Below, one piece after another: positions 1 through 64,000 of a DNA stretch of 64,000 nt. Numbering within the stretch: the first letter of the stretch is position 1; every line of letters starts with the position of its first letter. Below the pieces are notes generated by a model that worked only from the letters and a program-made list of their open reading frames with translations, was not told where the DNA came from and made no database searches. The position numbers were made by a program, and so were the translations under genes. The DNA comes from Marsupella aquatica (lineage: Eukaryota; Plantae; Marchantiophyta), in assembly GCA_973895155.1 (NCBI GenBank), contig OZ316896.1, forward strand, positions 14,356,684 to 14,420,683. Direction: 5' to 3'.

Positions 1-70
1 TCACAATGAGCTTCATTAAGGCAGACATGATCCGTTCTATTGATACTACAAGAGAGTTTGATGGACATAC

Positions 71-1992
71 CTGTCCTCCTGTTGTGGATTTAATTGTGAA
101 AGTGTCAGTGGATAGAGTGCCGTAAGTGAAAGAGCTGTCGCCATAGCTGTACATGTAATCGCAGCTGTCATCGAAGATGTTGCAGAATGATGTGGAGAGG
201 CTCTCGCACACGTCCTCCACGCAATCGAGCTCGCGGTAGGTTGACGAGCCGCTAGGATCATAGATGGGATCCGACTGCTCGTAACAGAGCGAGCAATGCC
301 TACATTGAATCCATGCCAAATCACTACCCGTGTCGACAATCCCTGGAGAAAATATTCATTGTGCACACAAGCCACGTCGTCAGGTACGGCGGGGTTTTTT
401 TATGGCTGAAGATAGAACTTCTTTTGGCTCCCGACCCAACACCCAAGAAGAGTAAGCCTAGTTGGTTCGAATCTGAACGCTTTGTGCCGTGTCCTGGCCA
501 GTAGCTTGCAAGGATTAAGAATTGAAGTAATACAGGGACCATCAATGAATGCAGATTCAAGAACAGTTGGCACCATAACTAATAAGGCAAGAGAGATTTG
601 AAACAGAGTTATGCAGGCCTGAGAATGACAACAGTCCGGATGCAAAAGTAGGTTCGAATCAAATTTTAAACGGAACCCTTTCATTGATAAAACAGAGGTA
701 ACGGTGCATACTTCTCCTTCTTCTTTGGCCATTCAAGGGACATATCACGGTTTGGAGGATAGATGCACAGAGATATGGAAATTTTCCATGTCGAAGTTCT
801 GCCTCGTGGTCAGGATTGTTCTGAAGAATAAAACTTATCACTACAATTTCATTCACTTGGATTGGCTATGGCAAGCAATTGCATCAGAGGCAATTTAGTC
901 GTACAGCATGTGCATCCCAGTTCCACACTTTGGTGAGTCTCTGGTCGAAGCTTACTGCAATCTTCCTTAAAACGAAGACTATATTGCTTATTGCAAGTGA
1001 ACGGAGTCGGATGGCGTTTCCATCAATTTGTAAATTGGCATCAAGGAATGTGGTAAGTGGTACTAAGTCACAATCTGCATAAAGTTATCGTCAATCTATT
1101 CGTGTGTACAGCGAACAGAGATGATTGAGGGTTGAAGAAATCTGAGACTCAATTTCTCGTTGGCCATAGCAATTCGTTGTGCTTAGAATGAAGTACAAAG
1201 TAGAGCTGTTGCAGCAGTCACACCGACAAATCCACGTACCTTTGAGCATCCGGGGTGGGCTGCCGACTTCTAAGGTCATGAGGTACTCGCCCGGTTGGGA
1301 CCAGACCTCGCTTTCGTAGCTATCTTCCCACTCCGGGGTACCCAACAGCTCTCGCAGGAACTCGCCATCCGCTTCCGAACCGGCATCCGACTCATCCACT
1401 AGTGAGATGTCTTTCGTCGGGAGCCCGTACGCGATTGTCTCGTGGTCTCGAGACTTCCTGTTGAGCAGAAAGCCCACCCGACTTGAACTTTTCTCCAACG
1501 CGCACTTGAGGTGCTCCACTCGTTCGCCTTCCCTCGAAAGACTCAGTCCTCCGGAAGAATTGAAACCTGGGAATCACCGAAAATGAACAGAATTGGTAAA
1601 TTTGAAGACCGTTTGTAAACGAATGAGGGCATGAAACCTGGAGTGATTTTGTCACCAGTCCTAAATTACGACATACCCTTGGATAGCCCCGAGCAGTTAT
1701 ACGGTCTGTGGATGAGGGCCCCGGTGATGCCGTTGCCACCGCTGAAGCTGCTCGATTTGGTGGTGGTCACGGAGGGCGAGAAGCCATGAGGCAAATCCAG
1801 GAGATGTCTGTGACCGTCTTCCGCAAATTCAACGGCACTGCTGCGGATCGTGCTCCCGACAGAGTTCTCGGACCGGAGTGAGTGTCGGTGGAAAGTGGCC
1901 CACGCAGTGAGACTGCCGAGCACCTGCAATGTGATCACAAGAGAGACGCACCACGGCCGGGAGCAGCTTGCTCCTCCTCGCTCCTGCATCAT
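71..1992 (-). CDS. Secreted A1-family aspartic protease (nepenthesin/CDR1-like), 5' part; exons 1992-1677, 1566-1240, 342-71, continuing beyond the window start
   Basis: Manual splicing at GT-AG sites with matching phases gives a signal-peptide-like stretch (WCVSLVITLQVLGSLTAWA), an LIHR propeptide motif, GEYLMTLEVGSPPRMLK|GIVDTGSDLAWIQCRHCSLCYEQSDPIYDPSGSSTY and CDYMYSYGDSSFTYGTLSTDTF. This includes the first catalytic DTGS and the flap YGD motif. Confidence 0.93.
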
Positions 1993-4729
1993 TTCTCGCT
2001 ATTGAAAAAAGTAGCAGTAGCTCTGATTACGATGTCAACCTCAGTCTCGCTCGATCGGCTTGTCCGTCATGCGTGTATTTTTCTCACGCTTGTTCCGAAT
2101 TTGTTACCTGAGTGACTGATTTCCTGTTGGAATGCCGCATCACGCCAATTAGAACGCTTCGTGAGTTCTTTCGCGCTGAGTCCTAGACCCCTCCTAAACC
2201 CTCGCTGATCAAATTAACGATTGCAGGATTCATGACCCCTCCGTTTATACATTCCTGGATTGCGAGTTTTCTGCTGAGAGAGCTAGTCCGAAAGATTCTT
2301 GAGAGGCAAGCGACATTCAGACTTAACTGACCGTTCACATGGAATGAGAGAGCAAATCGTTCACGCCGACGTTGAGAATTAAGACTATGATGTGAGCGTT
2401 GGTTTGATTAAGAGAAAGAAGCAGTCTGCAGTGTCGGATGAAATGTGAAGATCGGGGAACTAGAGCTGATATGATCAAAAGCGCAAAACAATCAGTGCAA
2501 GGCAGTGGTCATAATGCATGTCCCAGGCTAGGCATGCATAGATCGATAGTCCACGAGGGTTAACGTTAGAATGAATGAAGCAGCATCATGACTGTTGGTC
2601 CGGCAAGCTAGCTAGCGATCAAGAACAGCTGCGTTACTAGTTACGTACACGAACCGAAACTTACCAGTCTTGATGATCATTGTCTTGAATGTCGGTGAAT
2701 TAACGGAGCTCTGTCTTCGTTGACATTAATCATGAAGGTGATCGAGTCCCCGATTGAAGATTATGCCAAATCAATCGATAGGAATCAATTCGTCTTCTCC
2801 AAACGAGTTCGTTCAGATTTTCCTCCTCGCCGTCCGCAACCTACTGGCCGCCAAACTAAGCTAGAAGCTGACCTCTATGATCGATGTGAAGGTAAATTCG
2901 AGATGTGCTGCGTCACAATTATATATTTCATGATCGATCAAAACCCGGCGACCAGTGAGCTGGCTCTGACGGTAGAGTAGATGTGAATGTTTTCCAATTC
3001 AAGGATTGCGCACAGCACCCAACTTGCTGGGAACAAAGTACTACGTACGAAGTACGTGTTAATCGAAAGCATGGAAACCGGTTGAGCTTCGATTCGTATC
3101 ATTCCATACCATTGTCGTGTGAGAAGGTCAGTCTTCCTCACACCGACGATGATATGTATATCTGTCTTCGAATTCTCACCCACTGCCACCGAACGGCCAC
3201 TACGTCGAGACTACACTGTGAACTGAACTGCTTCGATTCAGATCGGTTCGAAAGTATACATTCAAGCCAATGCAACGCTGATGGAAGCGAGCACATTCCC
3301 AGCTCAGGAACAGCTCAATTGTTGTAACTAAAAATGAACAAATAACTCGAAACACCTCCCGGCACAATCTTCTCCTCCGTCGCCAGTTTTCTTTCCTGTA
3401 CTCAATTCAACCAAACCCAGGATCTCTCTAAAGAGCTCTCAAACGAATCCGTCCAGGTTTTCCTCACCTATCGGAGTCCATGATAATTTACGAGCTGCAT
3501 CCAATAATTCAGATCCAAGCGAGCCGGACCTGTGCATGATCGTCATCTTACTTGCCTATCAAAGGAAAGATGCAGCTGGAGTATTATTATCGTCTCCATG
3601 GATTGGGCCCTCGATTCACATGATAGCTCAAGTAAGTTCAGACCTTCCACACTGATCACTTGTGGGTTGGGTTGGTAGGCGGACCTGACTACTGCCTGTC
3701 ACCAACAACTTCAGACAGTTGCGGTAGGTGCTGCTTTGGGCGATGCAATGCATATGTAATTTTCCATGCAAGCGAGGAAGAAGAAATGTCCGAGAAACGT
3801 AAGACTCAATTCTGTCATACGATCAAGCTGCGTGCGATCAAGTGGTGACAGTGCAAAGCATTATTGGCTGCACTGATCATTCACGTAAACTAGAGCCAGA
3901 GTCATTTTTGAGGTTTTTCTTTTTGGTGACAGAGGCTCACCTTTTTTTGAGAATCTAAACCAGAGCATCTTTGGTTTTACAACCCCCAAAAAACCTACAC
4001 CCCCCCCCCCCCCCAAAAAAAAAAAAGAAAAACTGGTCGCGGCGGTTGGCTTTGACTACCTTGGGGAGGAAGTAGTAGGGATGTCAAGATATCTTTCTTG
4101 AAAATGGCCTTTGTTCAGTGTCATGTTGTCTAAATGAGTCAGCTGAAAACTGGTGTTCCTAAGTGATGGCATGTCTTGATGTCTTTCAAGTTCAAGGTGT
4201 CAAGTAGTCAAGGTTTGGTAACATAATTGAAAAACTGGCTGCAAAGGTCAAGGAGATCACTTGTAGGTCACATTTCAATCATCCAAAATGTAAACAATGT
4301 TATCTGAGTTAATTTAAATGTTCTGAGCAAGTTCATCCAAGCTTTGCCAGTAAATTGGGCTTCATAGACAAAGTGGAGGATGGACTGAGACTTTGTCCAT
4401 CCAAGCTTCACTTTCCCTTTTGTGAAAGAGAAGGTGCTGGAACATTCATTATCATACATCATAAAACTAGTTATAAGTAGATTGTCCTTGAAATAAGATC
4501 TGTTATAAGTTGATTGTATGTTGAACTGATGTAGAATGGATTATAATATTTATCTACATGGGTTTGATATAATAGTTTCTTTGGCATTTACATGGCCTTC
4601 TGCATCATGGAACATTCATGAATACCACATCCAATTGATATCACTAGTATGAACTTAATATATTAGAGTCTGTTATAGACAATAAATAACATTGGTGTTA
4701 TAAACGTTTCCACAATATGATACGTTTTC

Positions 4730-4910
4730 TCTTAGTTTATATGTTTCATTAATGACTCATATATGTTAAATACTCATCTAGTTTATATACTCCGTTGATG
4801 ACTTATACATGTTAAATACTCATTTAGTTTGTATCTTCTATTGATGACTTGTAGATGTTAAGTACCCAATTATCTAGTTTACATGACCCATTGATGACTC
4901 ATATATGTCT
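4730..4910. repeat. Degenerate AT-rich tandem repeat, about 45-50 bp unit, about 4 copies
   Basis: Recurring tagttta..t..attgatgact.ata.atgttaaatactcat units. Confidence 0.6.
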
Positions 4911-7593
4911 AATACAATCAATTGGCATTTGTTTAGGAATCTGTTGCCACGCATTCAAGACCGGGTTCAAGACCCGTTGAATATGGCTGAAAAACAATAA
5001 TAAGAACACCTCAATAGCAAGAAAGATTTAATTTGCTTGATGTACATTCCACCACAAGTATTTATAGTATGAATATAGTCTATTCAGACACGTAAAATGT
5101 GTCGTTCTGTGTAAAGTTTGGGACAACATAAACTATTATAGCAATATTGGTCATATCAATAACCATATAAGGGAATATATTGTCTGTTTTTGTCTATTGG
5201 TGGGCACGCAGACTCCACACAGAATATCATAAACCCATTTCAGCTTCTCGCATCGTAAGGTTTTCCAATCGACATCCCTTGGTAACCTCTGCATCAATCT
5301 TACAAATGCTAGGTGAAGCTCTATTCTCTTTTTGCTATCACAATCACAATATCACCAAAGGAAAGTACTGTGAGTTGTTCAGTTGACATTACAGGTTTGT
5401 CCCCTCCTGCCTCCATCTGTACAGGTCACACAAACCCATACCAAGGTCTGGCATGAAAACACCTACACGCTCGTGTGTACATAGGTCAGTCTGAAAACCT
5501 GTTGCCTTCTCCAGCTGGAACTACTAGCCCTTTTCACATTTGAATGTTATATGGAAAAGTGAAATTTTGTCATTTCAAGTGATCATCCAATGCCAACTTA
5601 AAATGTTGCTGTATTTTTGCACTAGTTGAAACCCAAAGAGAGTTCTTAAATCAGTAAGTAATGAATCTGAACCACGATTGAACAAATTCATTCTAAAATT
5701 TAGATCCCTCCCTGCTCATATTACTAGCCTTGTCATGACAACCTATATATAGGAATCAAAACTTACAACATAATATTATGCACAATAAATTTGCAAGTTA
5801 TATAAATTTGCTTACTAGATGTACTTAATTTTTGATCAAAGATAAAACAGACAATTGAAGCCTCAATGTCGATATACCTTGTTCAAGAAAGTCACATCTT
5901 CTTGGCGCACAAAAAAATTTGCGTGCATTTCAAGATCTTCATTTGCTGATTATGTCTCATGACCTTTCTCATAAATCTCTTCATGTTGTTGTGCCTGTAC
6001 AGGACATATATTATCATATTGTTGGAGTACAATATGGGCCTGTATATTATCATATAACTAGAGTACAATAGGATCTGATACAACAGACTTGCGTGTCAAT
6101 TTCACCATTTTATTTAGAGGAATTCTGAGAATGCAAATTTGAAATGCTATCAAATAGTATTTATTGAAGTTGCCATCATTTTCTCTAGCTCATAGTCTCT
6201 TATTTTCTTGATAGTCTTCAAATTTGGCTTGCTTGTGCAGTCATTCCAGGCTCTAATTCATCCTAGCTTTCTTGTTGTCTCATGCAGAGATTCCAAATTC
6301 TCATACACAATGCCTTGTGTTGAGTCTCATCTGTTGGATACAAGATTTCTTTCTCCAAGTGCAAGTGATTTACAATTGAGTCTGAGATGCTCTTGACAAT
6401 TCTTGGACTGTATTGGGGAGGTAGTTCTTTGTTCTTTCTCAAAGCACTTTCAATTGCCTTGAGCAAAAACTAAATGGTGTCTTGTGCTCTTTTGACCTCC
6501 CCCCTCAAATATTGGAGTTGGATTCTCTCACTAGCACTGAAGGTACATTTTTGAGAGGTAATCTTTGCGTGACTTGGCTCATTCAATTGGCACGTGACTT
6601 CCTCCTGGAAAAGCATTAATATCACTCGAAAGTTCTGCCCGGGGTCCTCAGTTCTTTTCTTGTGACTCATCAGTTGCAAATAAGTTAAGGATTTATTAAT
6701 TCAATTGGGCACAAGACCTTAAAATTTTTGTTGATGAAAAATAGGGGTGCTTTAATCTGGGTTTTAATCCTATTTTCAGTATTATAGAAACCACTATAGG
6801 GATTCTTAATACCAAATTTAAGAATATTCCTATAATATTCTACAAAGTTAAGCGGTTAAAAACAGGGAAATTTTACTTTGTTTTCTTAAGTTTTAGGGTG
6901 TTTATTACTTGAAAAGTTTGCAAGTGGCCCCCAAAGGTCCATGTGCACAAGAACATATATGCAGAGGTGAGGTTGGGGAAGTACTTGATGGAGCAAGATC
7001 ATTCGATAGGTTCAATGGACCCTTGATGACCTAAACAACTTGACCACTTATTATGGTGGCAGCAATTTGAGCTCCTTTTCAAAACTCCATCCAAGCTCCA
7101 CCCCATTGCTCAGGTACACAACTCTTGTATGATAGGCAGGGGTACGTCTACATTTTTATATGGACTAAAATGTTGGCTATATGAAAAATTAAAATAAATA
7201 GGAAAAATTTGGGTTTTCCACTTAAAAAAATTTTGAAGTTAAAAATTAGGTTTGGTTTTTTTGTTTTTCTAGAAATAAATTTAAAAATATTCCTAAGTTT
7301 GTTGTAATTTTTATTAAAAGATATTTACAATTATAATAAAAAAACTGGCTAGCTTGGCTCTAGACCTCCGTATTTATAAAAAACCATATAATTTGGTTTT
7401 GATCAATTTTTTCCATATCAAAACAAGTTCAATCAATTTTTTTAAAGTTACATCTTTGAATTCCTTGAGTTGAGAGGTACAAGATTGTAGTAGACTAAAA
7501 TGAAACTTCACATGGCCAATTCAGTAAAGTCATTATAAATAGTTATAAACTTGCCTAATAAGAAAGGGGAGTTGCATAGCCAGGCCCAATTGC

Positions 7594-7788
7594 AGGGATA
7601 TTAGCTCTAGATGTAGTGATTTTAGCAGACAGTTTTGACTGTATTCAAGCTTAGTCTAGGGATATTAGCTCTAGATGCAGTGATTTTAGCAGACAGTTTT
7701 GACTGTATTCAAGCTCAGTCTAGGGATATTAGCTCTAGATGCAGTGATTTTAGCAGACAGTTTTGACTCTATTCAAGCTCAGTCTAGG
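7594..7788. repeat. Tandem repeat, 64 bp x3
   Basis: gggatattagctctagatg...ttcaagctcagtcta starts at 7595, 7659 and 7723, nearly identical each time. Confidence 0.95.
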
Positions 7789-7914
7789 ATTGCAACTACC
7801 TGCCCTCAATAAAACTTGATCCGTGCAAAAGAAGCAGCCACAATAGCGCTATGGTGGAGCTTCAAGGGAGCTCAAATTGACTTTAAATCTTTGCAAATGT
7901 GAGCATCCCCCGAG

Positions 7915-8080
7915 GTCCTCACTTATTTCCTTTATACCCATCACACAAAAGTAAATATAGGGTTTGTTTATTGGGTTTAGAAGAATAGTTTTAAATTTCT
8001 GTAGAAGAACATTAGGGTTTTTTAAATCCAATTTTGAAAATTCTAAGAGATGATAGGGTTTTAGAAATGAATTTTGGGAA
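7915..8080. repeat. AT-rich dispersed (MITE-like) repeat; inverted copy at about 35615-35780, partial copy at about 37915-37960
   Basis: cacttatttcc..tataccca tcacacaaaa...gtagaagaacattagggtttt...tagaaatgaattttg matches the reverse complement of 35615-35780. Confidence 0.7.
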
Positions 8081-9561
8081 TCCGCAGCTCAAATCAGATG
8101 CACATAAACCAAATGATCAGGCATCCTCTGGGCCATGCCTCTGTTCAATCCATAGGTCAAGATGTTGACATTTTTGCTCAAAAAGGTTGAGCATACAAAC
8201 GCTTTTTGCTCAATAAAATTTGGCTGTTTTGTGCATGTACTGAACAGAAAGGAAACGTCAGGCCTGCAAGGTTGAAACGGGGAGGGAGGAAATGCGTAAC
8301 AAGGGCAGGGCCGGCCATGGGAAGCAATGGTGGGTTGGACTAACCATTGGGTAGACTCTCAACCAATCAAATGCTTCAGTGGGCAGGAAGACAGGGTAGG
8401 GGGGTCAGTATAATAATTGAAATAGATTGGGGGTTACCTTTGTCATGATAACTTTTAGTTTGGGGGTCAGCTTAGTAAAAAGCTGTATATTTTAATTGAT
8501 GCAAGTCTTATGACTCATATGTGTCAATGGGATAATTATGCAATCAGATGCCCGATCAGATGTCTATCACAATATATATATATAATTAACATTAACTTAA
8601 CAAGCAGTTTGATAAGAAAATGATACACCTCAGTACAGTCAGGTATCCCTAGTTAAATTTAAGGGTACTAATGGTCTGGTTCTGGATAATGAGGCCTGTG
8701 GCTAGGTGGAAAACTGATTAATGGAAGTAAAAAAACCTACCAAAATTTTGCTAAAAGTGGCAGAGACTTATGGTGGTGGAATGTAGAAAAAACGAAGGTG
8801 GTGGAATCTAGCAAATCTTTGCCACTGAACAAATGCTTGGTAGGAGCAACTCCACCGGCCTACAGCACCACTTACCAGTTGATATTTGGGTGAGTGATGA
8901 GTTTGCTGGTGGGCTGAGTCCAAAAAGTCATGGAGCATCTGGCGGATACCCCCATCAGTGGACGCTAATAGACTGGGTTCTTGCAGTTCAACACAACATC
9001 TGCCATTTGTTGCCATAGCCATCCAGGTGAGCAGCAATGGCGTCATCCACTTGGTTTGGCAAGTCTCTGGAAGGAGCACTTGCAACTTGCACAAGGCACC
9101 GTCTGAGTCAGCGATTTTCCTGGGTTTTAGGGTGCTTAGAGCTAGTTTTTCTTACATTTAGAATGTTTGGTTGCTGGACTTTGGCCAGGGCATCACAGGT
9201 ACGTGTACCCAAGACATTCATACATTATTAGACAGAGCAGCAGGCCAGATAATCGCACTGAAGGTACTCATTAAAATTTTAGATAATGTTAGAGTATAAG
9301 CAAATTCTAGACATTGACAAAGCTTTGGCTTATCTAGGATATAGCTGGTCCATCCTGGTATGCAATTTGTTATTGTCTCATAGCAATTAGTGCAAGGACG
9401 TCTAGGTCATGTAAGCTCGATTGTGTTTAACAAGTTGGGGCCATCCTTCTTTTAGGCATCATATCCAATTTGCCAAATCTTTTGGCGGCAGTGAGACATT
9501 AAGATTGTTTGTTGGCAATTGCCACAAAGAAATTGCAGTAGCTCTTGCTGGTGCTGGAAAT
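8080..9561. repeat. About 1.5 kb dispersed repeat, copy A (probable decayed transposon); copy B at 38140-39721
   Basis: Colinear and highly similar from atccgca.ctcaaa..gatgcacataaacc to gtagctctt..t.gtgctggaaat. Both copies give the broken minus-strand peptide MLHDFLDSAHQ.THHSPKYQLVSGAVGRWSCSYQAFVQWQ. Confidence 0.9.
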
Positions 9562-10679
9562 ATTCTCTTGTTACTCCTCTGTTCATAGTAGCCAAACTAT
9601 TTTATGCCTTAACTTTGTATATGTTATAGTGATGAGAATGGCAGTTGAAGAGTTTCTTATGTTCTCTAGTTACTGATTTGTTTATAGTAGCATAATGGTT
9701 TCTTATGTTACCTTGGTAAATGTTACCTGAAGAGTTTCTTTCTACCCTTTCTTATTTCAAAAATTTGCCAATTAAATAGATAATTGAAGAAATTTACAGG
9801 AAAACACTGATATATCAATCACAACCCATCCACAGGTTATTTTCTTTCACCCCTTATTTACCCCTTTCTTTGTCCAACAAGACAAAGTTTGGGGGGGGGG
9901 GGGGTTGGGGGGTTGGTCAAACAAAAAGGTCCAAGTCCCATACCTTTTGTTTTTCTTGCATTGCATCCTGCAAGTAGATACTTTTAATTACTTGATGTGA
10001 CACTTTTTAGTTTCCATTGTTTTTCACAATGATGGGGTGTTAATGTTTTTCTTTGCCTTGCTTCAACACAAATAGACATGTTTGGTTCTTCTTGCATAAC
10101 TAAACATTCTTGTTTGTGACAAGTTTGTGACCAATAGTGCTAATGTGATGTGGTTGCACATGCTCCAGGGATTTTGGAAGGAGCTTCTAAGGAGGTCCTA
10201 ATTAAAGTAATCTATTACATCTTAATGAGAAATTACAAAGAGAATCATTCTTAAAAGTGATAAAAGAGGACAAAGCTTATGACCATTAATGCAAATCATT
10301 GATCTAAAAGTAATAGTTGTACTCAATGCTAATAATCAACTTATATTAATTTTATGCACAAGTACTTTAAGGAAGCTTCCCATAACTCTTAATTGGAACC
10401 AAAAGATACAAAGTAAAAACTCTGGTGTTGGTAGACTTAAAGTCCATCCGGGCACAGTACACTCTCCCTTGGATTGCTTCTCATTCATGTCTCCAAGGAT
10501 TGCTTTGAAAGCTTGTGTCGTCCAAGTATGGACAGTCCCAGAATGCGGAAGCTTAAGAGGCTCACGTGAGTCGCATTGCTTTCATTTCAAGAACAAATTC
10601 AGTTGAGACGAAGTCGTGATCGACTGTATACAATCCTCAGTACAGCCCAGGATGCCGAAGGGAGCTGTTAATGTGTTGG

Positions 10680-11181
10680 ACTGCTTTGGGGAAGCTTCAA
10701 CTTAAACAAAACATTCACTCAAGTTTTGATCAAACAAGTACACCAGGACGTGGAAGTCTTAGAGATGGTGATGTTTTAGATTGCTTTGAGGAAGCTTGAA
10801 CTTAGAGAAAATGTTCAGTTGGGATCCCAAGTTTTGATCAAGCAAGTACACCAGGACGCGAAAGGCTTAGAGATGGTGATGTTTCAGATTGCTTTGAGGA
10901 AGATTCAACTTTGAGAAAACAATCAGTTTAGATCGTAAGTTTTGATCAAGCAAGTACACCAGGACGCGAAAGGCTTAGAGATGGTGATGTTTCAGATTGC
11001 TTTGAGGAAGATTCAACTTAGAGAAAACACTCAGTTTAGATCGTAAGTTTTGATCAAGCAAGTACACCCCTTAGGATTGCCCCGGTTGTGGAAGGGTTAG
11101 GGTTGGTGATGCGTTAGATTGCTTAGAGAAGCTTCAACTTAGAGAAACATTCAGTTGAGATCAAGTTTTGATCAAGCAAGT
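10680..11181. repeat. Tandem minisatellite, about 108 bp x about 5
   Basis: aagttttgatcaa recurs at about 10721, 10829, 10937, 11046 and 11163, and the sequence between anchors is also conserved. Confidence 0.92.
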
Positions 11182-11397
11182 AATCCGCTCAGAATTTGGT
11201 TGTATCTTTGCTTCGTTTGCAAGGACCTGAACAACTGCAAGAGTTCTGACGTCATCGAGCTTGACACGTTTCCAAGCGAGAGCTACCATAAACATTGTTG
11301 AGAAGATGCCGTACAAACATTACGCTCATTCATTGCAAAAATGGTGATCATTTGAGAGAAATGATTAGAGGTCCTTCAAGATTGACGAATGTCGGAC

Positions 11398-13995
11398 TCA
11401 AATGACATAAGCATCACTTTGTTGCAGTACTTCGTCCTCCAAGGCTTCGGCCTTTGGACTGGGTAAATCCAGCAGGTTCCGCATCTGCAAAACTTTTCCG
11501 TAGTCTAGAGGATATCCATCTGTCCACATCTTTATAACTCCTTGGTAGACCTGCAATATCTGCAAACTTTCCCAAAGCTAGTCAGGGATCTGATTAGCAA
11601 GGTGTACCTGCAATGCGATTGCCCTGTTTATGGTTTATGTCAGAGGGAATACAAGGTTAGCAGCACCTATATGTTTATGCCAGAGGCACTATACTGAAGG
11701 ATTTACGTTCTCAAGATTTTACATCCAAGTCAGGGGATGCATAGAATTACATCATAGCAACTTGTCACGTGAATTTGGACATCAATCAGACAGCATATCT
11801 CTCCTACAAAGCGTGATGTAGCCAAGATAGAAAGTGACTTACCTCTTCCTCTTCATAGAAGTCTGATTCTATCGATGTCCTCGCAAGTCTGTTTTCCTCC
11901 AAGGCAAGCTCCATCTCGATTGTGCATCTTTTTGACAAAACAGCGCCCGTTACCATGAATCCTTGAGTTCCAGCGTTTATTGTCCACATCACAAGACAAA
12001 TAGAAATGCTAAACATCGGCATGTTGTTGCAACTGCAGGCGATTGACACCACCTAAAGCTTCTCCCAGCATAACAAGGATCTTACTCCATTCATGATAGT
12101 ACCCTTGGATGACACGAGCAATATTAGTCAAGCTCGCTGAAGTGTTCTTGACTTACTCCATGAAGTTGTTATGGCGAATCGCGGCCACAGCTCGGTTCAC
12201 ACAGGCCGTCTGTGCAACAGAGGCCCTCGCTCTTTCAAATGCTGAATCCACCTGTTGAGGTGGCGAGGGGACAGCAGATTGGTCCCGAGAAAGGAGTTGC
12301 TCCCTGGCATTAGACTCGTTCCTATTTACTTGCCAGATGGCGAATGCAGCCATTGACAAAAGAACACCTGCAGTAAGATACTTTGGCACTTTCGACCTGC
12401 ATTATCAAGTATCAAGTTACGACCTCTAAAGACAGAAAACGAGCGTCTCCATTCTTAAATTTACGACCCTTACAGCAAAGCTTCACGAGGGCATTTAGTG
12501 GCAACCCTAAATAATTCTTGCTTATCCACAGTGCGAGGCTTGCTAGGGGAACTTTCGGAGTTGTGGAACTGGAACGCTGGAGAATTGGTGAGTATAATTT
12601 TCTAAGGAAGAGTTCGACTCTGTACTTGGTTCGTTAAGCCTTTTTTTGGCTAACATCAATACATACTAACTCTCTCTACATTAAAGTCCTTGCACTTCCT
12701 GTTGGAGTCTTCTGCTTGACTTCATCCTGGTACCATTCGACTCTCAGTTGCGTCCATTCAGGGTAGATGCGCTACGGCTGGAATCGATAGCAGGCGCTAG
12801 ACAATTATCAATCTCTCTATCTCTGAATCGTCTAGTTCATGTGGACTTAATGACTCATCCATTAACAAGGGATTCAGCTTGGACTCTAATCTTAGTTCCC
12901 AACGAAAAGGAGAACATTAAATCTTTAATCACTCCTTGACCAGCTTCATAAGGAACATAGTTGTAAGGCATGCCATGTCTTAGAATATGTTCGCTCAATC
13001 TATTGAAATTCTCATAGGCAGGTTCAATAGTTGCAGGGTACTGTGGCTTCTGCGTAATGCCCAAAAAACTTAGACAACATTGTTTTACCAGGAAGAGACC
13101 TGTAGGGTTGTCCATATTCCCAGCAAAACCAACAGACACTAATCGAGAAAGGACTTATTTCGCCAGCCATTTCGGCAAAATGCTACCCCCAAGTAATCGA
13201 CCTCATGAATTGGAGAGGCGATCGATCCAAGAAGTAGAAAGGGCCTGAAAAACCCTCAACGCGCGCAGCAACGAAGTCGGCAATTAACCAAATTCATGAG
13301 CCAAAACGGAGACGACAAGAACCATCTCCTCACATCAGAGACGTCATAGGACTCCTACTCACTCCCTCACTGGATGATTAATACTGCAAGAGAAACCTTA
13401 AGTTTGAGCTGCCGTGGAGAGCAACCAGGACCGTACCCTACCTTTTGGGTGGTGGGAGCGGAGGAGGCCTATGTGTCCGAGCCGAAATTGCAGCAAAACC
13501 AGCATGACAAGTCCGGGACATGACCCTCGTCGAAATCCAACTCTCTGCTTCTTCTCCTCCTTCAGCACTTCCTTCGGTCTGCACCAACCTTATGCACTGA
13601 TTCCAAATGCTACGCGTTTGGAATATAGAAGGGGAGATTTCCGGTTCCAGACAGTCCTCACAATCCTGCACTTTGGCCCGTAATGCTCGGGCTCTGGATA
13701 TAGTAGACTTCAAGGCACGACCTTCCATCGAAACGGCAACCTCCGAATCAAACTCCAACGCATGCCACTTTCGGTGGAATCGTTCCTCCCACCAGCTGGC
13801 CTTTATTGAAGAAACTTGACCCAACAAGCCCAAACGACCCAACAACATGTCCAGAACATCACAGCGCAAGACCTTGGGATTCGGAGAAATGAAAGAAGAC
13901 GAGCTCGCCGACAAAGCACTGTTAGAACGCTGTCTGTCACAAAATATTCCCAAACTTCTGCACGGCAAGAGGGCAGCGGCAGCTCCCTCCATCAT
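11398..13995 (-). CDS. Uncharacterised protein (about 343 aa) with Ser-rich transit-peptide-like N-terminus and one TM helix; exons 13995-13442, 12396-12157, 11927-11843, 11550-11398
   Basis: Phase-compatible GT-AG junctions give ...PPPKR|SKVPKYLTAGVLLSMAAFAIWQV...NNFME|CTIEMELALEENRLART...EEEE|VYQGVIKMWTDGYPLDYGKVLQMRNLLDLPSPKAEALEDEVLQQSDAYVI*. The acceptor at 11928 (aaaag) is the weakest. Plastid localisation is inferred. Confidence 0.75.
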
Positions 13996-16900
13996 TCTCT
14001 TCTCGTTGTAAACCCCTCTTCAACCCAGACAAGACACGTCACACGACAGAAACCAGAATTCCTCGTAATGGCAGTAAGACCTCCATCCCGTCACAGCTTC
14101 CTGAAGATCTGTCTGTACATATGGGCTCCCGACCATCCCAGCAGCAAGTCTCTCTCTCGGCAATGCGGGACCAAAGAATCACAGATACACTTTGCAGGCC
14201 CCCATCAGATGAATACCACACAGTACGTTGTCCGATTGCAGAAGACTCTGCTCCTCAATAGCAGAGTGCTGAAGCTAGCATACCCTGTCTTTCCAACAGA
14301 GGGGGAGCTAATGCTTTGACAAGTGACAACAAAGCAGGAACAGCTTCTCGAAACACTCTCTACTGCTTCATCTACAGACCTCGGTTGACGAATGATCTAC
14401 CCTTCTACGAGAGTTTGAACAACTGGGTCATGAATTCTCAGCCACCAGAACAGATGCTGACGAACATAGCATAGACTTAAGCCCAAACGGCGATGTTTAT
14501 CTGAGATCTCCCATTTACAGCAGGGCCAGGAGGTCTCGTCGGATCTGATGGATTGACAGGGAATTTAAGGTAGACCAGGGTGTATTGTGGATTATGGTGG
14601 TTTTGGCACTGCATGGCTGTTTGGGTACATGCTCCTGGACGCTTTTCATGAAGAGCACAGTCATCAGTTTTTTATCATTACCACTATAAATAGAGTCCGG
14701 CCGAACTGCAGTAATCACGGCTTCAGTTTCATTGGAGGATTATTGCTGTGTCTCTCTCAATTGGCGCAGTGAAAGGAACGCTGGTAAAAATTGGAGGATT
14801 ATTACTGTGTCTCTCTCAATTGACGCAGTGAAAGGAACACTGGTAAAAATCTCAGGCTCATCCAGATTGCCGCCTAAGAGCATCTCGAGCAGTTGTGTGG
14901 CAAAAGGTGTTCATCCGCCATTTCTCATGTTAACCTACTGATTTAGAGACCCTGAAAAAAACCAGCCCACATAATTCCATGAATTACCACCGGCGCACTC
15001 CATAAAACGGCTTCCATGTCAGTTGTTGCAAAGTTGTTGCAAAGTTCAGACACAGAACTATTCTCTATGAGGCATTTAGTTTTAGAGTTACATGTAACCA
15101 CAATTAGTATACCAGAGTCAGGTTCTTGGTTAAGATTAGATGTGTTGTTATTATATTGACTGCACTAATTAATGAGGTGAAACTTAAGCTCATTATTACG
15201 AAACTAGTTGAAAAATAAATAAAGTTGTGAAGAATTTATATGACCATGATCATGGACTTAGAGTTCAATAAAGTTCTCCATTGTGTTCCAGTGTACCTGG
15301 CTTTTGGTGAGATGAATCACATATCTGGCTTTTGGTGAGATGAATCACATATCTCTTGTGTCAACTATTATGAGTGTTTGTTGGATGTTGCATATATGCA
15401 TACTGTCTTATAGGTAACGATTGTTTACTCAACATACTCTTCTTGCCATGAGCTTCTCATCATGAGACATGTCATGGCTAGTAGAATGTCACTTGATATG
15501 GGGACGCATTTTGCGTTCACCTAGGGTGACCACCAAAGCTCCCAAATGTAGCAGCCTCCTATTTCTACCAGCCTCCATCCATTTGTAGATACAGGTTGAC
15601 TGTGGGGAGGTCTGCCCCCAAGAGTGATTGATGCAAGAGTCAGCACCTCTGAAATTGGGAGAGCTGCACTTGACATCTCCAAGTCTCAATACAGCATATC
15701 CCAATTTCCAGGGAGAGCTGAACCCTGTACATGAGTGTCATAAGAGCAACTTTCAAGTTCCAACAATATGAGGGGTTGCTTAAGGAATTTGAGATGCACA
15801 TTTAGCAAAAACTATAGTGGGAAAAAAATTTGCCCTAGGACTTTTTCTGACAACATACAGTCAAACATTGGTTCAGAAACTAAGGTCCTTGAAGGCCCCA
15901 AAACTTTCATTTTGAGTATTCATTGAAGGCGAAACAGACCAATCTAGTCAAAGGGCCAAACAAAGTAAAATACAGTAAAATTAAAGATGTCCACATAGTC
16001 CACAGTACAAACACCAAACACAAAAGAAGAGGGCAAGTGCAAGCTCCACATACCTAGAAAAGGGAAGAAATACGAGATAATGATCTATGCTGACAAGTGT
16101 GTTGATCTAATGGTCCACATAGATTTGTAATGAAGTGTGCAAGTGGGGCATGGCTGTCATCTAAGAGGCGAGCATCTACTTAGTCCTAAACTTTAAACAT
16201 CACTGAAATCAGCTAACAAAAGTGCTTTATGAAAACAGATGGCTGTGGTCCTATTCAATCCACGATCCTAGAGTGTCTAGAGCTACCTGTTCAGGAGCCC
16301 ATCAACTGATGATAGTCTTCTAAAGTGTCTCACTAACAAAGTACAAGAATTTTCGAATGACCCTTTGTGTATCTCTTTTATTTTGTTGTTATGGCACGAC
16401 CCTTTTGTATATTTTGTTGTTATGGCACAACCCTTGTGTATATTTTGTTGTTATGGCTAGCACTCATCCCTCTTGTACTGTCGCTCATCCCTCTTTTACT
16501 GTGGCCAGGCCGCACATGTCATGGAAACATCTTCCAACAAAGAGAATATTAACTTTTGCCTTACTTTCGTCCATAGACAGTACATCGAATTTCTTTGGTT
16601 AACTTTGCTCCCTTCTCCAATAGGGCCCCTTTCCCAGTAGAAAATATCAGCTTCCTTCGGTCTTTTAGAAAAACTTAAAGAATGCGTTATACGTGCTCTC
16701 TATAAAACCCTAAACGAGACCAACACTCTAAGAAGGATTACAATGTTCTCTGTAAACACTAAACGGAAATTTCGCCGATGCAATGTTTGTAGAATCATCG
16801 ATGGTGCCATTGTTTTCACAGAACTTTTACGTGTTCTAACAACCAAACAAAAGTGGCTCTCCAGCCAGCGTGTTCAAACTCTGCAATTGCGTCAAACGAT

Positions 16901-18943
16901 TTGTGCCAGGAAATTTCGATGGACTCTGCAGACAGGTGATTGACGGTACAATGAACAAATGAACCAATGCAAAAGTCGGCCACCGACATTCCCGCAGCAC
17001 TTGAATTCTGCTTGAACTCAATATTGGGCTTTCATGGCCCGCAGCACTTGAATTCTGCTTGAACTCAATATTGGGCTTTCATGGCTTTCTGTCGTCCTCA
17101 TGAGATAGAATCCGTGTCTTCAAAACGTAAGTGGAGATTTTTTGGTCCTTCCAAGTAAAGCCTCCATGGAGTCGAAGGTAAAAAAACTCTACCTTCCAAA
17201 CTGCTGACTGCAGTCTAAATAAAAAACTTGATATGAAAATTGAATGAACGAAGTTATGGAAGATCACTTTCGGGCCAACTTGAAAAGGGTTCCGATTGCC
17301 ACATCGACACGGTCTCCAATAAACTTTGGAAATCTGGTTCACCTAATAGCACTAAGAGGACAACAATGTAGGTCAGAAAGACGAACATTACCCTTCCATC
17401 CAATCTACTCTGCATCTCTGACTGAAACCTGTGAATGTTACGCATAGATAACAAGTGACAGGGAAGCAGTCACAAATATAATGCGCTGAATGATATTTCA
17501 AGTGAAGCCACGCTACTACTGAGTAAATCTAATTAGGGTCTCCCTACCTTCTCAGCAACTAACTATTCCTATAACAAGTTATGGAGTTCACAATCTAAAA
17601 CTAGATTGCTACTTAAAATTGCCATACATGTTTATTCTCAATTACTACCGATCGCAGAACTTTGACCTCTCAATGTACATCTCAGAGATATCAAAACTGT
17701 TGACTCACATTCAATGAGCCCGATGTCACCTGTACAGAATGTATCAATTTTCTAAAAAAATCAGATAGGAAAGAACCAAGATCTTCCCATAGCATTTTGC
17801 AAGACAAAATAATGAAAAGCCAGCCTTTCTTCAAGTCGGACAGCGCTTTGGGACGGGTGGTGGGCGTCCAACACCTGCAAAACATAAATATCCTTTTAGT
17901 CCCTAATCTCAGACGAGCTGAATTTTAAAATTCTTTGAAAAATCCACCAGAAACTACCACGACAGACACTCTGCCAAGATAATCTATTGAAAATGTAATG
18001 AACAACGGAAAAACCGACATCCACAAGTCCCTTATAGGATCAACCGATTATGCTGTCCACAAAGATAAATCAATTGCAGCAACTAACTGCATGCCAAGGA
18101 GACATGACAAGACGTGCAATTTTCAAATTCTAGCAAACCCAGAACGGTGCCAAGAACCCCTAGACCGGCGGCAGGAATATTATAAAAATTCAAGCAGCAT
18201 CTAATACGTGAAATCAGGCAAAAGTATTGCAGACGCCAGTGACAAGACGAGAGGTAAATCGCTTGATTGAATCTAGCAGAGTACGTGACTCAGGTGCAGA
18301 GTGTTATGAACTAGTCACAAGGATCAAAGCAGCGCCTCATGTATAAACAGTCCATCACATTCAATAACAAAACAACACAATTTGGCAGTTCATACCGACG
18401 ACGAGAAAACAACGACGACTACGTACGAGGTAAACTAACTAATCCTCTAACAAAAGGTGCCTTGACGACATGTAAAAAGAGAATCATGGGTTCGATATTA
18501 CCTAAACCTTCTAGGACAAATGAGTTGCAACGTTTTAGGCCATCCAAATTCTTTTACACGAAATCGTGTTTAATGTCACAGAACGTCAAAGTCATCTTCA
18601 CCCTAAAAGGAAGAGTAGATCAACTGCGATAGCGCCCCGTCTCATGTCCGCTACACAGTGTGGCTAGAACCTCAACCAATCTCACGCCGTAGGCGCGCAG
18701 AGAAAAGAGGAAAATTTCACGAACGCTCGTAAGCACCACATGGCGTATTCTAAAAGAAAACTACAAGGTTTGTACACCAAGAGAAGAAAACATCAAGACC
18801 GAATAGGATCTGCCTCACTGAAAAGACTGACATCTTGGGGGGCAGAGAAGACCTTCAAGATTTTCCTGCCATAGGATAAACATATTTGGCTAAGAGGATT
18901 CACAAACCGACACTTAGACCCAGGACTGGCAATTTACTCACCT

Positions 18944-19663
18944 CTACGCTCGAAAGCCCTGCTCTTCTTCCTTCTTGCTCCCGAAAAACCCACCAAACCA
19001 TGATGAGCCCCCACTACTGCTGCTGGTCGCCCCGCTGCCAGTCGTGGTGGTACCACTCTCCGACTCCAGCCTTTGGCCTTCATAAGTCCCCGTGGAAAAT
19101 TGTGGAACAGGAGGGGAGTCTGACATAGAAAAACTTGGTGCAGATTGGCCTGCTGGATAAGGCATTGTTGGCGCATAGGCCCCCCCAGCCCCAGCAGGTA
19201 TGGGCATCTGTGGCATGGGCTCTTCCAAAGGTGGGGGCTGCGCCATGTTTGCTGTCAACCGATTGAGCATGATTCCCGCGCCTTCAATGAGAGCCAGAAG
19301 GACACCTCCGAAAACTGCAGATCGAGCAGAAGACCTCATTCCTGCCCTAAGTTGGAGGAATCCACCGGTCGCTGCTCCTGCGGCGATGGAATTCCACGGA
19401 TCCTCCTTTTGTCTAAGATAGACCATCGAGCAATCGAAAGTGGAGAATAAACCCCCCCACACTGCAAAACTACCACCGATTCTAGGGGCATTGATCCGCA
19501 CTGCTTGAGTTCCCCCCAGGACCCTCTCCCCTCGAGGGGAATTCTTCATCCCCCTGATGAAATGCCACGCAGAGCCTCCCACCGCACCCATGCTGAACGC
19601 CCCGCCGATGTCATCCAGGATCCTGTCCGGACACGGCTCCCTCGCATGATCGGGAGTCCCCAT
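18944..19663 (-). CDS. TIM17: Mitochondrial inner-membrane translocase subunit TIM17 with long plant-type C-terminal extension
   Basis: DHAREPCPDRILDDIGGAFSMGAVGG, GGSFAVWGGLFSTFDC and RQKEDPWNSIAAGAATGG are Tim17 signatures. The coding region is a single exon. Confidence 0.97.
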   Translation of the reverse strand: MGTPDHAREPCPDRILDDIGGAFSMGAVGGSAWHFIRGMKNSPRGERVLGGTQAVRINAPRIGGSFAVWGGLFSTFDCSMVYLRQKEDPWNSIAAGAATGGFLQLRAGMRSSARSAVFGGVLLALIEGAGIMLNRLTANMAQPPPLEEPMPQMPIPAGAGGAYAPTMPYPAGQSAPSFSMSDSPPVPQFSTGTYEGQRLESESGTTTTGSGATSSSSGGSSWFGGFFGSKKEEEQGFRA

Positions 19664-20197
19664 CTCCTCCCCTCGATCCCAAACTCCCCGGCACCAGCAA
19701 GCGGAACCGTCTCCCTTCTACTAAACCCTCCCCGCTGCTCAAAATGCAGAACAGTCTCGCAAAGCACCAGGAAGCGAGCAATTCCAATACCAGATGGTGA
19801 TGCTCCTGCCTAGAGGCGCCCTGCTGCCGACGGAAGGCGACGACGATAATTGTCGACCAGTTTCAGAATCACGAGATCCCCTTCGCAAGTAAAGCAAAGC
19901 AAAGCTATAGCACTACAACCCTCTACAGTAGATTTGCCGTGCCTCCGGAAAACCTAAACGAAACTTCAAAGGGAGCGGAAACGTGCGATGTAACTGTAAA
20001 CCCCTCACCGTCAAAGCTTCATTGAGCATCATTGTGAGTACGATTTACACTGAAAACCCAAAACGCGAGAGACATGGACGTGGATCTCGAAGGAAGAAGG
20101 AGCGGACATGAATGAACAAACACAAACGACCTTCTTCTAGAGTGAGAATTGTCGCTGTTCCCGACGGAGTGACGGAGGAACGGCTGTAGCGTTTCTT

Positions 20198-20347
20198 AAA
20201 GTACGGGACCAGGAATGGGGCACGCACCCAGACTGGGCGTGGAAGAATTCTGTAAAGTACGGGACCAGGGATAGGGCACGCACCCAGACTGCCCGCGGAA
20301 GGATTTTGTAAAGTACGGTCCCAGGGACGGGGCACGAACCCAGACTG
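20198..20347. repeat. Tandem repeat, 56 bp x about 3, upstream of TIM17
   Basis: aaagtacgg..ccagg...ggggcacg.acccagactg at about 20198, 20254 and 20310. Confidence 0.85.
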
Positions 20348-23300
20348 CGTGCGGGACCTCGAGTCCCGACTCACGGGTCGACCGCAGGGTTTAAGACTAG
20401 ATATTAATATAATTACAGTAGTAGAGGACGCAAAGCGGATTTACACGGAGTTGCTAGTAGTGTAAAGTTGAAGCTCAGCATGCACGGTAGATGACTGTAG
20501 TTGCTGTTTTGAGACGCAGTTGTTACAATAACGTACAGTAGAAGAAACTGAAGCCAGGAGAACCACTATGTATAAGGCAATGTCGGATTGGTCTGGGGTT
20601 ACTGGTCTGTAACCCAGTGACCAGAAAGTGAAGAAATGCTGACCGGCAGCAGCCGGGAAGTTTTCTGAGCTTTGTGGAACAGGTTTCAGACAGTAACCCT
20701 AACCCAAACTGTCATTATCATACGTAATACCTGCCCGGAAAAAAGATTATCGAGCAATACTTTCTAGGCACAGGGTTATAAAAATGGTGGCACCTGGTAG
20801 AAAAGGTTACACACCGGTAACTTTTCTTCCTGACAAGAATTACATTGGACACTTTGGTGGTGAATGGGATTATGAAATTGTGGGGCCCATAGCTGGATGA
20901 ATATGAGCCCTAATTTAAGTGATGATTTTGCATCTGCAAGACAACTAGAAAATGAAGAGACAAGAAATAACACAAGCTCAAATAGTATCTTAGCATAATG
21001 AAAATTACTTTAGTGAGATTTGCCCCTTCCCATTTTTTTTATGCAAACTCATCTAAAATGGCCAAAACTGTCACTTTGATGGAAGTCTAGCCTACCCACT
21101 CCTCTACCATTCCCCCAACCTTAGGATATTTGAGTTTGTGAATATCAAATTATGAAAATTAAACTCAAATTTGCAGAAATGTAGTCCATGGGGCCCTTCA
21201 AATTTTGTTTTACATGGGCAAATGGTTAATATTTTTTAATTCAAATTAGTGTGAAATTAGCCCAATGCAAGAGGGTTCCACAATTGTCTTTGCAGGTGCA
21301 AATTTGATCTTACTACCAAAAATAAATAAATCATCTCAATGAGGATACAATGTGTAAGATGTTTGTATACAATGTGAGTTCAAGTTGTTCAATGGTCATG
21401 AAACTTCAGCTTTAATTAAGATACAAGGTGGTCACATAGCTAAATATAAACAAAATAATGCAAATATGATCATAAGTTGAAGAGAATACCACATGCAATC
21501 TTTATTCATGTTCAAGAAGGAACCTTATCATAGTAACCTTTTTTTTGTCAAACTTGCTTGACCCTCTTCAGAGTCTGCAGGTGTACTAGAGGGCAAGGCA
21601 GAAGGTGCACAGAGAGATGCAGGGAGGGTCGCAAGGTCATTTGGCCCCAGCGAGAATGGTGACAAAAAGAAATTTAAACAACCGGCTACAATCCCTTCCC
21701 ACCATTTTTGGTTCTGTCAAAACATGACACCCAACAAAAGGCATCAGTGCATATTATAGAGTTTGATACCCAATGCCTACAGTATGTAACACCAACTGTC
21801 ATTGCAACCAGGCATGTGGTTGTTGCAGTCATTTTGTCATTGCTACAACAATAGCAATGCAGGCATCAAAATGTCAAGGTGAGACAAGGAAGTGTTATCA
21901 TCCTTACTGTCTCATGCATCTGTGCAATCACTTTTGTGGGTGCAAAGCCTTGTCATTTCCAATGGGTAATTGTTGCTGAGAAATGTTATCATTTAGGTCA
22001 ATGTTGTTGTTGTGAAAGTGCTTTTGTTGAGGAGAGCAAGGGAGGGACAAGTGATGGCAACCATGGAGGCCAAGCATCCTCACTCACCATTAGGGAGATT
22101 TTTTTTCTCTATTCTGATTTTGGCCTTTTCCTTTTGTTTTTTTTTCACTGTGGGAAGGCATAGGGTAGCTCGGGCAAGCAGGTGAGGCATGACGGATGTA
22201 TGGCTCTATCTGAAGTGAGGAAATTAAACTTTTTCCTCTGAAGGGCTAGGATTGCTCCCACATTTGCTAATTTCAAAGACGCCCCCTTATATCCCCAGTT
22301 AAGGTGAGACATTCCATATATACATGAGGGAGATGTTATCAATTCCATGAGTGAGAGAAAGAAAGGTTTAAGGATTGTGGCAGCCCCTCCCCTTTTAACT
22401 AAGGTGCTTTTGTTTCTAAGTTTATGGTTTTGGGTGACCTGCATGTGAGTCAATATGTGATAAGTACATGAAAGGCCCATCATTCTTTCTAAATGGATTC
22501 ACAATCTTTTAGAAGCTTAGAAGTTGTCCATTAACAAAAATGACGTGTGAAGACTACTTTAAAAGAAAGGCCATGAGCACTGTCATTGAGGAGAAGACAC
22601 AAGTATCAAGTCACCCAAAACTAATTTATGCTCGTGTAAGGTACGTTGGTCAGGACAAAATTCATCCTTCCCCCGGAAAGGAAGGATGAATTATTCTACA
22701 CACAACATCAAAACAGTCTAGAAGGAAACACTGCAAGACTAACTAATTTACTTTCTTGTCGGGGAACCTCAGGTGTACCTTTAGTTTTTTGTAAGAAAAT
22801 AGGTTTGCTGATTCATCTAAGTACGAGAGCAATAAAGAGTTTTATCACGATTTGAGTAAGGATGTTACAAGTTGGAGCAACCTTTGTTACATGGTCCATA
22901 GATGATTCTAGCATTCACTCCTATGGAATTTTAAGCTTTTTCTTTATTTTCCAGAATTATGAATGCCCCCTTGTGTGAAGGAGGAGACATTCCTTATCTT
23001 TATTTCATAGATTATTCTCAAACTCTTTCATCTTCCTAGATATAAGGGGAGCCTTCAGATTCTGGTGTCCTGTGACTCAGTGAGCAACTACAGGGCAAAC
23101 AGCATGACAAAGGCTAGCCCGAAAAGGCTAAGGGTGCCTGTACAAGAAGGTGGGGGTACTTGTGAACTTTTGTCACCAAAGAACACTTCAGATACTATAG
23201 ATAGTGTACCCGGGCTAAAACGGGTTTCCAAAGTCATTGTATGGCCCCAGCCTCTTATAAGGCTAATCGGAGCAAGTGGTGCTAGAGAAAGTTTCTAAGA

Positions 23301-25163
23301 GACAAGTTGGGGACCCACTCCACCTAAAAGTCATGTAATTCTTTGGAGAGAGCCTTTCTAGCTTGGAGAGGAAAACATATGATCAAAAACTTGTGGGTCT
23401 ACTTTTAATGCAGCAAACTCACAGTTTGAATGGACCAAGCTGCCAGATAAAGAGAATGGACCTCGTTGCCACATGAAGAGACCTCTGACTAGAGATGATT
23501 AAAAAACTGATGCAAAAATGTGCTCCATATAAGCAAAATTTGAGCCCCCATTGGACACTTTAGAAAGAAAGTGCTCTCAAAGTTTTTTACAGTGAATTGC
23601 AACTATATCTCCCCAATTATTGGCCTAGTCACATCTTGGAGACAAGGACAAGGTCTAAATTGCCCAAGGCCTTGGAAAGTCACCCTCGTTTTGACAGAGA
23701 TGGGATCCCGCAAATTCTACCACTGAAAAGGTACACGCTGACGCGGACCTGCAATTTATTACAGGAGACTTTAGTGCTCTAAAAAGTGGACAACTTGACT
23801 ACAAAAAAGAGAGGCTTGACCTTTTGCAACGGAGAGATCTTATTTTGTAAAAGATTTTTTATTCTAAGCAGACTACAGTAGATGCCAGTCTTCGGGTGTT
23901 CTGGACCACAGTTCCAGGAGAACTCATTTATGATTCCTAAGTGGGTAAAGCAAGTGCCCAATTCTCTCGTTACCACACCACCATGTGAATCTGGTGAAAA
24001 TGGCTTCCGTTCTGTAACTTCTATGAAGGAGTCCCTCCGTTTTGGCAACTGAAATAAACCAAAACTGCCCTGACGGAACTAAACCCATTTCCTCTCAGCC
24101 CAACCCAACATAAACCTGTCCGCGCATCGGGCCTAAGGCTCACCAGCAGTAAACCCAAGACGCCCACCATGGTGGCAGTCACCATAGTCCCAGTCATTGC
24201 AGCACTGTTCACGATCAGTTGCTGCCTTTTTCAAAGAAACGTTTTTGAACAAATACATGCACCACCATGTCTTTGTTAAAAAAGCTGTGAATACGGAGTC
24301 AAAATGTTGTGGAACTGAGAAATGATGCTGCAAAAATTAAGTCCACTTTGTCATTTTCCATTTTTTGAAATAAAAGAATGGTGCTGCATGTATTCAACAA
24401 ATTTTGAATGAAGACATGTCAATGAAAGTCTTTACAAAGGGCAAAAACCAGTGGTGAAATGCTACAACAACCACAACCATGGCAATCAGGGCCACTGTGT
24501 GTGTCCTGGGTCTACTGTGGGTTAGACTGTGGCCGGATGGGTTTGTGCTGGGTTGGGTTAAGAGATGGAGGTTTAGTTCAGTCAGTTGCCTTTTGAGAAC
24601 AAGGGAAAAACATGTTACCAAATTTTACTTGTGGTTTGTTGTATGGTAAGTGGAGTGAGTGGGCCCTTGGTGGGTACTATTAAGAGTTATTAATGAGTTT
24701 TCCAAGAACCGTCGTCCAGAATCTTCGGGTGGTGTGCTTCAATGCGCACTACCGGTACACTACTGGATCTACTGGTACAGGGAGCAAACATGAAGTCTGG
24801 TGCCAGGAAGGATCATATTATCATAGCCTTTGACCTGAGTGACACCTTCATTAAAAGCAAAGCAAACCTCGAGAACGTGCTTCGCAGTTTCTCCAGGTTG
24901 TGAAAATCTTGTGCACCCGATCGACAAGTAATTATGCTACCTGAAGTGACGATGCGATGGCACTACATCCACCGCCACAAAATGCATTATCGACAGCGGA
25001 AGCTTGTGACATGTTGATTGTAGTCTCATGCAAAGGAAAGCAAGCTTGGGCATCGATCGATCTCGTACCCACCACAAGTCGGGCCACATATAGTCTTTTG
25101 AGGGAAAGTACTCACATCGGAGGCTGCTTCATCCGAAGGGACTTGAAAAACCTGACTTGTGCG

Positions 25164-28100
25164 ATGTCAGGGGCGGAGTTGGCTGTTGTCTTGCCTGTCT
25201 TGTCGACCGTCTTCAAAGCTGCGGGGCAGTTGGTTATGTCATTGCGGGAGGTGCGCGCCATAAAAAAGCACAACGTCGTCATTGCACAAGAAATCGAGCA
25301 CTTTATAAAGTCCTTGAATGAAAACATTGATCTGCTGAAGAAGCAGCGACCCAACAAGCAATCATGGGCGCTCGTTTTCTGCACTCACTCACATTGTCTT
25401 ATGCTTTGGGCAAATCAAATTGAAAGTGGCACAGTAAGTTTCAGACTGATGCAGGAGCCAGCTGCACTGTTAAGTTGCGATTCCCTTTTATTAACGTAAT
25501 GGGGCACTGACACTGTTGCGAGGATCCAACTTCATTGTTGCAAAGTTTCTTGCTACCTCTATATGGTAAGCTAACCCACCTCAACTTGGCATTGGTGGGT
25601 TTGCACGGGGCTTGGTAATCAGAATCATTGGAAACGGATTTGAATGGGGTCACCTGTTACTTGGAGGACAACTTGAAGAACGGGAGATTCCGTCGATTTT
25701 GGGATGCAAAGCAGATCAAGGACGAGCTAGAGAGGCTTCGACAAGATCTAATCAACAAGTTCCAAGTGAAGCTATTTGTCACTAACCTCGAGGTTCGTAT
25801 CTTTGGATACCTGGCAGACGACTCCTACTGATTTTTTCGTTAAGACCAATGAAAGCTTGCGGTGGACATAACTCAAAAGTTAGTAGGAGCATTAAGTCGG
25901 ATATAAATTCGAATTCCTTATATAGTTTGATGTGTGTAGATTGAATTTCCAGATGTGGCATCCGTCTAATAAATGGGCTGAACTCGTGCTGAGTTTGGAC
26001 AGGTTACCATCGATGCGGATAAGAAAATGGACGACTTTGGATTCAGGATGATGGAACTCTCATCGAACATGGCAAATAGTCGTACAGACACTGTTGAAAT
26101 CCGGAAGCTACTGGAACCGCTTGTCGTGGGAATGAAGAGGCAAGACGATAGGATTCAGTCCTTGGTTTCGATCGTCGTACAAAACGAAGCGAAAGTTGAA
26201 ACTTCATCAGACACGCAGAAATTTTTAGCAGATGTGAGAACTCCACAGCTCTGCCCAAGATTTGTGTCCGTTCGTTCCTATTGGCATGGCATCGAACAAA
26301 AGTGCCGGTTGGATGTCTAGCTTCTTACAGGTCTACATGTCTAGCTTCTTCGTGAGGTGTTGTCCGAGTTTCGCGCTGCTCAGCTTTCGACTAGGTTTTG
26401 GGCCCATTAAAGAGACCGTCAGACGATTACAAAACATTCTAGGCACTTGCGCATTTTTCCATCTAGTGAAAACCATAATTATTGATTTGGCTTTAGAGTA
26501 CCAACTCCACTCGACGAGCCATGCATGGTGAGTAGCTGCCTTAGTCTTGCTTCTAAATTGTTACACGGCCATTTGGTCGTCATTGTAGAGAGTCCTGACC
26601 TGGCTCATGTGTTTTGTTTTGGGTTGTATGAATGCAGGTGTTGGCGAGCTTACAAGATCTGGCTGCGGACGAAGGATCTTCGAGATCATCTTCTTCGAGA
26701 TCAACACCAGCAGAAGATGACTACGATGACTACCTCGATCCCATCACCGCCGAGCTGATGATTGATCCTGTCAAATGTGTTGATGGAGAAACTTACGACA
26801 GGCTCACGGTTTTGAAGAATAATCTGACTCAGCAAAAGCAATTGGTTATTTCGTGTGACGATGAATCTGTGCGGAGGCGCCTGTTCAAAAAGTTTCCGGA
26901 CGTAGAAAGACTGTTTTACAGACAGCGCAAGTCCTACCGGGATGAAGCCCTCGAATTAGCCGACACAGGCCATAGCGCCGAAGCATTGACAATGCTGAAA
27001 AATGTGTTGATGTGGGCCCCAGCTGACAAGGAGTGCCGCCAAAGGAGAGACGAACTGCAGCTTGTGCTTGATGCTGAAGAGAAGATGGTTCTGCATATGT
27101 CCAAGCTGGAGGAAACCAAACTGGAGAAACAGACGGTTGATATGTCCAAGATGGAGCAAAAGACAGTTTTGGACAGCAACCTGTTTCAGGTTGCCGATAG
27201 CAACCTGTTTCGGGTTGTGAGTAACATCCTGGAGAACAAGAAGGTTGTGAATCCATTAAATATTAATCCTTGCTTATTTTCAAATCCTTCCTAACCAAGA
27301 GATAGTTAAATAATTTTAGCGTCAAACTCTTATGTATATTTGGAAACTCATAGTTGACCAATGTTAGAAGTTTCCACTTCGGGAAACAAGAGGACAGATA
27401 TCCACAAGTAATTGGTTGTGTTTCAATTTTCATTAGTCCTGTTGGATTCCAATGAATCGTTTGCATGTGTTCTAGAAGAAATTAGCTCGAACAGCTGCAA
27501 GTGTAGGGGGTCAGAATGCTCTGAAAGTGGTTTCTCGACTTTGTTCAGGGTAGGACTATACCTCAGAATTCAAGAGCAAGCATTTCGAGGAACGTCTGCC
27601 ATACGAATGTAACTAGTTACGAGGGGGGAGGGGGAGAGACCCAGCAGCTTCTAGGCCTCTATGACTGGAGAAGGGCGGAACCTCAACCCGATGAGGAGGA
27701 GGTTCCCACACATTTGAACAAAAGAACATGCGGGCACTTTCTGGTCACATCCACAGACAAGTTGTCTGCCAAATATACAGAAATTGTACGGGATCATAAT
27801 GACGTCGGCGCAATTCAGGGGAACCGGCCTGTCCCTGACCAAGGGCTTCTGTACTACTTCGAGATCTCGCTGAAAGATCGAGGTGAGAAGGGATATATTG
27901 CCATTGGGTTCACCGATGAGAACTTCAACGTGAGTCGGCAGCCAGGATGGGAGCCGAACAGTTATGGATACCACGGGGATGATGGAATGCTCTACCACGG
28001 GGCGGGTAGGGGGGAGAAATTTGGTCCTACTTTCACCACAGGCGACACTGTTGGTGCCGGCATCAACTATGCTGCGCAGGAGTTGTTTTTCACGAAGAAC

Positions 28101-29486
28101 GGCAAGCTAGTTGGCACAACATTCAACGACATGAAGGGGCCAGTATATCCCACTGTGGGTATGCACAGTCGGAACGAAGAGGTGGAGGTGAATTTTGGCC
28201 AGAAGCCCTTCACATTTGATGTGGCTGGTCTAGTTCAGGAGGAGCAGGAACGTATCCAGAGCTCTATGTTACGATTCAACGACGAACTCAAATTCAAGAA
28301 GCAAAAAGTTCCCACACATTTCAACACCAGCACATGCAGGCCCTTTGTGGTCACATCCACAGACAAGTTGTCTGCCAAATATACAAAAATTATACGGGAT
28401 CATGTCAAAGACGTAGGCGCAATTCAGGGGAACCTGCCTGTCCCTGACCAAGGGCTTCTGTACTACTTCGAGATCTCGCTGAAAGATCGAGGTGAGAAGG
28501 GATATATAGCCATTGGATTCACCGATGAGAACTTCAACATGTGTCGGCAGCCAGGATGGGAGCCGAACAGTTATGGATACCACGGAGATGATGGAATGCT
28601 CTACCACGGGGCAGGTATTAGGGACAAATTTGGTCCTACTTTCACCACAGGCGACACTGTAGGTGCTGGCATCAACTATGCTGCGCAGGAGTTGTTTTTC
28701 ACGAAGAATGGCAAGCTAGTGGGCACCACATTGAACGATACGAAGGGGCCATTGTATCCCACTGTGGGTATGCACAGTCAAAACGAAGAGGTAGAGGTGA
28801 ATTTTGGCCAGAAGCCCTTCATATTTGATGTGGCTGGTTTAATCCAGGAGGAGCAGGAACGTATCCATAGCTCTATGTTACGAATCAACAACGATCTTGA
28901 ACTCAAGAAGCAAAAAGTTCCCACACATTTCCACACAAGAACATGCGGGCACTTTCTGATCACATCCACAGACAAGTTGTCTGCCAAATATACAGAAATT
29001 GTACAGGATCATGACGTCGGCGCAATTCAGGGGAACCTGCCTGTCCCTGACCAAGGGCTTCTGTACTACTTCGAGATCTCGCTGAAAGATCGAGGTGAGA
29101 AGGGATCTATAGCCATTGGATTCACCGATGAGAACTTCAACATGTGTCGGCAGCCAGGATGGGAGCCGAACAGTTATGGATACCACGGAGATGATGGAAT
29201 GCTCTACCACGGGGCAGGTATTAGGGACAAATTTGGTCCTACTTTCACCACAGGCGACACTGTTGGTGCTGGCATCAATTATGCTGCGCATGAGTTGTTT
29301 TTCACGAAGAATGGCAAGCTAGTCGGCACAACATTCAACGACACAAAGGGGCCATTATATCCCACTGTGGGTATGCACAGTCGAAACGAAGAGGTGGAGG
29401 TGAATTTTGGCCAGAAGCCCTTCATGTTTGAGGTGGATGCTCTCATTCAGGGCCTCCAGAGGCCATTGGAAAGTGATCATGATTGA
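25164..29486 (+). CDS. Chimeric protein of about 1040 aa: MLKL/UND-like four-helix bundle, coiled coil, degenerate U-box, TPR-like hairpin, 3x SPRY (RanBPM-derived). Exons 25164-about 25370/25433 (junction unresolved), 25623-25792, 26003-26233, 26638-27216 (or 27243), 27549-29486
   Basis: Junctions GAG|gttcgt..gacag|GTT, GAT|gtgaga..tgcag|GTG and GTT|gtgagt..ttcag|GGT are all phase 0. The 55 codons from 27549 are open and in frame with the 590-aa triple-SPRY ORF. U-box-like DYLDPITAELMIDPVKCVDGETYDR; SPRY QPGWEPNSYGYHGDDG occurs three times. Confidence 0.8.
27702..29450 (+). repeat. Intragenic tandem triplication of the SPRY module (units start at 27702, 28308, 28917; periods 606 and 609 bp)
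   Basis: gttcccacacattt (VPTH) begins each unit. The units are near-identical with in-frame indels only. Confidence 0.97.
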
Positions 29487-30895
29487 AAGTACAATTTCCC
29501 GTGAAAACCCAAAAAGCGAGATCTCGAAGGAAGAAGGCGTGGACATGAACCAGCAAACATAATTACATCTCTGTATGTATCTACACTCCAATTCGAGATC
29601 AAACTACTTCGTCGACCCCGTAGCAATTTTTTTGTATAGGGTTCATTTGATTGAGCTACGTCTACCGAAATGGAAAGCCTTGGGCACGAAAGGGTTATGT
29701 CAAACAACCAACGGACAGACACCTCATGAGTCTAATAACAAATCTTATAAACGAGACTAAAGGTGTCGTTCTCTCAGGTCGAGTAATTTCTGAAGCTGAT
29801 CTTCTTACTACTATAACAAGAGTCGCACCAAAAATGGTGGATAGCCCAGTTTACAAACTCACTTTTGGAGGGAACATTCTCTCACCATTGGATTTATGCT
29901 AACATTCTCTGACCATTGTATTTATATTTTCTTTTATCTAGGCCTTTCATTATTCAAAAAACAATCTCCCCTAAACCAAAGGAGACAAAACAAAATATTT
30001 TGGTATGGCACAAAGATTCTCTAGGGAGATATGGGATACTATTCCATGTGAGTACCATGTGTTGTCTTTGGAATAGGGGCACTTGGGACACCATTGTGAT
30101 TTTCTTCCCACCCTCGACGGCTTTTCTCTCCTCAAGATCTTTTCTCACCCGGCTCACGGTGCCTCACTTGCCATTATTGAAACTGTATAAGTACTCTGGG
30201 TGACCCGTAGTACTCACTTCCAAAATGCTAATGTCGCATCTGTAGACGCGCGCCCTTTTGCAGCCCTCCGATTGGGAGCTCAATTATTTTTGTCCGTTCA
30301 TCAAATGAGTCGATCTATGGTTCAAAATTCAAATCTTTTTGAGATCTACGTCTCAGAAAAACCAGATTATTGGATGATGAAAATGAGGGAGAAAATTGAT
30401 AAAAACAGTCCAAACAATCTCATTGTTGGAGACCAAAAATTTGAATGTTCAATTTTTGGGCAGGTCGGGCAGCGACAAGTATTCCAATGGACTTCCCGTT
30501 GAGAAGTTATTGTCGTCCGTTTGGCGTTTCCCTTTAGTATTGCAACCATCGCGGCTCACGCCTTGGGCTCACCCTTGGCCCCCACGGAGACAACACTCCC
30601 CTCATGTAGGCTTCTGGAGACCTGTCACCCCCGGACCAACTTTGGTACTCTATATTTTGCCCTCAACTTGGATTCCAACCCGATCGCATGGGCATGCAAC
30701 TAACTTGCTATGCCCATAACTTTCTAGTTACATGTCCGTCAACGAAGTGCCTTAGCCCGTTGTGATTGGGCCGACACGGTGCTCATCCCCGGGCACTCAG
30801 ATCCCGTTGCCAATCACGGGTCCCTAACGGCTCCACATGTGCCACACCGTATCTCATGCACCAAACATCCGATGCGCATGAAGTAAACTTCTTTG

Positions 30896-31210
30896 GCCTT
30901 GGGCCCAAGAGGACCTCTCACTCAAGCCCTCGCACAGAACTCAAAGTCCGTTCGAGGGTCCAAACAGTCCACCATGAGCTTGGCCCTTTCCATGACCTGA
31001 CCAACTCCCATAGCTAGGCTAAGTCCTTTGTGCACGTCACCAGCACCTTTGTTAATTAGTTCAACGCTTCATTGCCCACTAGTCTCCCTTGAGTGAGAGG
31101 TCCTCTTGGGCCCAAGGCAGGAACGACCATCCGGTGGAGGCCTGGACCATAGAGGAGCTCGGCATTGGAGTCAGCGACGCCGGAGCTAAGTGTTAGGGTA
31201 GTCAAGTTTT
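30896..31210. repeat. Dispersed repeat containing a perfect 31-bp inverted repeat (30896-30926 / 31088-31118); related copy at about 62835-63142
   Basis: gccttgggcccaagaggacctctcactcaag and cttgagtgagaggtcctcttgggcccaaggc are exact reverse complements. Shared ggaccatagaggagctc and aagtgtta.ggtagtc.agt with the 63 kb copy. Confidence 0.85.
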
Positions 31211-33029
31211 GTGACTCAATGGGACACTTTCCATACTAAGTGCAAATCGTCTTGATTTTCCTTTCCTATTTCTGATTGTTTGCATGTGAATCTACTTTTG
31301 CGTGGAACTTGTGAACAATTGGATCAACATACTGTTCATACTAGCCAAACAAATGATAGACCTTGGCATGGCTACTCAATGGCACACAGACAGGCACAAT
31401 TCTATTGAATTGGATGTCAAAATCCCTTGCACTGCATTGGGCACTTCCCCGGGCACTTCAATATCTCATTGTCTCTCGAGACAACACGGCCCCCTAGCTA
31501 TTCATCTTGATCCTAGATTGTCAATTCCAATGCTAACAGGAGGAGATAGCTTTGTGCTTTAAACTTTCTGGCCAGGTAGGTACTGCAATGTCATTGCTAC
31601 ATTACTTTTCCATCTTTCTCCGCTTCAACTCACAAAAATAGGCCTGGGTGCCTCTATAAATCAATCCTGAAAGCAAGAAACAACGGTTCTCTTCTCAATA
31701 TTGAAGAGATTACTTATTAAATCAGTACTAGTTTAGAAAACATTCCCCTGTGGCCCTGTTGTTATGGTTTCAACGTACACTTGACTTTGTTGGCCTACTA
31801 TATAATTATTCATTCAACAAGTTTACACTCCTGTTTGTCATTGACATTATGAACATAAATGATCCAGACAGACAGTTCCAAAAAGTTCTCCTGGCGCTGT
31901 CATTTCAGAAATTCCAAGCAAGACCTTGCATTTTTTAAACCACCCTAAAAGCTCAGCGAGATTGATAATCACAAAAGTAGAACTGGGTTGAATTCTTGTC
32001 TTCCAAAATCTAAGAGAGCTTGCTCTTCACTGCCGTCACTTAGAGATGTAAGGAGCTATTTACTCCCATTTTCTTGGGAGATGTCACTTAGAGATGTTTG
32101 AGCATACTGTTCACTACAGCTGAAAAGAGGTGTTTGAACAGTATGCTCAAAGCGCAATTTGCATCTTGATCGTAACCCGTCTGACACCTTCCAGTGGCTG
32201 CCTCTTCCGTTGTTGTAGAATCCGTGGTTAAGGAAGCGCCAAAGAAAGAACCTGACCTTTGGTATGCTCCATCCTCCTCATATTTTCTTCCTTCTGCTGA
32301 GCCAACCATCGGATTTGCTAAGCTGGCCCCGGCGTCTGTTGAGCTTGGTGACGTCTTGCATCATGGGAAGAGAGCAGTTTACCCAAGTGTGGAGTGTGCA
32401 GTAAGTGAGCAATGACTGTATAGTGCAGGCTAGGGCCATCTTCCCAAGGCCGCTTGCATTCATACAAATAATGCCAACTATACAACACCGTCAGAAGTAA
32501 ACCTTGGCTAAAGTAAATACAAGTGAAGTGACACAAATTGTTGAGGTACACTAAAAATGACCCAGAATTTGTTTTAAACAACATTGTTTGCCCTACAGTG
32601 ACCATGGATATTTGGTCACTTTTCGAGTTAACAAAGAGCTCTCTAGTTACGCGAATCAACTCCCTCGATCAGACAGGAAGTTTTCTTGTTTGGAAATCTT
32701 GGTGACTTAGGGTGAAGCACCTCCAAGAGGCCCTCTTGCAGTTGAATCCATATTCTAAACGTGAATTGAACTTGAGTTTGTATGTTAACTCACCTGAATT
32801 TGAGTGAATATGAGGATTGAGTCACCCGGGATTGTCCACTTGCCAGAAGCTCAGTTGTCAACTGGACAGCCCTTTCCCCTCTATTTAAATGCAAGACTCC
32901 ATAAGTGCAAATCCTGGACAAGTCAAGGTGTCCTGTTCTTCACTTTTACTTTGCATGGAGTTTGCACCCTCTTAAAGTGCAAGAGGGCCTGGAATATTTT
33001 TGCTAACAATGACTACATAAGTGCAAAGC

Positions 33030-34425
33030 CCTCAATAAGTGTACATTTGCATTTATTGATAAGTGCATGCCCTTTTTTAGTAGAGTAAAAAATACACCTA
33101 TAGCGTAGGACACCAAATTCACGGCAGGGTGTCAGGGAGTGTGATACACGTCACAAGACTGCTCAATCAAACAAAGTGACGTAAATCATGCCCACTCTCC
33201 AACAAGTGCAAATTTTTGGGGTTTGCACTTATCAAGTAGTCAAAACCTGCTCTCTCCTCTCTTCCGCGCTATGGTGTTGTGCTTTCTTCTCGTCTCTTGG
33301 TGTTCACGTTTGGCGAAGAAGGAGTTTTCCCGATTCTAGTTTGTGCGTGATTTTTGCCGATGAGAGCGTTTCTGCCTTCGTCGGTAGATCTCCTGGTCTC
33401 TTGGTGTTCACGTTTGGCGAAGAAGGAGTTCTCCCGATTCTAGTTTGTGCGTGATTTTTGCCGATGAGAGCGTTTCTGCCTTCGTCGGTAGATCTCCTGG
33501 TTTTGTAGTCCTTTCGACCTTTCGCCGCAGCGGATTAGAAGGTCTGAGATATCGTTGTCCCTCGGTGGCTCCACGACTGTTCTCCGGATTCTGTGTATTT
33601 ATTTTCTGGTGGTGCATCTCCTCTGTTCGCTTTGCGTCTCCAGTCTCGTCCGCTCAGGTTTCTTTCTCTTCCCTTCTTTTTCTTCCTACTTCTTCCTTCC
33701 TTCCTTCGGCTCTTGTTGTCCACGTTTCTCCGTTGGGAAGTCGACCTACGGATTCTGTGTTGGCCGAGTTAATGTGCGAATTGAGACAGAAAGGATGGCC
33801 GATGATGTGATGCGGTAGCGAGACGCAGGCCAGGGCAGGATAGATAGGGTGGGTAGGACAGAAATGGATAGGATAGGACAGGACAGGACAGCAGAGGAGA
33901 GGAAAACTGTAGGCCCGTGTGCTGTTCCATTCCATGCTACCACAATTTGCGCTGCTTTTCAGAGAAGAAAAGAACCTGCCTGGTGAGTGCCTGTAACATG
34001 ACTGGTGGTGGGCTAGGGTATTTGTCGACTATACTTGTCGTGGCCAAGGACGCCTGCTGCGGGTTCCAATTTGACTCCAATTTCGAGAAGCAAGCTTGGT
34101 GCTTGCACCGATATAGCAGAAATTATTAGGGTGCTGTCGATATGTTCAACTCTAACCCAGACCGTTCTACCTTTGTCTAGAATACCTCACTGAGTGATTT
34201 TGAAAATTTGATGTACTAGCAGCGCAACCCTTTTCGTTTCGGTGATCTCGCACGGTGGTTACGCTGTTGAGCACAGGTGCTGGAAACCGTAAAAAACCCG
34301 GCGTTCTCGGGCCGCTTTGCTCCCATCCGTAGAGCTCGAGATCATGATCTAGGGGATTATTGATTCGGCGGGCGCGGCTTGACAACCTCAGCCTCCTACA
34401 GTAGCTGTTTGGCATTTGCAATAAC
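33030..34425 (+). promoter_or_regulatory. Duplicated RanBPM upstream region / 5' leader (paralogous to about 48360-49815), with an internal 104-bp tandem duplication at 33293-33500
   Basis: Colinear similarity: gtacatttgca..., cttccgcgctatggtg, gatgatgtgatgcggtagcgagacgcagg, (gacag)n tract, ggcatttgcaataacATG. Confidence 0.85.
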
Positions 34426-35082
34426 ATGGGGGGAGACCAGGTGGTTTCTTCCACGATTGCAGGGGGAGGGGGAGGGGGAGGGACGCAGCAGCTTCTAGGC
34501 CTCTCTGACTGGAGAAGGGCGGAACATAAACCCGAGGAGGAGGAGGTTCCCACACATTTGAATTCGAGCACAAGCGGGCTCTCTGTGGTCATATCTACAG
34601 ACAAGCTCTCGGCAAAATACAGCGGGCGTGCAAAGCATGGCAATGATATCGGCGCAATTCAAGGGAACCGGCCTGCCCCTCACCAAAGTCGTCTGTACTA
34701 CTTCGAGATCACGCTGAAAGATCGAGGTCTGAGGGGATGTATTGCCATTGGGTTCACCGATGAGAACTTCAAAATGAGTCGGCAGCCAGGATGGGAGCCG
34801 AACAGTTATGGATACCACGGAGATGATGGACTGCTGTACCACGGGGCGGGTAGGGGGGAGAAATTTGGTCCTACTTTCACCACAGGTGACACTGTAGGTG
34901 CTGGCATCAACTATGCTGCGCAGGAGTTGTTTTTCACGAAGAATGGCAAGCTAGTGGGCACCACATTGAACGATACGAAGGGGCCATTGTATCCCACTGT
35001 GGGTATGCACAGTCAAAACGAAGAGGTAGAGGTGAATTTCGGCCAGGAACCCTTCATATTTGAAGTGGATGCTCTCGTTTAA
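34426..35082 (+). CDS. Truncated RanBPM paralogue: N-terminus plus a single SPRY domain (218 aa), lacking LisH-CTLH-CRA
   Basis: Intact ORF with the same ATG context as 49816. It aligns to residues 1-218 of the full gene and stops at ...FEVDALV*, where the parent continues LVQEERERR. It could be expressed or a young pseudogene. Confidence 0.85.
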   Translation: MGGDQVVSSTIAGGGGGGGTQQLLGLSDWRRAEHKPEEEEVPTHLNSSTSGLSVVISTDKLSAKYSGRAKHGNDIGAIQGNRPAPHQSRLYYFEITLKDRGLRGCIAIGFTDENFKMSRQPGWEPNSYGYHGDDGLLYHGAGRGEKFGPTFTTGDTVGAGINYAAQELFFTKNGKLVGTTLNDTKGPLYPTVGMHSQNEEVEVNFGQEPFIFEVDALV

Positions 35083-35174
35083 GCTCGAAACGTGAGATCT
35101 CGAAGGAAAAAGGATTGGACATGAATCATCAAACATAAGTACATCTGTATATCTATGTATACTACGAGTCGAGA

Positions 35175-35345
35175 CCCAACTCAACTGGGTTTTGCTTACT
35201 GGGTACACTATATACCCAGTAGTACATTAAATACCCAGTCATTCTACATCCAACTATCTTAACCCAACTGGGTTTTGGCTTACTGGGTCCAACTATCTTA
35301 ACCCAACTGGGTTTTGGCTTACTGGGTACACTTACTGGGTACATT
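35175..35345. repeat. Short tandem/dispersed repeats (caactgggttttggcttactgggt)
   Basis: The motif occurs three times, including an exact duplication of about 39 bp. Confidence 0.75.
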
Positions 35346-38139
35346 AAATACCCTGTATGTTAGGGACCAACTGAAAAGCACCCCCTCCCCAACCCTGATG
35401 GGATAATCTTCCCTAAACAGCAGATTTGACAGCTGTAGATTAAGATCTTGAAACTCCAATTGCCAACTTAATAAGGAGTCAACTACTTGATAATCTCTCT
35501 CTCAGGGGCCTCACTCTAAATGGGTGTCTCGTAACCCTTTTTTAGTTATTAAACATACCAAAAAAATTGAAGAGTAAATCTATCCTTATATTTTTGAAAT
35601 ATTCTATAAAAAAATTCAAAATTCATTTCTAAACTCTTATCTTTTCTTATAATTCTCAAAATTGTACTTTAAAAATCTTATGTTCTTCTACATAAATTTA
35701 AAAGTATTCTTTTCAATCCAATAAACAAACTCTCTATACTTATTTTTTGTGTGATGGATAAAAAGGAAATAAGTGAGAACCCTAGGATATCTCTATAATC
35801 TCTCCCATATATAGATCCAAATCCAACAGCCAACCTAATAAGGTGTCAACTAATGTATAATCTCTCTAGAATAATCTCTTCCATATATAGATCCTGGAAC
35901 CAAAAAACTCTGTTCCTGAAATCCAGATAGAGTTATAGTGAGTGGGTTAGACTTGAGTCTACACCAAGAATTTTACCTTCCAATTCTTATGACTCCATTT
36001 TCGAGTCAAATTGTGTGTGGATAAGGCGCTAATTGATCAACAGCAGATGCTTATTAATCAATTACCCGACCCAAGCCTAGTTTTAGGCGGTTGAGAAGCT
36101 CGTCATATGACGCGCAGTGAAATGCCTGGTATAGGGGACTGGGGTAGCTAGCCCAATGAGCCAGTCCCCGGACTAATTCGGCAGTTAGGTAGTGCCCTCG
36201 CTTTGGTACAAAAGGTCCGAAGGCACAGTCCGAACTGCGTTCTATACCATGTCCCATTAGCCCACACGTTCAAAATGGCCTTGCACGAACTGTAGGCAAC
36301 ACCAGTGAGGGTCCACTTCAGTCATCTGGACAGAGGTGGACGTCAGAGAGCCCGTAGTACTCGCCTACCTGAAGGGTGAAAACTTGAAAAATATTTTTTC
36401 TTTTCCTACTTGGCACAAGGGGCTTTCTATAATCCCCCAATTGACAAACCCCCCAAATCTTTTCTTGAAATATCGTAATGTAACAAAGTGAAACACCTGT
36501 TTTCGCTCTTGTTCAATCCGTTGGTTAATATATACATAGATTGGCAATTATTCCAGCCTATCGCAAATAGTGAATGGGTTGGACCTGACTTTCTAGATTT
36601 TCCTACTGGGTTTGGTCAACACCCAGTTACAATAGATGCTCTTAGGGAATCAAGCTAGGTATAGAGTTGGAGTCTAGGCTGCTCTTAGGGAAGCTAGAGT
36701 TGGAGTCTAGGCTGAACAGAGTAAAGCTTGAAGCCTCTAGACCGTGACTGTAGGGCCCTACCAAAGCAAATGTGCGTGTAAAGAAGATATATATAAACAT
36801 TTACAACTATAATAAGGGATCCTGCCTTTCTTCATCCTTCATCCCAATACAAAAAAGCTCTTGGGCGGGAAAGATCCATAGCTGTCGAATTTGATTAGCT
36901 ATTTTCCCTGATCATTGATGAAAAAAATGTGCACCTTTGACACATATGTGCTTCCTGCTGCCCCATAAATGCCCCGGCCCGACTCCCTATGGGCGGCCCT
37001 CCTTGCACAATGCAACGCACTGGCATAGGGCTCGTGATGGTATATTATGTATGACATGAATAAATGAGTATTATTTTTGTCATTTCTCCATTCCCTATTC
37101 AAAGAATGGGAAGAGGGAATAAATTTTATTACATTTTATTATCCTCTCCTCTACTCACCTTCAAAGAAAGATAGTTGGGGAGGGTACCCTCCATTGAAAG
37201 CCACACTTTCGAGCCTAGTATACTCTAGACTGAAACCTCTAACTGCAACTAGTATCCACAAGTGTTGGGGTGAGGCAAGAGGTGGGGAAGTACCTTGGGC
37301 CTAAGCAAAGCTCAGGCATTCAGGCTAGTTAATACTATAATTTGCAATCCAAATTGACCAATCATGACCTATTTGGTAGCTCAGGTGAAGCCAGAGGCCG
37401 TGAGTGATTTCTCTGGTACCAAAAAAATTTGATCAGGTCTCTTCATCTGTTACATAACCAACCTTCCTCAAAGTTACTACAAAAAAAATTTGAATTGCTA
37501 GCTTTCCAAAAAGTGTTTAATGTATTTTTCACATAATGATTATATTTGGGGACATGTAAATCACTCAAACCCATAAACTGCCGAAACAAACTTTTAAAGT
37601 TCTCCTCACATGTCATGTTTCTAGTTGACAACTTTTTAGCTTGTAGTAATTGTGAATAAGGTTCAAAAACATGGTGGGCCTTTCATGTATTTCTCACACA
37701 TATAAGGACTTCATTTAGTGACACTGTGAATAAGTTTCAAAAACGTGGGACTCCGTGGGTCTTTCATGTATTTCTCACATACAGCTTTTTACTATCCTGT
37801 CCCCCAAAGTAAGCTAAATTATTAACTTACCCCCAAAATTATTTTAATTGCTAGGTTGCCCCCCCCATTCTGTATATATGAGTTACTTTCACTGTTTTAG
37901 TTAACCCCAGCTCATGTTCTATAGAAGAACATTAGGGTTTTACAAATGAATTTTGGGAATATTTTGAGAATATTCTAGAAATATAGTCGTAGAAAAATAG
38001 TTCAAAAATTATATTCCCCTTATTTTTTAGGGTGTTTAATAGCTAAAAATATCGAGCATTTTATGAGACCCCCTTTAGAATGAGGCCCCCAAGGAGCATC
38101 CTGAAGCAATTGCTGCTATTTATGGTGGATGGTAAATTA

Positions 38140-39721
38140 ATCCGCAACTCAAAACCGATGCACATAAACCAAACGATCAGCCATGCTCCGGGCCATGCCT
38201 CTGTTCAATCCATAGGTCAAGATGTTGACATTTTTTGCTCAAAAAGCTTGAGCGTACAAACGCTTTTTGCTCAAGAAATGTTGGCTATATTCTGCATGTA
38301 CTCAACGAAAAGGACACGTCGGGCCTGCAAGGTTGAAAGTTTGGTGGGGAGGGAGGAAATGCGTAACAAGGGCAGGGCCGGCCATAGGAAGCAATGGTGG
38401 GTTGGACTAACCATCGGGTAGACTCTCAGCCAATCAAATGCTTCAGTGGGCAGGAAGACAGGGTAGTATTACCCTGATATGGTTTGGGGATCAGTACAAT
38501 AATTGAAACAGATTGGGGGTTGCCTTTGTCATGATACCGTTTAGTTTGGGGGTCAGCTTAGTAAAAAGCTGTATATTTTAATTGATGTGAGTGTTATGAC
38601 TCATATGACGTCAATGGGATATACAATCAGATGTCTGTCACAATTCATACATATATATAATTAACATCAAATTAACAAGCGGTTTGATAAAAAATGATTG
38701 CCCAACATACCCATAGAAATAATTTCAGAACCATGACTGTAGTGATCAAGCTTGTGGGAAATACCCATACACCTCAGTATTGTGATGTAGGCTAATTTTT
38801 TACGGTCACATGTCCCTAAATTTAAGGGTACTAATGGTCTGGTTCTGGATAACTAGGCCTGTGGTTAGCTAGGTGGAAAACTGATTAATGGAAGACAAAA
38901 AACCTACCAAAATTTTGCTAAATGTGGCAGAGACTTATGGTGTTGAAATGTAAAAAAAAGGTGGTGGAATCTAGCAAATCTTGCCACTGAACAAATGCTT
39001 GGTAGGAGCAACTCCACCGGCCTACGGCACCACTGACCAGTTGATATTTGGGTGAGTGATGAGTTTTCTGGTGGGCTGAGTCCAAAAAGTCATGGAGCAT
39101 CTGGAGGATAGCCCCATCAGTGGATGTAGTAGACTGGGTTCTTGCAGTCCACCACAACATCTGCCATTTGTTGCCATAGCCATCCAGGTGAGCAGCAATG
39201 GCGCAATTTGTGTCATCCACTTGCTCAAACTTAGCCAGAAGTGGCATGTGCAAGGCACCATCTGAGTCAGTGATTTTCCTGGGTTTAAGGGTCCTTGGAG
39301 CTAGTTTTTCTTACATTTAGAATGTTTGGCTGCTGGACTCTGGCCAGGGCATCACACTTACCTGTGCCCAAGACATTCAGACATTATTAGACAGAGCAGC
39401 AGGCCAGATAACTGCACTGAAGGTACTCATAAAATTTTAGATAATGTAAGAGTATAAGCAAATTCTAGACATTGACAAAGCTTTGGCTTATCTGAGATAT
39501 AGCTGGTCCATCCTGGTACGCAATTTGTTATTGTCTCATAGCATAATTAGTGCAAGGACCTCTAGGTCATGTAAGCTTGATTGAGTTTAACAAGTTGGGG
39601 CCATCCTTCTTTTAGGCATCATATCCAATTTGCCAGATCTTTTGGCGGCAGTGAGAAATTAAGATTGTTTGTTGGCAATTGCCACAAAGAAATTGCAGTA
39701 GCTCTTGGTAGTGCTGGAAAT
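38140..39721. repeat. About 1.5 kb dispersed repeat, copy B (see 8080-9561)
   Basis: Colinear match to 8080-9561 with small indels. Confidence 0.9.
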
Positions 39722-40454
39722 GTAACTTCTCAAGTCAGAGTACATTGTTCCAATTTTTCAGGCCTTGTTGTTATGGACACAAACTCATGAATTGAAGTCT
39801 GGTGCCTAGTGCTCCCAGTTAATTAATCCGTGGACCCCCATGTTCATCCAAGGAATATTTGTGTGATTAAGTGAAATCAATTTTCATCAAGGCGGTAACC
39901 AACGGTTTTGAGTCTCCCGATGGTGTTGGTGTGTGCTCGTACAAAACCAAATGCTCAAAAGATAGATTTTAATCAAACGGAAGGTTGAATGTGGAGGAAT
40001 TGAGTTTTCTTATAGGTTTTGCTTACACATTGGAGAAATAATCTTTCAACCATTCTTGATTGATTGTTTGTGAGTTACATTGAGCATTACCACCACAAGA
40101 TAGACTAGAGCACAACACTCAGCTGTTGGCAAAAGAACGCTTGTCAATTTGGTGGGAAGAATGTTCACACAAAACGAACGAGCCGTCACTTCAAACAAAG
40201 GATTTGTAGTTATTTTATTTAAGAAAACTATGGTGTGAGGGGAAGACCAACAATTGTTTCTTTGACATAGAGGCTGCATTTGGCATCAACCTGTGTTCAG
40301 AGTGAGCTTTAGTTGAAGACTATCTAAGAGATGCAAACAATTCAAGCCGGGAAGCAAGCATTGTGGACAAGTGATGGTGACGTAATCAAAGAAATCAATT
40401 TGTAGCGGCTAAGTTTGTGATGGTGACAAGATTGTGATATCTCTTAATCGAGAA

Positions 40455-40940
40455 AGGGTTTCCAATGAGCCTCAAATTGACAAATTTTGTCAAGTTCCAT
40501 ATGAGTTTTTGAATATCTTTGTCTTTCCAATGAGTGTTAGTATAAGAAATTTTGATTATGAGTTCATGAATTCTTTTAGCTTTCTAATATTGAGTCTGAC
40601 ATTTACAAATTTTATGTTATATTTTGTCACGGTGCTCAAGAGATCAGGAGGTTTTCAATCTTTTTAGCTTTCTAATGTGTGACATTGAGATTATTTGTCA
40701 AGAAATAGGGAGATCATGAGTATCTAAATTTCTCTAGCTTTCCAATGAACCTAACATTGATAGATTTTGTCAAGTACTGAGGAGATGATGAGTTTTTAAT
40801 TTTACTCAAACTTTCCAATGAGTGACATTGTGAGATTTTATCAAGACATTACTAAAGATATCACGAGTTTCTAAATCTTGATCTTGAATTTTCCAATGAA
40901 TCAAACATTGGAAAATTTTATCAAGTACTAAGGAGATTTA
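40455..40940. repeat. Degenerate tandem repeat, about 60 bp unit
   Basis: Recurring tttccaatgag..gacattg..agattttgtcaag. Confidence 0.6.
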
Positions 40941-41218
40941 TTATTTAGTTTTACAATGTGAAGCCAAATGGGTTTTAATTATGTACATTTCTATCGATTG
41001 ATTTTTTCAAACTTGTAAACAATTAAAAAATAGAAACATTTTAATATAAAACATTGATAAATCTTTGATAAACACTAGTACATTTTACCTCCTTTTTCCG
41101 ATTCTCTCCACATCGGACGCCTTTGTAAAATAAAATTTGAAAAACCATATATCCGATACTACTAGCATCGCAACATGCCATTTTAATAGTATCGGATATC
41201 GACAATCGGACTTCTATC

Positions 41219-41372
41219 GGAAAGTCCGATGGTGGGAGAATGGGAAAGTCCGATGGTGGGAGAATGGGAAAGTCCGATGCTAGGAGAATGGGAAAGTCCG
41301 ATGGTGAGAGAATGGGAAAGTCCGATGCTAGGAGAATGGGAAAATCCGATGCTAGGAGAATGGGAAAGTCCG
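41219..41372 (+). repeat. 24-bp tandem array (ggaaagtccgatgctaggagaatg) x about 6, left part of the CACTA
   Basis: Direct inspection; this array produces the spurious ESPMLGEW and SDFPILL ORFs. Confidence 0.95.
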
Positions 41373-42224
41373 AAGCAATCAAAATGGGATATGCATTTCA
41401 GCGGACGCGACATGCTCAGGTCACCCATCTCTTCCTTTAATTGGGTTTCTACTTTCATTTGGAACTATGAGCTATATAGGTGCCCATCTCCCTTGACATG
41501 TGAACTCTTCAAATTTTCTCAACTAATTGGTCACCCATCCCAATTGCTATTCCTCCAACATGAGCTTAACTTTGTGGTTCTTATTCCTTACATTGTACAT
41601 GCAAGCTTAGCACTTTTGTTGTTTGACTTAGAGTGTTTGGGGATTTTATGCACTTGTGAGTTTACTAAGACCCATAATTTGGACCCATTCTTGATCCATT
41701 TTTCTCTATCATGAGATTAGATCTTTGCATCAAGTGACCTATTCTAGTTACCCTATTACATTCCCCTAGGAGAAACCAATAGAAATCTGGCACGGGTCAT
41801 TCATCGATAGTAAAGCCCTCCTTCATTAGATTTGATATGGGATAATTATGGCTTATTAGTTATGGATGATATTTTGGTCCTTCCAAAGCCTCAGCGTCAA
41901 TGGCTCCTGATTGTCTCATCTTTTATCAACTATGTTGTTGTTGGACTTGCAACAAAGACTACATGGGACAAACAACCTCCTTCTAGATGATGTATTTTGG
42001 ACTTGGCATGTTGAGCACATATTTCCGTAAGGGAACAATATGTTGGGTCTTGGAATGAGGCAAAAACAACACTCAAGTCCATTTGCCTCAAGTATGAAGT
42101 TATTCATGCATGCAAGAATGATTGCATCTTTTGGGAAGAGTATGTCGGTGCAACCACATACCCCATCTAACACATCAAAACTTTTCATTCTAACACAATC
42201 AAAAATTTTCTTTTTGTCATAACC

Positions 42225-42400
42225 AGACTTTCCCATACTCCCAGCATCGGACTTTCCCATTCTTCTAGCATCGGACTTTCCCATTCTTCCAGCATCGGAC
42301 TTTCCCATTCTTCCAGCATCGGACTTTCCCATTCTTCTAGCATCGGACTTTCCCATACTCCCAACATCGGACTTTCCCATTCTCCCAACATCGGACTTTG
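42225..42400 (-). repeat. 24-bp tandem array x about 7, reverse complement of the 41219 array
   Basis: catcggactttcccattcttctag units. Confidence 0.95.
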
Positions 42401-42789
42401 CCATGTTAGCACAATCGGATATAATATCCGTTCTTATTAACTACGGAAAGTTTCCGATCAATATTGTAACGCACATCATTTTCGTTACAAAAAACATCGG
42501 ACATATCAATCAAAGTTTCTGTTGAGGGATCCGATATGTTTTCTAACGGATATGATCCGTTTTTTAACGCATCGGAAAGGTTCCGTTGTCAATTATATCG
42601 GAAATGAAGATATCCAAAGCCGAGAGTATGGCATATTGCCATTTTTTGATAATCGAAATTTCCGATGCTAAAAGAATCGGACGCCGATTGTTCGCAAAAA
42701 TTGAGCATCGAAAATCAGCTTAATATGTACTAGTGAAACATCAAAATGATAACTTTGTTTTACTAAATGACATCTCTTTCTTTGTATTT

Positions 42790-42980
42790 TGGTTTTTTTT
42801 ACGTTTAGTATTTACGGCATGGCGCCCCAAAAATTACGTTGCTTTTGCCACAAACAGGAATGTGCATGTTTGTTATTGTTAAAAGTAGGATCATTCCTGT
42901 TTGTGGTTAGTTTTGATGATGTGGCGCAACCTCATGGCAGAGAATTTGCAAGAGACCCCTAATGGGGGTCCGTAATTAGG
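42790..42980. repeat. Dispersed repeat of about 190 bp, second copy at about 47070-47240
   Basis: gcatggcg.cccaaaa.ttac...cacaaaca.gaatg...tgatgtggc.c...gaattt...aagagacc.ct.at.ggg.tccgtaa in both places. Confidence 0.7.
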
Positions 42981-43939
42981 TACGGCTCTGTGTGATCTTT
43001 CTATCTACTAGTGCAGTCGAGCTTAGTCCTCTTCCTAAGGTTAGCCATGAGAGACATATTCATACGTTTGTGAACAACATGAGAGGAAATGCTACCAATC
43101 CTGCCGGCCATAGCCGGAGTCCAGCCCACATCAATTGTACTATCTAATTCATAAAGTTGGCTACTCACACAAAGTTGGGATCTGAGCAGATGGTGAAGCA
43201 AGTTAAGATCCAATTCTCTACAGTTAGCTATCATTAAGTGTGTCATGGTTAAGTGCTTGAGGGATCTCAATCATCGCCCAGGGCTTGAGCACGTGTTGAA
43301 TCTTGCTGAGAACTTAGGAGAGGTTAATAGACCCAGACAGTGCTTTTTTGGTGAGAGGTTAGGACTTTAGTTGCGCCAAGTAGCATCTGGTGGCAAGTCA
43401 CTTAATACAGTGGCATGAGTAAGGTGTCTCACACATCTAATGTGCATCATTAGATCCCCCTAGACTCAAGGACTACCATTGGACCTGCCCAACAGGGTCA
43501 CAATGGAGGTGAATTTTGTCCCAAATACGTTTTCCTTTGTGTAGCTGCCAGCCGACATCTTGAATAAGAATTTGGTTTTAAAATGCCACTAAAAAGACAC
43601 TCAGGTAACTAATGTAGTGCTAACATGCACTCCCAAACGCACTAACCATGAGTAAACTACCCAAAAATGGAAACCACACAAACCACAAAATCCTTATTTT
43701 TTATTCACTCATTACCTTTTTGAGGGAGAGATTTACAGAACACTATATTTATTATATGACAGTGAAGCAGAAGACCATAAGAAGGGCGTAACTATTAAAG
43801 GGCTCACTCATCCAAAAAAGTGAGTGTATCCAAGTTGCTCTGATTGTGGCGGGCCCTTTTGGTCCTCACCTTTATCTAACTCTGAAAGGCCATAGTTGGG
43901 GGCTTTTATGTAGAAACTAGGCAGATGATTGTGCGTTGC

Positions 43940-44260
43940 ACAAAAGATGTCAAGGTGAAAAAAGATATGATAACTAAGAGAAAAAAATGTCAAGTTGAGG
44001 AAAGGAAGTCTAGGTGAAAAGGTGTCAAGGAGAGAAAAGATGATGAAGTGAGATAATTATGTAAAGATGAGGAAGAGGTGTTAGGCCCAAAAAAGATGTC
44101 AAGGTGAGAAAAGGATAGCACGATGAAAAAAAGATAAGATGTTGAGGTGAGAAAAAGATGTCAAGGTGAGAAAAAGATGCAAATGAAAGAAAATATGTCG
44201 AGGGGAGATAAATATTTTAAGATTAGAAAAATATGTCAAGGGGAAGAAAATATAAGTTTT
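43940..44260. repeat. Degenerate purine-rich short tandem repeat (aagatgtcaaggtgagaaaa-like, about 20 bp)
   Basis: The motif recurs many times with variation. Confidence 0.65.
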
Positions 44261-44801
44261 GTGATATAGTTGTCGAGGCATGTTATGTGTGAGTCCTGGT
44301 CATACAATTGTTATGGTTGTGTTCAATAACTAGTGCATTGCACATAGAAATTGGAGATGCTAGATATCGGTCACAACATCATAGAGTCCAAGCACAACCA
44401 AGCGAACGGGAAAAATATGGTATTTTTTAGGTTTTCATTTTAGAAAAAATATTTTTTATTAAAATTTCCCCAATTTTATAAGTTTAAATAATTTAATTCT
44501 TTTTAGCTAAGGTTTCTACCTAGGCCAGGTGCGGGCAGGAAAAGATTAGCTTGGGCATGCATATATTTTAAGATGGGGGTGCATGGATAGATGTAACGGT
44601 GTACAACTTAATAATGTTTTGATGAAGGGGTGTACAACTTAATGATGTTTTGATGAAAGGTTAAGATTGGTTCCCATTTTTAATCAATTTATAAACAAAC
44701 CAGCCCACCTTTCAGGACTGATAGAGTATTAAAGTGGTAGATTTGGGGTATTGTATATATTCAAATACTTGTACGAACTGCAGCTCCCAAAGACCATATA
44801 G

Positions 44802-45075
44802 CATGTTCATCCTGAAACATAATTGATTTTTTTGTCTTATAGTGATCTGAAAATAAATCAAATATGAGAGCATAATTAGAAGGATAAAATAATACATGTT
44901 CATCCTGAAACATGCTTGATTTTTTGTCTTAAAGTGATCTGAAAATAAATCAAATATGAGAGCATAACTAGAAGGATAAAATAATACATGTTCATCCTGA
45001 AACATGCTTGATTTTTTGTCTTATAATGATTTGAAAATAAATCAAATATGAGAGCATAACTAGAAAGATAAAATA
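44802..45075. repeat. Tandem repeat, about 92 bp x3
   Basis: catgttcatcctgaaacat at 44802, 44895 and 44987. Confidence 0.92.
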
Positions 45076-48000
45076 ATGTAAGTAAAGTGTCTTCCAAGAA
45101 AAGCATAGTGACCAATGAAAAGTACAGTCAAGTTTTATGACACATCGATGCTACAATTTGTCCACTTAAAGCTATGTGCCTTATGAATGACACTCATTTC
45201 AATAAAAACCATAAACTTGGGAAAAATTGACATGAGGGGAACTTAAAACACTATATGTTCATGATATTTCAAATCATTTCTCTCACTCATGAGACTACTT
45301 TGCTCAAGTGATGGAGCAGTTGGTTTCATCTCTAAGAGATCACAAACTTTTAAAAGTTATAGGGGGCTGCCAAAATAAGTTCAAAATACTCTAGAATATC
45401 TAAAATTAAAGGGTCTAAAAATTAATTAAAAATATATAATTCTGATGCAAAGATTGTAACTTGATAAGGCACATTGAAATAAAAATACATGACACAAAAA
45501 ATCTGAAAAAGATAAAATCTGAAAAGTGGATTCACCATAGAGGATCTTCAATAAGATCAAATATTTATACAATCTGCAGCTCCCAAAGACCACACAGCTA
45601 ACAAGATGCTTGACTACGGTAGATATTGAAACCCATACTACTTCAAAACATTGGTTGTCACTCAAGTACACATGCCTTTCTTTTGTGTATAAGATCACAT
45701 TTCTCAGGTTTTCGAGTGTTAAAAGTCGCAAAGTCAAACTCTGTGTTAAGTCTGATCATCAACTTCTAGAGATATTTTTGCATTTATAAGGATAAACAAT
45801 GAATTCGGATATATGCACCAACACAACTCTCTTTTTGTTTGGCTCTCACTTAATCCCAAATTAGTTCGTGGACCCGCTAGCTACATTTTTTAGGCCTTGC
45901 TTGAGTAAAAATAATATATGTGATATTAGCTTTAGCTCAAGTTGTGTGAGTCTATTATGGTCCAAAATGATCTGGTAACACACTTTATTATGCTGAGATA
46001 GTTTTACAAATTTTAGTGAAAATATAAGATAAATTACCTCATCCAAATGTGATTTTGCAATAGTCTTCATAATGACCAGTAAAATGAGGGCTTTTAGCTT
46101 GAGTTTTGAGAGGCTAATATGATTCATAATGCTCTGCTAGTAGGCATTAAAACACTTAAGGTATGTGAGATATTTTAGTTAATTTTAGAACATTAATAAA
46201 CCCAAGGCACAGTTTTGTAGTTAGATGATTTGGGCATTGGATGGCACTATATTTGACCACTTGCCATGGGCACTTTGAGTTGAGAAAACTACTTTCTCAA
46301 GTTCAATTGAGAAGAGTGCTTTCTCAACAACAAACCCTAAGTTTTCTAGTAGTTGAGCCCTGTTAATTTGTAGAAGATTTGTCAATGTACTTTCAGATAA
46401 TTGGAAATTCTAGACATTTCACTGAAGTCTAACTTTGGCTAGTTTTGAATTAGAGGTTAATAGCCTCATGACCTTGACGCAGCTATTCACCAAATGGAGA
46501 AGGGCAAAGCTAGCTTTGAGAAAAGAGAAATTTGATTAGGAAGGGAAGCTGGTACTCATGTTGTGTTGAACAAGTAGAATATATTTTCTCACAAAATCAT
46601 TGTGGACCCATTCAGCGATTGCCTGAGCAGTTTGACATTTTTCCAATTGCCACATGAATACTTTGCTTTGCAGGCCAAAGTTGACAACGTGATTTATCAC
46701 AAACAGTTGTCAAAATCAGGCCTTTTCGCTACATGCCACCAAATTCTCAAGAGAGTCAATAGTCAATTCATGGCAAGTCCTATGAAACCAGATCAATGTC
46801 TGATCAAATGAATTGTATCAATTCGTTGAGTTCAAATTCCGACCATGGCAGTTTGCCTGAATTGCAAAAGGCTGGAAATCTTACTCCATGTGCTAGTTAC
46901 CCGTTAACAAGGAAGTTATCAAGTTAGTTATTACTTAGTCATTGTTTATTATATGAAAAATATTTTTCAAATCTTTGAATTTAATTTTTAAAATTGGATA
47001 AGTAACTAAAACGGTTACATAGTGATAGTTTTACCCGTCTTGCTCTTTGCATTTCTAGATTTTTACATTTATTTTTATAGCATGGCGTCCCAAAATTTAC
47101 ACCCAAATTGACACAAACACGAATGAAAACTGTAAGTTTGATTCACAAAACCGACGAGTCTTGTTTGTTGTGGTTGTTGTTGATGTGGCACGCTCTGGTG
47201 CCAGGAATTTTGGAAGAGACCTCTCATAGGGTCCGTAAATAAGTTTGATATTTATGTACCATATATTCAAGTAGCGTTATGGTATTTTGGAGATGCTAGG
47301 AAGTACAATATGAAAGTAATACTGCCATTTGACTACACACTTCCTTGAAATGAGCTAAACATCAAAATTTTGTATTGGCTCAGAGCACATTCATTTCATT
47401 TGTTTTTAATTCCATTGCCACTAAAGATATTTTAATTTATAATAATTATTTTTTATTGTATTTACAAATATGTCATGATTTAAGAATTTTTTCACTTTGG
47501 TCCCTTTGTTTAACTTGTAGTGCTTTATATGAAACGGTGACATCTTTGTAAATACAAAAAACTCATTGCAGTATTATCAATTTGAACATTTTTTAAGGGT
47601 ATAGTTGTGAAACCCCATAGAAAGTGAACAATCAGTCAAACAATTTGAATATCTTTAGTGGTAAGGTAAATAAAAGTTGTTTTGTTTTTTCAATCTTCAC
47701 TCATGAAAAAATTATTTTGGGGGGCCTCAAGATGTACGTGCTTTGTTTTTGATCGAAACATCGAAATAACACTTACACAATTGATGCAGACTGTCCTTTA
47801 GGGGCTCGCTTAGGTAGAGCAAATGTGACAAGGACAAATAAACCCCAAATTTTGTGGAAGGCTCCTGGCTGGTCTTTTTCCCAAAGCAAGTATGACTTTG
47901 CCTGGGTTAAGGAGGTTTTGCATAGGTTTGACGCAATTGTTTTCATCTTTTGTCATACTTATTCTTATACTTCATTGTTCTTTTTGCTTTAATTCTCTTT

Positions 48001-49815
48001 TGTCATTTACTGAAGGTTTTGGCTCATTGCACTTAATTTGTTTATTACTTCACTTTACATGGAAATTCTGTGTTTCTCACTTTCAACTGAAAAACTTTAT
48101 TTTTTAATGTTTTCTCCAAGCCCAATGAATTGTTTTGCTCATTGGCTCCCAAACAATGTTTCAAATAAGATTTATTTTTTTTGTTTGAATTCTAGAATAA
48201 TTGCGCAAAGTCCAATGGCACTACGGTACAATAGAGTACAGTACAAACGACACTGGATAAGTGCAAAGTAAATTGCTCTTGCTTGCACACCTCAAACAAT
48301 GTTAGCAATTACTGTTTAACGGACAGGTCAATAAACTCGCTCCCAAATTATGACAACATTCTCAGTGTACATTTGCACTTATCACTAACAGCAATTGCAT
48401 TTATTGGTAAGTGCATGCCGTTTTTTAGTAACTTACAAAATACACTTTTAGGCCTAGGATGCCAAATTATGATGCGAGTCAAACAAACGCAAACTTTACC
48501 AATAAATGCAAAGTTTTAGGGGGTTTGCAGATCAAGTAGTGCAACCACGGCTTACTGCATACCGGATCCGTTGTCCCGAGTGTGTGCACTTAGAAAGGGC
48601 AGACTACTACAACACTGTACGAAGCGAACCCTATAGGGACACGCACGCTTGGACTCAGAGCAGACGCACGTACTCATGTACCGTATGCGTACCCACCCTC
48701 TACAGTACAGTACTCTAAACGTGTGCGACCCTTCTTTCGTCCTTCTCTCCGTCCTTCGGTTCTATCATTCCTCTGTCCTCTGCTCCTCAGCCTCCTCTCC
48801 CGTCCTCTGTCCTCTCCTCTCCTCTGCTCTCCCTCTTCCGCGCTATGGTGTCGTGCTTTCTTCTCGTCTCTTGATGTCCACGTTTGGCGAAGAAGTGGCT
48901 CTCCCGATTCTGATTTGTCCGTGCTTTTTGGCCGATTAGAGACTCTCTGCCTGCGTCGGTGTATCTCCTGGTTTTGATGTCCTTTCTGCCTTCGGCCGCA
49001 GCGGATTAGAAGGTAGACGATATCGGTGGCGTTTACGATTGTTCTCAGGATTCTGTGTCCGTGTGTGTTTGCCGGTGGTGCCTCTGCTCTGTTGACGTTG
49101 CGTCTCCAGTCTGGTCCGCTCAGGTTTCTTCCTCTTCCGTTCTTCTTCTTCCTACTTCTTCCTTCCTTCCTTCGGTTCTCTTGGCGTCCACGTTTCTCCG
49201 TCGGGAAGTCGTCCTCCGGATTCTGTGTTGGCCGAGTTAGTGTGCGAATTGCGCCAAGGCAGAAGGCTGACAGGCAGGAGGGCCGATGATGTGATGCGGT
49301 AGCGAGACGCAGGGCAGGATAGATAGGGTAGGCTAGGGTGGGACAGAACTGGATAGGACAGGACAGGAGAGGAGACGAGAGGCAACTGTAGGCCGGTGTT
49401 CTGTTCCATGGTACCACAATTGCGCTTCTTTTCAGAGAAGAAGAGAACCTGCCTGTAACATGACTGGTGGGCTAGGGTATCTGACGACGATTCTTGTCGT
49501 GGCCGAGGAGGCCTGCTGCGGGTTCCAATTTGACGGCCATTTTCGAGAAGCAAGGTTGGTGCTTGCTCTGATGTAACAGAAAGTATTAGGGTGCTGTCGA
49601 TGGTTGCCCTTTTCATTTCGTGATCTCGCATGATTGTTACGCTTTTGAGCGCAGGTCCTGGAAACCGTAAGAAACCCTAGCCTTCCAGGTCCATGTTCTC
49701 CGGCCGCTTTGCTCCCACCCGCAGAGCTTGAGATCATCATCCAGGGGGTTATTGACAGTTCAGGGGGCGCGGCTTGGCAACCTCGGCCTCCTAGCTGTTT
49801 GGCATTTGCAATAAC

Positions 49816-51207
49816 ATGGGGGGAGACCAGCTGGTTTCTTCCACGATTGCAGCTGGAGGTGGAGGGGGAGGGACGCAGCAGCTTCTAGGCCTCTATGACT
49901 GGAGAAGGGCGGAACCTAAACCCGAGGAGGAGGAGGTTCCCACACATTTGAATACCAGCACATGCGGGCTTTTTCTCGTCATATCCACAGACAAGCTGTC
50001 AGCGAAATACACCGGGCCTGGAAATCATGGCAATGATGTCGGCGCAATTCAGGGGAACCGGCCTGCTCCTCACCAAAGGCTTTTGTATTACTTCGAGGTC
50101 ACGCTGAAAGATCGAGGTCTGAGGGGATGTATTGCCATTGGATTCACCGATGAGAACTTCAAAATGAGTCGGCAGCCAGGATGGGAGCCGAACAGTTATG
50201 GATACCACGGAGATGATGGACTGCTGTACCACGGGGCGGGTAGGGGGGAGAAATTTGGTCCTACTTTCACCACAGGTGACACTGTAGGTGCTGGCATCAA
50301 CTATGCTGCGCAGGAGTTGTTTTTCACGAAGAATGGCAAGCTGGTGGGCACAGCATTCAAAGACACTAAGGGGCCATTATATCCTACTGTGGGTATGCAC
50401 AGCCAGAACGAAAAGGTGGAGGTGAATTTCGGCCAGAAACCCTTTATATTTGATGTGGATGCTTTAGTTCAGGAGGAGCGGGAACGTCGCCAGAGGTCAG
50501 TGGAAAGTGTGCCACTGGCACTGAGTGTGAGCCACAGCGTTGTGCGGACATATTTACTTCATTATGGATATCAGGACACGCTCACAGCTTTCGACGTGGC
50601 AAGTGGCGGTACCTTTCGACCCACGGTGGTTCCCCCTGCAGACCCTTCGGTATCTGGGACCGAAGATGATACATCTGAATATGCGCTAGAGCAACGGAAA
50701 ATTCTGCGTCGGCTTGCGAGAGAAGGGGACATAGATGGTGTGTTCACCAAACTACGAGAATGGTATCCTGAGCTACTCCAAAACGGTGTGTCGCAGATCA
50801 ATTTCCCTCTTCATTGCCAAAAATATATAGAATTGGTTAAAGCAGGATCTTTGGAAGCTGCAGTGAATTATGCTCGAACAGAGATGGCGAATTTCTTTGG
50901 TATCTCTCCTCTAGAAGATGTGCATTTGCAGGACTGCCTAGCGTTACTTGCTTATGAGCATCCTGAGAAATCTCCAGTTAGCTATTTGTTGCACGTAGCA
51001 CAGCTGGAGGCCGTAGCGGACGCTGTTAATGCAGTTGTCTTAGCCACGAACCCATCAAATCATGGTAAACCACCTCAATCAGCTCTGGAAAAGTTGTTGC
51101 GACAGCTTACTGCTTGTTTAATGGAAAAACGGCAATTGAATGGGGGCCAAGGAGAGATATTCACGTTGCAGCGGGTTCTTCAAGGCGGGAAAGATGGTGG
51201 GTGGTAG
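49816..51207 (+). CDS. RanBPM: Ran-binding protein M / RanBP9-10 homologue (GID1-like scaffold of the CTLH E3 complex): SPRY-LisH-CTLH-CRA, 463 aa
   Basis: SPRY (YYFEV, QPGWEPNSYGYHGDDG, FFTKNG, LYPTVG, VNFGQ), LisH (SVVRTYLLHYGYQDTLTAF), CTLH (RKILRRLAREGDIDGV, LHCQKYIELV) and CRA (ALLAYEHPEKSPV, VADAVN, SALEKLLRQL). Confidence 0.96.
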   Translation: MGGDQLVSSTIAAGGGGGGTQQLLGLYDWRRAEPKPEEEEVPTHLNTSTCGLFLVISTDKLSAKYTGPGNHGNDVGAIQGNRPAPHQRLLYYFEVTLKDRGLRGCIAIGFTDENFKMSRQPGWEPNSYGYHGDDGLLYHGAGRGEKFGPTFTTGDTVGAGINYAAQELFFTKNGKLVGTAFKDTKGPLYPTVGMHSQNEKVEVNFGQKPFIFDVDALVQEERERRQRSVESVPLALSVSHSVVRTYLLHYGYQDTLTAFDVASGGTFRPTVVPPADPSVSGTEDDTSEYALEQRKILRRLAREGDIDGVFTKLREWYPELLQNGVSQINFPLHCQKYIELVKAGSLEAAVNYARTEMANFFGISPLEDVHLQDCLALLAYEHPEKSPVSYLLHVAQLEAVADAVNAVVLATNPSNHGKPPQSALEKLLRQLTACLMEKRQLNGGQGEIFTLQRVLQGGKDGGW

Positions 51208-52779
51208 CTAGGATGGCACAGGGAAGTATGTCGGGTTCATCACAATTGCTGCTTCTGAAGGTGGAACTGAGCTCCACCGCTTTCTAGAAGCAGCAGCTGG
51301 AGAAATGAGAGATAATTCGGTGGTCTGTGAAGAGCGTTGCCTATACGTTACCAAACTCCGTGCAGGAGACTGGTTTAGGTGACTCTCTCACAGTATGGCG
51401 AAGGCAGCTCCGGAGAACTTGGGAGGATTTCAAATTTCAAACCACTGTTCCAAAGCCCCTGGCGTTATGAATATGCAATGTGCAGCGAGGTTGTCTCTGA
51501 AACGTTTATGCTCGCGAATTTTCTCTGATTATTTTGTATAGTTTCAAAATTGTTACAGTCTGAACGCCATCGAGAAAAGTATGAGAAAGCAGGTGCATGG
51601 AGCCAGCTAGTCAGCCATTTTTTAGATCATGAACTCCAAATGCAGCTACAGGGTTCAGTTCAATTCATACAGGTCCATCTGGGGAATTCCCTGGCAAGCT
51701 TGTGGATGCTTTACGGTCAGGGTTACGTTGCTCTTCTCGTGCCGGCAATCCTCAAAGGTGGATTTCCAGAAAGTTAAATAGGTTGGATCGGCACAGTTTA
51801 GAGCCGCCCACCTAGGCAAGGAGGAAGGATTCCTTATCTGTGGGAATATGTACAGCTTTGAAACAGCCTTGCCAGAGTGCTTGCATAAGGCCGAATTACC
51901 ATAAATTATATCTTATTCGGTGGATGTTATCAAAGTCCAGCATATGTCGTCGGTATTAATCTATCTTGTTTAACGCATTTTCAGTATGTAGCGGAACTCT
52001 GTAGATGCACCAGGGAAAAATCTGTGAATAAGACAATGTCAATGCGGACAAGTTTTCCCTGCAATGTCTGTCGTTTACCGAACTCGTTGGGGATGTGCTT
52101 TAAACATCGTTTGCACCTCACGAATGCCTGCCTGATTATCCAACTAAAACTATTGATGTTTCTCGAGCAAGTTCACCTTCGCCTGAAACAGAGACATGTT
52201 GATTGCAAATGCTCCTCACAAGATAAATATGTAGGCTAATCTTGACCTGCCCTTGGGACACTTTAAAAGCCTCATTCCATGTGTCACTAGTCACCATAAA
52301 AAGATCTAACACTCAGCACCTTTTGTAGAGCACTTGCCAATAAAAGATTTTACACTCACCATGCTCAGAGCCCATTCTTGAACCTGGTCACTTTATAATG
52401 AGAATTACCCTTTATAGGAGCAATTGTGGCACGAGAGGCAATCTCAAGGACGATTAATGCCTCTAATCATACTTAGTCGGGCAGCTGGGTCCTTGGGCAG
52501 TTTGTGGTGACAGATCACCATTTCTGAGTGAGGGACGAGCTTTCACAATCAGCCCTGTCCCTCCTGTTTTCGCCGACGCCCTAAGGACCCAGCTCCTGTC
52601 CCTCCCGCAGCAGCCCATCGGCCCGATCCTGTCGCGACTGCTCCAAAACCCCATCCCATCAAATTTTGCACCCAAACCCCCGCCGCCAACGTATAAGGTA
52701 TGAATCTTGTGAATGTCATATGTACGTCCCACGTTGTCAAACCCTTTCAACGATTGGGCAGGGTACAGATTCAAATGAA

Positions 52780-54940
52780 GGACCAATCATGGCGCGCAGT
52801 CGAACAAGAGCTCCTTATTCTCTCTGTTTTGTTGTGTGTGCTCTCGTGGTTCCTTCAAGCAATTCCATCATATACATTCCAATTTGCATTCAAATTTGTG
52901 GGCAAGCATTGCACACAATGGCCGACCTTCACCGGTAGGGAATGACAAGGATTTGCAAGAGAGGACGCACCTTTTCCGAGAGGCATTCAACATTGTCAAG
53001 GACTCAAAAGGAGGCAAACGGGATTTGCAACAAGATTCGACCTTCATGTAGACTTTGCAGGACAAGTTCAGTGACATGAATGTCAAACATGGTGTGAAAG
53101 GCACCATGACGGGAAAGTGTTGACAGAGGACCTCAGTTTCTTGACAATGTGTGGACGCAAGGGATTTGCCTCTATCATTGTTACCATGGAGAACTTTGAT
53201 GAGAAATCTGTTGAGATTTATCTAGAAGACCCCCTTGTCGCACATTTTTGGGCAACAAAAGAGATGAATGTTATGGTTCGGCTTGGGTGTGCTAGTATGT
53301 CCAAGATTGTGATCTTATCATGCTACCAAGGGTGAACTCAGAGTAGAAGAGGCTTGTGGGTGAGGAATTCAAAGCCATCCGAAAAATAATTTTCAAGAAG
53401 CCTGGTTCAATCGGGAGTGGTGCTTCTTCTGCTGATAAAAGATCAGAACGTAAAGAACCTGCAAAAACTGCTGGAGGTACTAATGTGGACGAGCCCGCAA
53501 GTGGTCAAGTTGCAGGAAGTGGAAGAGGGAAAGGGAGAGGTAGCACTGAGGGTAGCACCAGGGGAGATGCCGTGGGCCCTTTTGGCGGTGGGAAAAGGAG
53601 CCAGGAGACTGGAGTTAGTGGAGGCAAAGGAAGGGGCTGCAGCAATCGTCGAGGTCATGCAGCAGGTGCATAAGAAGCGTCTTCCAAAAATGCAAGCAGG
53701 AATAGAGGATCCAAGGGATCAGGGCCATGTGGTTCTGGAGTCAACATTAAGAGGAAGGGAACAGGCTTGAGTGAAACCGCAGCTCCGACCAGTACATCAG
53801 CTCCAGCTAGTGGAAAGCATTTGGTTCCATCAAATGTACCCATTGCGGTTCCTATGATGCGATCGGTCAGTATTATCAACCAATAAATATCTCACAATGT
53901 CTTTCAATTTTGTTGAATGAATAAGGATTCCGATAAAGATCTTGCAATTTCTTTCCGTAATTGAATTCCTAGCAATTTTTGTAGATTGATGAAGAGGAGG
54001 AGACAACTCTTTTGATGTATGAGATTGATGTCATCAAAGCGGAGCTCAGTCTGATGCAACAAAGGGTGCAAAGGGCAACTATCCTCCTGCATGTTGACAA
54101 TCTAATTTTTGATGAAGATTAAGATAAGTCAAATTTGATTAGATTTATTGGTGGACAAACTGTATGTGGACAATATCAAGATATTGCTAATGAAAACCCC
54201 ACTAACTTCAGTGCACCGTTTGTACTTTGTGTGGATTTGGAGGATTGTCCCACAACCTAGGACTAGGACATTCTAAAGTCAAGGATATGGAAGTATAGAA
54301 TTATTGTAGGGAATCATGGTGCTCGGGCATAATCCAAGTTGTATGTACGGTTAGCAAATTTATGGTGAGCTGGAAGTGTGGGTTTACGTTGGATTTACCA
54401 AATCATAGGTCCAAAGTTTGGCTTCCAGCATAATCATGACCAGGAGTATAGAAAGAACATGAGTCATATCGACACAGTTTGTGCTTGCCACGATATCTTT
54501 GTTGATGTGGGGTTGAATAAGGATGTTTGCAAAGCTTGTTGTCAAGAATGCATGCTGGATTACACGTTTGGCATTCGTGACACCATGGCTAAACATGACC
54601 CAACTTTCTAGATTGCTTTCCAAACCGGTGAAATTTGGGATCTTTAGGAGAATTCCCAGATGTGGGAGAAAAGTAGTCTTGGGACAACCAGAGAAAATCA
54701 TGGCAAGTACAAATGCAAAAGGAAAGGTAGAACCTTTGACGCTACAAGAGATTAAATTGAATAAACTCACAGACACTAGGAAGAAATCCACCCTCTCTGA
54801 GACCCTCCCCCATGTGACTTCTGTGAGACCTTCATTAATTTGTGACTCCAAGTTTGTGGGTGTCATTGGTTATTTAAATCAACTTAGTTTTCCCAAGGTT
54901 TATAAAAGTCATTTATACCACTTATGGGAAAATTGCAATT
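52780..54940 (+). pseudogene. Decayed coding sequence, probably TE-borne, with a ParB/Srx-like motif region
   Basis: Frameshifted, stop-interrupted reading PFVLCVD..WKYRIIVGNHGARA..VWVYVGFT..LA..HNHDQEYRKNMSHID at about 54215-54480. Boundaries are approximate. Confidence 0.45.
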
Positions 54941-55429
54941 GAGACACTATTAGGTCGCCTAATATGTAAGTTACATTTGTTACTCTACATTAGAGTACAT
55001 TGAATGAGAGCATATGCATGCAAGAAGTCTTACATTATAATGAGACCCGACTTGTGCTAAACATACAAGTGTTACTACATAACCTTTTTACCCCAACCAT
55101 AGCCAAGCTATGACAATTTATTTAATCTCTACCAATTCTCCTCATTGAAGGGGTTCATGAAAAACTAGAAATAGGACTTAGATTATATTCTATTGGGCCT
55201 AGCTCATATATGTACGTAGTGTACATATATAAGTTTGGTTGTACTTAGGGTTAGTACGTAGCAAAGTCATGTGCACCACCAACAAGTGTTAGGGCATCAG
55301 GGAACTATGCCCCCAAACGTACAAAACTAATCCCAACTATGTCCCAAACTAGGGTCCCACAATGGCATGTAATATTAATTGGCCTCATTCTTATGTCTAA
55401 ATACCCTTGGTAGCCGGTTCCACAACTAG

Positions 55430-58400
55430 GCGTTGCTCTCAAATAAACTCATATGTAGAAGGAATCTTGCTTTCCGTTCGCCAAGCTTCTGGATTTATGA
55501 ACCAGGAGTGCTCTCTTGGTGTCCTCCCCGTGGCCAACACAAATGGCACAACCCCTGTCGCCAATGCTTTGTTGAGTTATGCCAAAACTCAGCCATTGTT
55601 AAGTGCTTGGCCCAATCTTTCTAATTGGTTGTCATCAAATGACATAAATAATCTAACCCTTCCACGATACCGTTCAACCGTTTCGTTTGGCCATCTGTCT
55701 CATGATGATACACTGATCCTCTAGTAAGGTTTGTGTCGGATAACCAGAACAACGCCTTCTAGAAGTGGCCAGTGAACTTAGTGTCGCGGTTGAACAGGAT
55801 GTGCAATGGCAATCCCCATTGTTGGAAGACTTTGTCAAACACTAGACCGACAACTTCTTGGGCCGAACCCATTTTTGTAGTAGGCAGGAAATACGTCATC
55901 TTGGAAAAATGATCAACAATCAACGATCAAGAACTTAGGTAACCAAACAATGAAGTCCATGGAGATTGACTCCCATGGCACCTTGGCTACTGGTAATGGT
56001 TGCAATAGTCCTCCTTTTTCACTATAGATCGTTCGGTTCTTTTGGCACAAGTAACAACTTTGCACATGGCAAAGAATTGATTGCTTCATGTTTGGTCAAT
56101 ACACATCTCGCGGCATATTGTGGTATGTACGTAGCAGCTTGTCCGCCATGCCCTCCGCAAGGTGAGTCATGGTACTTTTGAAAAAACTCAAGTCTGAGAG
56201 ATTTGGGGATGTATACGCGCCTCTGTGCGCTTGTATCGCCAGATTGGACATTATGCATGGTATCCAACCCCAATGAAACGTGCCTAACCTTGCCTTGGCT
56301 ACCCCCACGGCTTTGTCATTCCCTAGGTAACCTGTCATCCCTATATGCTGCGGCCTGAACCTTTCACCACTCAGATTTGAGCATCGTGATCCCATTGACA
56401 CGATGATGGTCCCTAAACAATAAAGCGTCAGGTGCCGTGTTTGTTTCCCAAGATTGTGGCAAACTTCAAAATCAAAATTTGCCAAGAACAGCCAGCGCAT
56501 TTCCTTAGGGTTCAGTCTTGGGTTAGAATTAAAATACCCTGTTGCCAAGCTATTTCTGTGTATTATCACCTTGGGACTGTTCTTAAAGTAAATCTCATAT
56601 TTCTTCAATGCATAGATCATTGCATACATTTCTCTTTTGGGGGTGATCTAGTGATTTTCCAACTTACATGACTCAAAGGCCACAGGACGCCCGTCTTGGT
56701 GTAGACAAGTGCCAATGGCATAATCACTTGCGTTTGTACAAATCTCGAACGACTTCTCCATCTCAGGTAACTTTAAAACTGGTGGCGTTATCATAGGTTG
56801 CTTAAGTTTTAGGAATGCTAGCTCACAATCCTTTGTCCACACAAACACTTTGTTTTTCATAGTTAACGCATTCAAGGGTCTCGCAATCTTTGCATAGTCC
56901 TTCATGTATCTCCGATAGAACCAAGAAGACCCTAACCTGCCTCACATTGGATGGGGGTTCCCATTCTAGATTAGGATATCATCAATAAAGAGTACATCTC
57001 CTTGGTCCAACAAGTCATCAAAGATGATATTCATCATCTTCATGAACATTGTGGTTGCATTACACAACCTGAACGGCATAACCAAAAACTTGTAGGATCC
57101 AAACTTTGTGAGCACTGCCATTTTATACTCATCCCTTACTCATGCAGGTCTGGTAATACCCAAACACCAAGTCCTCCTTTGAAGACTTCTTTCCCTTGGA
57201 GAGGCAATCAAATAGGTCATCCATATGAGGTAGCAGATCATACTTATTCTTTACCATTTGCTTATTGAGGGCTCGGTAATCTGCGCACAATCTCAAAGTA
57301 CCATCCTTTTTGGACACAAACAATTTGGGCGCCCCGTAATGGCTCTTACTAGGATGAATGAAACCTTGGTCAATTAACTCTTCCAGAGCATTCTTCAACA
57401 TCATTTTTTCCTTCAAGTTTAGACAGTAACAAGCTTTTGCTTGTGGAGGCCCTAGCTCCAACTCAACTTGGTGATCCACTTCCCTCCAAGGGGGCAAACC
57501 TTTAGGTAGCTTCTAAGAAAACACATAATTGAATTCCTCCAAAATCTTGGGAATTTGACCACAATCAGGCCCAACCTTAGGCTACTTAGCAGCCTCCTAA
57601 ACAGAGTGGAGATGAAAGAAGAAACATTCATCTCCACCCTTAAAATCCTTCCACCATTGCTTCGCCGATACACACGGAAACAACCACGATACTTTACTTA
57701 CTTTGTGAAATCTTTCTTTATTTTTGTTAATTTTGTGTACAACCATGGGCTCACCGCCCTCATCAAGAAAACTTACCACCACATCTCCCGATTTCAAAGT
57801 AACATTGTGCCTTCTAAGACGTACAACATCTCTTGACTAACAAAATTTTGCTTCTTGCCTCTGACCTCTACTCAAAGTCTATATACCACTCTCGACAATA
57901 TCCCTTTTGTGTCGTTAGCAAACTTGCAGACTAATGGTTGTAATAGCTAGACCTTGTATGTCTACCCCAAGATGTGCGATCGCCTGCCCGCTTATGAAGC
58001 AGATGGTCATGCTTGTATCCACCAAAGCAACACCCGCATTACCGTTAGAAGTGACATTCACAAAAATCAGCTTGTTAGGTTTGATTGTCTTAGCCTTAGG
58101 TACTTTCTTATGCAACAACATCTTCTCCCTGGAAGGAATTTCCACTACTGGAACTTCTTCAACTACTAAGGGGTCCCTTAGAGTGATACTTATCTTAATG
58201 CTTTTTGGCCCCGCATCTTCGCTTGGCTTTTCGCCACATGTGGGGCAGTCTTCACTTTGATGATCAAATGCGCCGCATTTGTAGCATGAGCCTTTTGCTC
58301 GCCGTTTCTCCATGAGTGCTTCCTTCTTCGCCTTTGGCCAAGACAAAGGTCCCTTTTGAAAGTTGTTGGTCTTCCGGTTGCACTTTGCAGCACCTCCATT
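55430..58400 (-). mobile_element. Decayed Ty3/Gypsy LTR retrotransposon gag-pol (zinc knuckle, PR, RT, RNase H, IN)
   Basis: In order: CYKCGAFDHQSEDC; ALVDTS (protease-like); [26 protein letters not shown]; YAKIARPLNALT..FVWT..TNASDYAIG; YHDSPCGGHGG; TDGQTKRLN..WAKHL..AEF.HN. RT-RH-IN order indicates Gypsy. Many frameshifts and stops. Confidence 0.93.
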
Positions 58401-60411
58401 TTGGGACTGAGTTTTTGTTAACCGCTAGAGTTGACTCTTGGCCAAATCCTTTGATTAACCATCCAACGTGTCTTCGAACTTCATTAGTGCTTTTTCATTT
58501 ATTGATTAAACAATGTACCGCCTTTATCAGATTGATTTCTTGTGCACATTTTGCCTATTACCCGGGCTTTCCAACAATCATGCAGTGTCGACTTGTGCAA
58601 TTACTCAAGACTTTGGTCCGACTCTCACTGGTCGCAGACCCCACCTATCACCTAGATTGAAGGTTAAGTATCATCTAACCCTCAACTAATATTTATTTAA
58701 AGAGGATTTCTAAACCCATTGTGGTAGATTCCTCTATTTCTATTTCTTCGTTCACAATTACTCTCTTCCATCTTTCAATAATTTGTCTGCATTTCCTTGG
58801 TGCATTCTCTAGCCCAAATGGAATGCACTTGAATTGAAATGACCAAGCAAAGGTGGGTTCTTTCATGTCCCACTACTTTGAATCTTCCTCTTACAACATT
58901 ATTTGCAAATTTCTAATCATTCTAATCTTGCAAGGTTACTTAATGGTTTGCAATTGCAATCTCCACATGCAATATAACTCCTACTCTTCCTTTAAAAGGT
59001 TCTAACCAAATCCATATAAATTTCCTATTATCAAATGTTATCATTTCTAACCATCTTCTCTTCACAATCAACTCTTAACTTTAATTCTATTGACATTCAA
59101 CAAATACAAGCTCTATAATCAAATGTTTTCTGCAGTTCTACAAATAGGTCTCAATTGCATCTTCCATTCAATGATCACATCAATTTCTTTACATGGATTT
59201 TCTTCCATGGGCTTCCATCTCTACCTCCAGGTCTAGCAATACGACACTACCTCTTCCTGGGCTACCTCCCTAGCCTCCCGATCTTGGAAAGTTTGCACAA
59301 CAAAAGACCCTTTCTCACTCCTACTCGACTAGCCTATACCCTTCATACAAACAGGTTTTTCCTAACTTCTCCTAACCATCAGCAGTTGTAACTGCCAAAT
59401 TGTTTATTCGGTTTCCGTAATAGTATTATTCAACTAAGGCTACTTGTTGACTGCTAATTGTTTCTACTTGTCCATTAACAACTCTTGTTGATAAGTAACT
59501 ATTAACTGTTACTGACTACTAAATAGTGCACGGTCACTTCATTGGTTGTTTGTCAATTAATCTTACTCCCAAGTTGTTGTTCTCTGGTTCTTCCTCTATC
59601 TTTGTTGTTTCAAGCTTGAGTTCATGTACGTATTGTCGCCTCTACTTATTCCACTCTTAGTTCTCCTATTGGTCAATAATGTGTTGAGCTGGTTCTCATC
59701 TTATGAAACCCCAATATCTGTATGGTCCTTTTTCTCTTATCTTCCGTAACTCTTAGAACCCAACACTCATTCATGGCGCGACAACAATTCCTTTCTTGTT
59801 CACTAACTTGTTTATGAAATTCATGTCCAATGATTCCAAACAATTGACAGCTAGCTTCTTCCTACACTTGGTAATATATCATCATTAATTTGCACAAAGA
59901 AATTGTACGTATATTGTCCTGAACCGATTGGCTCACAAAAATGATTCACCTGGTTTTGCCTTGGTGCTCCTATACTCTATTCTTCTCTATTCAGTCTAGC
60001 TCTTTGGGCACTTAGCCCTAAAGCACACAACTTCCCATCATCCAGTAGGATATCGCATCCTTCATAGACCAAGTTGATGCCATGCATGCCCCAGAATTGC
60101 TGCAATAGTGACTCCTAACAAGCTCATAATTCCTGATTGATCCATCGCTACAGAGCTTTCTCCTATAATTCCCACCGATCAAAACTTAGCCTAGATACTA
60201 CACAAAATGAGGCTTCCTTCTGTTTCACATAGTTTAAATACTAGTTGCTCTAACAACTTAACCCCTTCTTTACTCTAACTTTGTAATTAACTTAAAGATT
60301 TGGCTAATCTAAAACTTGATAATTTTCTACTACTTTAGGATCCGAACTACCGGGCCCAGCCCTCTCAGGCTGCTTGTGCTTGTTGTCAGGACCCTTTGCT
60401 TTACCAACTTT

Positions 60412-60954
60412 CTAATGACCTTCAGATTCCTTGCCACCCACCTTTGCCAAGTGCGGCCGGTTATTCAGTGTAAGCATAGTGGCCTTGTTGAAGGCGTCAA
60501 GAAGTGTTTTAAAGTCATGACGCTTTTTTTGCAACTTTTCCATAGCAACGGTGGGAGTTTCACTATAAGTTGTGGAGCTGCGTATGAAGGGTCTCTTCCC
60601 TTGCCTGGATACACACCAATGGGTTTTGGTAATAAGTGATGAACTTTTGGATATCACCCCCGAACCTCATCTCCATTACACATTTTTGGGCATGCCGCTC
60701 TAGGTACTTAGTGGTGACACAGGCACAGATCCCTCAACCAGGTTTTTCCAAGTCAGTGGAAAGGAGGAGTCATCTCGCACATTCTTCCAAGACTTGTACC
60801 AAGTCAAGGCATAGTCCATCAGGTAAGGAGCGACCGTGGTAGCCCAAGTGGAGCGCTCTATGCATGCTTGGAGATGAATCTCCATTGTGAAGAGCCAACT
60901 TAGGAACTTTAGTCCACTTTGTTTGTAGGCTCCAAGAGTCGGTAGTTGGTTCAC
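60412..60954 (-). pseudogene. Gag capsid-like remnant of the Gypsy element
   Basis: SWLFTMEIHLQAC..ALTWYKSW..LTWKNL resembles retrotransposon gag. It lies between the PBS and pol on the same strand. Confidence 0.6.
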
Positions 60955-61814
60955 TTGAAAAGGAACTTTAGTCCACTTTATTTGTAGGCTCCAAGAGTCG
61001 GTAGCTGGTTCACTTGAAACATACTCCTTTCAACTACCATTCCCCCTCAAGACGCGAAGCACTCTGACTACCCAGACTTAGTAGGTACTTGATTTGAGCC
61101 CCCTTGTTATGCTCCAACTGCTCATAAATTAGACATTGGTCTTGAGTCAACGGTCCCAAGCCATTGTCACGGCCGGGGCCTTGTGGGTTGTATGAGGACA
61201 GTCCTTCAGTCATCTTTCCGTTATGGGCCTCCTATCCTTTAGTTCACATGATTGTGGACTTTGGTGATACTGCCCGCGTCTTGCGAGCACCATGACTTCC
61301 CAAGGCTGTGGCATCATCCTCTTGATGAACTTGGTCATTCTTGGTTAAATTATCCACAATGACATCCGGCTTGACATAATTTTCTGGTTCCTGACCACCC
61401 CCTCTGATTTGGCCTCCAAATCATTGTCGCTACTTTCCCGAGTTGGTGTTGTCATTGCTTTACTCGTATTTTGGAGGATCGGGTACCTCCTTCCCCTTAA
61501 CTTGACATTGCTCTGCATTGGATGTGTTTGCCACAGTGACCAATGATTTGGCCACCATGTCTTCATCCTCTTTTTTGTAGTGCTTGTCTAGGGAAGTCAA
61601 TTCATCATTTTTTGTTCAATCAGAACTTGTGCCCTCCCTTTGGTTAGGAGAGTCTTTTTGCCACTCTTTTATCAAGTGTTCTTCACCATGTCTCTAGCGA
61701 CCGAGTCTGCCCATAGTGGATCCTCCGAACACATCAAAGCACTAAGTTCCCACAAAATTCCACTAGGATTTTTTAATTCCGACCAACTCCAGCCCGACGT
61801 CTATGCAAGCAATC

Positions 61815-61826
61815 GCTTTGATACCA
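61815..61826 (-). promoter_or_regulatory. tRNA-iMet primer-binding site
   Basis: The minus strand reads TGGTATCAAAGC (consensus TGGTATCAGAGC), 4 nt after a ...CA LTR-like end. Confidence 0.75.
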
Positions 61827-61830
61827 CAAG

Positions 61831-62045
61831 TGGTTGACCTTGCCACCCAACACCCTCACCAATCCTACCCATGCCTAAGTGCCCTTGGTGCCCGAACACC
61901 TCAATGGGACTTGAGCAAGGAACTTCGTGCCCCTTGCAACCCCAGCGCCCACTCCCATACAAAGCCGCACTTGCTTCCTAACACAATCGTCGTTCAATGA
62001 TCTTCATTGTTTGCACAAGAAACCAATTACTTTGGTAACTAAGTA
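61831..62045 (-). repeat. Part of the 5' LTR next to the PBS; related copies in the opposite orientation at about 62605-62826 and 63490-63690
   Basis: gaccttgccacccaacaccctcacc.atcc on plus at 61836, and its reverse complement ggatcggtgagggtgttgggtggcaaggtc at about 62791-62820, with a more diverged copy at about 63660-63690. Confidence 0.75.
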
Positions 62046-63859
62046 ACCCAAAGGACTAGGCCTGGCTTCCAAGACTAGCATCCTCACTCAAGCTCAACAA
62101 CATTGGTAAGTAGGTCAGCAAATAGAACCTCCCGAGCCCGCATGGCCTTGCCATAAGCCAGAGCCAACACCCACTATTTGTCCCAAACAACCCCTCTTTG
62201 GGTGCAGCCCATGCTCCCTCACATTCATATTTGTCACTAGCTGACCGTACTGGCCTCAGGACATGCTCATGGCCCCAATAGTGTAGCTTGTCCCCAAAGC
62301 TTGTCCTAGAACGTCGAGACCAAATTTTCCCCAACTCTAGCAACCAACTCACGGTTCTCACTCAACTGGTAGCCTAGGGGCAAGTGCACTTGGAACTCCA
62401 CCTCCATGTCTACTTGGCTTTTCCTCCCCAATGCAAGTTCCCATGGGAAATTGACCGCGGCTTGGCTCCTATTTTGGAAGGATTCGGGAAGCGGGTGAGA
62501 TAGCCCCACAAACCCTGAGCATCCATGGCATCCCCAGACCCAGCTGATCTCAAGAGGATGTAGTCCTCCTCTAGAGCTTTCCAACGCATCGAAGAAGTCC
62601 TGAAGGGTTACTTATCGAGATGCTTGGTTGCTTGTGCAGACATTGAGGAAAGTTGAGTAGGGGTCGTGTTGGAGAACAAGTGCGGCTTCGTATGGGAGGG
62701 GCCTCTGGTGGTGCAAGGGGCACTAGGTTGCTTGCTCGAGGTATTCCGTGAAGGCATTCGGGCACCAGGAGCACTTAGGCGTGGGTGTTGGGATCGGTGA
62801 GGGTGTTGGGTGGCAAGGTCCACCACTGTTAGTCTTGGGCTCAAGAGGAGCTCTCATTCAAGCCCTCAAAACTCAAAGTTTGTCCCGATGTCCGGACGGT
62901 CCACCCTGAGCCCTGTCCTTTCCCGTGACCCGACTAGCCCAAAGCTAGTCTAAGTCCTTAGTGTGCGTCACCAGCTTAGCACCTTGTCCTTGATAGGGCC
63001 ACGCCTTGTTACCCACTAGTCTCTCCATACTTAGTCCCCACAGGATGACCGTTCTTGGGGCTTGGACCATAGAGGAGCTCAACGTCGGAGTCTGCAATGT
63101 TGGAGTCTACAACGTCAGAGCAAAGTGTTAAGGTAGTCGAGTTCCACGATTACCCCGAGGCTATCAGTTAAGCGAGAACAATGAGTTGGTTGCTAGAGTT
63201 GAGGTCATTCTGGTCCCGACGTTTTAGAACAAGCTAAGTTATTTGGGCCATGAACATGTGTTGGGGACAGGGCGGTCAGCCAATGACGAATAGGAAATGA
63301 GAAAGCATGGACTACACCCAAAGAGGGGCTATTTTGGACGATCAGGGGATGTCGGCTCTGGTTTCGGCTTCTGGTAAAGCCATGCAAGCCTGAGAGATTC
63401 TATTCGCTAACCTACTTACCAATGTCTGTGAAGTTTGAATTAGGATGCTAGTCTTAGAAAACCTAGATCTTTTGGGTTATTTATTAAGGTGTTTGGTTGC
63501 TTGTGTAGACAATAAACACCGTTGACCAAAGGTCGTGTTAGAAAACAAGTGCAACTTCGTATGAGAGTGGCCGTTGGAGGTGCACAAGGCACCAGGTTGC
63601 TTGTTTAAGGAGTTCAGTGGAAGCGTTAGGGCACCAAGAGCACTTAGACATGGATGCTAAGATTGGTGAAGACGTTGGATGGCAAGTTACATCATTTTTG
63701 CTTGACACCGAGCTAACAATATAAAAACCTAATTTTAGTGCGACATGGTACTCATAGGTGTTCTCAAAAGAAGCTTAGTTTCAGCAAGGTAAGATGAGCA
63801 ACAGATTATCCATATAACCTTGCACAGGTTTTGAGGAAACTGCATCATATGACTTCTCA

Positions 63860-63992
63860 GCACATCTTACAAACCTAGTGCCCTACCAAAACTAGTGAGG
63901 CCAAACACATTTTACAAACCTAGTGCCTTACCAAAACAAGTGAGGTCCAGCACATCTTACAAACCTAGTGTCTTACCAAAACTAGTGAGGCT
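63860..63992. repeat. Tandem repeat, about 45 bp x3
   Basis: cacat.ttacaaacctagtg..taccaaaac.agtgagg occurs three times. Confidence 0.9.
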
Positions 63993-64000
63993 CATGTTGA

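Follow-up and report, generated by a model that had tools for sequence, protein, structure and literature searches.

A five-exon gene on the plus strand

The window analyzed is a 64,000-nt stretch of the Marsupella aquatica genome. Positions 25164..29486 of its plus strand hold a five-exon gene that, judged by homology, is real (Table 1). The preliminary description had joined five open reading frame fragments into one gene, with phase-0 GT-AG junctions at 25792/26003, 26233/26638, and 27216/27549 and an open frame beyond the 27549 acceptor. All three junctions are in the sequence as described, and exons 2–5 form one open frame, which ends at the 29486 stop. The union of all five fragments stood in that exons 1–4 match a protein family in order (E 3e-123 to P0138 and 7e-59 to the fern protein P0007), but the exon 1/exon 2 junction was not confirmed. 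Because exons 1–4 match the family in order and the first Met of exon 5 lies 147 codons in, within the first SPRY repeat, a joined gene appears to be more than chance.

Table 1. Features of the gene and of the RanBPM copies in the window
Feature	Position	Strand	Remarks
Exon 1: start codon and helices 1–2 of four-helix bundle	25164..25374	+	Aligns with family N-termini; tblastn P0138 E 4e-14
Ancestral intron-1 donor position, TT not GT	25375..25376	+	From 25 homologues and read-through model P0128; likely one-base lesion or assembly error
Exon 2: bundle helices 3–4	25623..25792	+	CAG acceptor at 25622, phase 1; 58% to P0138
Exon 3: predicted coiled coil	26003..26233	+	Phase-0 GT-AG; boundary common to Marchantia model; long helices in relative's model
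Exon 4: linker, U-box, TPR-like hairpin, short repeated tail	26638..27216	+	Read-through stop 27294
U-box without loop-2 Ser-Pro motif	26710..26907	+	Pfam, fold match, proline loss in alignment
Single TPR-like helical hairpin	26929..27072	+	VIA-align to TPR proteins over model residues 98–145
Inferred intron 4 (GTGAGT ... TTTGTTCAG), 37% GC	27217..27548	+	Inferred from sequence
Exon 5: 51-codon linker and three tandem RanBPM-derived SPRY domains	27549..29486	+	
SPRY repeat 1	27702..28223	+	84% aa to local RanBPM
SPRY repeat 2	28308..28832	+	For 120 nt the 3′ part matches the truncated copy exactly, likely by gene conversion
SPRY repeat 3	28917..29435	+	
Truncated, SPRY-only RanBPM copy	34426..35082	+	3′ flank common with exon 5
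Intact single-ORF RanBPM (SPRY-CTLH/CRA), likely SPRY source	49816..51207	+	

At the joint of exons 1 and 2, all 25 aligned homologues are continuous through W-A-[IL]-[ED]-S-L, and the Marchantia model P0128 reads through the intron at the same codon; the ancestral phase-1 donor was therefore placed after 25374. Because the window has TT there and not GT, the allele may be null. We put it at only slightly under even odds that the assembled allele is a very young pseudogene or null, with intron 1 spliced out of frame, which would fit either function considered below. The GT one base before the ancestral donor, used with the natural acceptor at 25622, gives a frameshift and a stop after 6 codons, and the strongest nearby donor (25433, GTAAGT) is likewise out of phase with 25622. 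Against this, the 3,129 coding nt are otherwise free of lesions, the TT would be accounted for if the assembly had one base wrong next to a T-run, and in-frame alternative donors are present at 25425, 25437, and 25473. Use of in-frame rescue donors would add 17–33 or remove 15 residues, and an indel at this place is seen in 0 of 25 homologues.

Splicing of exon 4 to exon 5 is what we infer from the sequence; the donor is not unique, with 27216, 27243, and 27246 all in phase 0. Alternatively, a four-exon gene would end at the 27294 stop, and the SPRY frame would be a separate, decaying RanBPM triplication. This would suit the absence of SPRY from P0138 (54%), which is the closest full-length relative, the 75 nt at the 5′ end of exon 5, which have no significant homology to anything tested, and the repeat of exon-4 tail sequence that runs on past the 27216 donor. 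It is nevertheless distinctly improbable: the first 146 codons of exon 5 hold no ATG, although its frame of 645 codons stays open and a conserved core is retained, and the ATG of RanBPM and the in-frame stop preceding it are both missing. Furthermore, chance would be expected to supply ∼0.045 in-phase GTRAGT donor and 0.17 pyrimidine-rich acceptor (post hoc thresholds), and the identical layout is found in moss and ferns.

U-box and TPR-like hairpin

The U-box claimed for exon 4 was confirmed by Pfam (PF04564, 30.6 bits against a cut-off of 21.4). For the claimed TPR, an AlphaFold2 model of the exon (pLDDT 88) gave one TPR-like hairpin at residues 98–145, behind a U-box at residues ∼25–90, but Pfam finds no TPR. 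The modeled U-box aligned with that of OsCIE1 (Z 7.7, rmsd 2.2, 63 aligned), and the hairpin with TPR proteins by VIA-align (Z 6–7.6, rmsd 1.2–1.9). The window protein keeps 29 of the 31 family-conserved columns of the U-box and TPR.

The conserved loop-2 proline, which in the CHIP U-box contacts the S-P-A motif of the E2 (PMC2396629), is present in 93% of the U-box column among 74 other family proteins. In the window protein and the three relatives nearest to it (clade SH-aLRT 97), the alignment has a gap at this column, and the preceding Trp is absent from all four. In the proline-less sub-branch, the U-box more likely serves as a brake or a decoy than as a working ligase, and the TRIM-like ligase reading of the preliminary description is weakened because of the missing E2-binding residue. 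Neither this loss nor the damaged first splice donor had been remarked on there.

Four-helix bundle

The bundle was folded for a Marchantia relative only (P0127; mean pLDDT 59, bundle region 55–90). Its best match among 48,161 chains was the CC domain of potato Rx (Z 13.8, rmsd 1.9, 105 aligned), although a Z of about 13 lies near the generic range for helical bundles and may reflect no more than a general likeness between helices. Other structural matches were NRG1 CC-R (Z 10.0), MLA13 (8.8), and MLKL (8.5). Atlas features of the bundle scored 0.92–0.93 to MLKL_N/MCAfunc/RPW8 clusters. Foldseek searches with the P0127 bundle model and the exon-4 model returned no match at E ≤ 0.001; Pfam MCAfunc had no match in the window exons or 9 relatives, and MLKL_N matched weakly (E 0.009) in the relative P0135. 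In the alignment, family N-termini are hydrophobic but varied. The predicted fold is that of a cell-death-type four-helix bundle. Approximately 70% of the CC domains from non-flowering plants that were tested kill cells, as given in a preprint (bioRxiv 2022.10.19.512840).

A family with variable tails

The family to which exons 1–4 align is apparently undescribed and counts at least 78 proteins in the database, from mosses, liverworts, and ferns, with Riccia, Marchantia, Ceratodon, and Adiantum among the named genera. The common layout is a four-helix bundle, coiled coil, U-box, one TPR hairpin, and then a variable domain, which among 69 proteins scanned may be a kinase, ARM, TPR, EF-hand, WD40, ZZ, ubiquitin-like, or SPRY domain. 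P0141 carries ARM repeats, and P0139, by eye, has ARM-like repeats at its end. Intact members include Ceratodon KC19_4G163100, Marchantia Mapa_003256, and Riccia proteins. Exon 5 and a profile search both led to the family; a word-indexed search with exon 4 gave nothing among 1,385 longer candidates, a sensitivity failure. Of two metagenome scans, one yielded 0 loci and the other 3, which matched over just 26–32 residues of a generic U-box.

The architecture had been thought lineage-specific. This did not hold because a protein database search found the identical bundle-U-box-TPR-triple-SPRY layout in the moss Ceratodon (KC19_4G163100) and in ferns (Adiantum GOP47_0027315 and relatives). The three-SPRY layout was seen in moss P0276, fern P0007, and P0124, the last a 943-aa ORF on a 3,003-nt contig that is likely a spliced mRNA. 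The SPRY-bearing fronts do not form one clade (AU p 1e-6, 11 rows), and the front of the window gene groups with SPRY-less relatives; the module tree omitted 7 of 75 rows as redundant or partial. Modules are also exchanged with other genes: bundle and coiled coil stand ahead of hydrolase-NB-ARC-LRR in Riccia P0199, and U-box-TPR stands behind hydrolase-NB-ARC in P0167. In Adiantum, adjacent locus tags point to a tandem array of 6 SPRY members.

The remark that no described plant protein of bundle-U-box-TPR-SPRY architecture was known to its author agreed with our literature searches, in which none was found. No paper describing a U-box with SPRY in plants or bryophytes was found, and Trenner et al. 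2022 and the bioRxiv NLR-paper supplements could list the family. The supplement files available for a Marchantia PUB survey (PMC11579444) gave no match; Table S2 and Fig. S1 are perhaps outside that set.

Origin of the SPRY exon

Three SPRY domains, as proposed, are present in exon 5 (PF00622, E 6e-73), with a match of E 9e-44 to RanBP10 5jia. The further proposal that they were built from the neighboring RanBPM was upheld: they are 80–84% identical in amino acids to the local RanBPM and nest with it in trees, and the exon DNA is 86–88% identical to RanBPM at 49.8–51.2 kb and to the truncated copy at 34.4–35.1 kb. RanBPM/RanBP9, the GID/CTLH scaffold, is the direct source of these domains; unlike it, the window gene has no LisH/CTLH/CRA, and its surface loops are altered. 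A derivation of the exon-5 acceptor from the RanBPM 5′ UTR was set aside as unsupported, with local and anchored alignments no better than shuffles.

The window SPRYs do not group with those of moss and fern (AU p = 0.006), which together with their recent copying from RanBPM indicates that the layout was rebuilt or overwritten in this gene. For the SPRY trees, 13 of 51 rows were omitted as redundant or partial in one and 20 of 51 (with 5 added) in the other. An alternative, in which land plants had the triple-SPRY tail ancestrally and gene conversion with the RanBPM copies close by overwrote it in this gene, would fit the presence of three SPRYs in moss, fern, and window gene alike, the evident conversion with the 34-kb copy, the single long-branch group formed by moss and fern SPRYs (SH-aLRT 93), and the p of 0.12 for a constrained clade that includes the 34-kb copy. 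We consider it rather unlikely, given that each of the three repeats is closest to the other two (dS 0.09–0.13), that they include RanBPM flanking helix sequence, that the 3′ non-coding flank of exon 5 is common to the truncated copy (81%), and that the front of the gene groups as stated above.

Changes in the SPRY domains avoid RanBPM-invariant columns (4/52 versus 38/122, p 0.0008) and cluster at codons 27–33, 62–65, 76–78, and 103–105, which may form the binding face. What a SPRY domain binds is determined by its loops (PMC5071358). The three repeats give an ambiguous picture of selection: pN/pS is 0.45 (p 0.006–0.05), with the synonymous excess lying where repeat 2 matches the truncated copy, and by hand count repeat codons 1–100 hold 15 non-synonymous and 5 synonymous changes, with p 0.10 in a separate analysis. 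Positive selection on the N-terminal loop was not significant (codons 5–30, 11 non-synonymous versus 1 synonymous, hand count).

Comparison with known systems

Ligases of the PUB13/PUB45 type (MCAfunc/UND, U-box, and ARM) place an MLKL/MCAfunc-class helical bundle ahead of a U-box, as is predicted for the window gene, and the ARM repeats of P0141 add to the likeness. The window gene differs in its extra coiled coil and TPR hairpin, in the absence of a Pfam MCAfunc match, in carrying SPRY with no ARM in its five exons, and in its proline-less U-box. SPRY is not among the PUB partner domains given in the available part of PMC8049495. CHIP/STUB1, the top Atlas match for exon 4 (0.88, a lead only), likewise combines U-box, TPR, and a helical dimer-type region; it has an N-terminal triple TPR and a C-terminal U-box, whereas the order is reversed here and there is one hairpin only.

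CC-NLRs with integrated domains (Rx, MLA, CC_OG3/MAEPL, and RPW8-type) resemble the window gene in the predicted N-terminal CC-like bundle (relative's model) and in the C-terminal fusion of a domain copied from a host protein; they resemble the family in its tandem arrays and in modules that recombine with hydrolase-NB-ARC-LRR genes. Unlike them, the window gene has U-box-TPR in the middle, with no NB-ARC or LRR in the five exons and no room for either in the gene model. Plant and animal MLKL share a four-helix bundle with a helical brace or coiled region (Atlas features 0.93), and some family members end in a kinase, but the window gene has no pseudokinase and does have U-box and SPRY. TRIM5 and TRIM21 join an E3-type domain, a coiled coil, and a C-terminal SPRY with variable loops. 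The window gene has all three, by analogy only: it differs in having a U-box and not a RING, no B-box match, an N-terminal bundle, a different domain order, and RanBPM-type SPRY in three copies.

Possible function

Taken as a whole, the locus is read as a gene of a seed-free-plant family with a RanBPM-derived triple-SPRY tail, which would act as an NB-ARC-free immune sensor (probability ∼0.45). The three SPRYs would serve as bait for a partner, whether foreign or from the host; clustering would then free the MLKL/CC-like bundle, which would oligomerize and damage membranes, leading to cell death. A putative coupling of a cell-death bundle to SPRY sensors, one of the options first proposed, gains support from the fold and feature matches. 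To our knowledge, no pathogen protein that binds plant RanBPM is known.

Alternatively, the protein could be an ordinary PUB-type ubiquitin ligase, with a UND/MCAfunc-like interaction bundle, a dimerizing coiled coil, and SPRYs that pick substrates in TRIM fashion. A bundle with a U-box is described as the oldest PUB head, and ordinary ligases of the PUB13 type likewise begin with an MCAfunc-type bundle (PMC8049495); the Atlas places the bundle near MCAfunc, most family U-boxes keep the loop-2 proline, and in E3 complexes SPRY acts as a fold that binds substrates (PMC9180843, PMC5071358). This ligase is, in our estimate, clearly less probable than the sensor, given the loss of proline and Trp in the gene and its three nearest relatives and given NB-ARC/LRR shuffling and tandem arrays, which fit immune genes better. 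Oligomers would be expected of sensor and ligase alike.

A broader and more doubtful proposal, though not far-fetched, is that seed-free plants have NB-ARC-free immune receptors in which an MLKL/CC-like executioner bundle is checked by a U-box-TPR core and fitted with interchangeable host-derived baits (kinase, calmodulin-like, ARM, WD40, TPR, or SPRY). The arming step would have been caught here as a liverwort rebuilt, from the adjoining RanBPM, the triple-SPRY bait that is ancient in mosses and ferns. If so, the rebuilt bait would mark the RanBPM/CTLH complex as one that pathogens target repeatedly.

The family, more than this allele, which may be null, gives the finding its value. A triple SPRY has come to stand on the same front in an old and in a young version, which clearly exemplifies domain capture, convergent or refreshed, with the donor gene adjoining the young one. 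If the family members are only ligases, they would still add to the PUBs an unclassified group whose substrate modules are unusually mobile. If anatomy is a guide, they would be an overlooked branch of plant innate immunity, with integrated baits but without the NLR switch, and the intact members in Marchantia and Ceratodon make the family directly testable there.

Exon structure of the chimeric gene

As the preliminary description had claimed, the last three junctions of the chimeric gene proved on inspection of the window sequence to be canonical, with GT-AG introns in phase 0 at 25792/26003, 26233/26638, and 27216/27549, and exons 2-5 form a single open reading frame to the stop at 29486. 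The U-box in exon 4 scored above the Pfam cut-off, and three SPRY domains were found by Pfam in exon 5. The TPR proposed alongside them stood as a single predicted hairpin; in the AlphaFold2 model of exon 4 (pLDDT 88, 50 sequences), U-box matches cover residues ~25-90, and residues 98-145 match TPR proteins.

The splice from exon 4 to exon 5, joining the front (exons 1-4) to the SPRY tail, is predicted from sequence. The first Met of exon 5 is codon 147, within SPRY1, and this exon lacks both the ATG of RanBPM and the in-frame stop immediately 5' of that ATG; an upstream exon is therefore needed to make SPRY1. A front and SPRY exon that are not fused would have to be squared with this need, and such an arrangement is considered quite improbable. 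The exact exon-4 donor (27216, 27243, or 27246) is ambiguous because the tail of the exon is internally repeated.

For intron 1, the exon 1/2 joint was crossed without an indel by 25 of 25 aligned homologues, and the Marchantia polymorpha gene model reads through the intron at the joint codon; together these place a phase-1 donor after 25374, where the window has TT, not GT. Use of the neighbouring GT would cause a frameshift, and in-frame alternatives would add 17-33 residues or remove 15 at the start of helix 3. The TT may reflect recent loss of function in this allele or a mistake in the assembly, or it may be rescued by cryptic splicing. That the allele is non-functional is rated at slightly below even odds; this donor is the sole lesion across 3,129 coding bases.

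Further features of the window
Feature	Position	Strand	Remarks
Direct duplicate, 1.5 kb	8079-9561 vs 38139-39721		85-91% identical; ORFs of 127-130 codons, no Pfam match
Tim17 gene, single ORF	18944-19717	-	Pfam PF02466
Segment upstream of Tim17 gene	20023-20125		72% like 29474-29562 at exon 5 end
RanBPM upstream region and SPRY, duplicated	33389-35181 vs 48859-50469		81-90% identical; the copy at 33389-35181 is the truncated one
24-nt minisatellite, two arrays	41215-41389 and 42226-42419		Inverted orientation, ~0.9 kb apart
Decayed LTR-retrotransposon-like remnant	54500-58600	-	Weak RT-RNaseH, zinc knuckle, and aspartyl protease matches, at or below cut-off except zinc knuckle
Nested inverted repeats	61829-63694		74-77% identical, up to 560 nt

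Origin of the SPRY tail and selection

In trees, the three SPRYs cluster with RanBPM of the same locus and with a truncated, SPRY-only copy of that gene, and their identity to plant RanBPM is 80-84%, versus 35-57% for fern SPRYs, confirming the earlier proposal that they were built from the neighbouring RanBPM. The nearest named relative of the latter is from Calypogeia fissa, followed by Marchantia and Riccia, and the window is eukaryotic and probably of leafy-liverwort origin. A constraint grouping the three SPRYs with all moss, fern, and further family SPRYs was rejected (p 0.0016; p 0.006 with moss added) and, once the truncated copy was admitted, was not rejected (p 0.12), with long branches a factor. 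The closest neighbours of the front are relatives that lack SPRY: Riccia P0129 in an 11-row tree (support 100/99), and P0160, P0138, and P0181 in a 68-row tree (support 97). Monophyly of the fronts that carry SPRY was rejected (p 1e-6). Fresh capture and triplication of a RanBPM SPRY is the simpler reading, and an old SPRY tail overwritten by conversion is possible. Between repeats, dS is 0.09-0.13; the 3' flank of exon 5 is common to the truncated copy, which is also identical to repeat 2 over 120 nt.

The truncated copy ends at a stop directly after its SPRY (218-aa ORF) and exchanges sequence with repeat 2. P0001, an ENA protein unrelated to this tail, has two SPRYs, the first of which clusters with RanBPM of moss; it is another tandem SPRY offshoot of RanBPM.

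Amino acid changes in the SPRYs relative to RanBPM shun invariant columns (4/52 versus 38/122, p 0.0008), and pN/pS among repeats is 0.45 (p 0.006-0.05 by model), with the signal confined to the half affected by conversion. Over codons 1-100 the repeats are near neutral overall, changes being concentrated in codons 5-33. The front retains 29 of the 31 U-box/TPR columns conserved in the family. These results support constraint on the fold and do not demonstrate positive selection.

Family members and their tails

When exon 5 was used as query, a 977-aa protein from Adiantum was retrieved that has a U-box and three SPRYs; its front can be aligned with exons 1-4 in the same order. A profile search against 1.84 billion representatives yielded 67 proteins at E<=1e-30. 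The U-box-TPR module was present in 78 collected proteins, and 11 of these carry SPRY: seven from Adiantum capillus-veneris, one from A. nelumboides, two from Ceratodon purpureus (one gene, with an additional ubiquitin-like end), and one other. The proteome search for U-box-SPRY proteins suggested in the preliminary description thus has an answer that includes ferns and moss. Taxon labels were sought for 19 members, a minority of the family; the 18 that had one were all liverwort, moss, or fern, which leaves room for members in seed plants. A literature search found no description of the family, which supplements and the Trenner 2022 classification might include.

Other tails comprise kinase, ARM, TPR, EF-hand, WD40, and ZZ. 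The 4HB-CC precedes hydrolase-NB-ARC-LRR in Riccia fluitans P0199, and U-box-TPR follows hydrolase-NB-ARC in P0167; both are gene models in which a mis-join is possible and, if right, would represent unusual NLR architectures. The 943-aa ORF P0124 lies on a contig of only 3,003 nt, which probably represents the spliced mRNA of a gene with the front and three SPRYs. A hydrophobic C-terminal segment resembling a membrane tail anchor occurs in 17 of the 78 module-bearing proteins, including P0138, the nearest full-length relative. In P0157, a long run of calmodulin-like EF-hands is fused to the family U-box-TPR.

Predicted folds and proposed function

Whereas the sequence establishes the order of the exons, the domains, the family, and the source of the SPRYs, the 4HB, U-box, and TPR folds are predicted from models. 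Residues 1-126 of the Marchantia P0127 model best matched the potato Rx CC (Z 13.8, rmsd 1.9, 105 aligned), then IncA (Z 11.9), Sw-5b SD (11.1), NRG1 CC-R (10.0), MLA13 (8.8), and MLKL (8.5); Z of such size is generic among helical bundles. A Foldseek search with the P0127 model gave no significant match. By language-model features, residues 1-150 of P0124 lay close to the MLKL_N, MCAfunc, and RPW8 clusters (0.90-0.93). Bundles of this class occur in cell-death executioners (bioRxiv 2022.10.19.512840) and also at the N-terminus of ligases of the PUB13 type (PMC8049495), so the fold alone cannot choose function.

The loop-2 Ser-Pro that in a Riccia relative's U-box aligns with the PUB12 Cys-Pro is absent from the chimeric gene; in CHIP, the corresponding proline touches E2 (PMC2396629). 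The U-boxes of the three nearest relatives likewise lack Ser-Pro, marking its loss as a sub-branch trait, and alignment suggests that these proline-less U-boxes are not active ligases. A PUB-type ligase, the main rival reading, is considered unlikely. The gene qualifies as a PUB by its U-box domain, without an intact E2 site. It is not a TRIM, NLR, MLKL, or CHIP. Effectors can target U-boxes themselves (PMC7958378).

We tentatively read the product as an NB-ARC-free sensor (probability about 0.45), and infer a binding role for the SPRYs and cell death by the bundle. The SPRY triplet would act as bait or receptor, the coiled coil would bring about clustering, the four-helix bundle would be the executioner, and U-box-TPR could serve as a brake or second decoy. 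The estimates for sensor, ligase, non-functional allele, and lack of fusion answer separate questions and are not additive. The value of the finding rests on the family and on the re-capture of SPRY more than on the assembled allele of the chimeric gene.

Follow-up and report, generated by a model that had tools for sequence, protein, structure and literature searches.

The window (the whole stretch of 64,000 nucleotides of Marsupella aquatica DNA that was analysed) contains a gene for a modular protein with a four-helix head, a helical brace, a U-box, a TPR hairpin and likely three SPRY copies. At a probability of roughly 45% we favor a defence-type sensor/ligase as the identity of this protein, and we infer the immune role. 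The core of bundle, brace, variant U-box and TPR hairpin defines a family with members in one yeast order as well as in liverworts, mosses and ferns. The features of the window are collected in Table 1.

The two peptides that the preliminary description had quoted from an N-terminal helical domain were both found in the window, albeit in different reading frames. The first starts at the ATG at position 25164 and the second is encoded at 25625-25792. They belong to two exons separated by a phase-1 intron of 248 nt. The spliced product of exons 1 and 2 (127 aa) matched the N-termini of 18 of 92 proteins (E ≤ 2.3e-6). These 92 proteins are the homologues found with exon 4 as the query, 58 of them at E ≤ 1e-10, and the E-values are relative to this set. 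The best match of the spliced exons was P0003 with 57% identity over residues 12-127, unbroken over the exon junction. Moreover, the window head scored 110 bits against a profile of 22 plant homologues from which the window itself had been left out. Thus, the join of exon 1 to exon 2 is beyond chance. Since exons 1 and 2, which were not part of the query, and exon 3 (53% identity) match the homologues recovered with exon 4, the gene model of exons 1-4 is well supported at the sequence level. Word-based searches recovered no homologue with exon 4 or with exon 1 (longer proteins), and the PDB yielded no meaningful sequence match to either. An MCM8 winged helix scored 19.6 bits in Pfam, below the cut-off of 26, and was taken as a chance match.

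Table 1. Features of the window (positions are those of the whole stretch).
Feature	Position	Strand	Remarks
Exon 1	25164..25374	+	helices 1-2 of the four-helix bundle; ends in phase 1; 55% identity to Calypogeia P0108 over 60 aa
Intron 1	25375..25622	+	acceptor conserved; donor absent in the window haplotype, where the near-identical X4 contig has 5 nt more
Exon 2	25623..25792	+	bundle helices 3-4; alone 57.6 bits (plant homologue profile)
Exon 3	26003..26233	+	helical brace / coiled-coil region; 53% identity to P0003
Exon 4	26638..27243	+	ends at donor 27217 or 27244 (phase 0 in either case); encodes an acidic linker, the U-box and the TPR hairpin
Variant U-box	26722..26898	+	Pfam 30.6 bits, cut-off 21.4; without DRW tryptophan and loop-2 proline motif, which are retained in most homologues
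TPR-like helical hairpin	26902..27081	+	
Putative exon 5	27549..29486	+	three RanBP9/10-type SPRY repeats; no start codon of its own
SPRY repeats 1, 2, 3	27702-28307, 28308-28916, 28917-29483	+	within a 653-codon frame
Truncated RanBPM duplicate (SPRY only)	34426..35082	+	likely relative of the captured block; 3' flank common to both
RanBPM-like gene, first coding exon (SPRY + CTLH)	49816..51204	+	source of the SPRY repeats
Tim17-family gene	18947-19717	-	Pfam E 1.8e-32
Decayed LTR retroelement pieces	56099-58424	-	zinc knuckle, aspartyl protease, RNase H-like
Local duplications, tandem and inverted repeats	7914-9561 vs 35617-39721; 10590-11196; 41215-42419; 61829-63694		

The fold of the head was approached through its closest homologue. 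The AlphaFold model of the N-terminus of this protein is a four-helix bundle (pLDDT 84, pTM 0.77) and, at 57% identity, the window head is predicted to fold in the same way. In a fold search Rx-CC, Cbl-N, MLKL, AtMLKL3, MLA13 and NRG1.1 all ranked within the top 39 of 48,161 chains. An NLR coiled-coil was the best structural match, ahead of MLKL, and non-immune bundles did equally well or nearly so. HeLo, MCA and UND chains did not occur among the fold-search matches listed, Foldseek of the head gave zero matches at E ≤ 0.001 and Foldseek of the full model returned weak U-box matches alone. In its predicted fold the head shares the CC-type four-helix bundle of CC-NLRs (Rx, ZAR1 and MAEPL types) as well as the arrangement of bundle plus brace helices seen in MLKL and plant MLKL (PF22215). 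The preliminary description, which had proposed an MLKL/HeLo/UND-like bundle, was therefore correct on the fold class, supported by the homologue model and the fold search, but membership in one of these families was not borne out. Pfam MLKL_N, with a cut-off of 27 bits, was matched by just 6 of the 35 members, at 13-19 bits in the scores shown and with a best E of 1.4e-4, and by none of the window exons. A Pfam match to RPW8 (PF05659) was sought and none was found. MCAfunc (PF19584) was an Atlas lead only; the list of 25 Pfam families obtained with the 35 members did not include it, nor did the window scan. With exon 2 the Atlas gave 30 unnamed clusters at 0.95 and MLKL_N at 0.77. The suggested link to the UND domain of PUB proteins was right in spirit, as a U-box follows the bundle.

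The amphipathic character that had been noted for the helices was confirmed for helices 2 and 3, which beat shuffled sequences (p 0.016 and 0.025), but not for helices 1 and 4 (p 0.21 and 0.14). The mean hydrophobic moment of the whole domain was not above that of the shuffles, 320 of 2000 of which reached the window value. Since amphipathicity is only partly above chance, the case for the head rests on the homologues. Helix 1 showed no MADA motif (p 0.21 against shuffles) when compared with the consensus given in PMC10698375. Some homologues begin with MAEL or MADL; the window protein begins with MSGAEL. A complex prediction of four head copies, run without an alignment, scored 0.01 and carries no weight in either direction. 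The cell-death or membrane function formerly proposed for the domain is putative, and in our judgement it is rather unlikely that the head itself permeabilises membranes.

The U-box that characterizes plant U-box E3 ligases was recognized by Pfam. Both the loop-2 proline motif and the DRW tryptophan of a U-box have a role in E2 contact. The loop-2 motif is kept in 26 of 28 parsed homologues and is absent from the window protein and from Calypogeia P0003, P0108 and P0109. The window protein and these three relatives lack the DRW tryptophan as well, and all of them have retained the head. Because both elements were lost, ubiquitin-ligase activity of the window/Calypogeia subclade is doubtful, as judged from the sequences.

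The SPRY repeats are of the RanBP9/10 type (E 1.9e-44 to RanBP10, 5jia). They are 80-83% identical to the local RanBPM-like gene 22 kb downstream, and their sequences show that they derive from this neighboring gene. The SPRY tails of ferns and mosses are just 30-49% identical to the local RanBPM and sit on other branches of the core tree. Consequently, the capture of SPRY in the window appears to have been separate and recent. This claim of independent capture is based on the identities and the core tree; the SPRY tree is a quick version with long branches. One loop that RanBP10 and the local RanBPM have both conserved has been rewritten in all three repeats. The U-box gene appears to be spliced to the SPRY block, for joining of the exons left the frame open in 8 of 8 donor/acceptor pairs tried and gave a product of 1009-1051 aa. 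A 5' partial RanBPM duplicate was also observed (33389-35181 vs 48859-50469). It has its own ATG and a stop directly after SPRY, shows a dN/dS of 0.22 against RanBPM and may encode a stand-alone SPRY protein. An apparent variation of SPRY copy number among paralogues was rejected since the joint at 28833-29518 carries the 3' end of the RanBPM duplicate at 34 kb.

The locus could instead be decaying, with the SPRY block a separate duplicate that was never spliced on and the apparent fusion mere juxtaposition. The frame of exon 4 indeed stays open until it meets a stop of its own (27292-27294), the U-box is eroded, and purifying selection between the SPRY repeats (dN/dS 0.37-0.57; p 0.005, 0.019 and 0.099) is not significant in one of the three repeat pairs. 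Furthermore, intron 1 of the window starts with TT instead of GT, and a usable in-frame GT donor is absent from the end of exon 1. Strong nearby donors lead to a stop at codon 97 or 112 or to the skipping of helices 3-4, and the four in-frame GT sites near the exon end are all weak. In contrast, the five reading frames are otherwise all open, as are the joined products described above. The 653-codon SPRY frame contains in-frame indels only and has no start of RanBPM, its first Met (27987) lying in the middle of repeat 1. P0025, P0027 and P0099 each encode an equivalent layout in a single ORF, and the donor is intact in a near-identical contig and in paralogue contigs. We therefore consider decay improbable.

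The missing donor was followed in four public sequencing runs (X1-X4) that were compared with the region. Contigs of X1, X2 and X3 were identical to the window over the donor site (994, 994 and 478 nt, zero differences). The X4 contig showed 3 differing letters and 5 extra nucleotides which restore a phase-1 GT donor. Since the donor-less form is identical in X1-X3 and the donor is present in X4, the 5-nt deletion is real. The X4 form is either an allele or a very recent duplicate. More distant X1 and X4 contigs, which we read as paralogues, have a donor at the same position. Two further exon-2 contigs each in X1 and X2, with 18-20 differences from the window, were likewise read as paralogues from their sequences; 17 of the 28 listed paralogue substitutions fall at third positions, which is suggestive only. 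The four runs cover the introns and no intron-skipping joints were found in them. A rescue micro-exon at 25523-25565 would be in frame, but it was not favored because of its weak GAG acceptor and a 57-nt intron; it would also insert 34 residues that are absent from the homologues. The window haplotype is thus likely a null for the intact head, which it probably cannot make.

For the family survey 20 of the 92 exon-4 matches were looked up by name, together with 24 matches of a profile search. The named records came from Calypogeia, Riccia, Marchantia, Ceratodon, Physcomitrium, Adiantum and yeasts of the Sporidiobolales; seed plants did not occur among the named records looked up. In the core tree the window groups as sister of three Calypogeia proteins (99/98), a placement that by itself makes a liverwort host likely. 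Among the 30 members with head and U-box, 11 carry a Pfam tail above the cut-off (SPRY in 3, kinase in 4, and ARM (P0009), WD40, TPR and ZZ in 1 each), and none was recognized in the other 19. In the 4 kinase homologues the kinase sits after the U-box-TPR module. Four fern members have consecutive locus tags and form a gene cluster. The record of P0022, which holds no head, contains a long EF-hand array as a further tail, and P0099 has a ubiquitin-like domain behind its three SPRYs. By eye, P0003, P0109, P0007, P0021, P0036 and P0044 have cysteine-rich or hydrophobic ends that resemble membrane anchors. Residues 408-511 of P0058, considered as another bundle, and the supposed LRR tail of P0007 were discarded, since both read as coiled-coil repeats. 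The U-box-TPR module was found at the C-terminus of Calypogeia P0039 (hydrolase-NB-ARC) and also in hydrolase-like and ARM proteins (P0032, P0011). Its position at the C-terminus of other kinds of protein indicates that the module itself is mobile.

The basidiomycete yeasts Rhodotorula, Rhodosporidiobolus and Sporobolomyces (P0083, P0111-P0126, P0129) have a head, a variant U-box and TPR arranged in the same way. P0083 was first recovered by the U-box-TPR exon alone (E 5e-4). In one profile search the 18 yeast matches among 24 were inflated, because the query alignment contained a yeast protein. We therefore relied on the plant-only head profile, against which the yeast proteins score 31-48 bits. 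These members reflect either shared ancestry or transfer, and their long branches meet in the tree. All parts of the protein are already known, as are proteins combining bundle and U-box. A fixed bundle-brace-U-box-TPR core with repeatedly swapped tails appears undescribed: no description was found in the openly readable literature that was searched.

In the mechanism that we propose, the tail, which can be exchanged, would bind to a target. The protein would then cluster and thereby free the CC/MLKL-type head, and the freed head might signal or damage membranes in the manner of NLR coiled-coils and MLKL. The U-box would hold the head in check, with self-ubiquitination presumably keeping the protein low; in the eroded subclade it may alternatively act as a scaffold only. 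Nearly as likely is an ordinary, lineage-expanded U-box E3 ligase, because the combination of bundle and U-box is an old arrangement among PUB proteins. Its bundle would be a non-lytic oligomerisation or specificity module of the UND/MCAfunc kind, its tails would recruit substrates, and RanBPM/CTLH partners would be attracted through the SPRY copies. This explanation fits poorly with the subclade in which the head persists although DRW tryptophan and loop-2 motif are gone, and with the NLR coiled-coil as the best structural match of the head. The constant core with repeated tail capture, the fern gene cluster, the NB-ARC protein to which the module is fused and the likely null variant fit a defence gene, the captures, the cluster and the null variant being typical of immune genes. 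Going further, seed-free plants might possess NLR-independent single-chain immune receptors with a CC/MLKL-type killer head, their own U-box brake and swappable decoy tails. The fresh, triplicated capture of RanBPM SPRY would then point to RanBPM/CTLH as a pathogen target, and the Sporidiobolales core would extend the class across kingdoms. We regard this wider scenario as unlikely.

If the head kills, the defence-type sensor/ligase would represent an NLR-free receptor design with sensor, brake and executioner in one chain, and both Marchantia and Physcomitrium have members. If it does not, the family offers a direct test of what the N-terminal bundle of PUB ligases does. In addition, the locus records a recent domain capture out of a neighboring housekeeping gene.

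Among known systems, plant ligases with MCAfunc and U-box, with or without ARM (AtPUB13, PUB45), and UND-bearing PUBs (PMC8049495) likewise have an N-terminal helical bundle followed by a U-box. One family member, P0009, shares their ARM tail. Unlike them, the family combines a distinct U-box variant with a TPR hairpin that invariably follows it, its tails are of at least six kinds, MCAfunc is missing from its listed Pfam families, and its named records are from seed-free plants and yeasts only. The CC domains of NLRs (potato Rx CC, MLA13 and the CC-MAEPL/Cbl-N types of seed-free plants, PMC11218826) are about 7% identical to the head. In contrast to CC-NLRs, the window gene has no NB-ARC or LRR in its five scanned ORFs and no MADA match. 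Compared with MLKL and plant MLKLs (AtMLKL3; bioRxiv 681015), MLKL_N is below the cut-off, and no kinase or pseudokinase directly follows the brace; the brace is separated from the tail by U-box and TPR, with SPRY behind them. TRIM E3 ligases with PRY/SPRY, such as TRIM21 (PMC8450407), combine an E3 domain, a helical oligomerising region and a variable C-terminal binder, often SPRY. This is an analogy of working and not homology as a family, since the window protein has a U-box instead of a RING, no B-box, an added bundle head and three SPRYs of the RanBPM type. Finally, fungal NLRs also carry SPRY at the C-terminus, proposed as a sensor (PMC12258605), but they differ in having a nucleotide-binding core and ankyrin repeats.

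Follow-up and report, generated by a model that had tools for sequence, protein, structure and literature searches.

A Predicted Liverwort U-box Gene Ending in Three SPRY Copies Derived from a Neighbouring RanBPM Gene

In the 64-kb window (the whole stretch of Marsupella aquatica DNA analysed), three recent copies of the SPRY domain of a neighbouring RanBPM gene form, on balance, the last exon of a predicted chimeric gene encoding a helical bundle and a U-box. They would constitute a three-fold ligand-binding tip with the RanBPM pocket kept and its rim loosened and retuned. A domain capture is caught here with the donor, an intermediate truncated copy and the recipient inside 27 kb (Table 1).

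Table 1. Features of the predicted chimeric gene and of its RanBPM relatives in the window.
Feature	Position	Strand	Basis
Predicted exon 1: ATG and first half of N-terminal four-helix bundle	25164..25374	+	translation aligns with fern and liverwort family N-termini; inferred splicing
Damaged intron-1 donor	25372..25375	+	strong GT in needed phase absent
Cryptic donor GTAAGT, strong	25434..25439	+	in frame only with exon 2 skipped
Predicted exon 2: second half of four-helix bundle	25623..25792	+	tblastn of fern P0007, E 8e-8; AG/GT borders
Predicted exon 3: helical linker	26003..26233	+	tblastn of P0007, E 8e-4; splice borders
Predicted exon 4: U-box (about 26725-26829) and TPR-like helical hairpin	26638..27216	+	Pfam, tblastn
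Predicted exon 5, host-derived start	27549..27612	+	phase-0 acceptor at 27548
Captured RanBPM leader, parent's ATG left out	27624..27701	+	blastn
SPRY copy 1 (T1)	27702-28226	+	open frame, Pfam match, alignment
SPRY copy 2 (T2)	28308-28835	+	alignment
SPRY copy 3 (T3)	28917-29438	+	open frame, alignment; stop codon finishes at 29486
Stand-alone truncated RanBPM copy S: own ATG, one SPRY, stop	34426..35082	+	open frame, Pfam, blastn
Parent RanBPM (SPRY, CTLH/CRA), single open frame; SPRY DNA donor	49816..51207	+	open frame, Pfam, tree

Results and Discussion

The Triple-SPRY Reading Frame

The frame 27525-29486 of the plus strand was open over 653 codons, in agreement with the initial annotation, which had reported no stop, and gave three Pfam SPRY matches. 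T1, T2 and T3 were 92.6-93.3% identical in DNA, which excludes a duplicate of collapsed-assembly origin. An assembly artefact as the source of the triple SPRY was rejected on this divergence and on exact contigs over the junctions: among the matches listed from four public runs, contigs from X1, X2 and X4 covered the junction of the U-box exon with SPRY1 (27159/27164-27671), and contigs from X1 and X2 that of SPRY2 with SPRY3 (28775-28989). The length differences between the three copies were whole codons throughout, and in a rough neutral simulation (5000 runs) T1-T3 all stayed stop-free in 1.6%. No source sequence for the inter-SPRY linker was found within the 64-kb window.

The 653-codon frame contained no in-frame ATG upstream of SPRY1. 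Since no start codon precedes SPRY1, the triple SPRY is read as an exon rather than as a gene of its own, and it is predicted to close the upstream gene as a final exon in matching phase. The absent ATG and the fusion to a U-box gene, the larger fact, had been overlooked in the initial annotation.

Every motif change listed there was present in the alignment of T1-T3, and QPGWEPNSYGYHGDDG, described as invariant, was identical in all five SPRY copies. The same description extended to the core strands holds only in part, the columns of parent V56, T57, L97 and L150 being changed. The listed changes are real, but some took place in the parent and not in the copies (K64 occurs in 108 and I56 in 92 of the 117 orthologues). 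Divergence mainly in loops was likewise half borne out: the loops were enriched, but 18 of 36 copy-derived positions lay outside the widest loop set.

Origin of the SPRY Copies

Positions 27624-28264 matched 49858-50498 of the parent with 88% identity in blastn, and in the tree T1-T3 grouped with copy S and the parent, next to RanBPM of Calypogeia. Paralogue contigs retained the acceptor region and diverged ahead of the RanBPM part, with loose ends behind 27576 (X1, X3 and X4 among the matches listed). As the paralogues have the acceptor in common but differ beyond it, the neighbouring RanBPM is the source of the captured SPRY DNA. No source sequence for the exon-5 continuation of the paralogue was found in the 64-kb window. 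Copy S includes the upstream region of the parent from about 33252, and other local duplications occur in the window beside it.

The last third of T2 was near copy S (6 of 201 bases differing, against 14 of 201 from T1 and T3), and over codons 67-110, the stretch with most of the pocket residues, T2 and T3 differed in none of 129 bases. From this pattern of differences, gene conversion has mixed the SPRY copies. Sequence comparison thus demonstrates that the copies came from the local RanBPM, entered an exon that the U-box family already had, were triplicated in tandem and underwent gene conversion.

The Predicted Chimeric Gene

Exon 4 closes at a phase-0 GTGAGT donor (27217), which agrees in phase with the exon-5 acceptor, and the predicted order is four-helix bundle, helical linker, U-box, helical hairpin and three SPRY domains. 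The fern protein P0007 (U-box and three SPRY) matched predicted exons 2-5 in the same order. The homologous N-terminal module was present, again in the same order, in 10 of 10 fern and liverwort family members (blastp E 1e-27 to 4e-64), and 33 of 117 columns were invariant in a U-box/hairpin alignment of eight. We infer that the five exons are spliced to a single product of some 1,040 residues; contigs of the four runs ran across the predicted introns, and no spliced joint was seen among them.

At the intron-1 donor, contigs of X1, X2 and X3 matched the damaged window sequence exactly, and a near-identical contig of X4 (25276-25525) carried three other letters and a 5-base insertion giving a phase-1 donor. 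Because this donor was recently damaged, the window haplotype probably yields little full-length product. The triplication has a dS of 0.09-0.135, and a copy about 99% identical still has the donor intact, so that the damage came long after the triplication.

The U-box matched its Pfam model with E 4e-7 (30.5 bits against a cut-off of 21.4), over model positions 3-37 of 73 only. Compared with Riccia P0129, exon 4 showed 53% identity and a gap of four residues at the second loop of the U-box; the window U-box lacks the SPF (proline) loop that its relatives retain. In alignments to PDB entries the window U-box ended ahead of the second loop, whereas those of P0129 ran through it. The conserved proline of this loop has a role in E2 binding. 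Because the U-box is without the proline loop and a paralogue contig of X3 (26677-26992) aligned gap-free at the shortened loop, ligase activity of the whole local subfamily is doubtful.

Binding Pocket and Rim

The SPRY copies matched RanBP9/10 structures with E about 1e-42, and changes were placed by alignment to published contact residues. The equivalents of RanBP9 W247, H255, D257, D258 and G266, contacts in the crystal structure of RanBP9 with a degron (bioRxiv 10.64898/2026.09.15.751905), were unchanged in all three copies. The initial annotation had proposed new or diversified binding specificity; since the invariant motif is the main binding pocket, the binding mode is read as conserved, not new. 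Binding of free N-termini has been shown for human RanBP9/10 only, in the same preprint (bioRxiv 10.64898/2026.09.15.751905).

The rim loops vary. At the equivalent of RanBP9 Y229, a side-chain contact, the cysteine of the parent is replaced by Y, Y and S in T1, T2 and T3, and T2 and T3 differ from T1 beside G266. The most changed loop was made mainly by indels. Changed positions were less conserved among orthologues (median 0.78 against 0.92, p = 0.001). Four of 62 highly conserved positions, in or beside loops, were changed, H31, A45 and K77 in all copies; H31D depends on the alignment, as the histidine may be retained one codon later.

In the mechanism that we propose, local RanBPM SPRY DNA was inserted in an exon of the U-box family, triplicated in tandem and subjected to gene conversion, and splicing of exon 4 onto exon 5 would give a chimeric protein. 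By analogy with human RanBP9, its copies may bind free N-termini, with the Y229-equivalent site and the adjacent loops altering side-chain preference, and bound proteins could be delivered to a U-box ligase or to a scaffold that is not part of the CTLH complex. In human RanBP9/10 the captured pocket has recently been described as reading N-degrons, which turns the parent and its three copies into a ready-made natural series: with them one can ask if plant RanBPM recognises N-termini, and in what way specificity depends on the rim residues.

Selection on the Copies

Site-wise dN/dS, the check suggested in the initial annotation, had the loops evolving faster than the rest, though none of the tests gave support for omega above 1. 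With fixed classes, omega was 0.66-0.73 in the loops against 0.27-0.36 elsewhere (p = 0.03-0.06 when the loops were those of published contacts; with a wider set, whose further loops followed the general SPRY structure and were drawn with the alignment already seen, p = 0.0008). Among the three copies omega was 0.49, below 1 (p = 0.027), and 0.33 outside the loops (p = 0.003); values under 1 may be due in part to conversion from copies under constraint, and the substitution counts are confounded by gene conversion and by indels. The parent branch had an omega of 0.12 against 0.47 for the rest (p = 0.02). These estimates place the scaffold under purifying selection, with omega about 0.3.

Positive selection as in TRIM5 and SPRYSEC, to which the loops had been likened, was not recovered: model M2a, with a site class of omega above 1, never beat M1a from three starts (five sequences, low power), and the loop omega, 0.66-1.37 over all estimates and 1.37 among the three copies (p = 0.63), was in no case distinct from 1. 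Differences among copies fell at 12 of 51 loop positions and 16 of 126 others, with no significant enrichment (p = 0.11). An apparent enrichment in four named patches (16 of 18) was rejected as circular. That positive selection drove the three loop sets apart toward different new ligands is therefore very unlikely; the faster loops, the four changed conserved positions and the differences of T2 and T3 from T1 beside G266 would fit it, but no class of omega above 1 was found, T2 and T3 are identical over the codons of most pocket residues, and the copies do not differ preferentially in loops. Release from RanBPM constraints is the best explanation of the loop divergence, with an adaptive part possible but unproven.

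A rival reading is decay. The array would then be a by-product of an unstable region, inserted and expanded in frame by chance, briefly constrained or homogenised by conversion and now a pseudogene in which loop changes are tolerated. The damaged donor, the shortened U-box, the second truncated RanBPM copy with the other local duplications, the lower conservation of the changed positions and a loop omega indistinct from 1 all point this way. We nevertheless regard it as quite unlikely, given the constraint outside the loops among the three copies, the rarity of stop-free outcomes in the neutral simulation, length differences in whole codons, a donor lesion much younger than the triplication, and the retention of the same design in ferns.

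Comparison with Known Systems

The SPRY units resemble RanBPM/RanBP9/RanBP10 (Gid1), the SPRY subunit of the CTLH/GID E3 ligase, in the DNA identity to the local RanBPM and in the W/H/DD pocket anchors; they differ in the tandem triple arrangement, the U-box fusion, the changed rim residues and the absence of LisH/CTLH/CRA. In Pfam scans CTLH was found in the parent only and not in 27525-29483. Without LisH/CTLH/CRA, the triple-SPRY gene has no route into the CTLH complex.

TRIM proteins have a RING, B-box and coiled coil and a C-terminal SPRY. Animal TRIM-SPRY ligases (TRIM5, TRIM21) and SPSB adaptors share with the predicted gene an E3-type domain, a helical spacer and a C-terminal SPRY module, a likeness of design; here, however, the domain is a U-box and not a RING, the SPRY is of the RanBPM type with three per chain, and positive selection is undemonstrated. 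Neither RING nor B-box was found in Pfam scans of the predicted exons. An excerpt of PMC5071358 cites loop selection in TRIM5 and describes nematode SPRYSEC effectors as RanBPM-like SPRY proteins without CTLH domains and with diversified loops. The predicted gene shares with SPRYSEC a RanBPM-like SPRY freed from CTLH and loop diversification, but it is a plant gene with a U-box fusion and no positive selection detected.

The Fern and Liverwort Family

The family as sampled covered 10 + 4 proteins (members P0007 and P0121-P0129). Relatives in Adiantum (GOP47_0027315/KAI5057300.1 and neighbours), Marchantia, Riccia and A. nelumboides, all annotated as hypothetical proteins, have the homologous bundle, linker, U-box and hairpin with 29-40% identity; P0007 and P0124 likewise end in three SPRY domains, and other members carry C-terminal kinase or TPR domains. 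In A. capillus-veneris a single contig carries seven U-box-SPRY genes, of which six have near-consecutive locus tags. This cluster has the same architecture with unrelated, older SPRYs: a common clade with T1-T3 was rejected (p-AU 0.003), and the fern SPRYs fell outside all sampled RanBPM orthologues. Judged from these trees, ferns likely reached the U-box and triple-SPRY design independently, so that it was reached twice.

A full-text search of a limited literature collection found no paper on a bundle-U-box-SPRY family. An exon-4-only search among longer proteins gave none of 1385 candidates as homologues, a word-index miss, P0007 being a clear homologue. Four loci among 154 candidates of a metagenome scan matched in the U-box core only and were rejected as family evidence.

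The N-terminal bundle, predicted to have four helices of which the first is amphipathic, and the swappable captured C-terminus recall NLRs with CC or CC(Cbl-N, MAEPL) and integrated domains, and MLKL; the family differs in having no NB-ARC or LRR (Pfam scans of the exons in the window and of 14 family proteins gave no NB-ARC), and the fold match is at the noise level of helical bundles. An immune receptor is conceivable though unlikely, with the bundle as an NLR-CC/MLKL-like signalling domain, the SPRY array as an integrated decoy or sensor for pathogen effectors targeting RanBPM/CTLH or for protease-made N-termini, and the rim loops in an arms race whose selection is too faint to show up in five sequences. 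The model of the fern N-terminus was a four-helix bundle with potato Rx-CC as best match (Z 13.2, rmsd 1.8, 109 aligned) and Cbl-N, NRG1.1 CC-R and MLKL at Z 9-10, but unrelated bundles scored about as high (IncA at 12.7 and a designed protein at 12.3), Foldseek of the N-terminal model gave no match at E <= 0.001, and Pfam MLKL_N reached only E 0.79. The swapping of family C-termini among SPRY, kinase and TPR, the fern gene cluster and the loop omega point estimate above 1 also favour a receptor, as does an excerpt of PMC11218826, in which CC domains from non-flowering plants trigger cell death; the absence of NB-ARC and of positively selected sites speaks against it.

Extended to seed-free plants as a whole, the same idea would give an undescribed modular family of immune receptors or ligases with a CC-like bundle, a U-box and an interchangeable sensor, be it a SPRY array, a kinase or TPR, a proposal that we offer as speculative and, like the receptor itself, unlikely. 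Three SPRY domains would have been gained independently in ferns and in this liverwort, the latter taking the N-degron pocket of its own RanBPM for bait, as a plant TRIM counterpart reading N-termini or trapping CTLH-aimed effectors. If the bundle signals, ferns and liverworts would possess in this family a receptor of new design. The N-terminal part of the window gene was closest to Riccia P0129, a protein without SPRY.

A Predicted U-Box Gene Ending in Three SPRY Domains

The frame 27525–29486 (+) was open for 653 codons and contained three tandem SPRY copies (T1–T3), in agreement with the stop-free frame described in the initial annotation, and all the motif changes listed there for the copies were recovered in the codon alignment. 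T1–T3 showed 92.6–93.3% mutual identity and 86–88% identity to P, the full RanBPM parent (RanBP9/10-type SPRY subunit of the CTLH ligase); the best match of a single SPRY was Calypogeia fissa RanBPM, followed by those of Marchantia and Riccia, which makes a leafy liverwort the likely host. Since two array junctions were covered by exact contigs of public sequencing runs, the array is genomic.

No methionine precedes the first SPRY in this frame, and the copied RanBPM DNA begins at 27624, without the ATG of P. A U-box frame (Pfam E 4e-7) is located upstream; the donor GTGAGT (27217) and the acceptor (last base 27548) are each in phase 0. The triple-SPRY query retrieved Adiantum capillus-veneris GOP47_0027315 (P0007, 977 aa), with a U-box and three SPRY domains, whose N-terminal part matched 25538–25828, 26003–26236 and 26686–27189 collinearly. 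From these ordered matches and the phase-0 borders a gene of five exons and about 1,042 residues, with deduced splicing, is predicted, on condition that intron 1 would be spliced at the family position.

When residues 1–370 of P0007 were used as query, 10 proteins were found among 7987 scored. Their C-termini contained SPRY in five (four from Adiantum, including P0007, and one other), a kinase in P0123 and TPR in two Marchantia members; P0125 was labelled kinase-containing by its source, and one Riccia member had no Pfam C-terminal domain. Four further A. capillus-veneris cluster members were likewise U-box–SPRY proteins. The window gene is a member of this unnamed fern and liverwort bundle–U-box family; a full-text search found no literature on a U-box joined to SPRY in these plants. 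In the fern-type arrays (P0007, P0121, P0122, P0124, P0126) the W/H/DD pocket was lost from the first SPRY, and it was retained in domains 2 and 3 of P0007 and domain 2 of P0121.

When the fern N-terminus was modelled from 14 sequences (mean pLDDT 61), residues 1–125 formed four helices. Rx-CC was the best VIA match (Z 13.2 over 109 aligned residues, rmsd 1.8), on a level with IncA and a designed protein; Z values of 9–10 were obtained with Cbl-N, NRG1.1 CC-R and MLKL. The model gives only a hint of a CC-like identity for this bundle. The window gene is similar in design to TRIM-SPRY proteins and to NLRs with an integrated domain, but belongs to neither class.

The phase-1 intron-1 donor of the family was absent from the window and from exact contigs of the runs X1, X2 and X3. 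In a contig of a fourth run (X4), which has three other letters in 250 and cannot be phased with exon 5, five extra bases supply the donor. Weak in-frame alternatives occur at 25396, 25426, 25438 and 25474, and a strong donor at 25434 keeps the frame only with exon 2 skipped. The donor lesion postdates the triplication (dS 0.09–0.135). The window U-box lacks four residues, including a loop proline present in Riccia and in solved U-boxes, and the same loss is apparent in a local paralogue. The donor lesion and the shortened U-box count against function.

Origin of the Array

Paralogues of the host gene were found in contigs of all four runs. In at least X1, X3 and X4, among the matches listed, loose contig ends lay behind 27576, with a short gap, about 25 further bases like the window and then up to 96–178 unlike it (30 letters of each listed). 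The paralogues thus have the acceptor region in common with the host gene, but not the RanBPM DNA, which places the insertion point at about 27612–27624. The 3′ flank common to T3 and S, the stand-alone truncated RanBPM copy (29512–29605 vs. 35088–35181, 81%), suggests that one truncated RanBPM duplicate was the source of both. The S duplicate (33252–35082) carries the upstream region and ATG of P and would encode a 218-residue SPRY-only protein, which could compete with P; omega for S vs. P was 0.22. The sequences that follow T3 and S (29474–29605, 35088–35181) resembled 20023–20125, which lies immediately 5′ of the Tim17 gene on the minus strand (72–81%).

In the SPRY tree (46 domains) T1–T3 were nested with S and P, beside Calypogeia, and the RanBPM clade, with 35 rows, contained none of the fern fusion SPRYs. 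Forced grouping of T1–T3 with four fern-type fusion SPRYs was rejected (p-AU 0.003, 24 rows), for a group chosen after the first tree had been seen and with long branches in the data. In the N-terminal tree (11 rows) the window paired with Riccia P0129, away from the fern and Marchantia members. Both trees and the AU rejection indicate that the triple-SPRY tip likely arose at least twice, although replacement of an older array may instead have occurred in the liverwort. Besides these likely separate origins, P0001 (ENA protein, 384 aa), with two tandem SPRY domains among moss RanBPMs, a long branch (0.82) and HGDDG changed to HGDNG, is a further case, separate from the others, in which the RanBPM SPRY was amplified in tandem.

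Binding Pocket and Selection

According to a 2026 preprint, RanBP9 holds peptide N-termini by W247, H255, D257, D258 and G266, and Y229 contacts the first side chain of the bound peptide (bioRxiv 10.64898/2026.09.15.751905). When these residues were placed on T1–T3 by alignment, the five anchors were unaltered in every copy; they were conserved in 117, 117, 117, 115 and 107, respectively, of 117 orthologues (the 120 matches listed minus P0001, P0005 and P0007). The Y229 site, variable across orthologues, is C in P and Y, Y and S in T1, T2 and T3; positions 267–269 are altered in T2 and T3, and K77, kept in 115/117 orthologues, is N in all three. As the anchors are unchanged while rim positions vary, the invariant motif is read from the alignment as the pocket floor, with the copy changes at its rim.

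The 36 copy-derived changes occupied 9/35 loop positions near published contacts vs. 27/142 elsewhere (p = 0.36). With the addition of loops 26–35 and 156–161, which we chose from general SPRY structure after the data had been seen, the values were 18/51 vs. 18/126 (p = 0.003). The proposed concentration of divergence in binding loops held as an enrichment in the wider set, and "mainly" was an overstatement, with half of the 36 in these loops.

Pairwise omega was 0.30–0.33 against P and 0.40–0.56 among the copies; codon models (our own implementation, not PAML) gave 0.12 on the P branch vs. 0.47 on other branches (p = 0.02). T1–T3, S and P were mosaic by segment: in codons 111–177 S and T2 differed at 6/201 bases vs. 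14/201 for T1–T2 and T2–T3, and in codons 67–110 T2–T3 differed at 0/129 and P–S at 1/129. The site-wise dN/dS comparison proposed earlier showed faster loops (0.66–0.73 vs. 0.27–0.36 elsewhere), but M2a was no better than M1a for the five sequences with a separate tree per segment. For T1–T3 alone loop omega was 1.37, indistinguishable from 1, vs. 0.33 elsewhere; the N-terminal 66 codons were faster overall (0.53 vs. 0.21). The change count of the most altered loop (27–34) is inflated, because its length is unequal in every copy and it can be aligned with its histidine retained. The five sequences, of low power, point to a constrained scaffold and a relaxed rim, with adaptive change neither shown nor excluded. 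The background cited initially, positive selection in SPRY variable loops of TRIM5 and nematode SPRYSEC proteins, was confirmed in PMC5071358; a full-text search on effectors that target RanBPM yielded nothing but the SPRYSEC review. It seems rather probable that the array would have formed the tip of a U-box ligase or scaffold and bound N-termini there in a multivalent manner, separately from the CTLH complex.

Features of the window
Feature	Position (strand)	Remarks
Tim17-family gene	18947–19717 (−)	One open frame, Pfam E 2e-32; head to head with U-box gene
T1, T2, T3	27702–28226, 28308–28835, 28917–29438 (+)	Predicted exon 5
Linkers between SPRY units	28255–28307, 28864–28916	No source elsewhere within the window
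S	34426–35082	
P	49816–51207	SPRY + CTLH, Pfam
Inverted arms	41216–41389, 42226–42419	Built of 24-base units in tandem; 89% complementarity along 174 bases; likely an element of the DNA-transposon type
Direct duplication	8079–9561, 38139–39721	1.5 kb, 30 kb apart, 85–91% identical
Retrotransposon remnants	56099–58424 (−)	Weak zinc knuckle, aspartyl protease and RNase H-like matches
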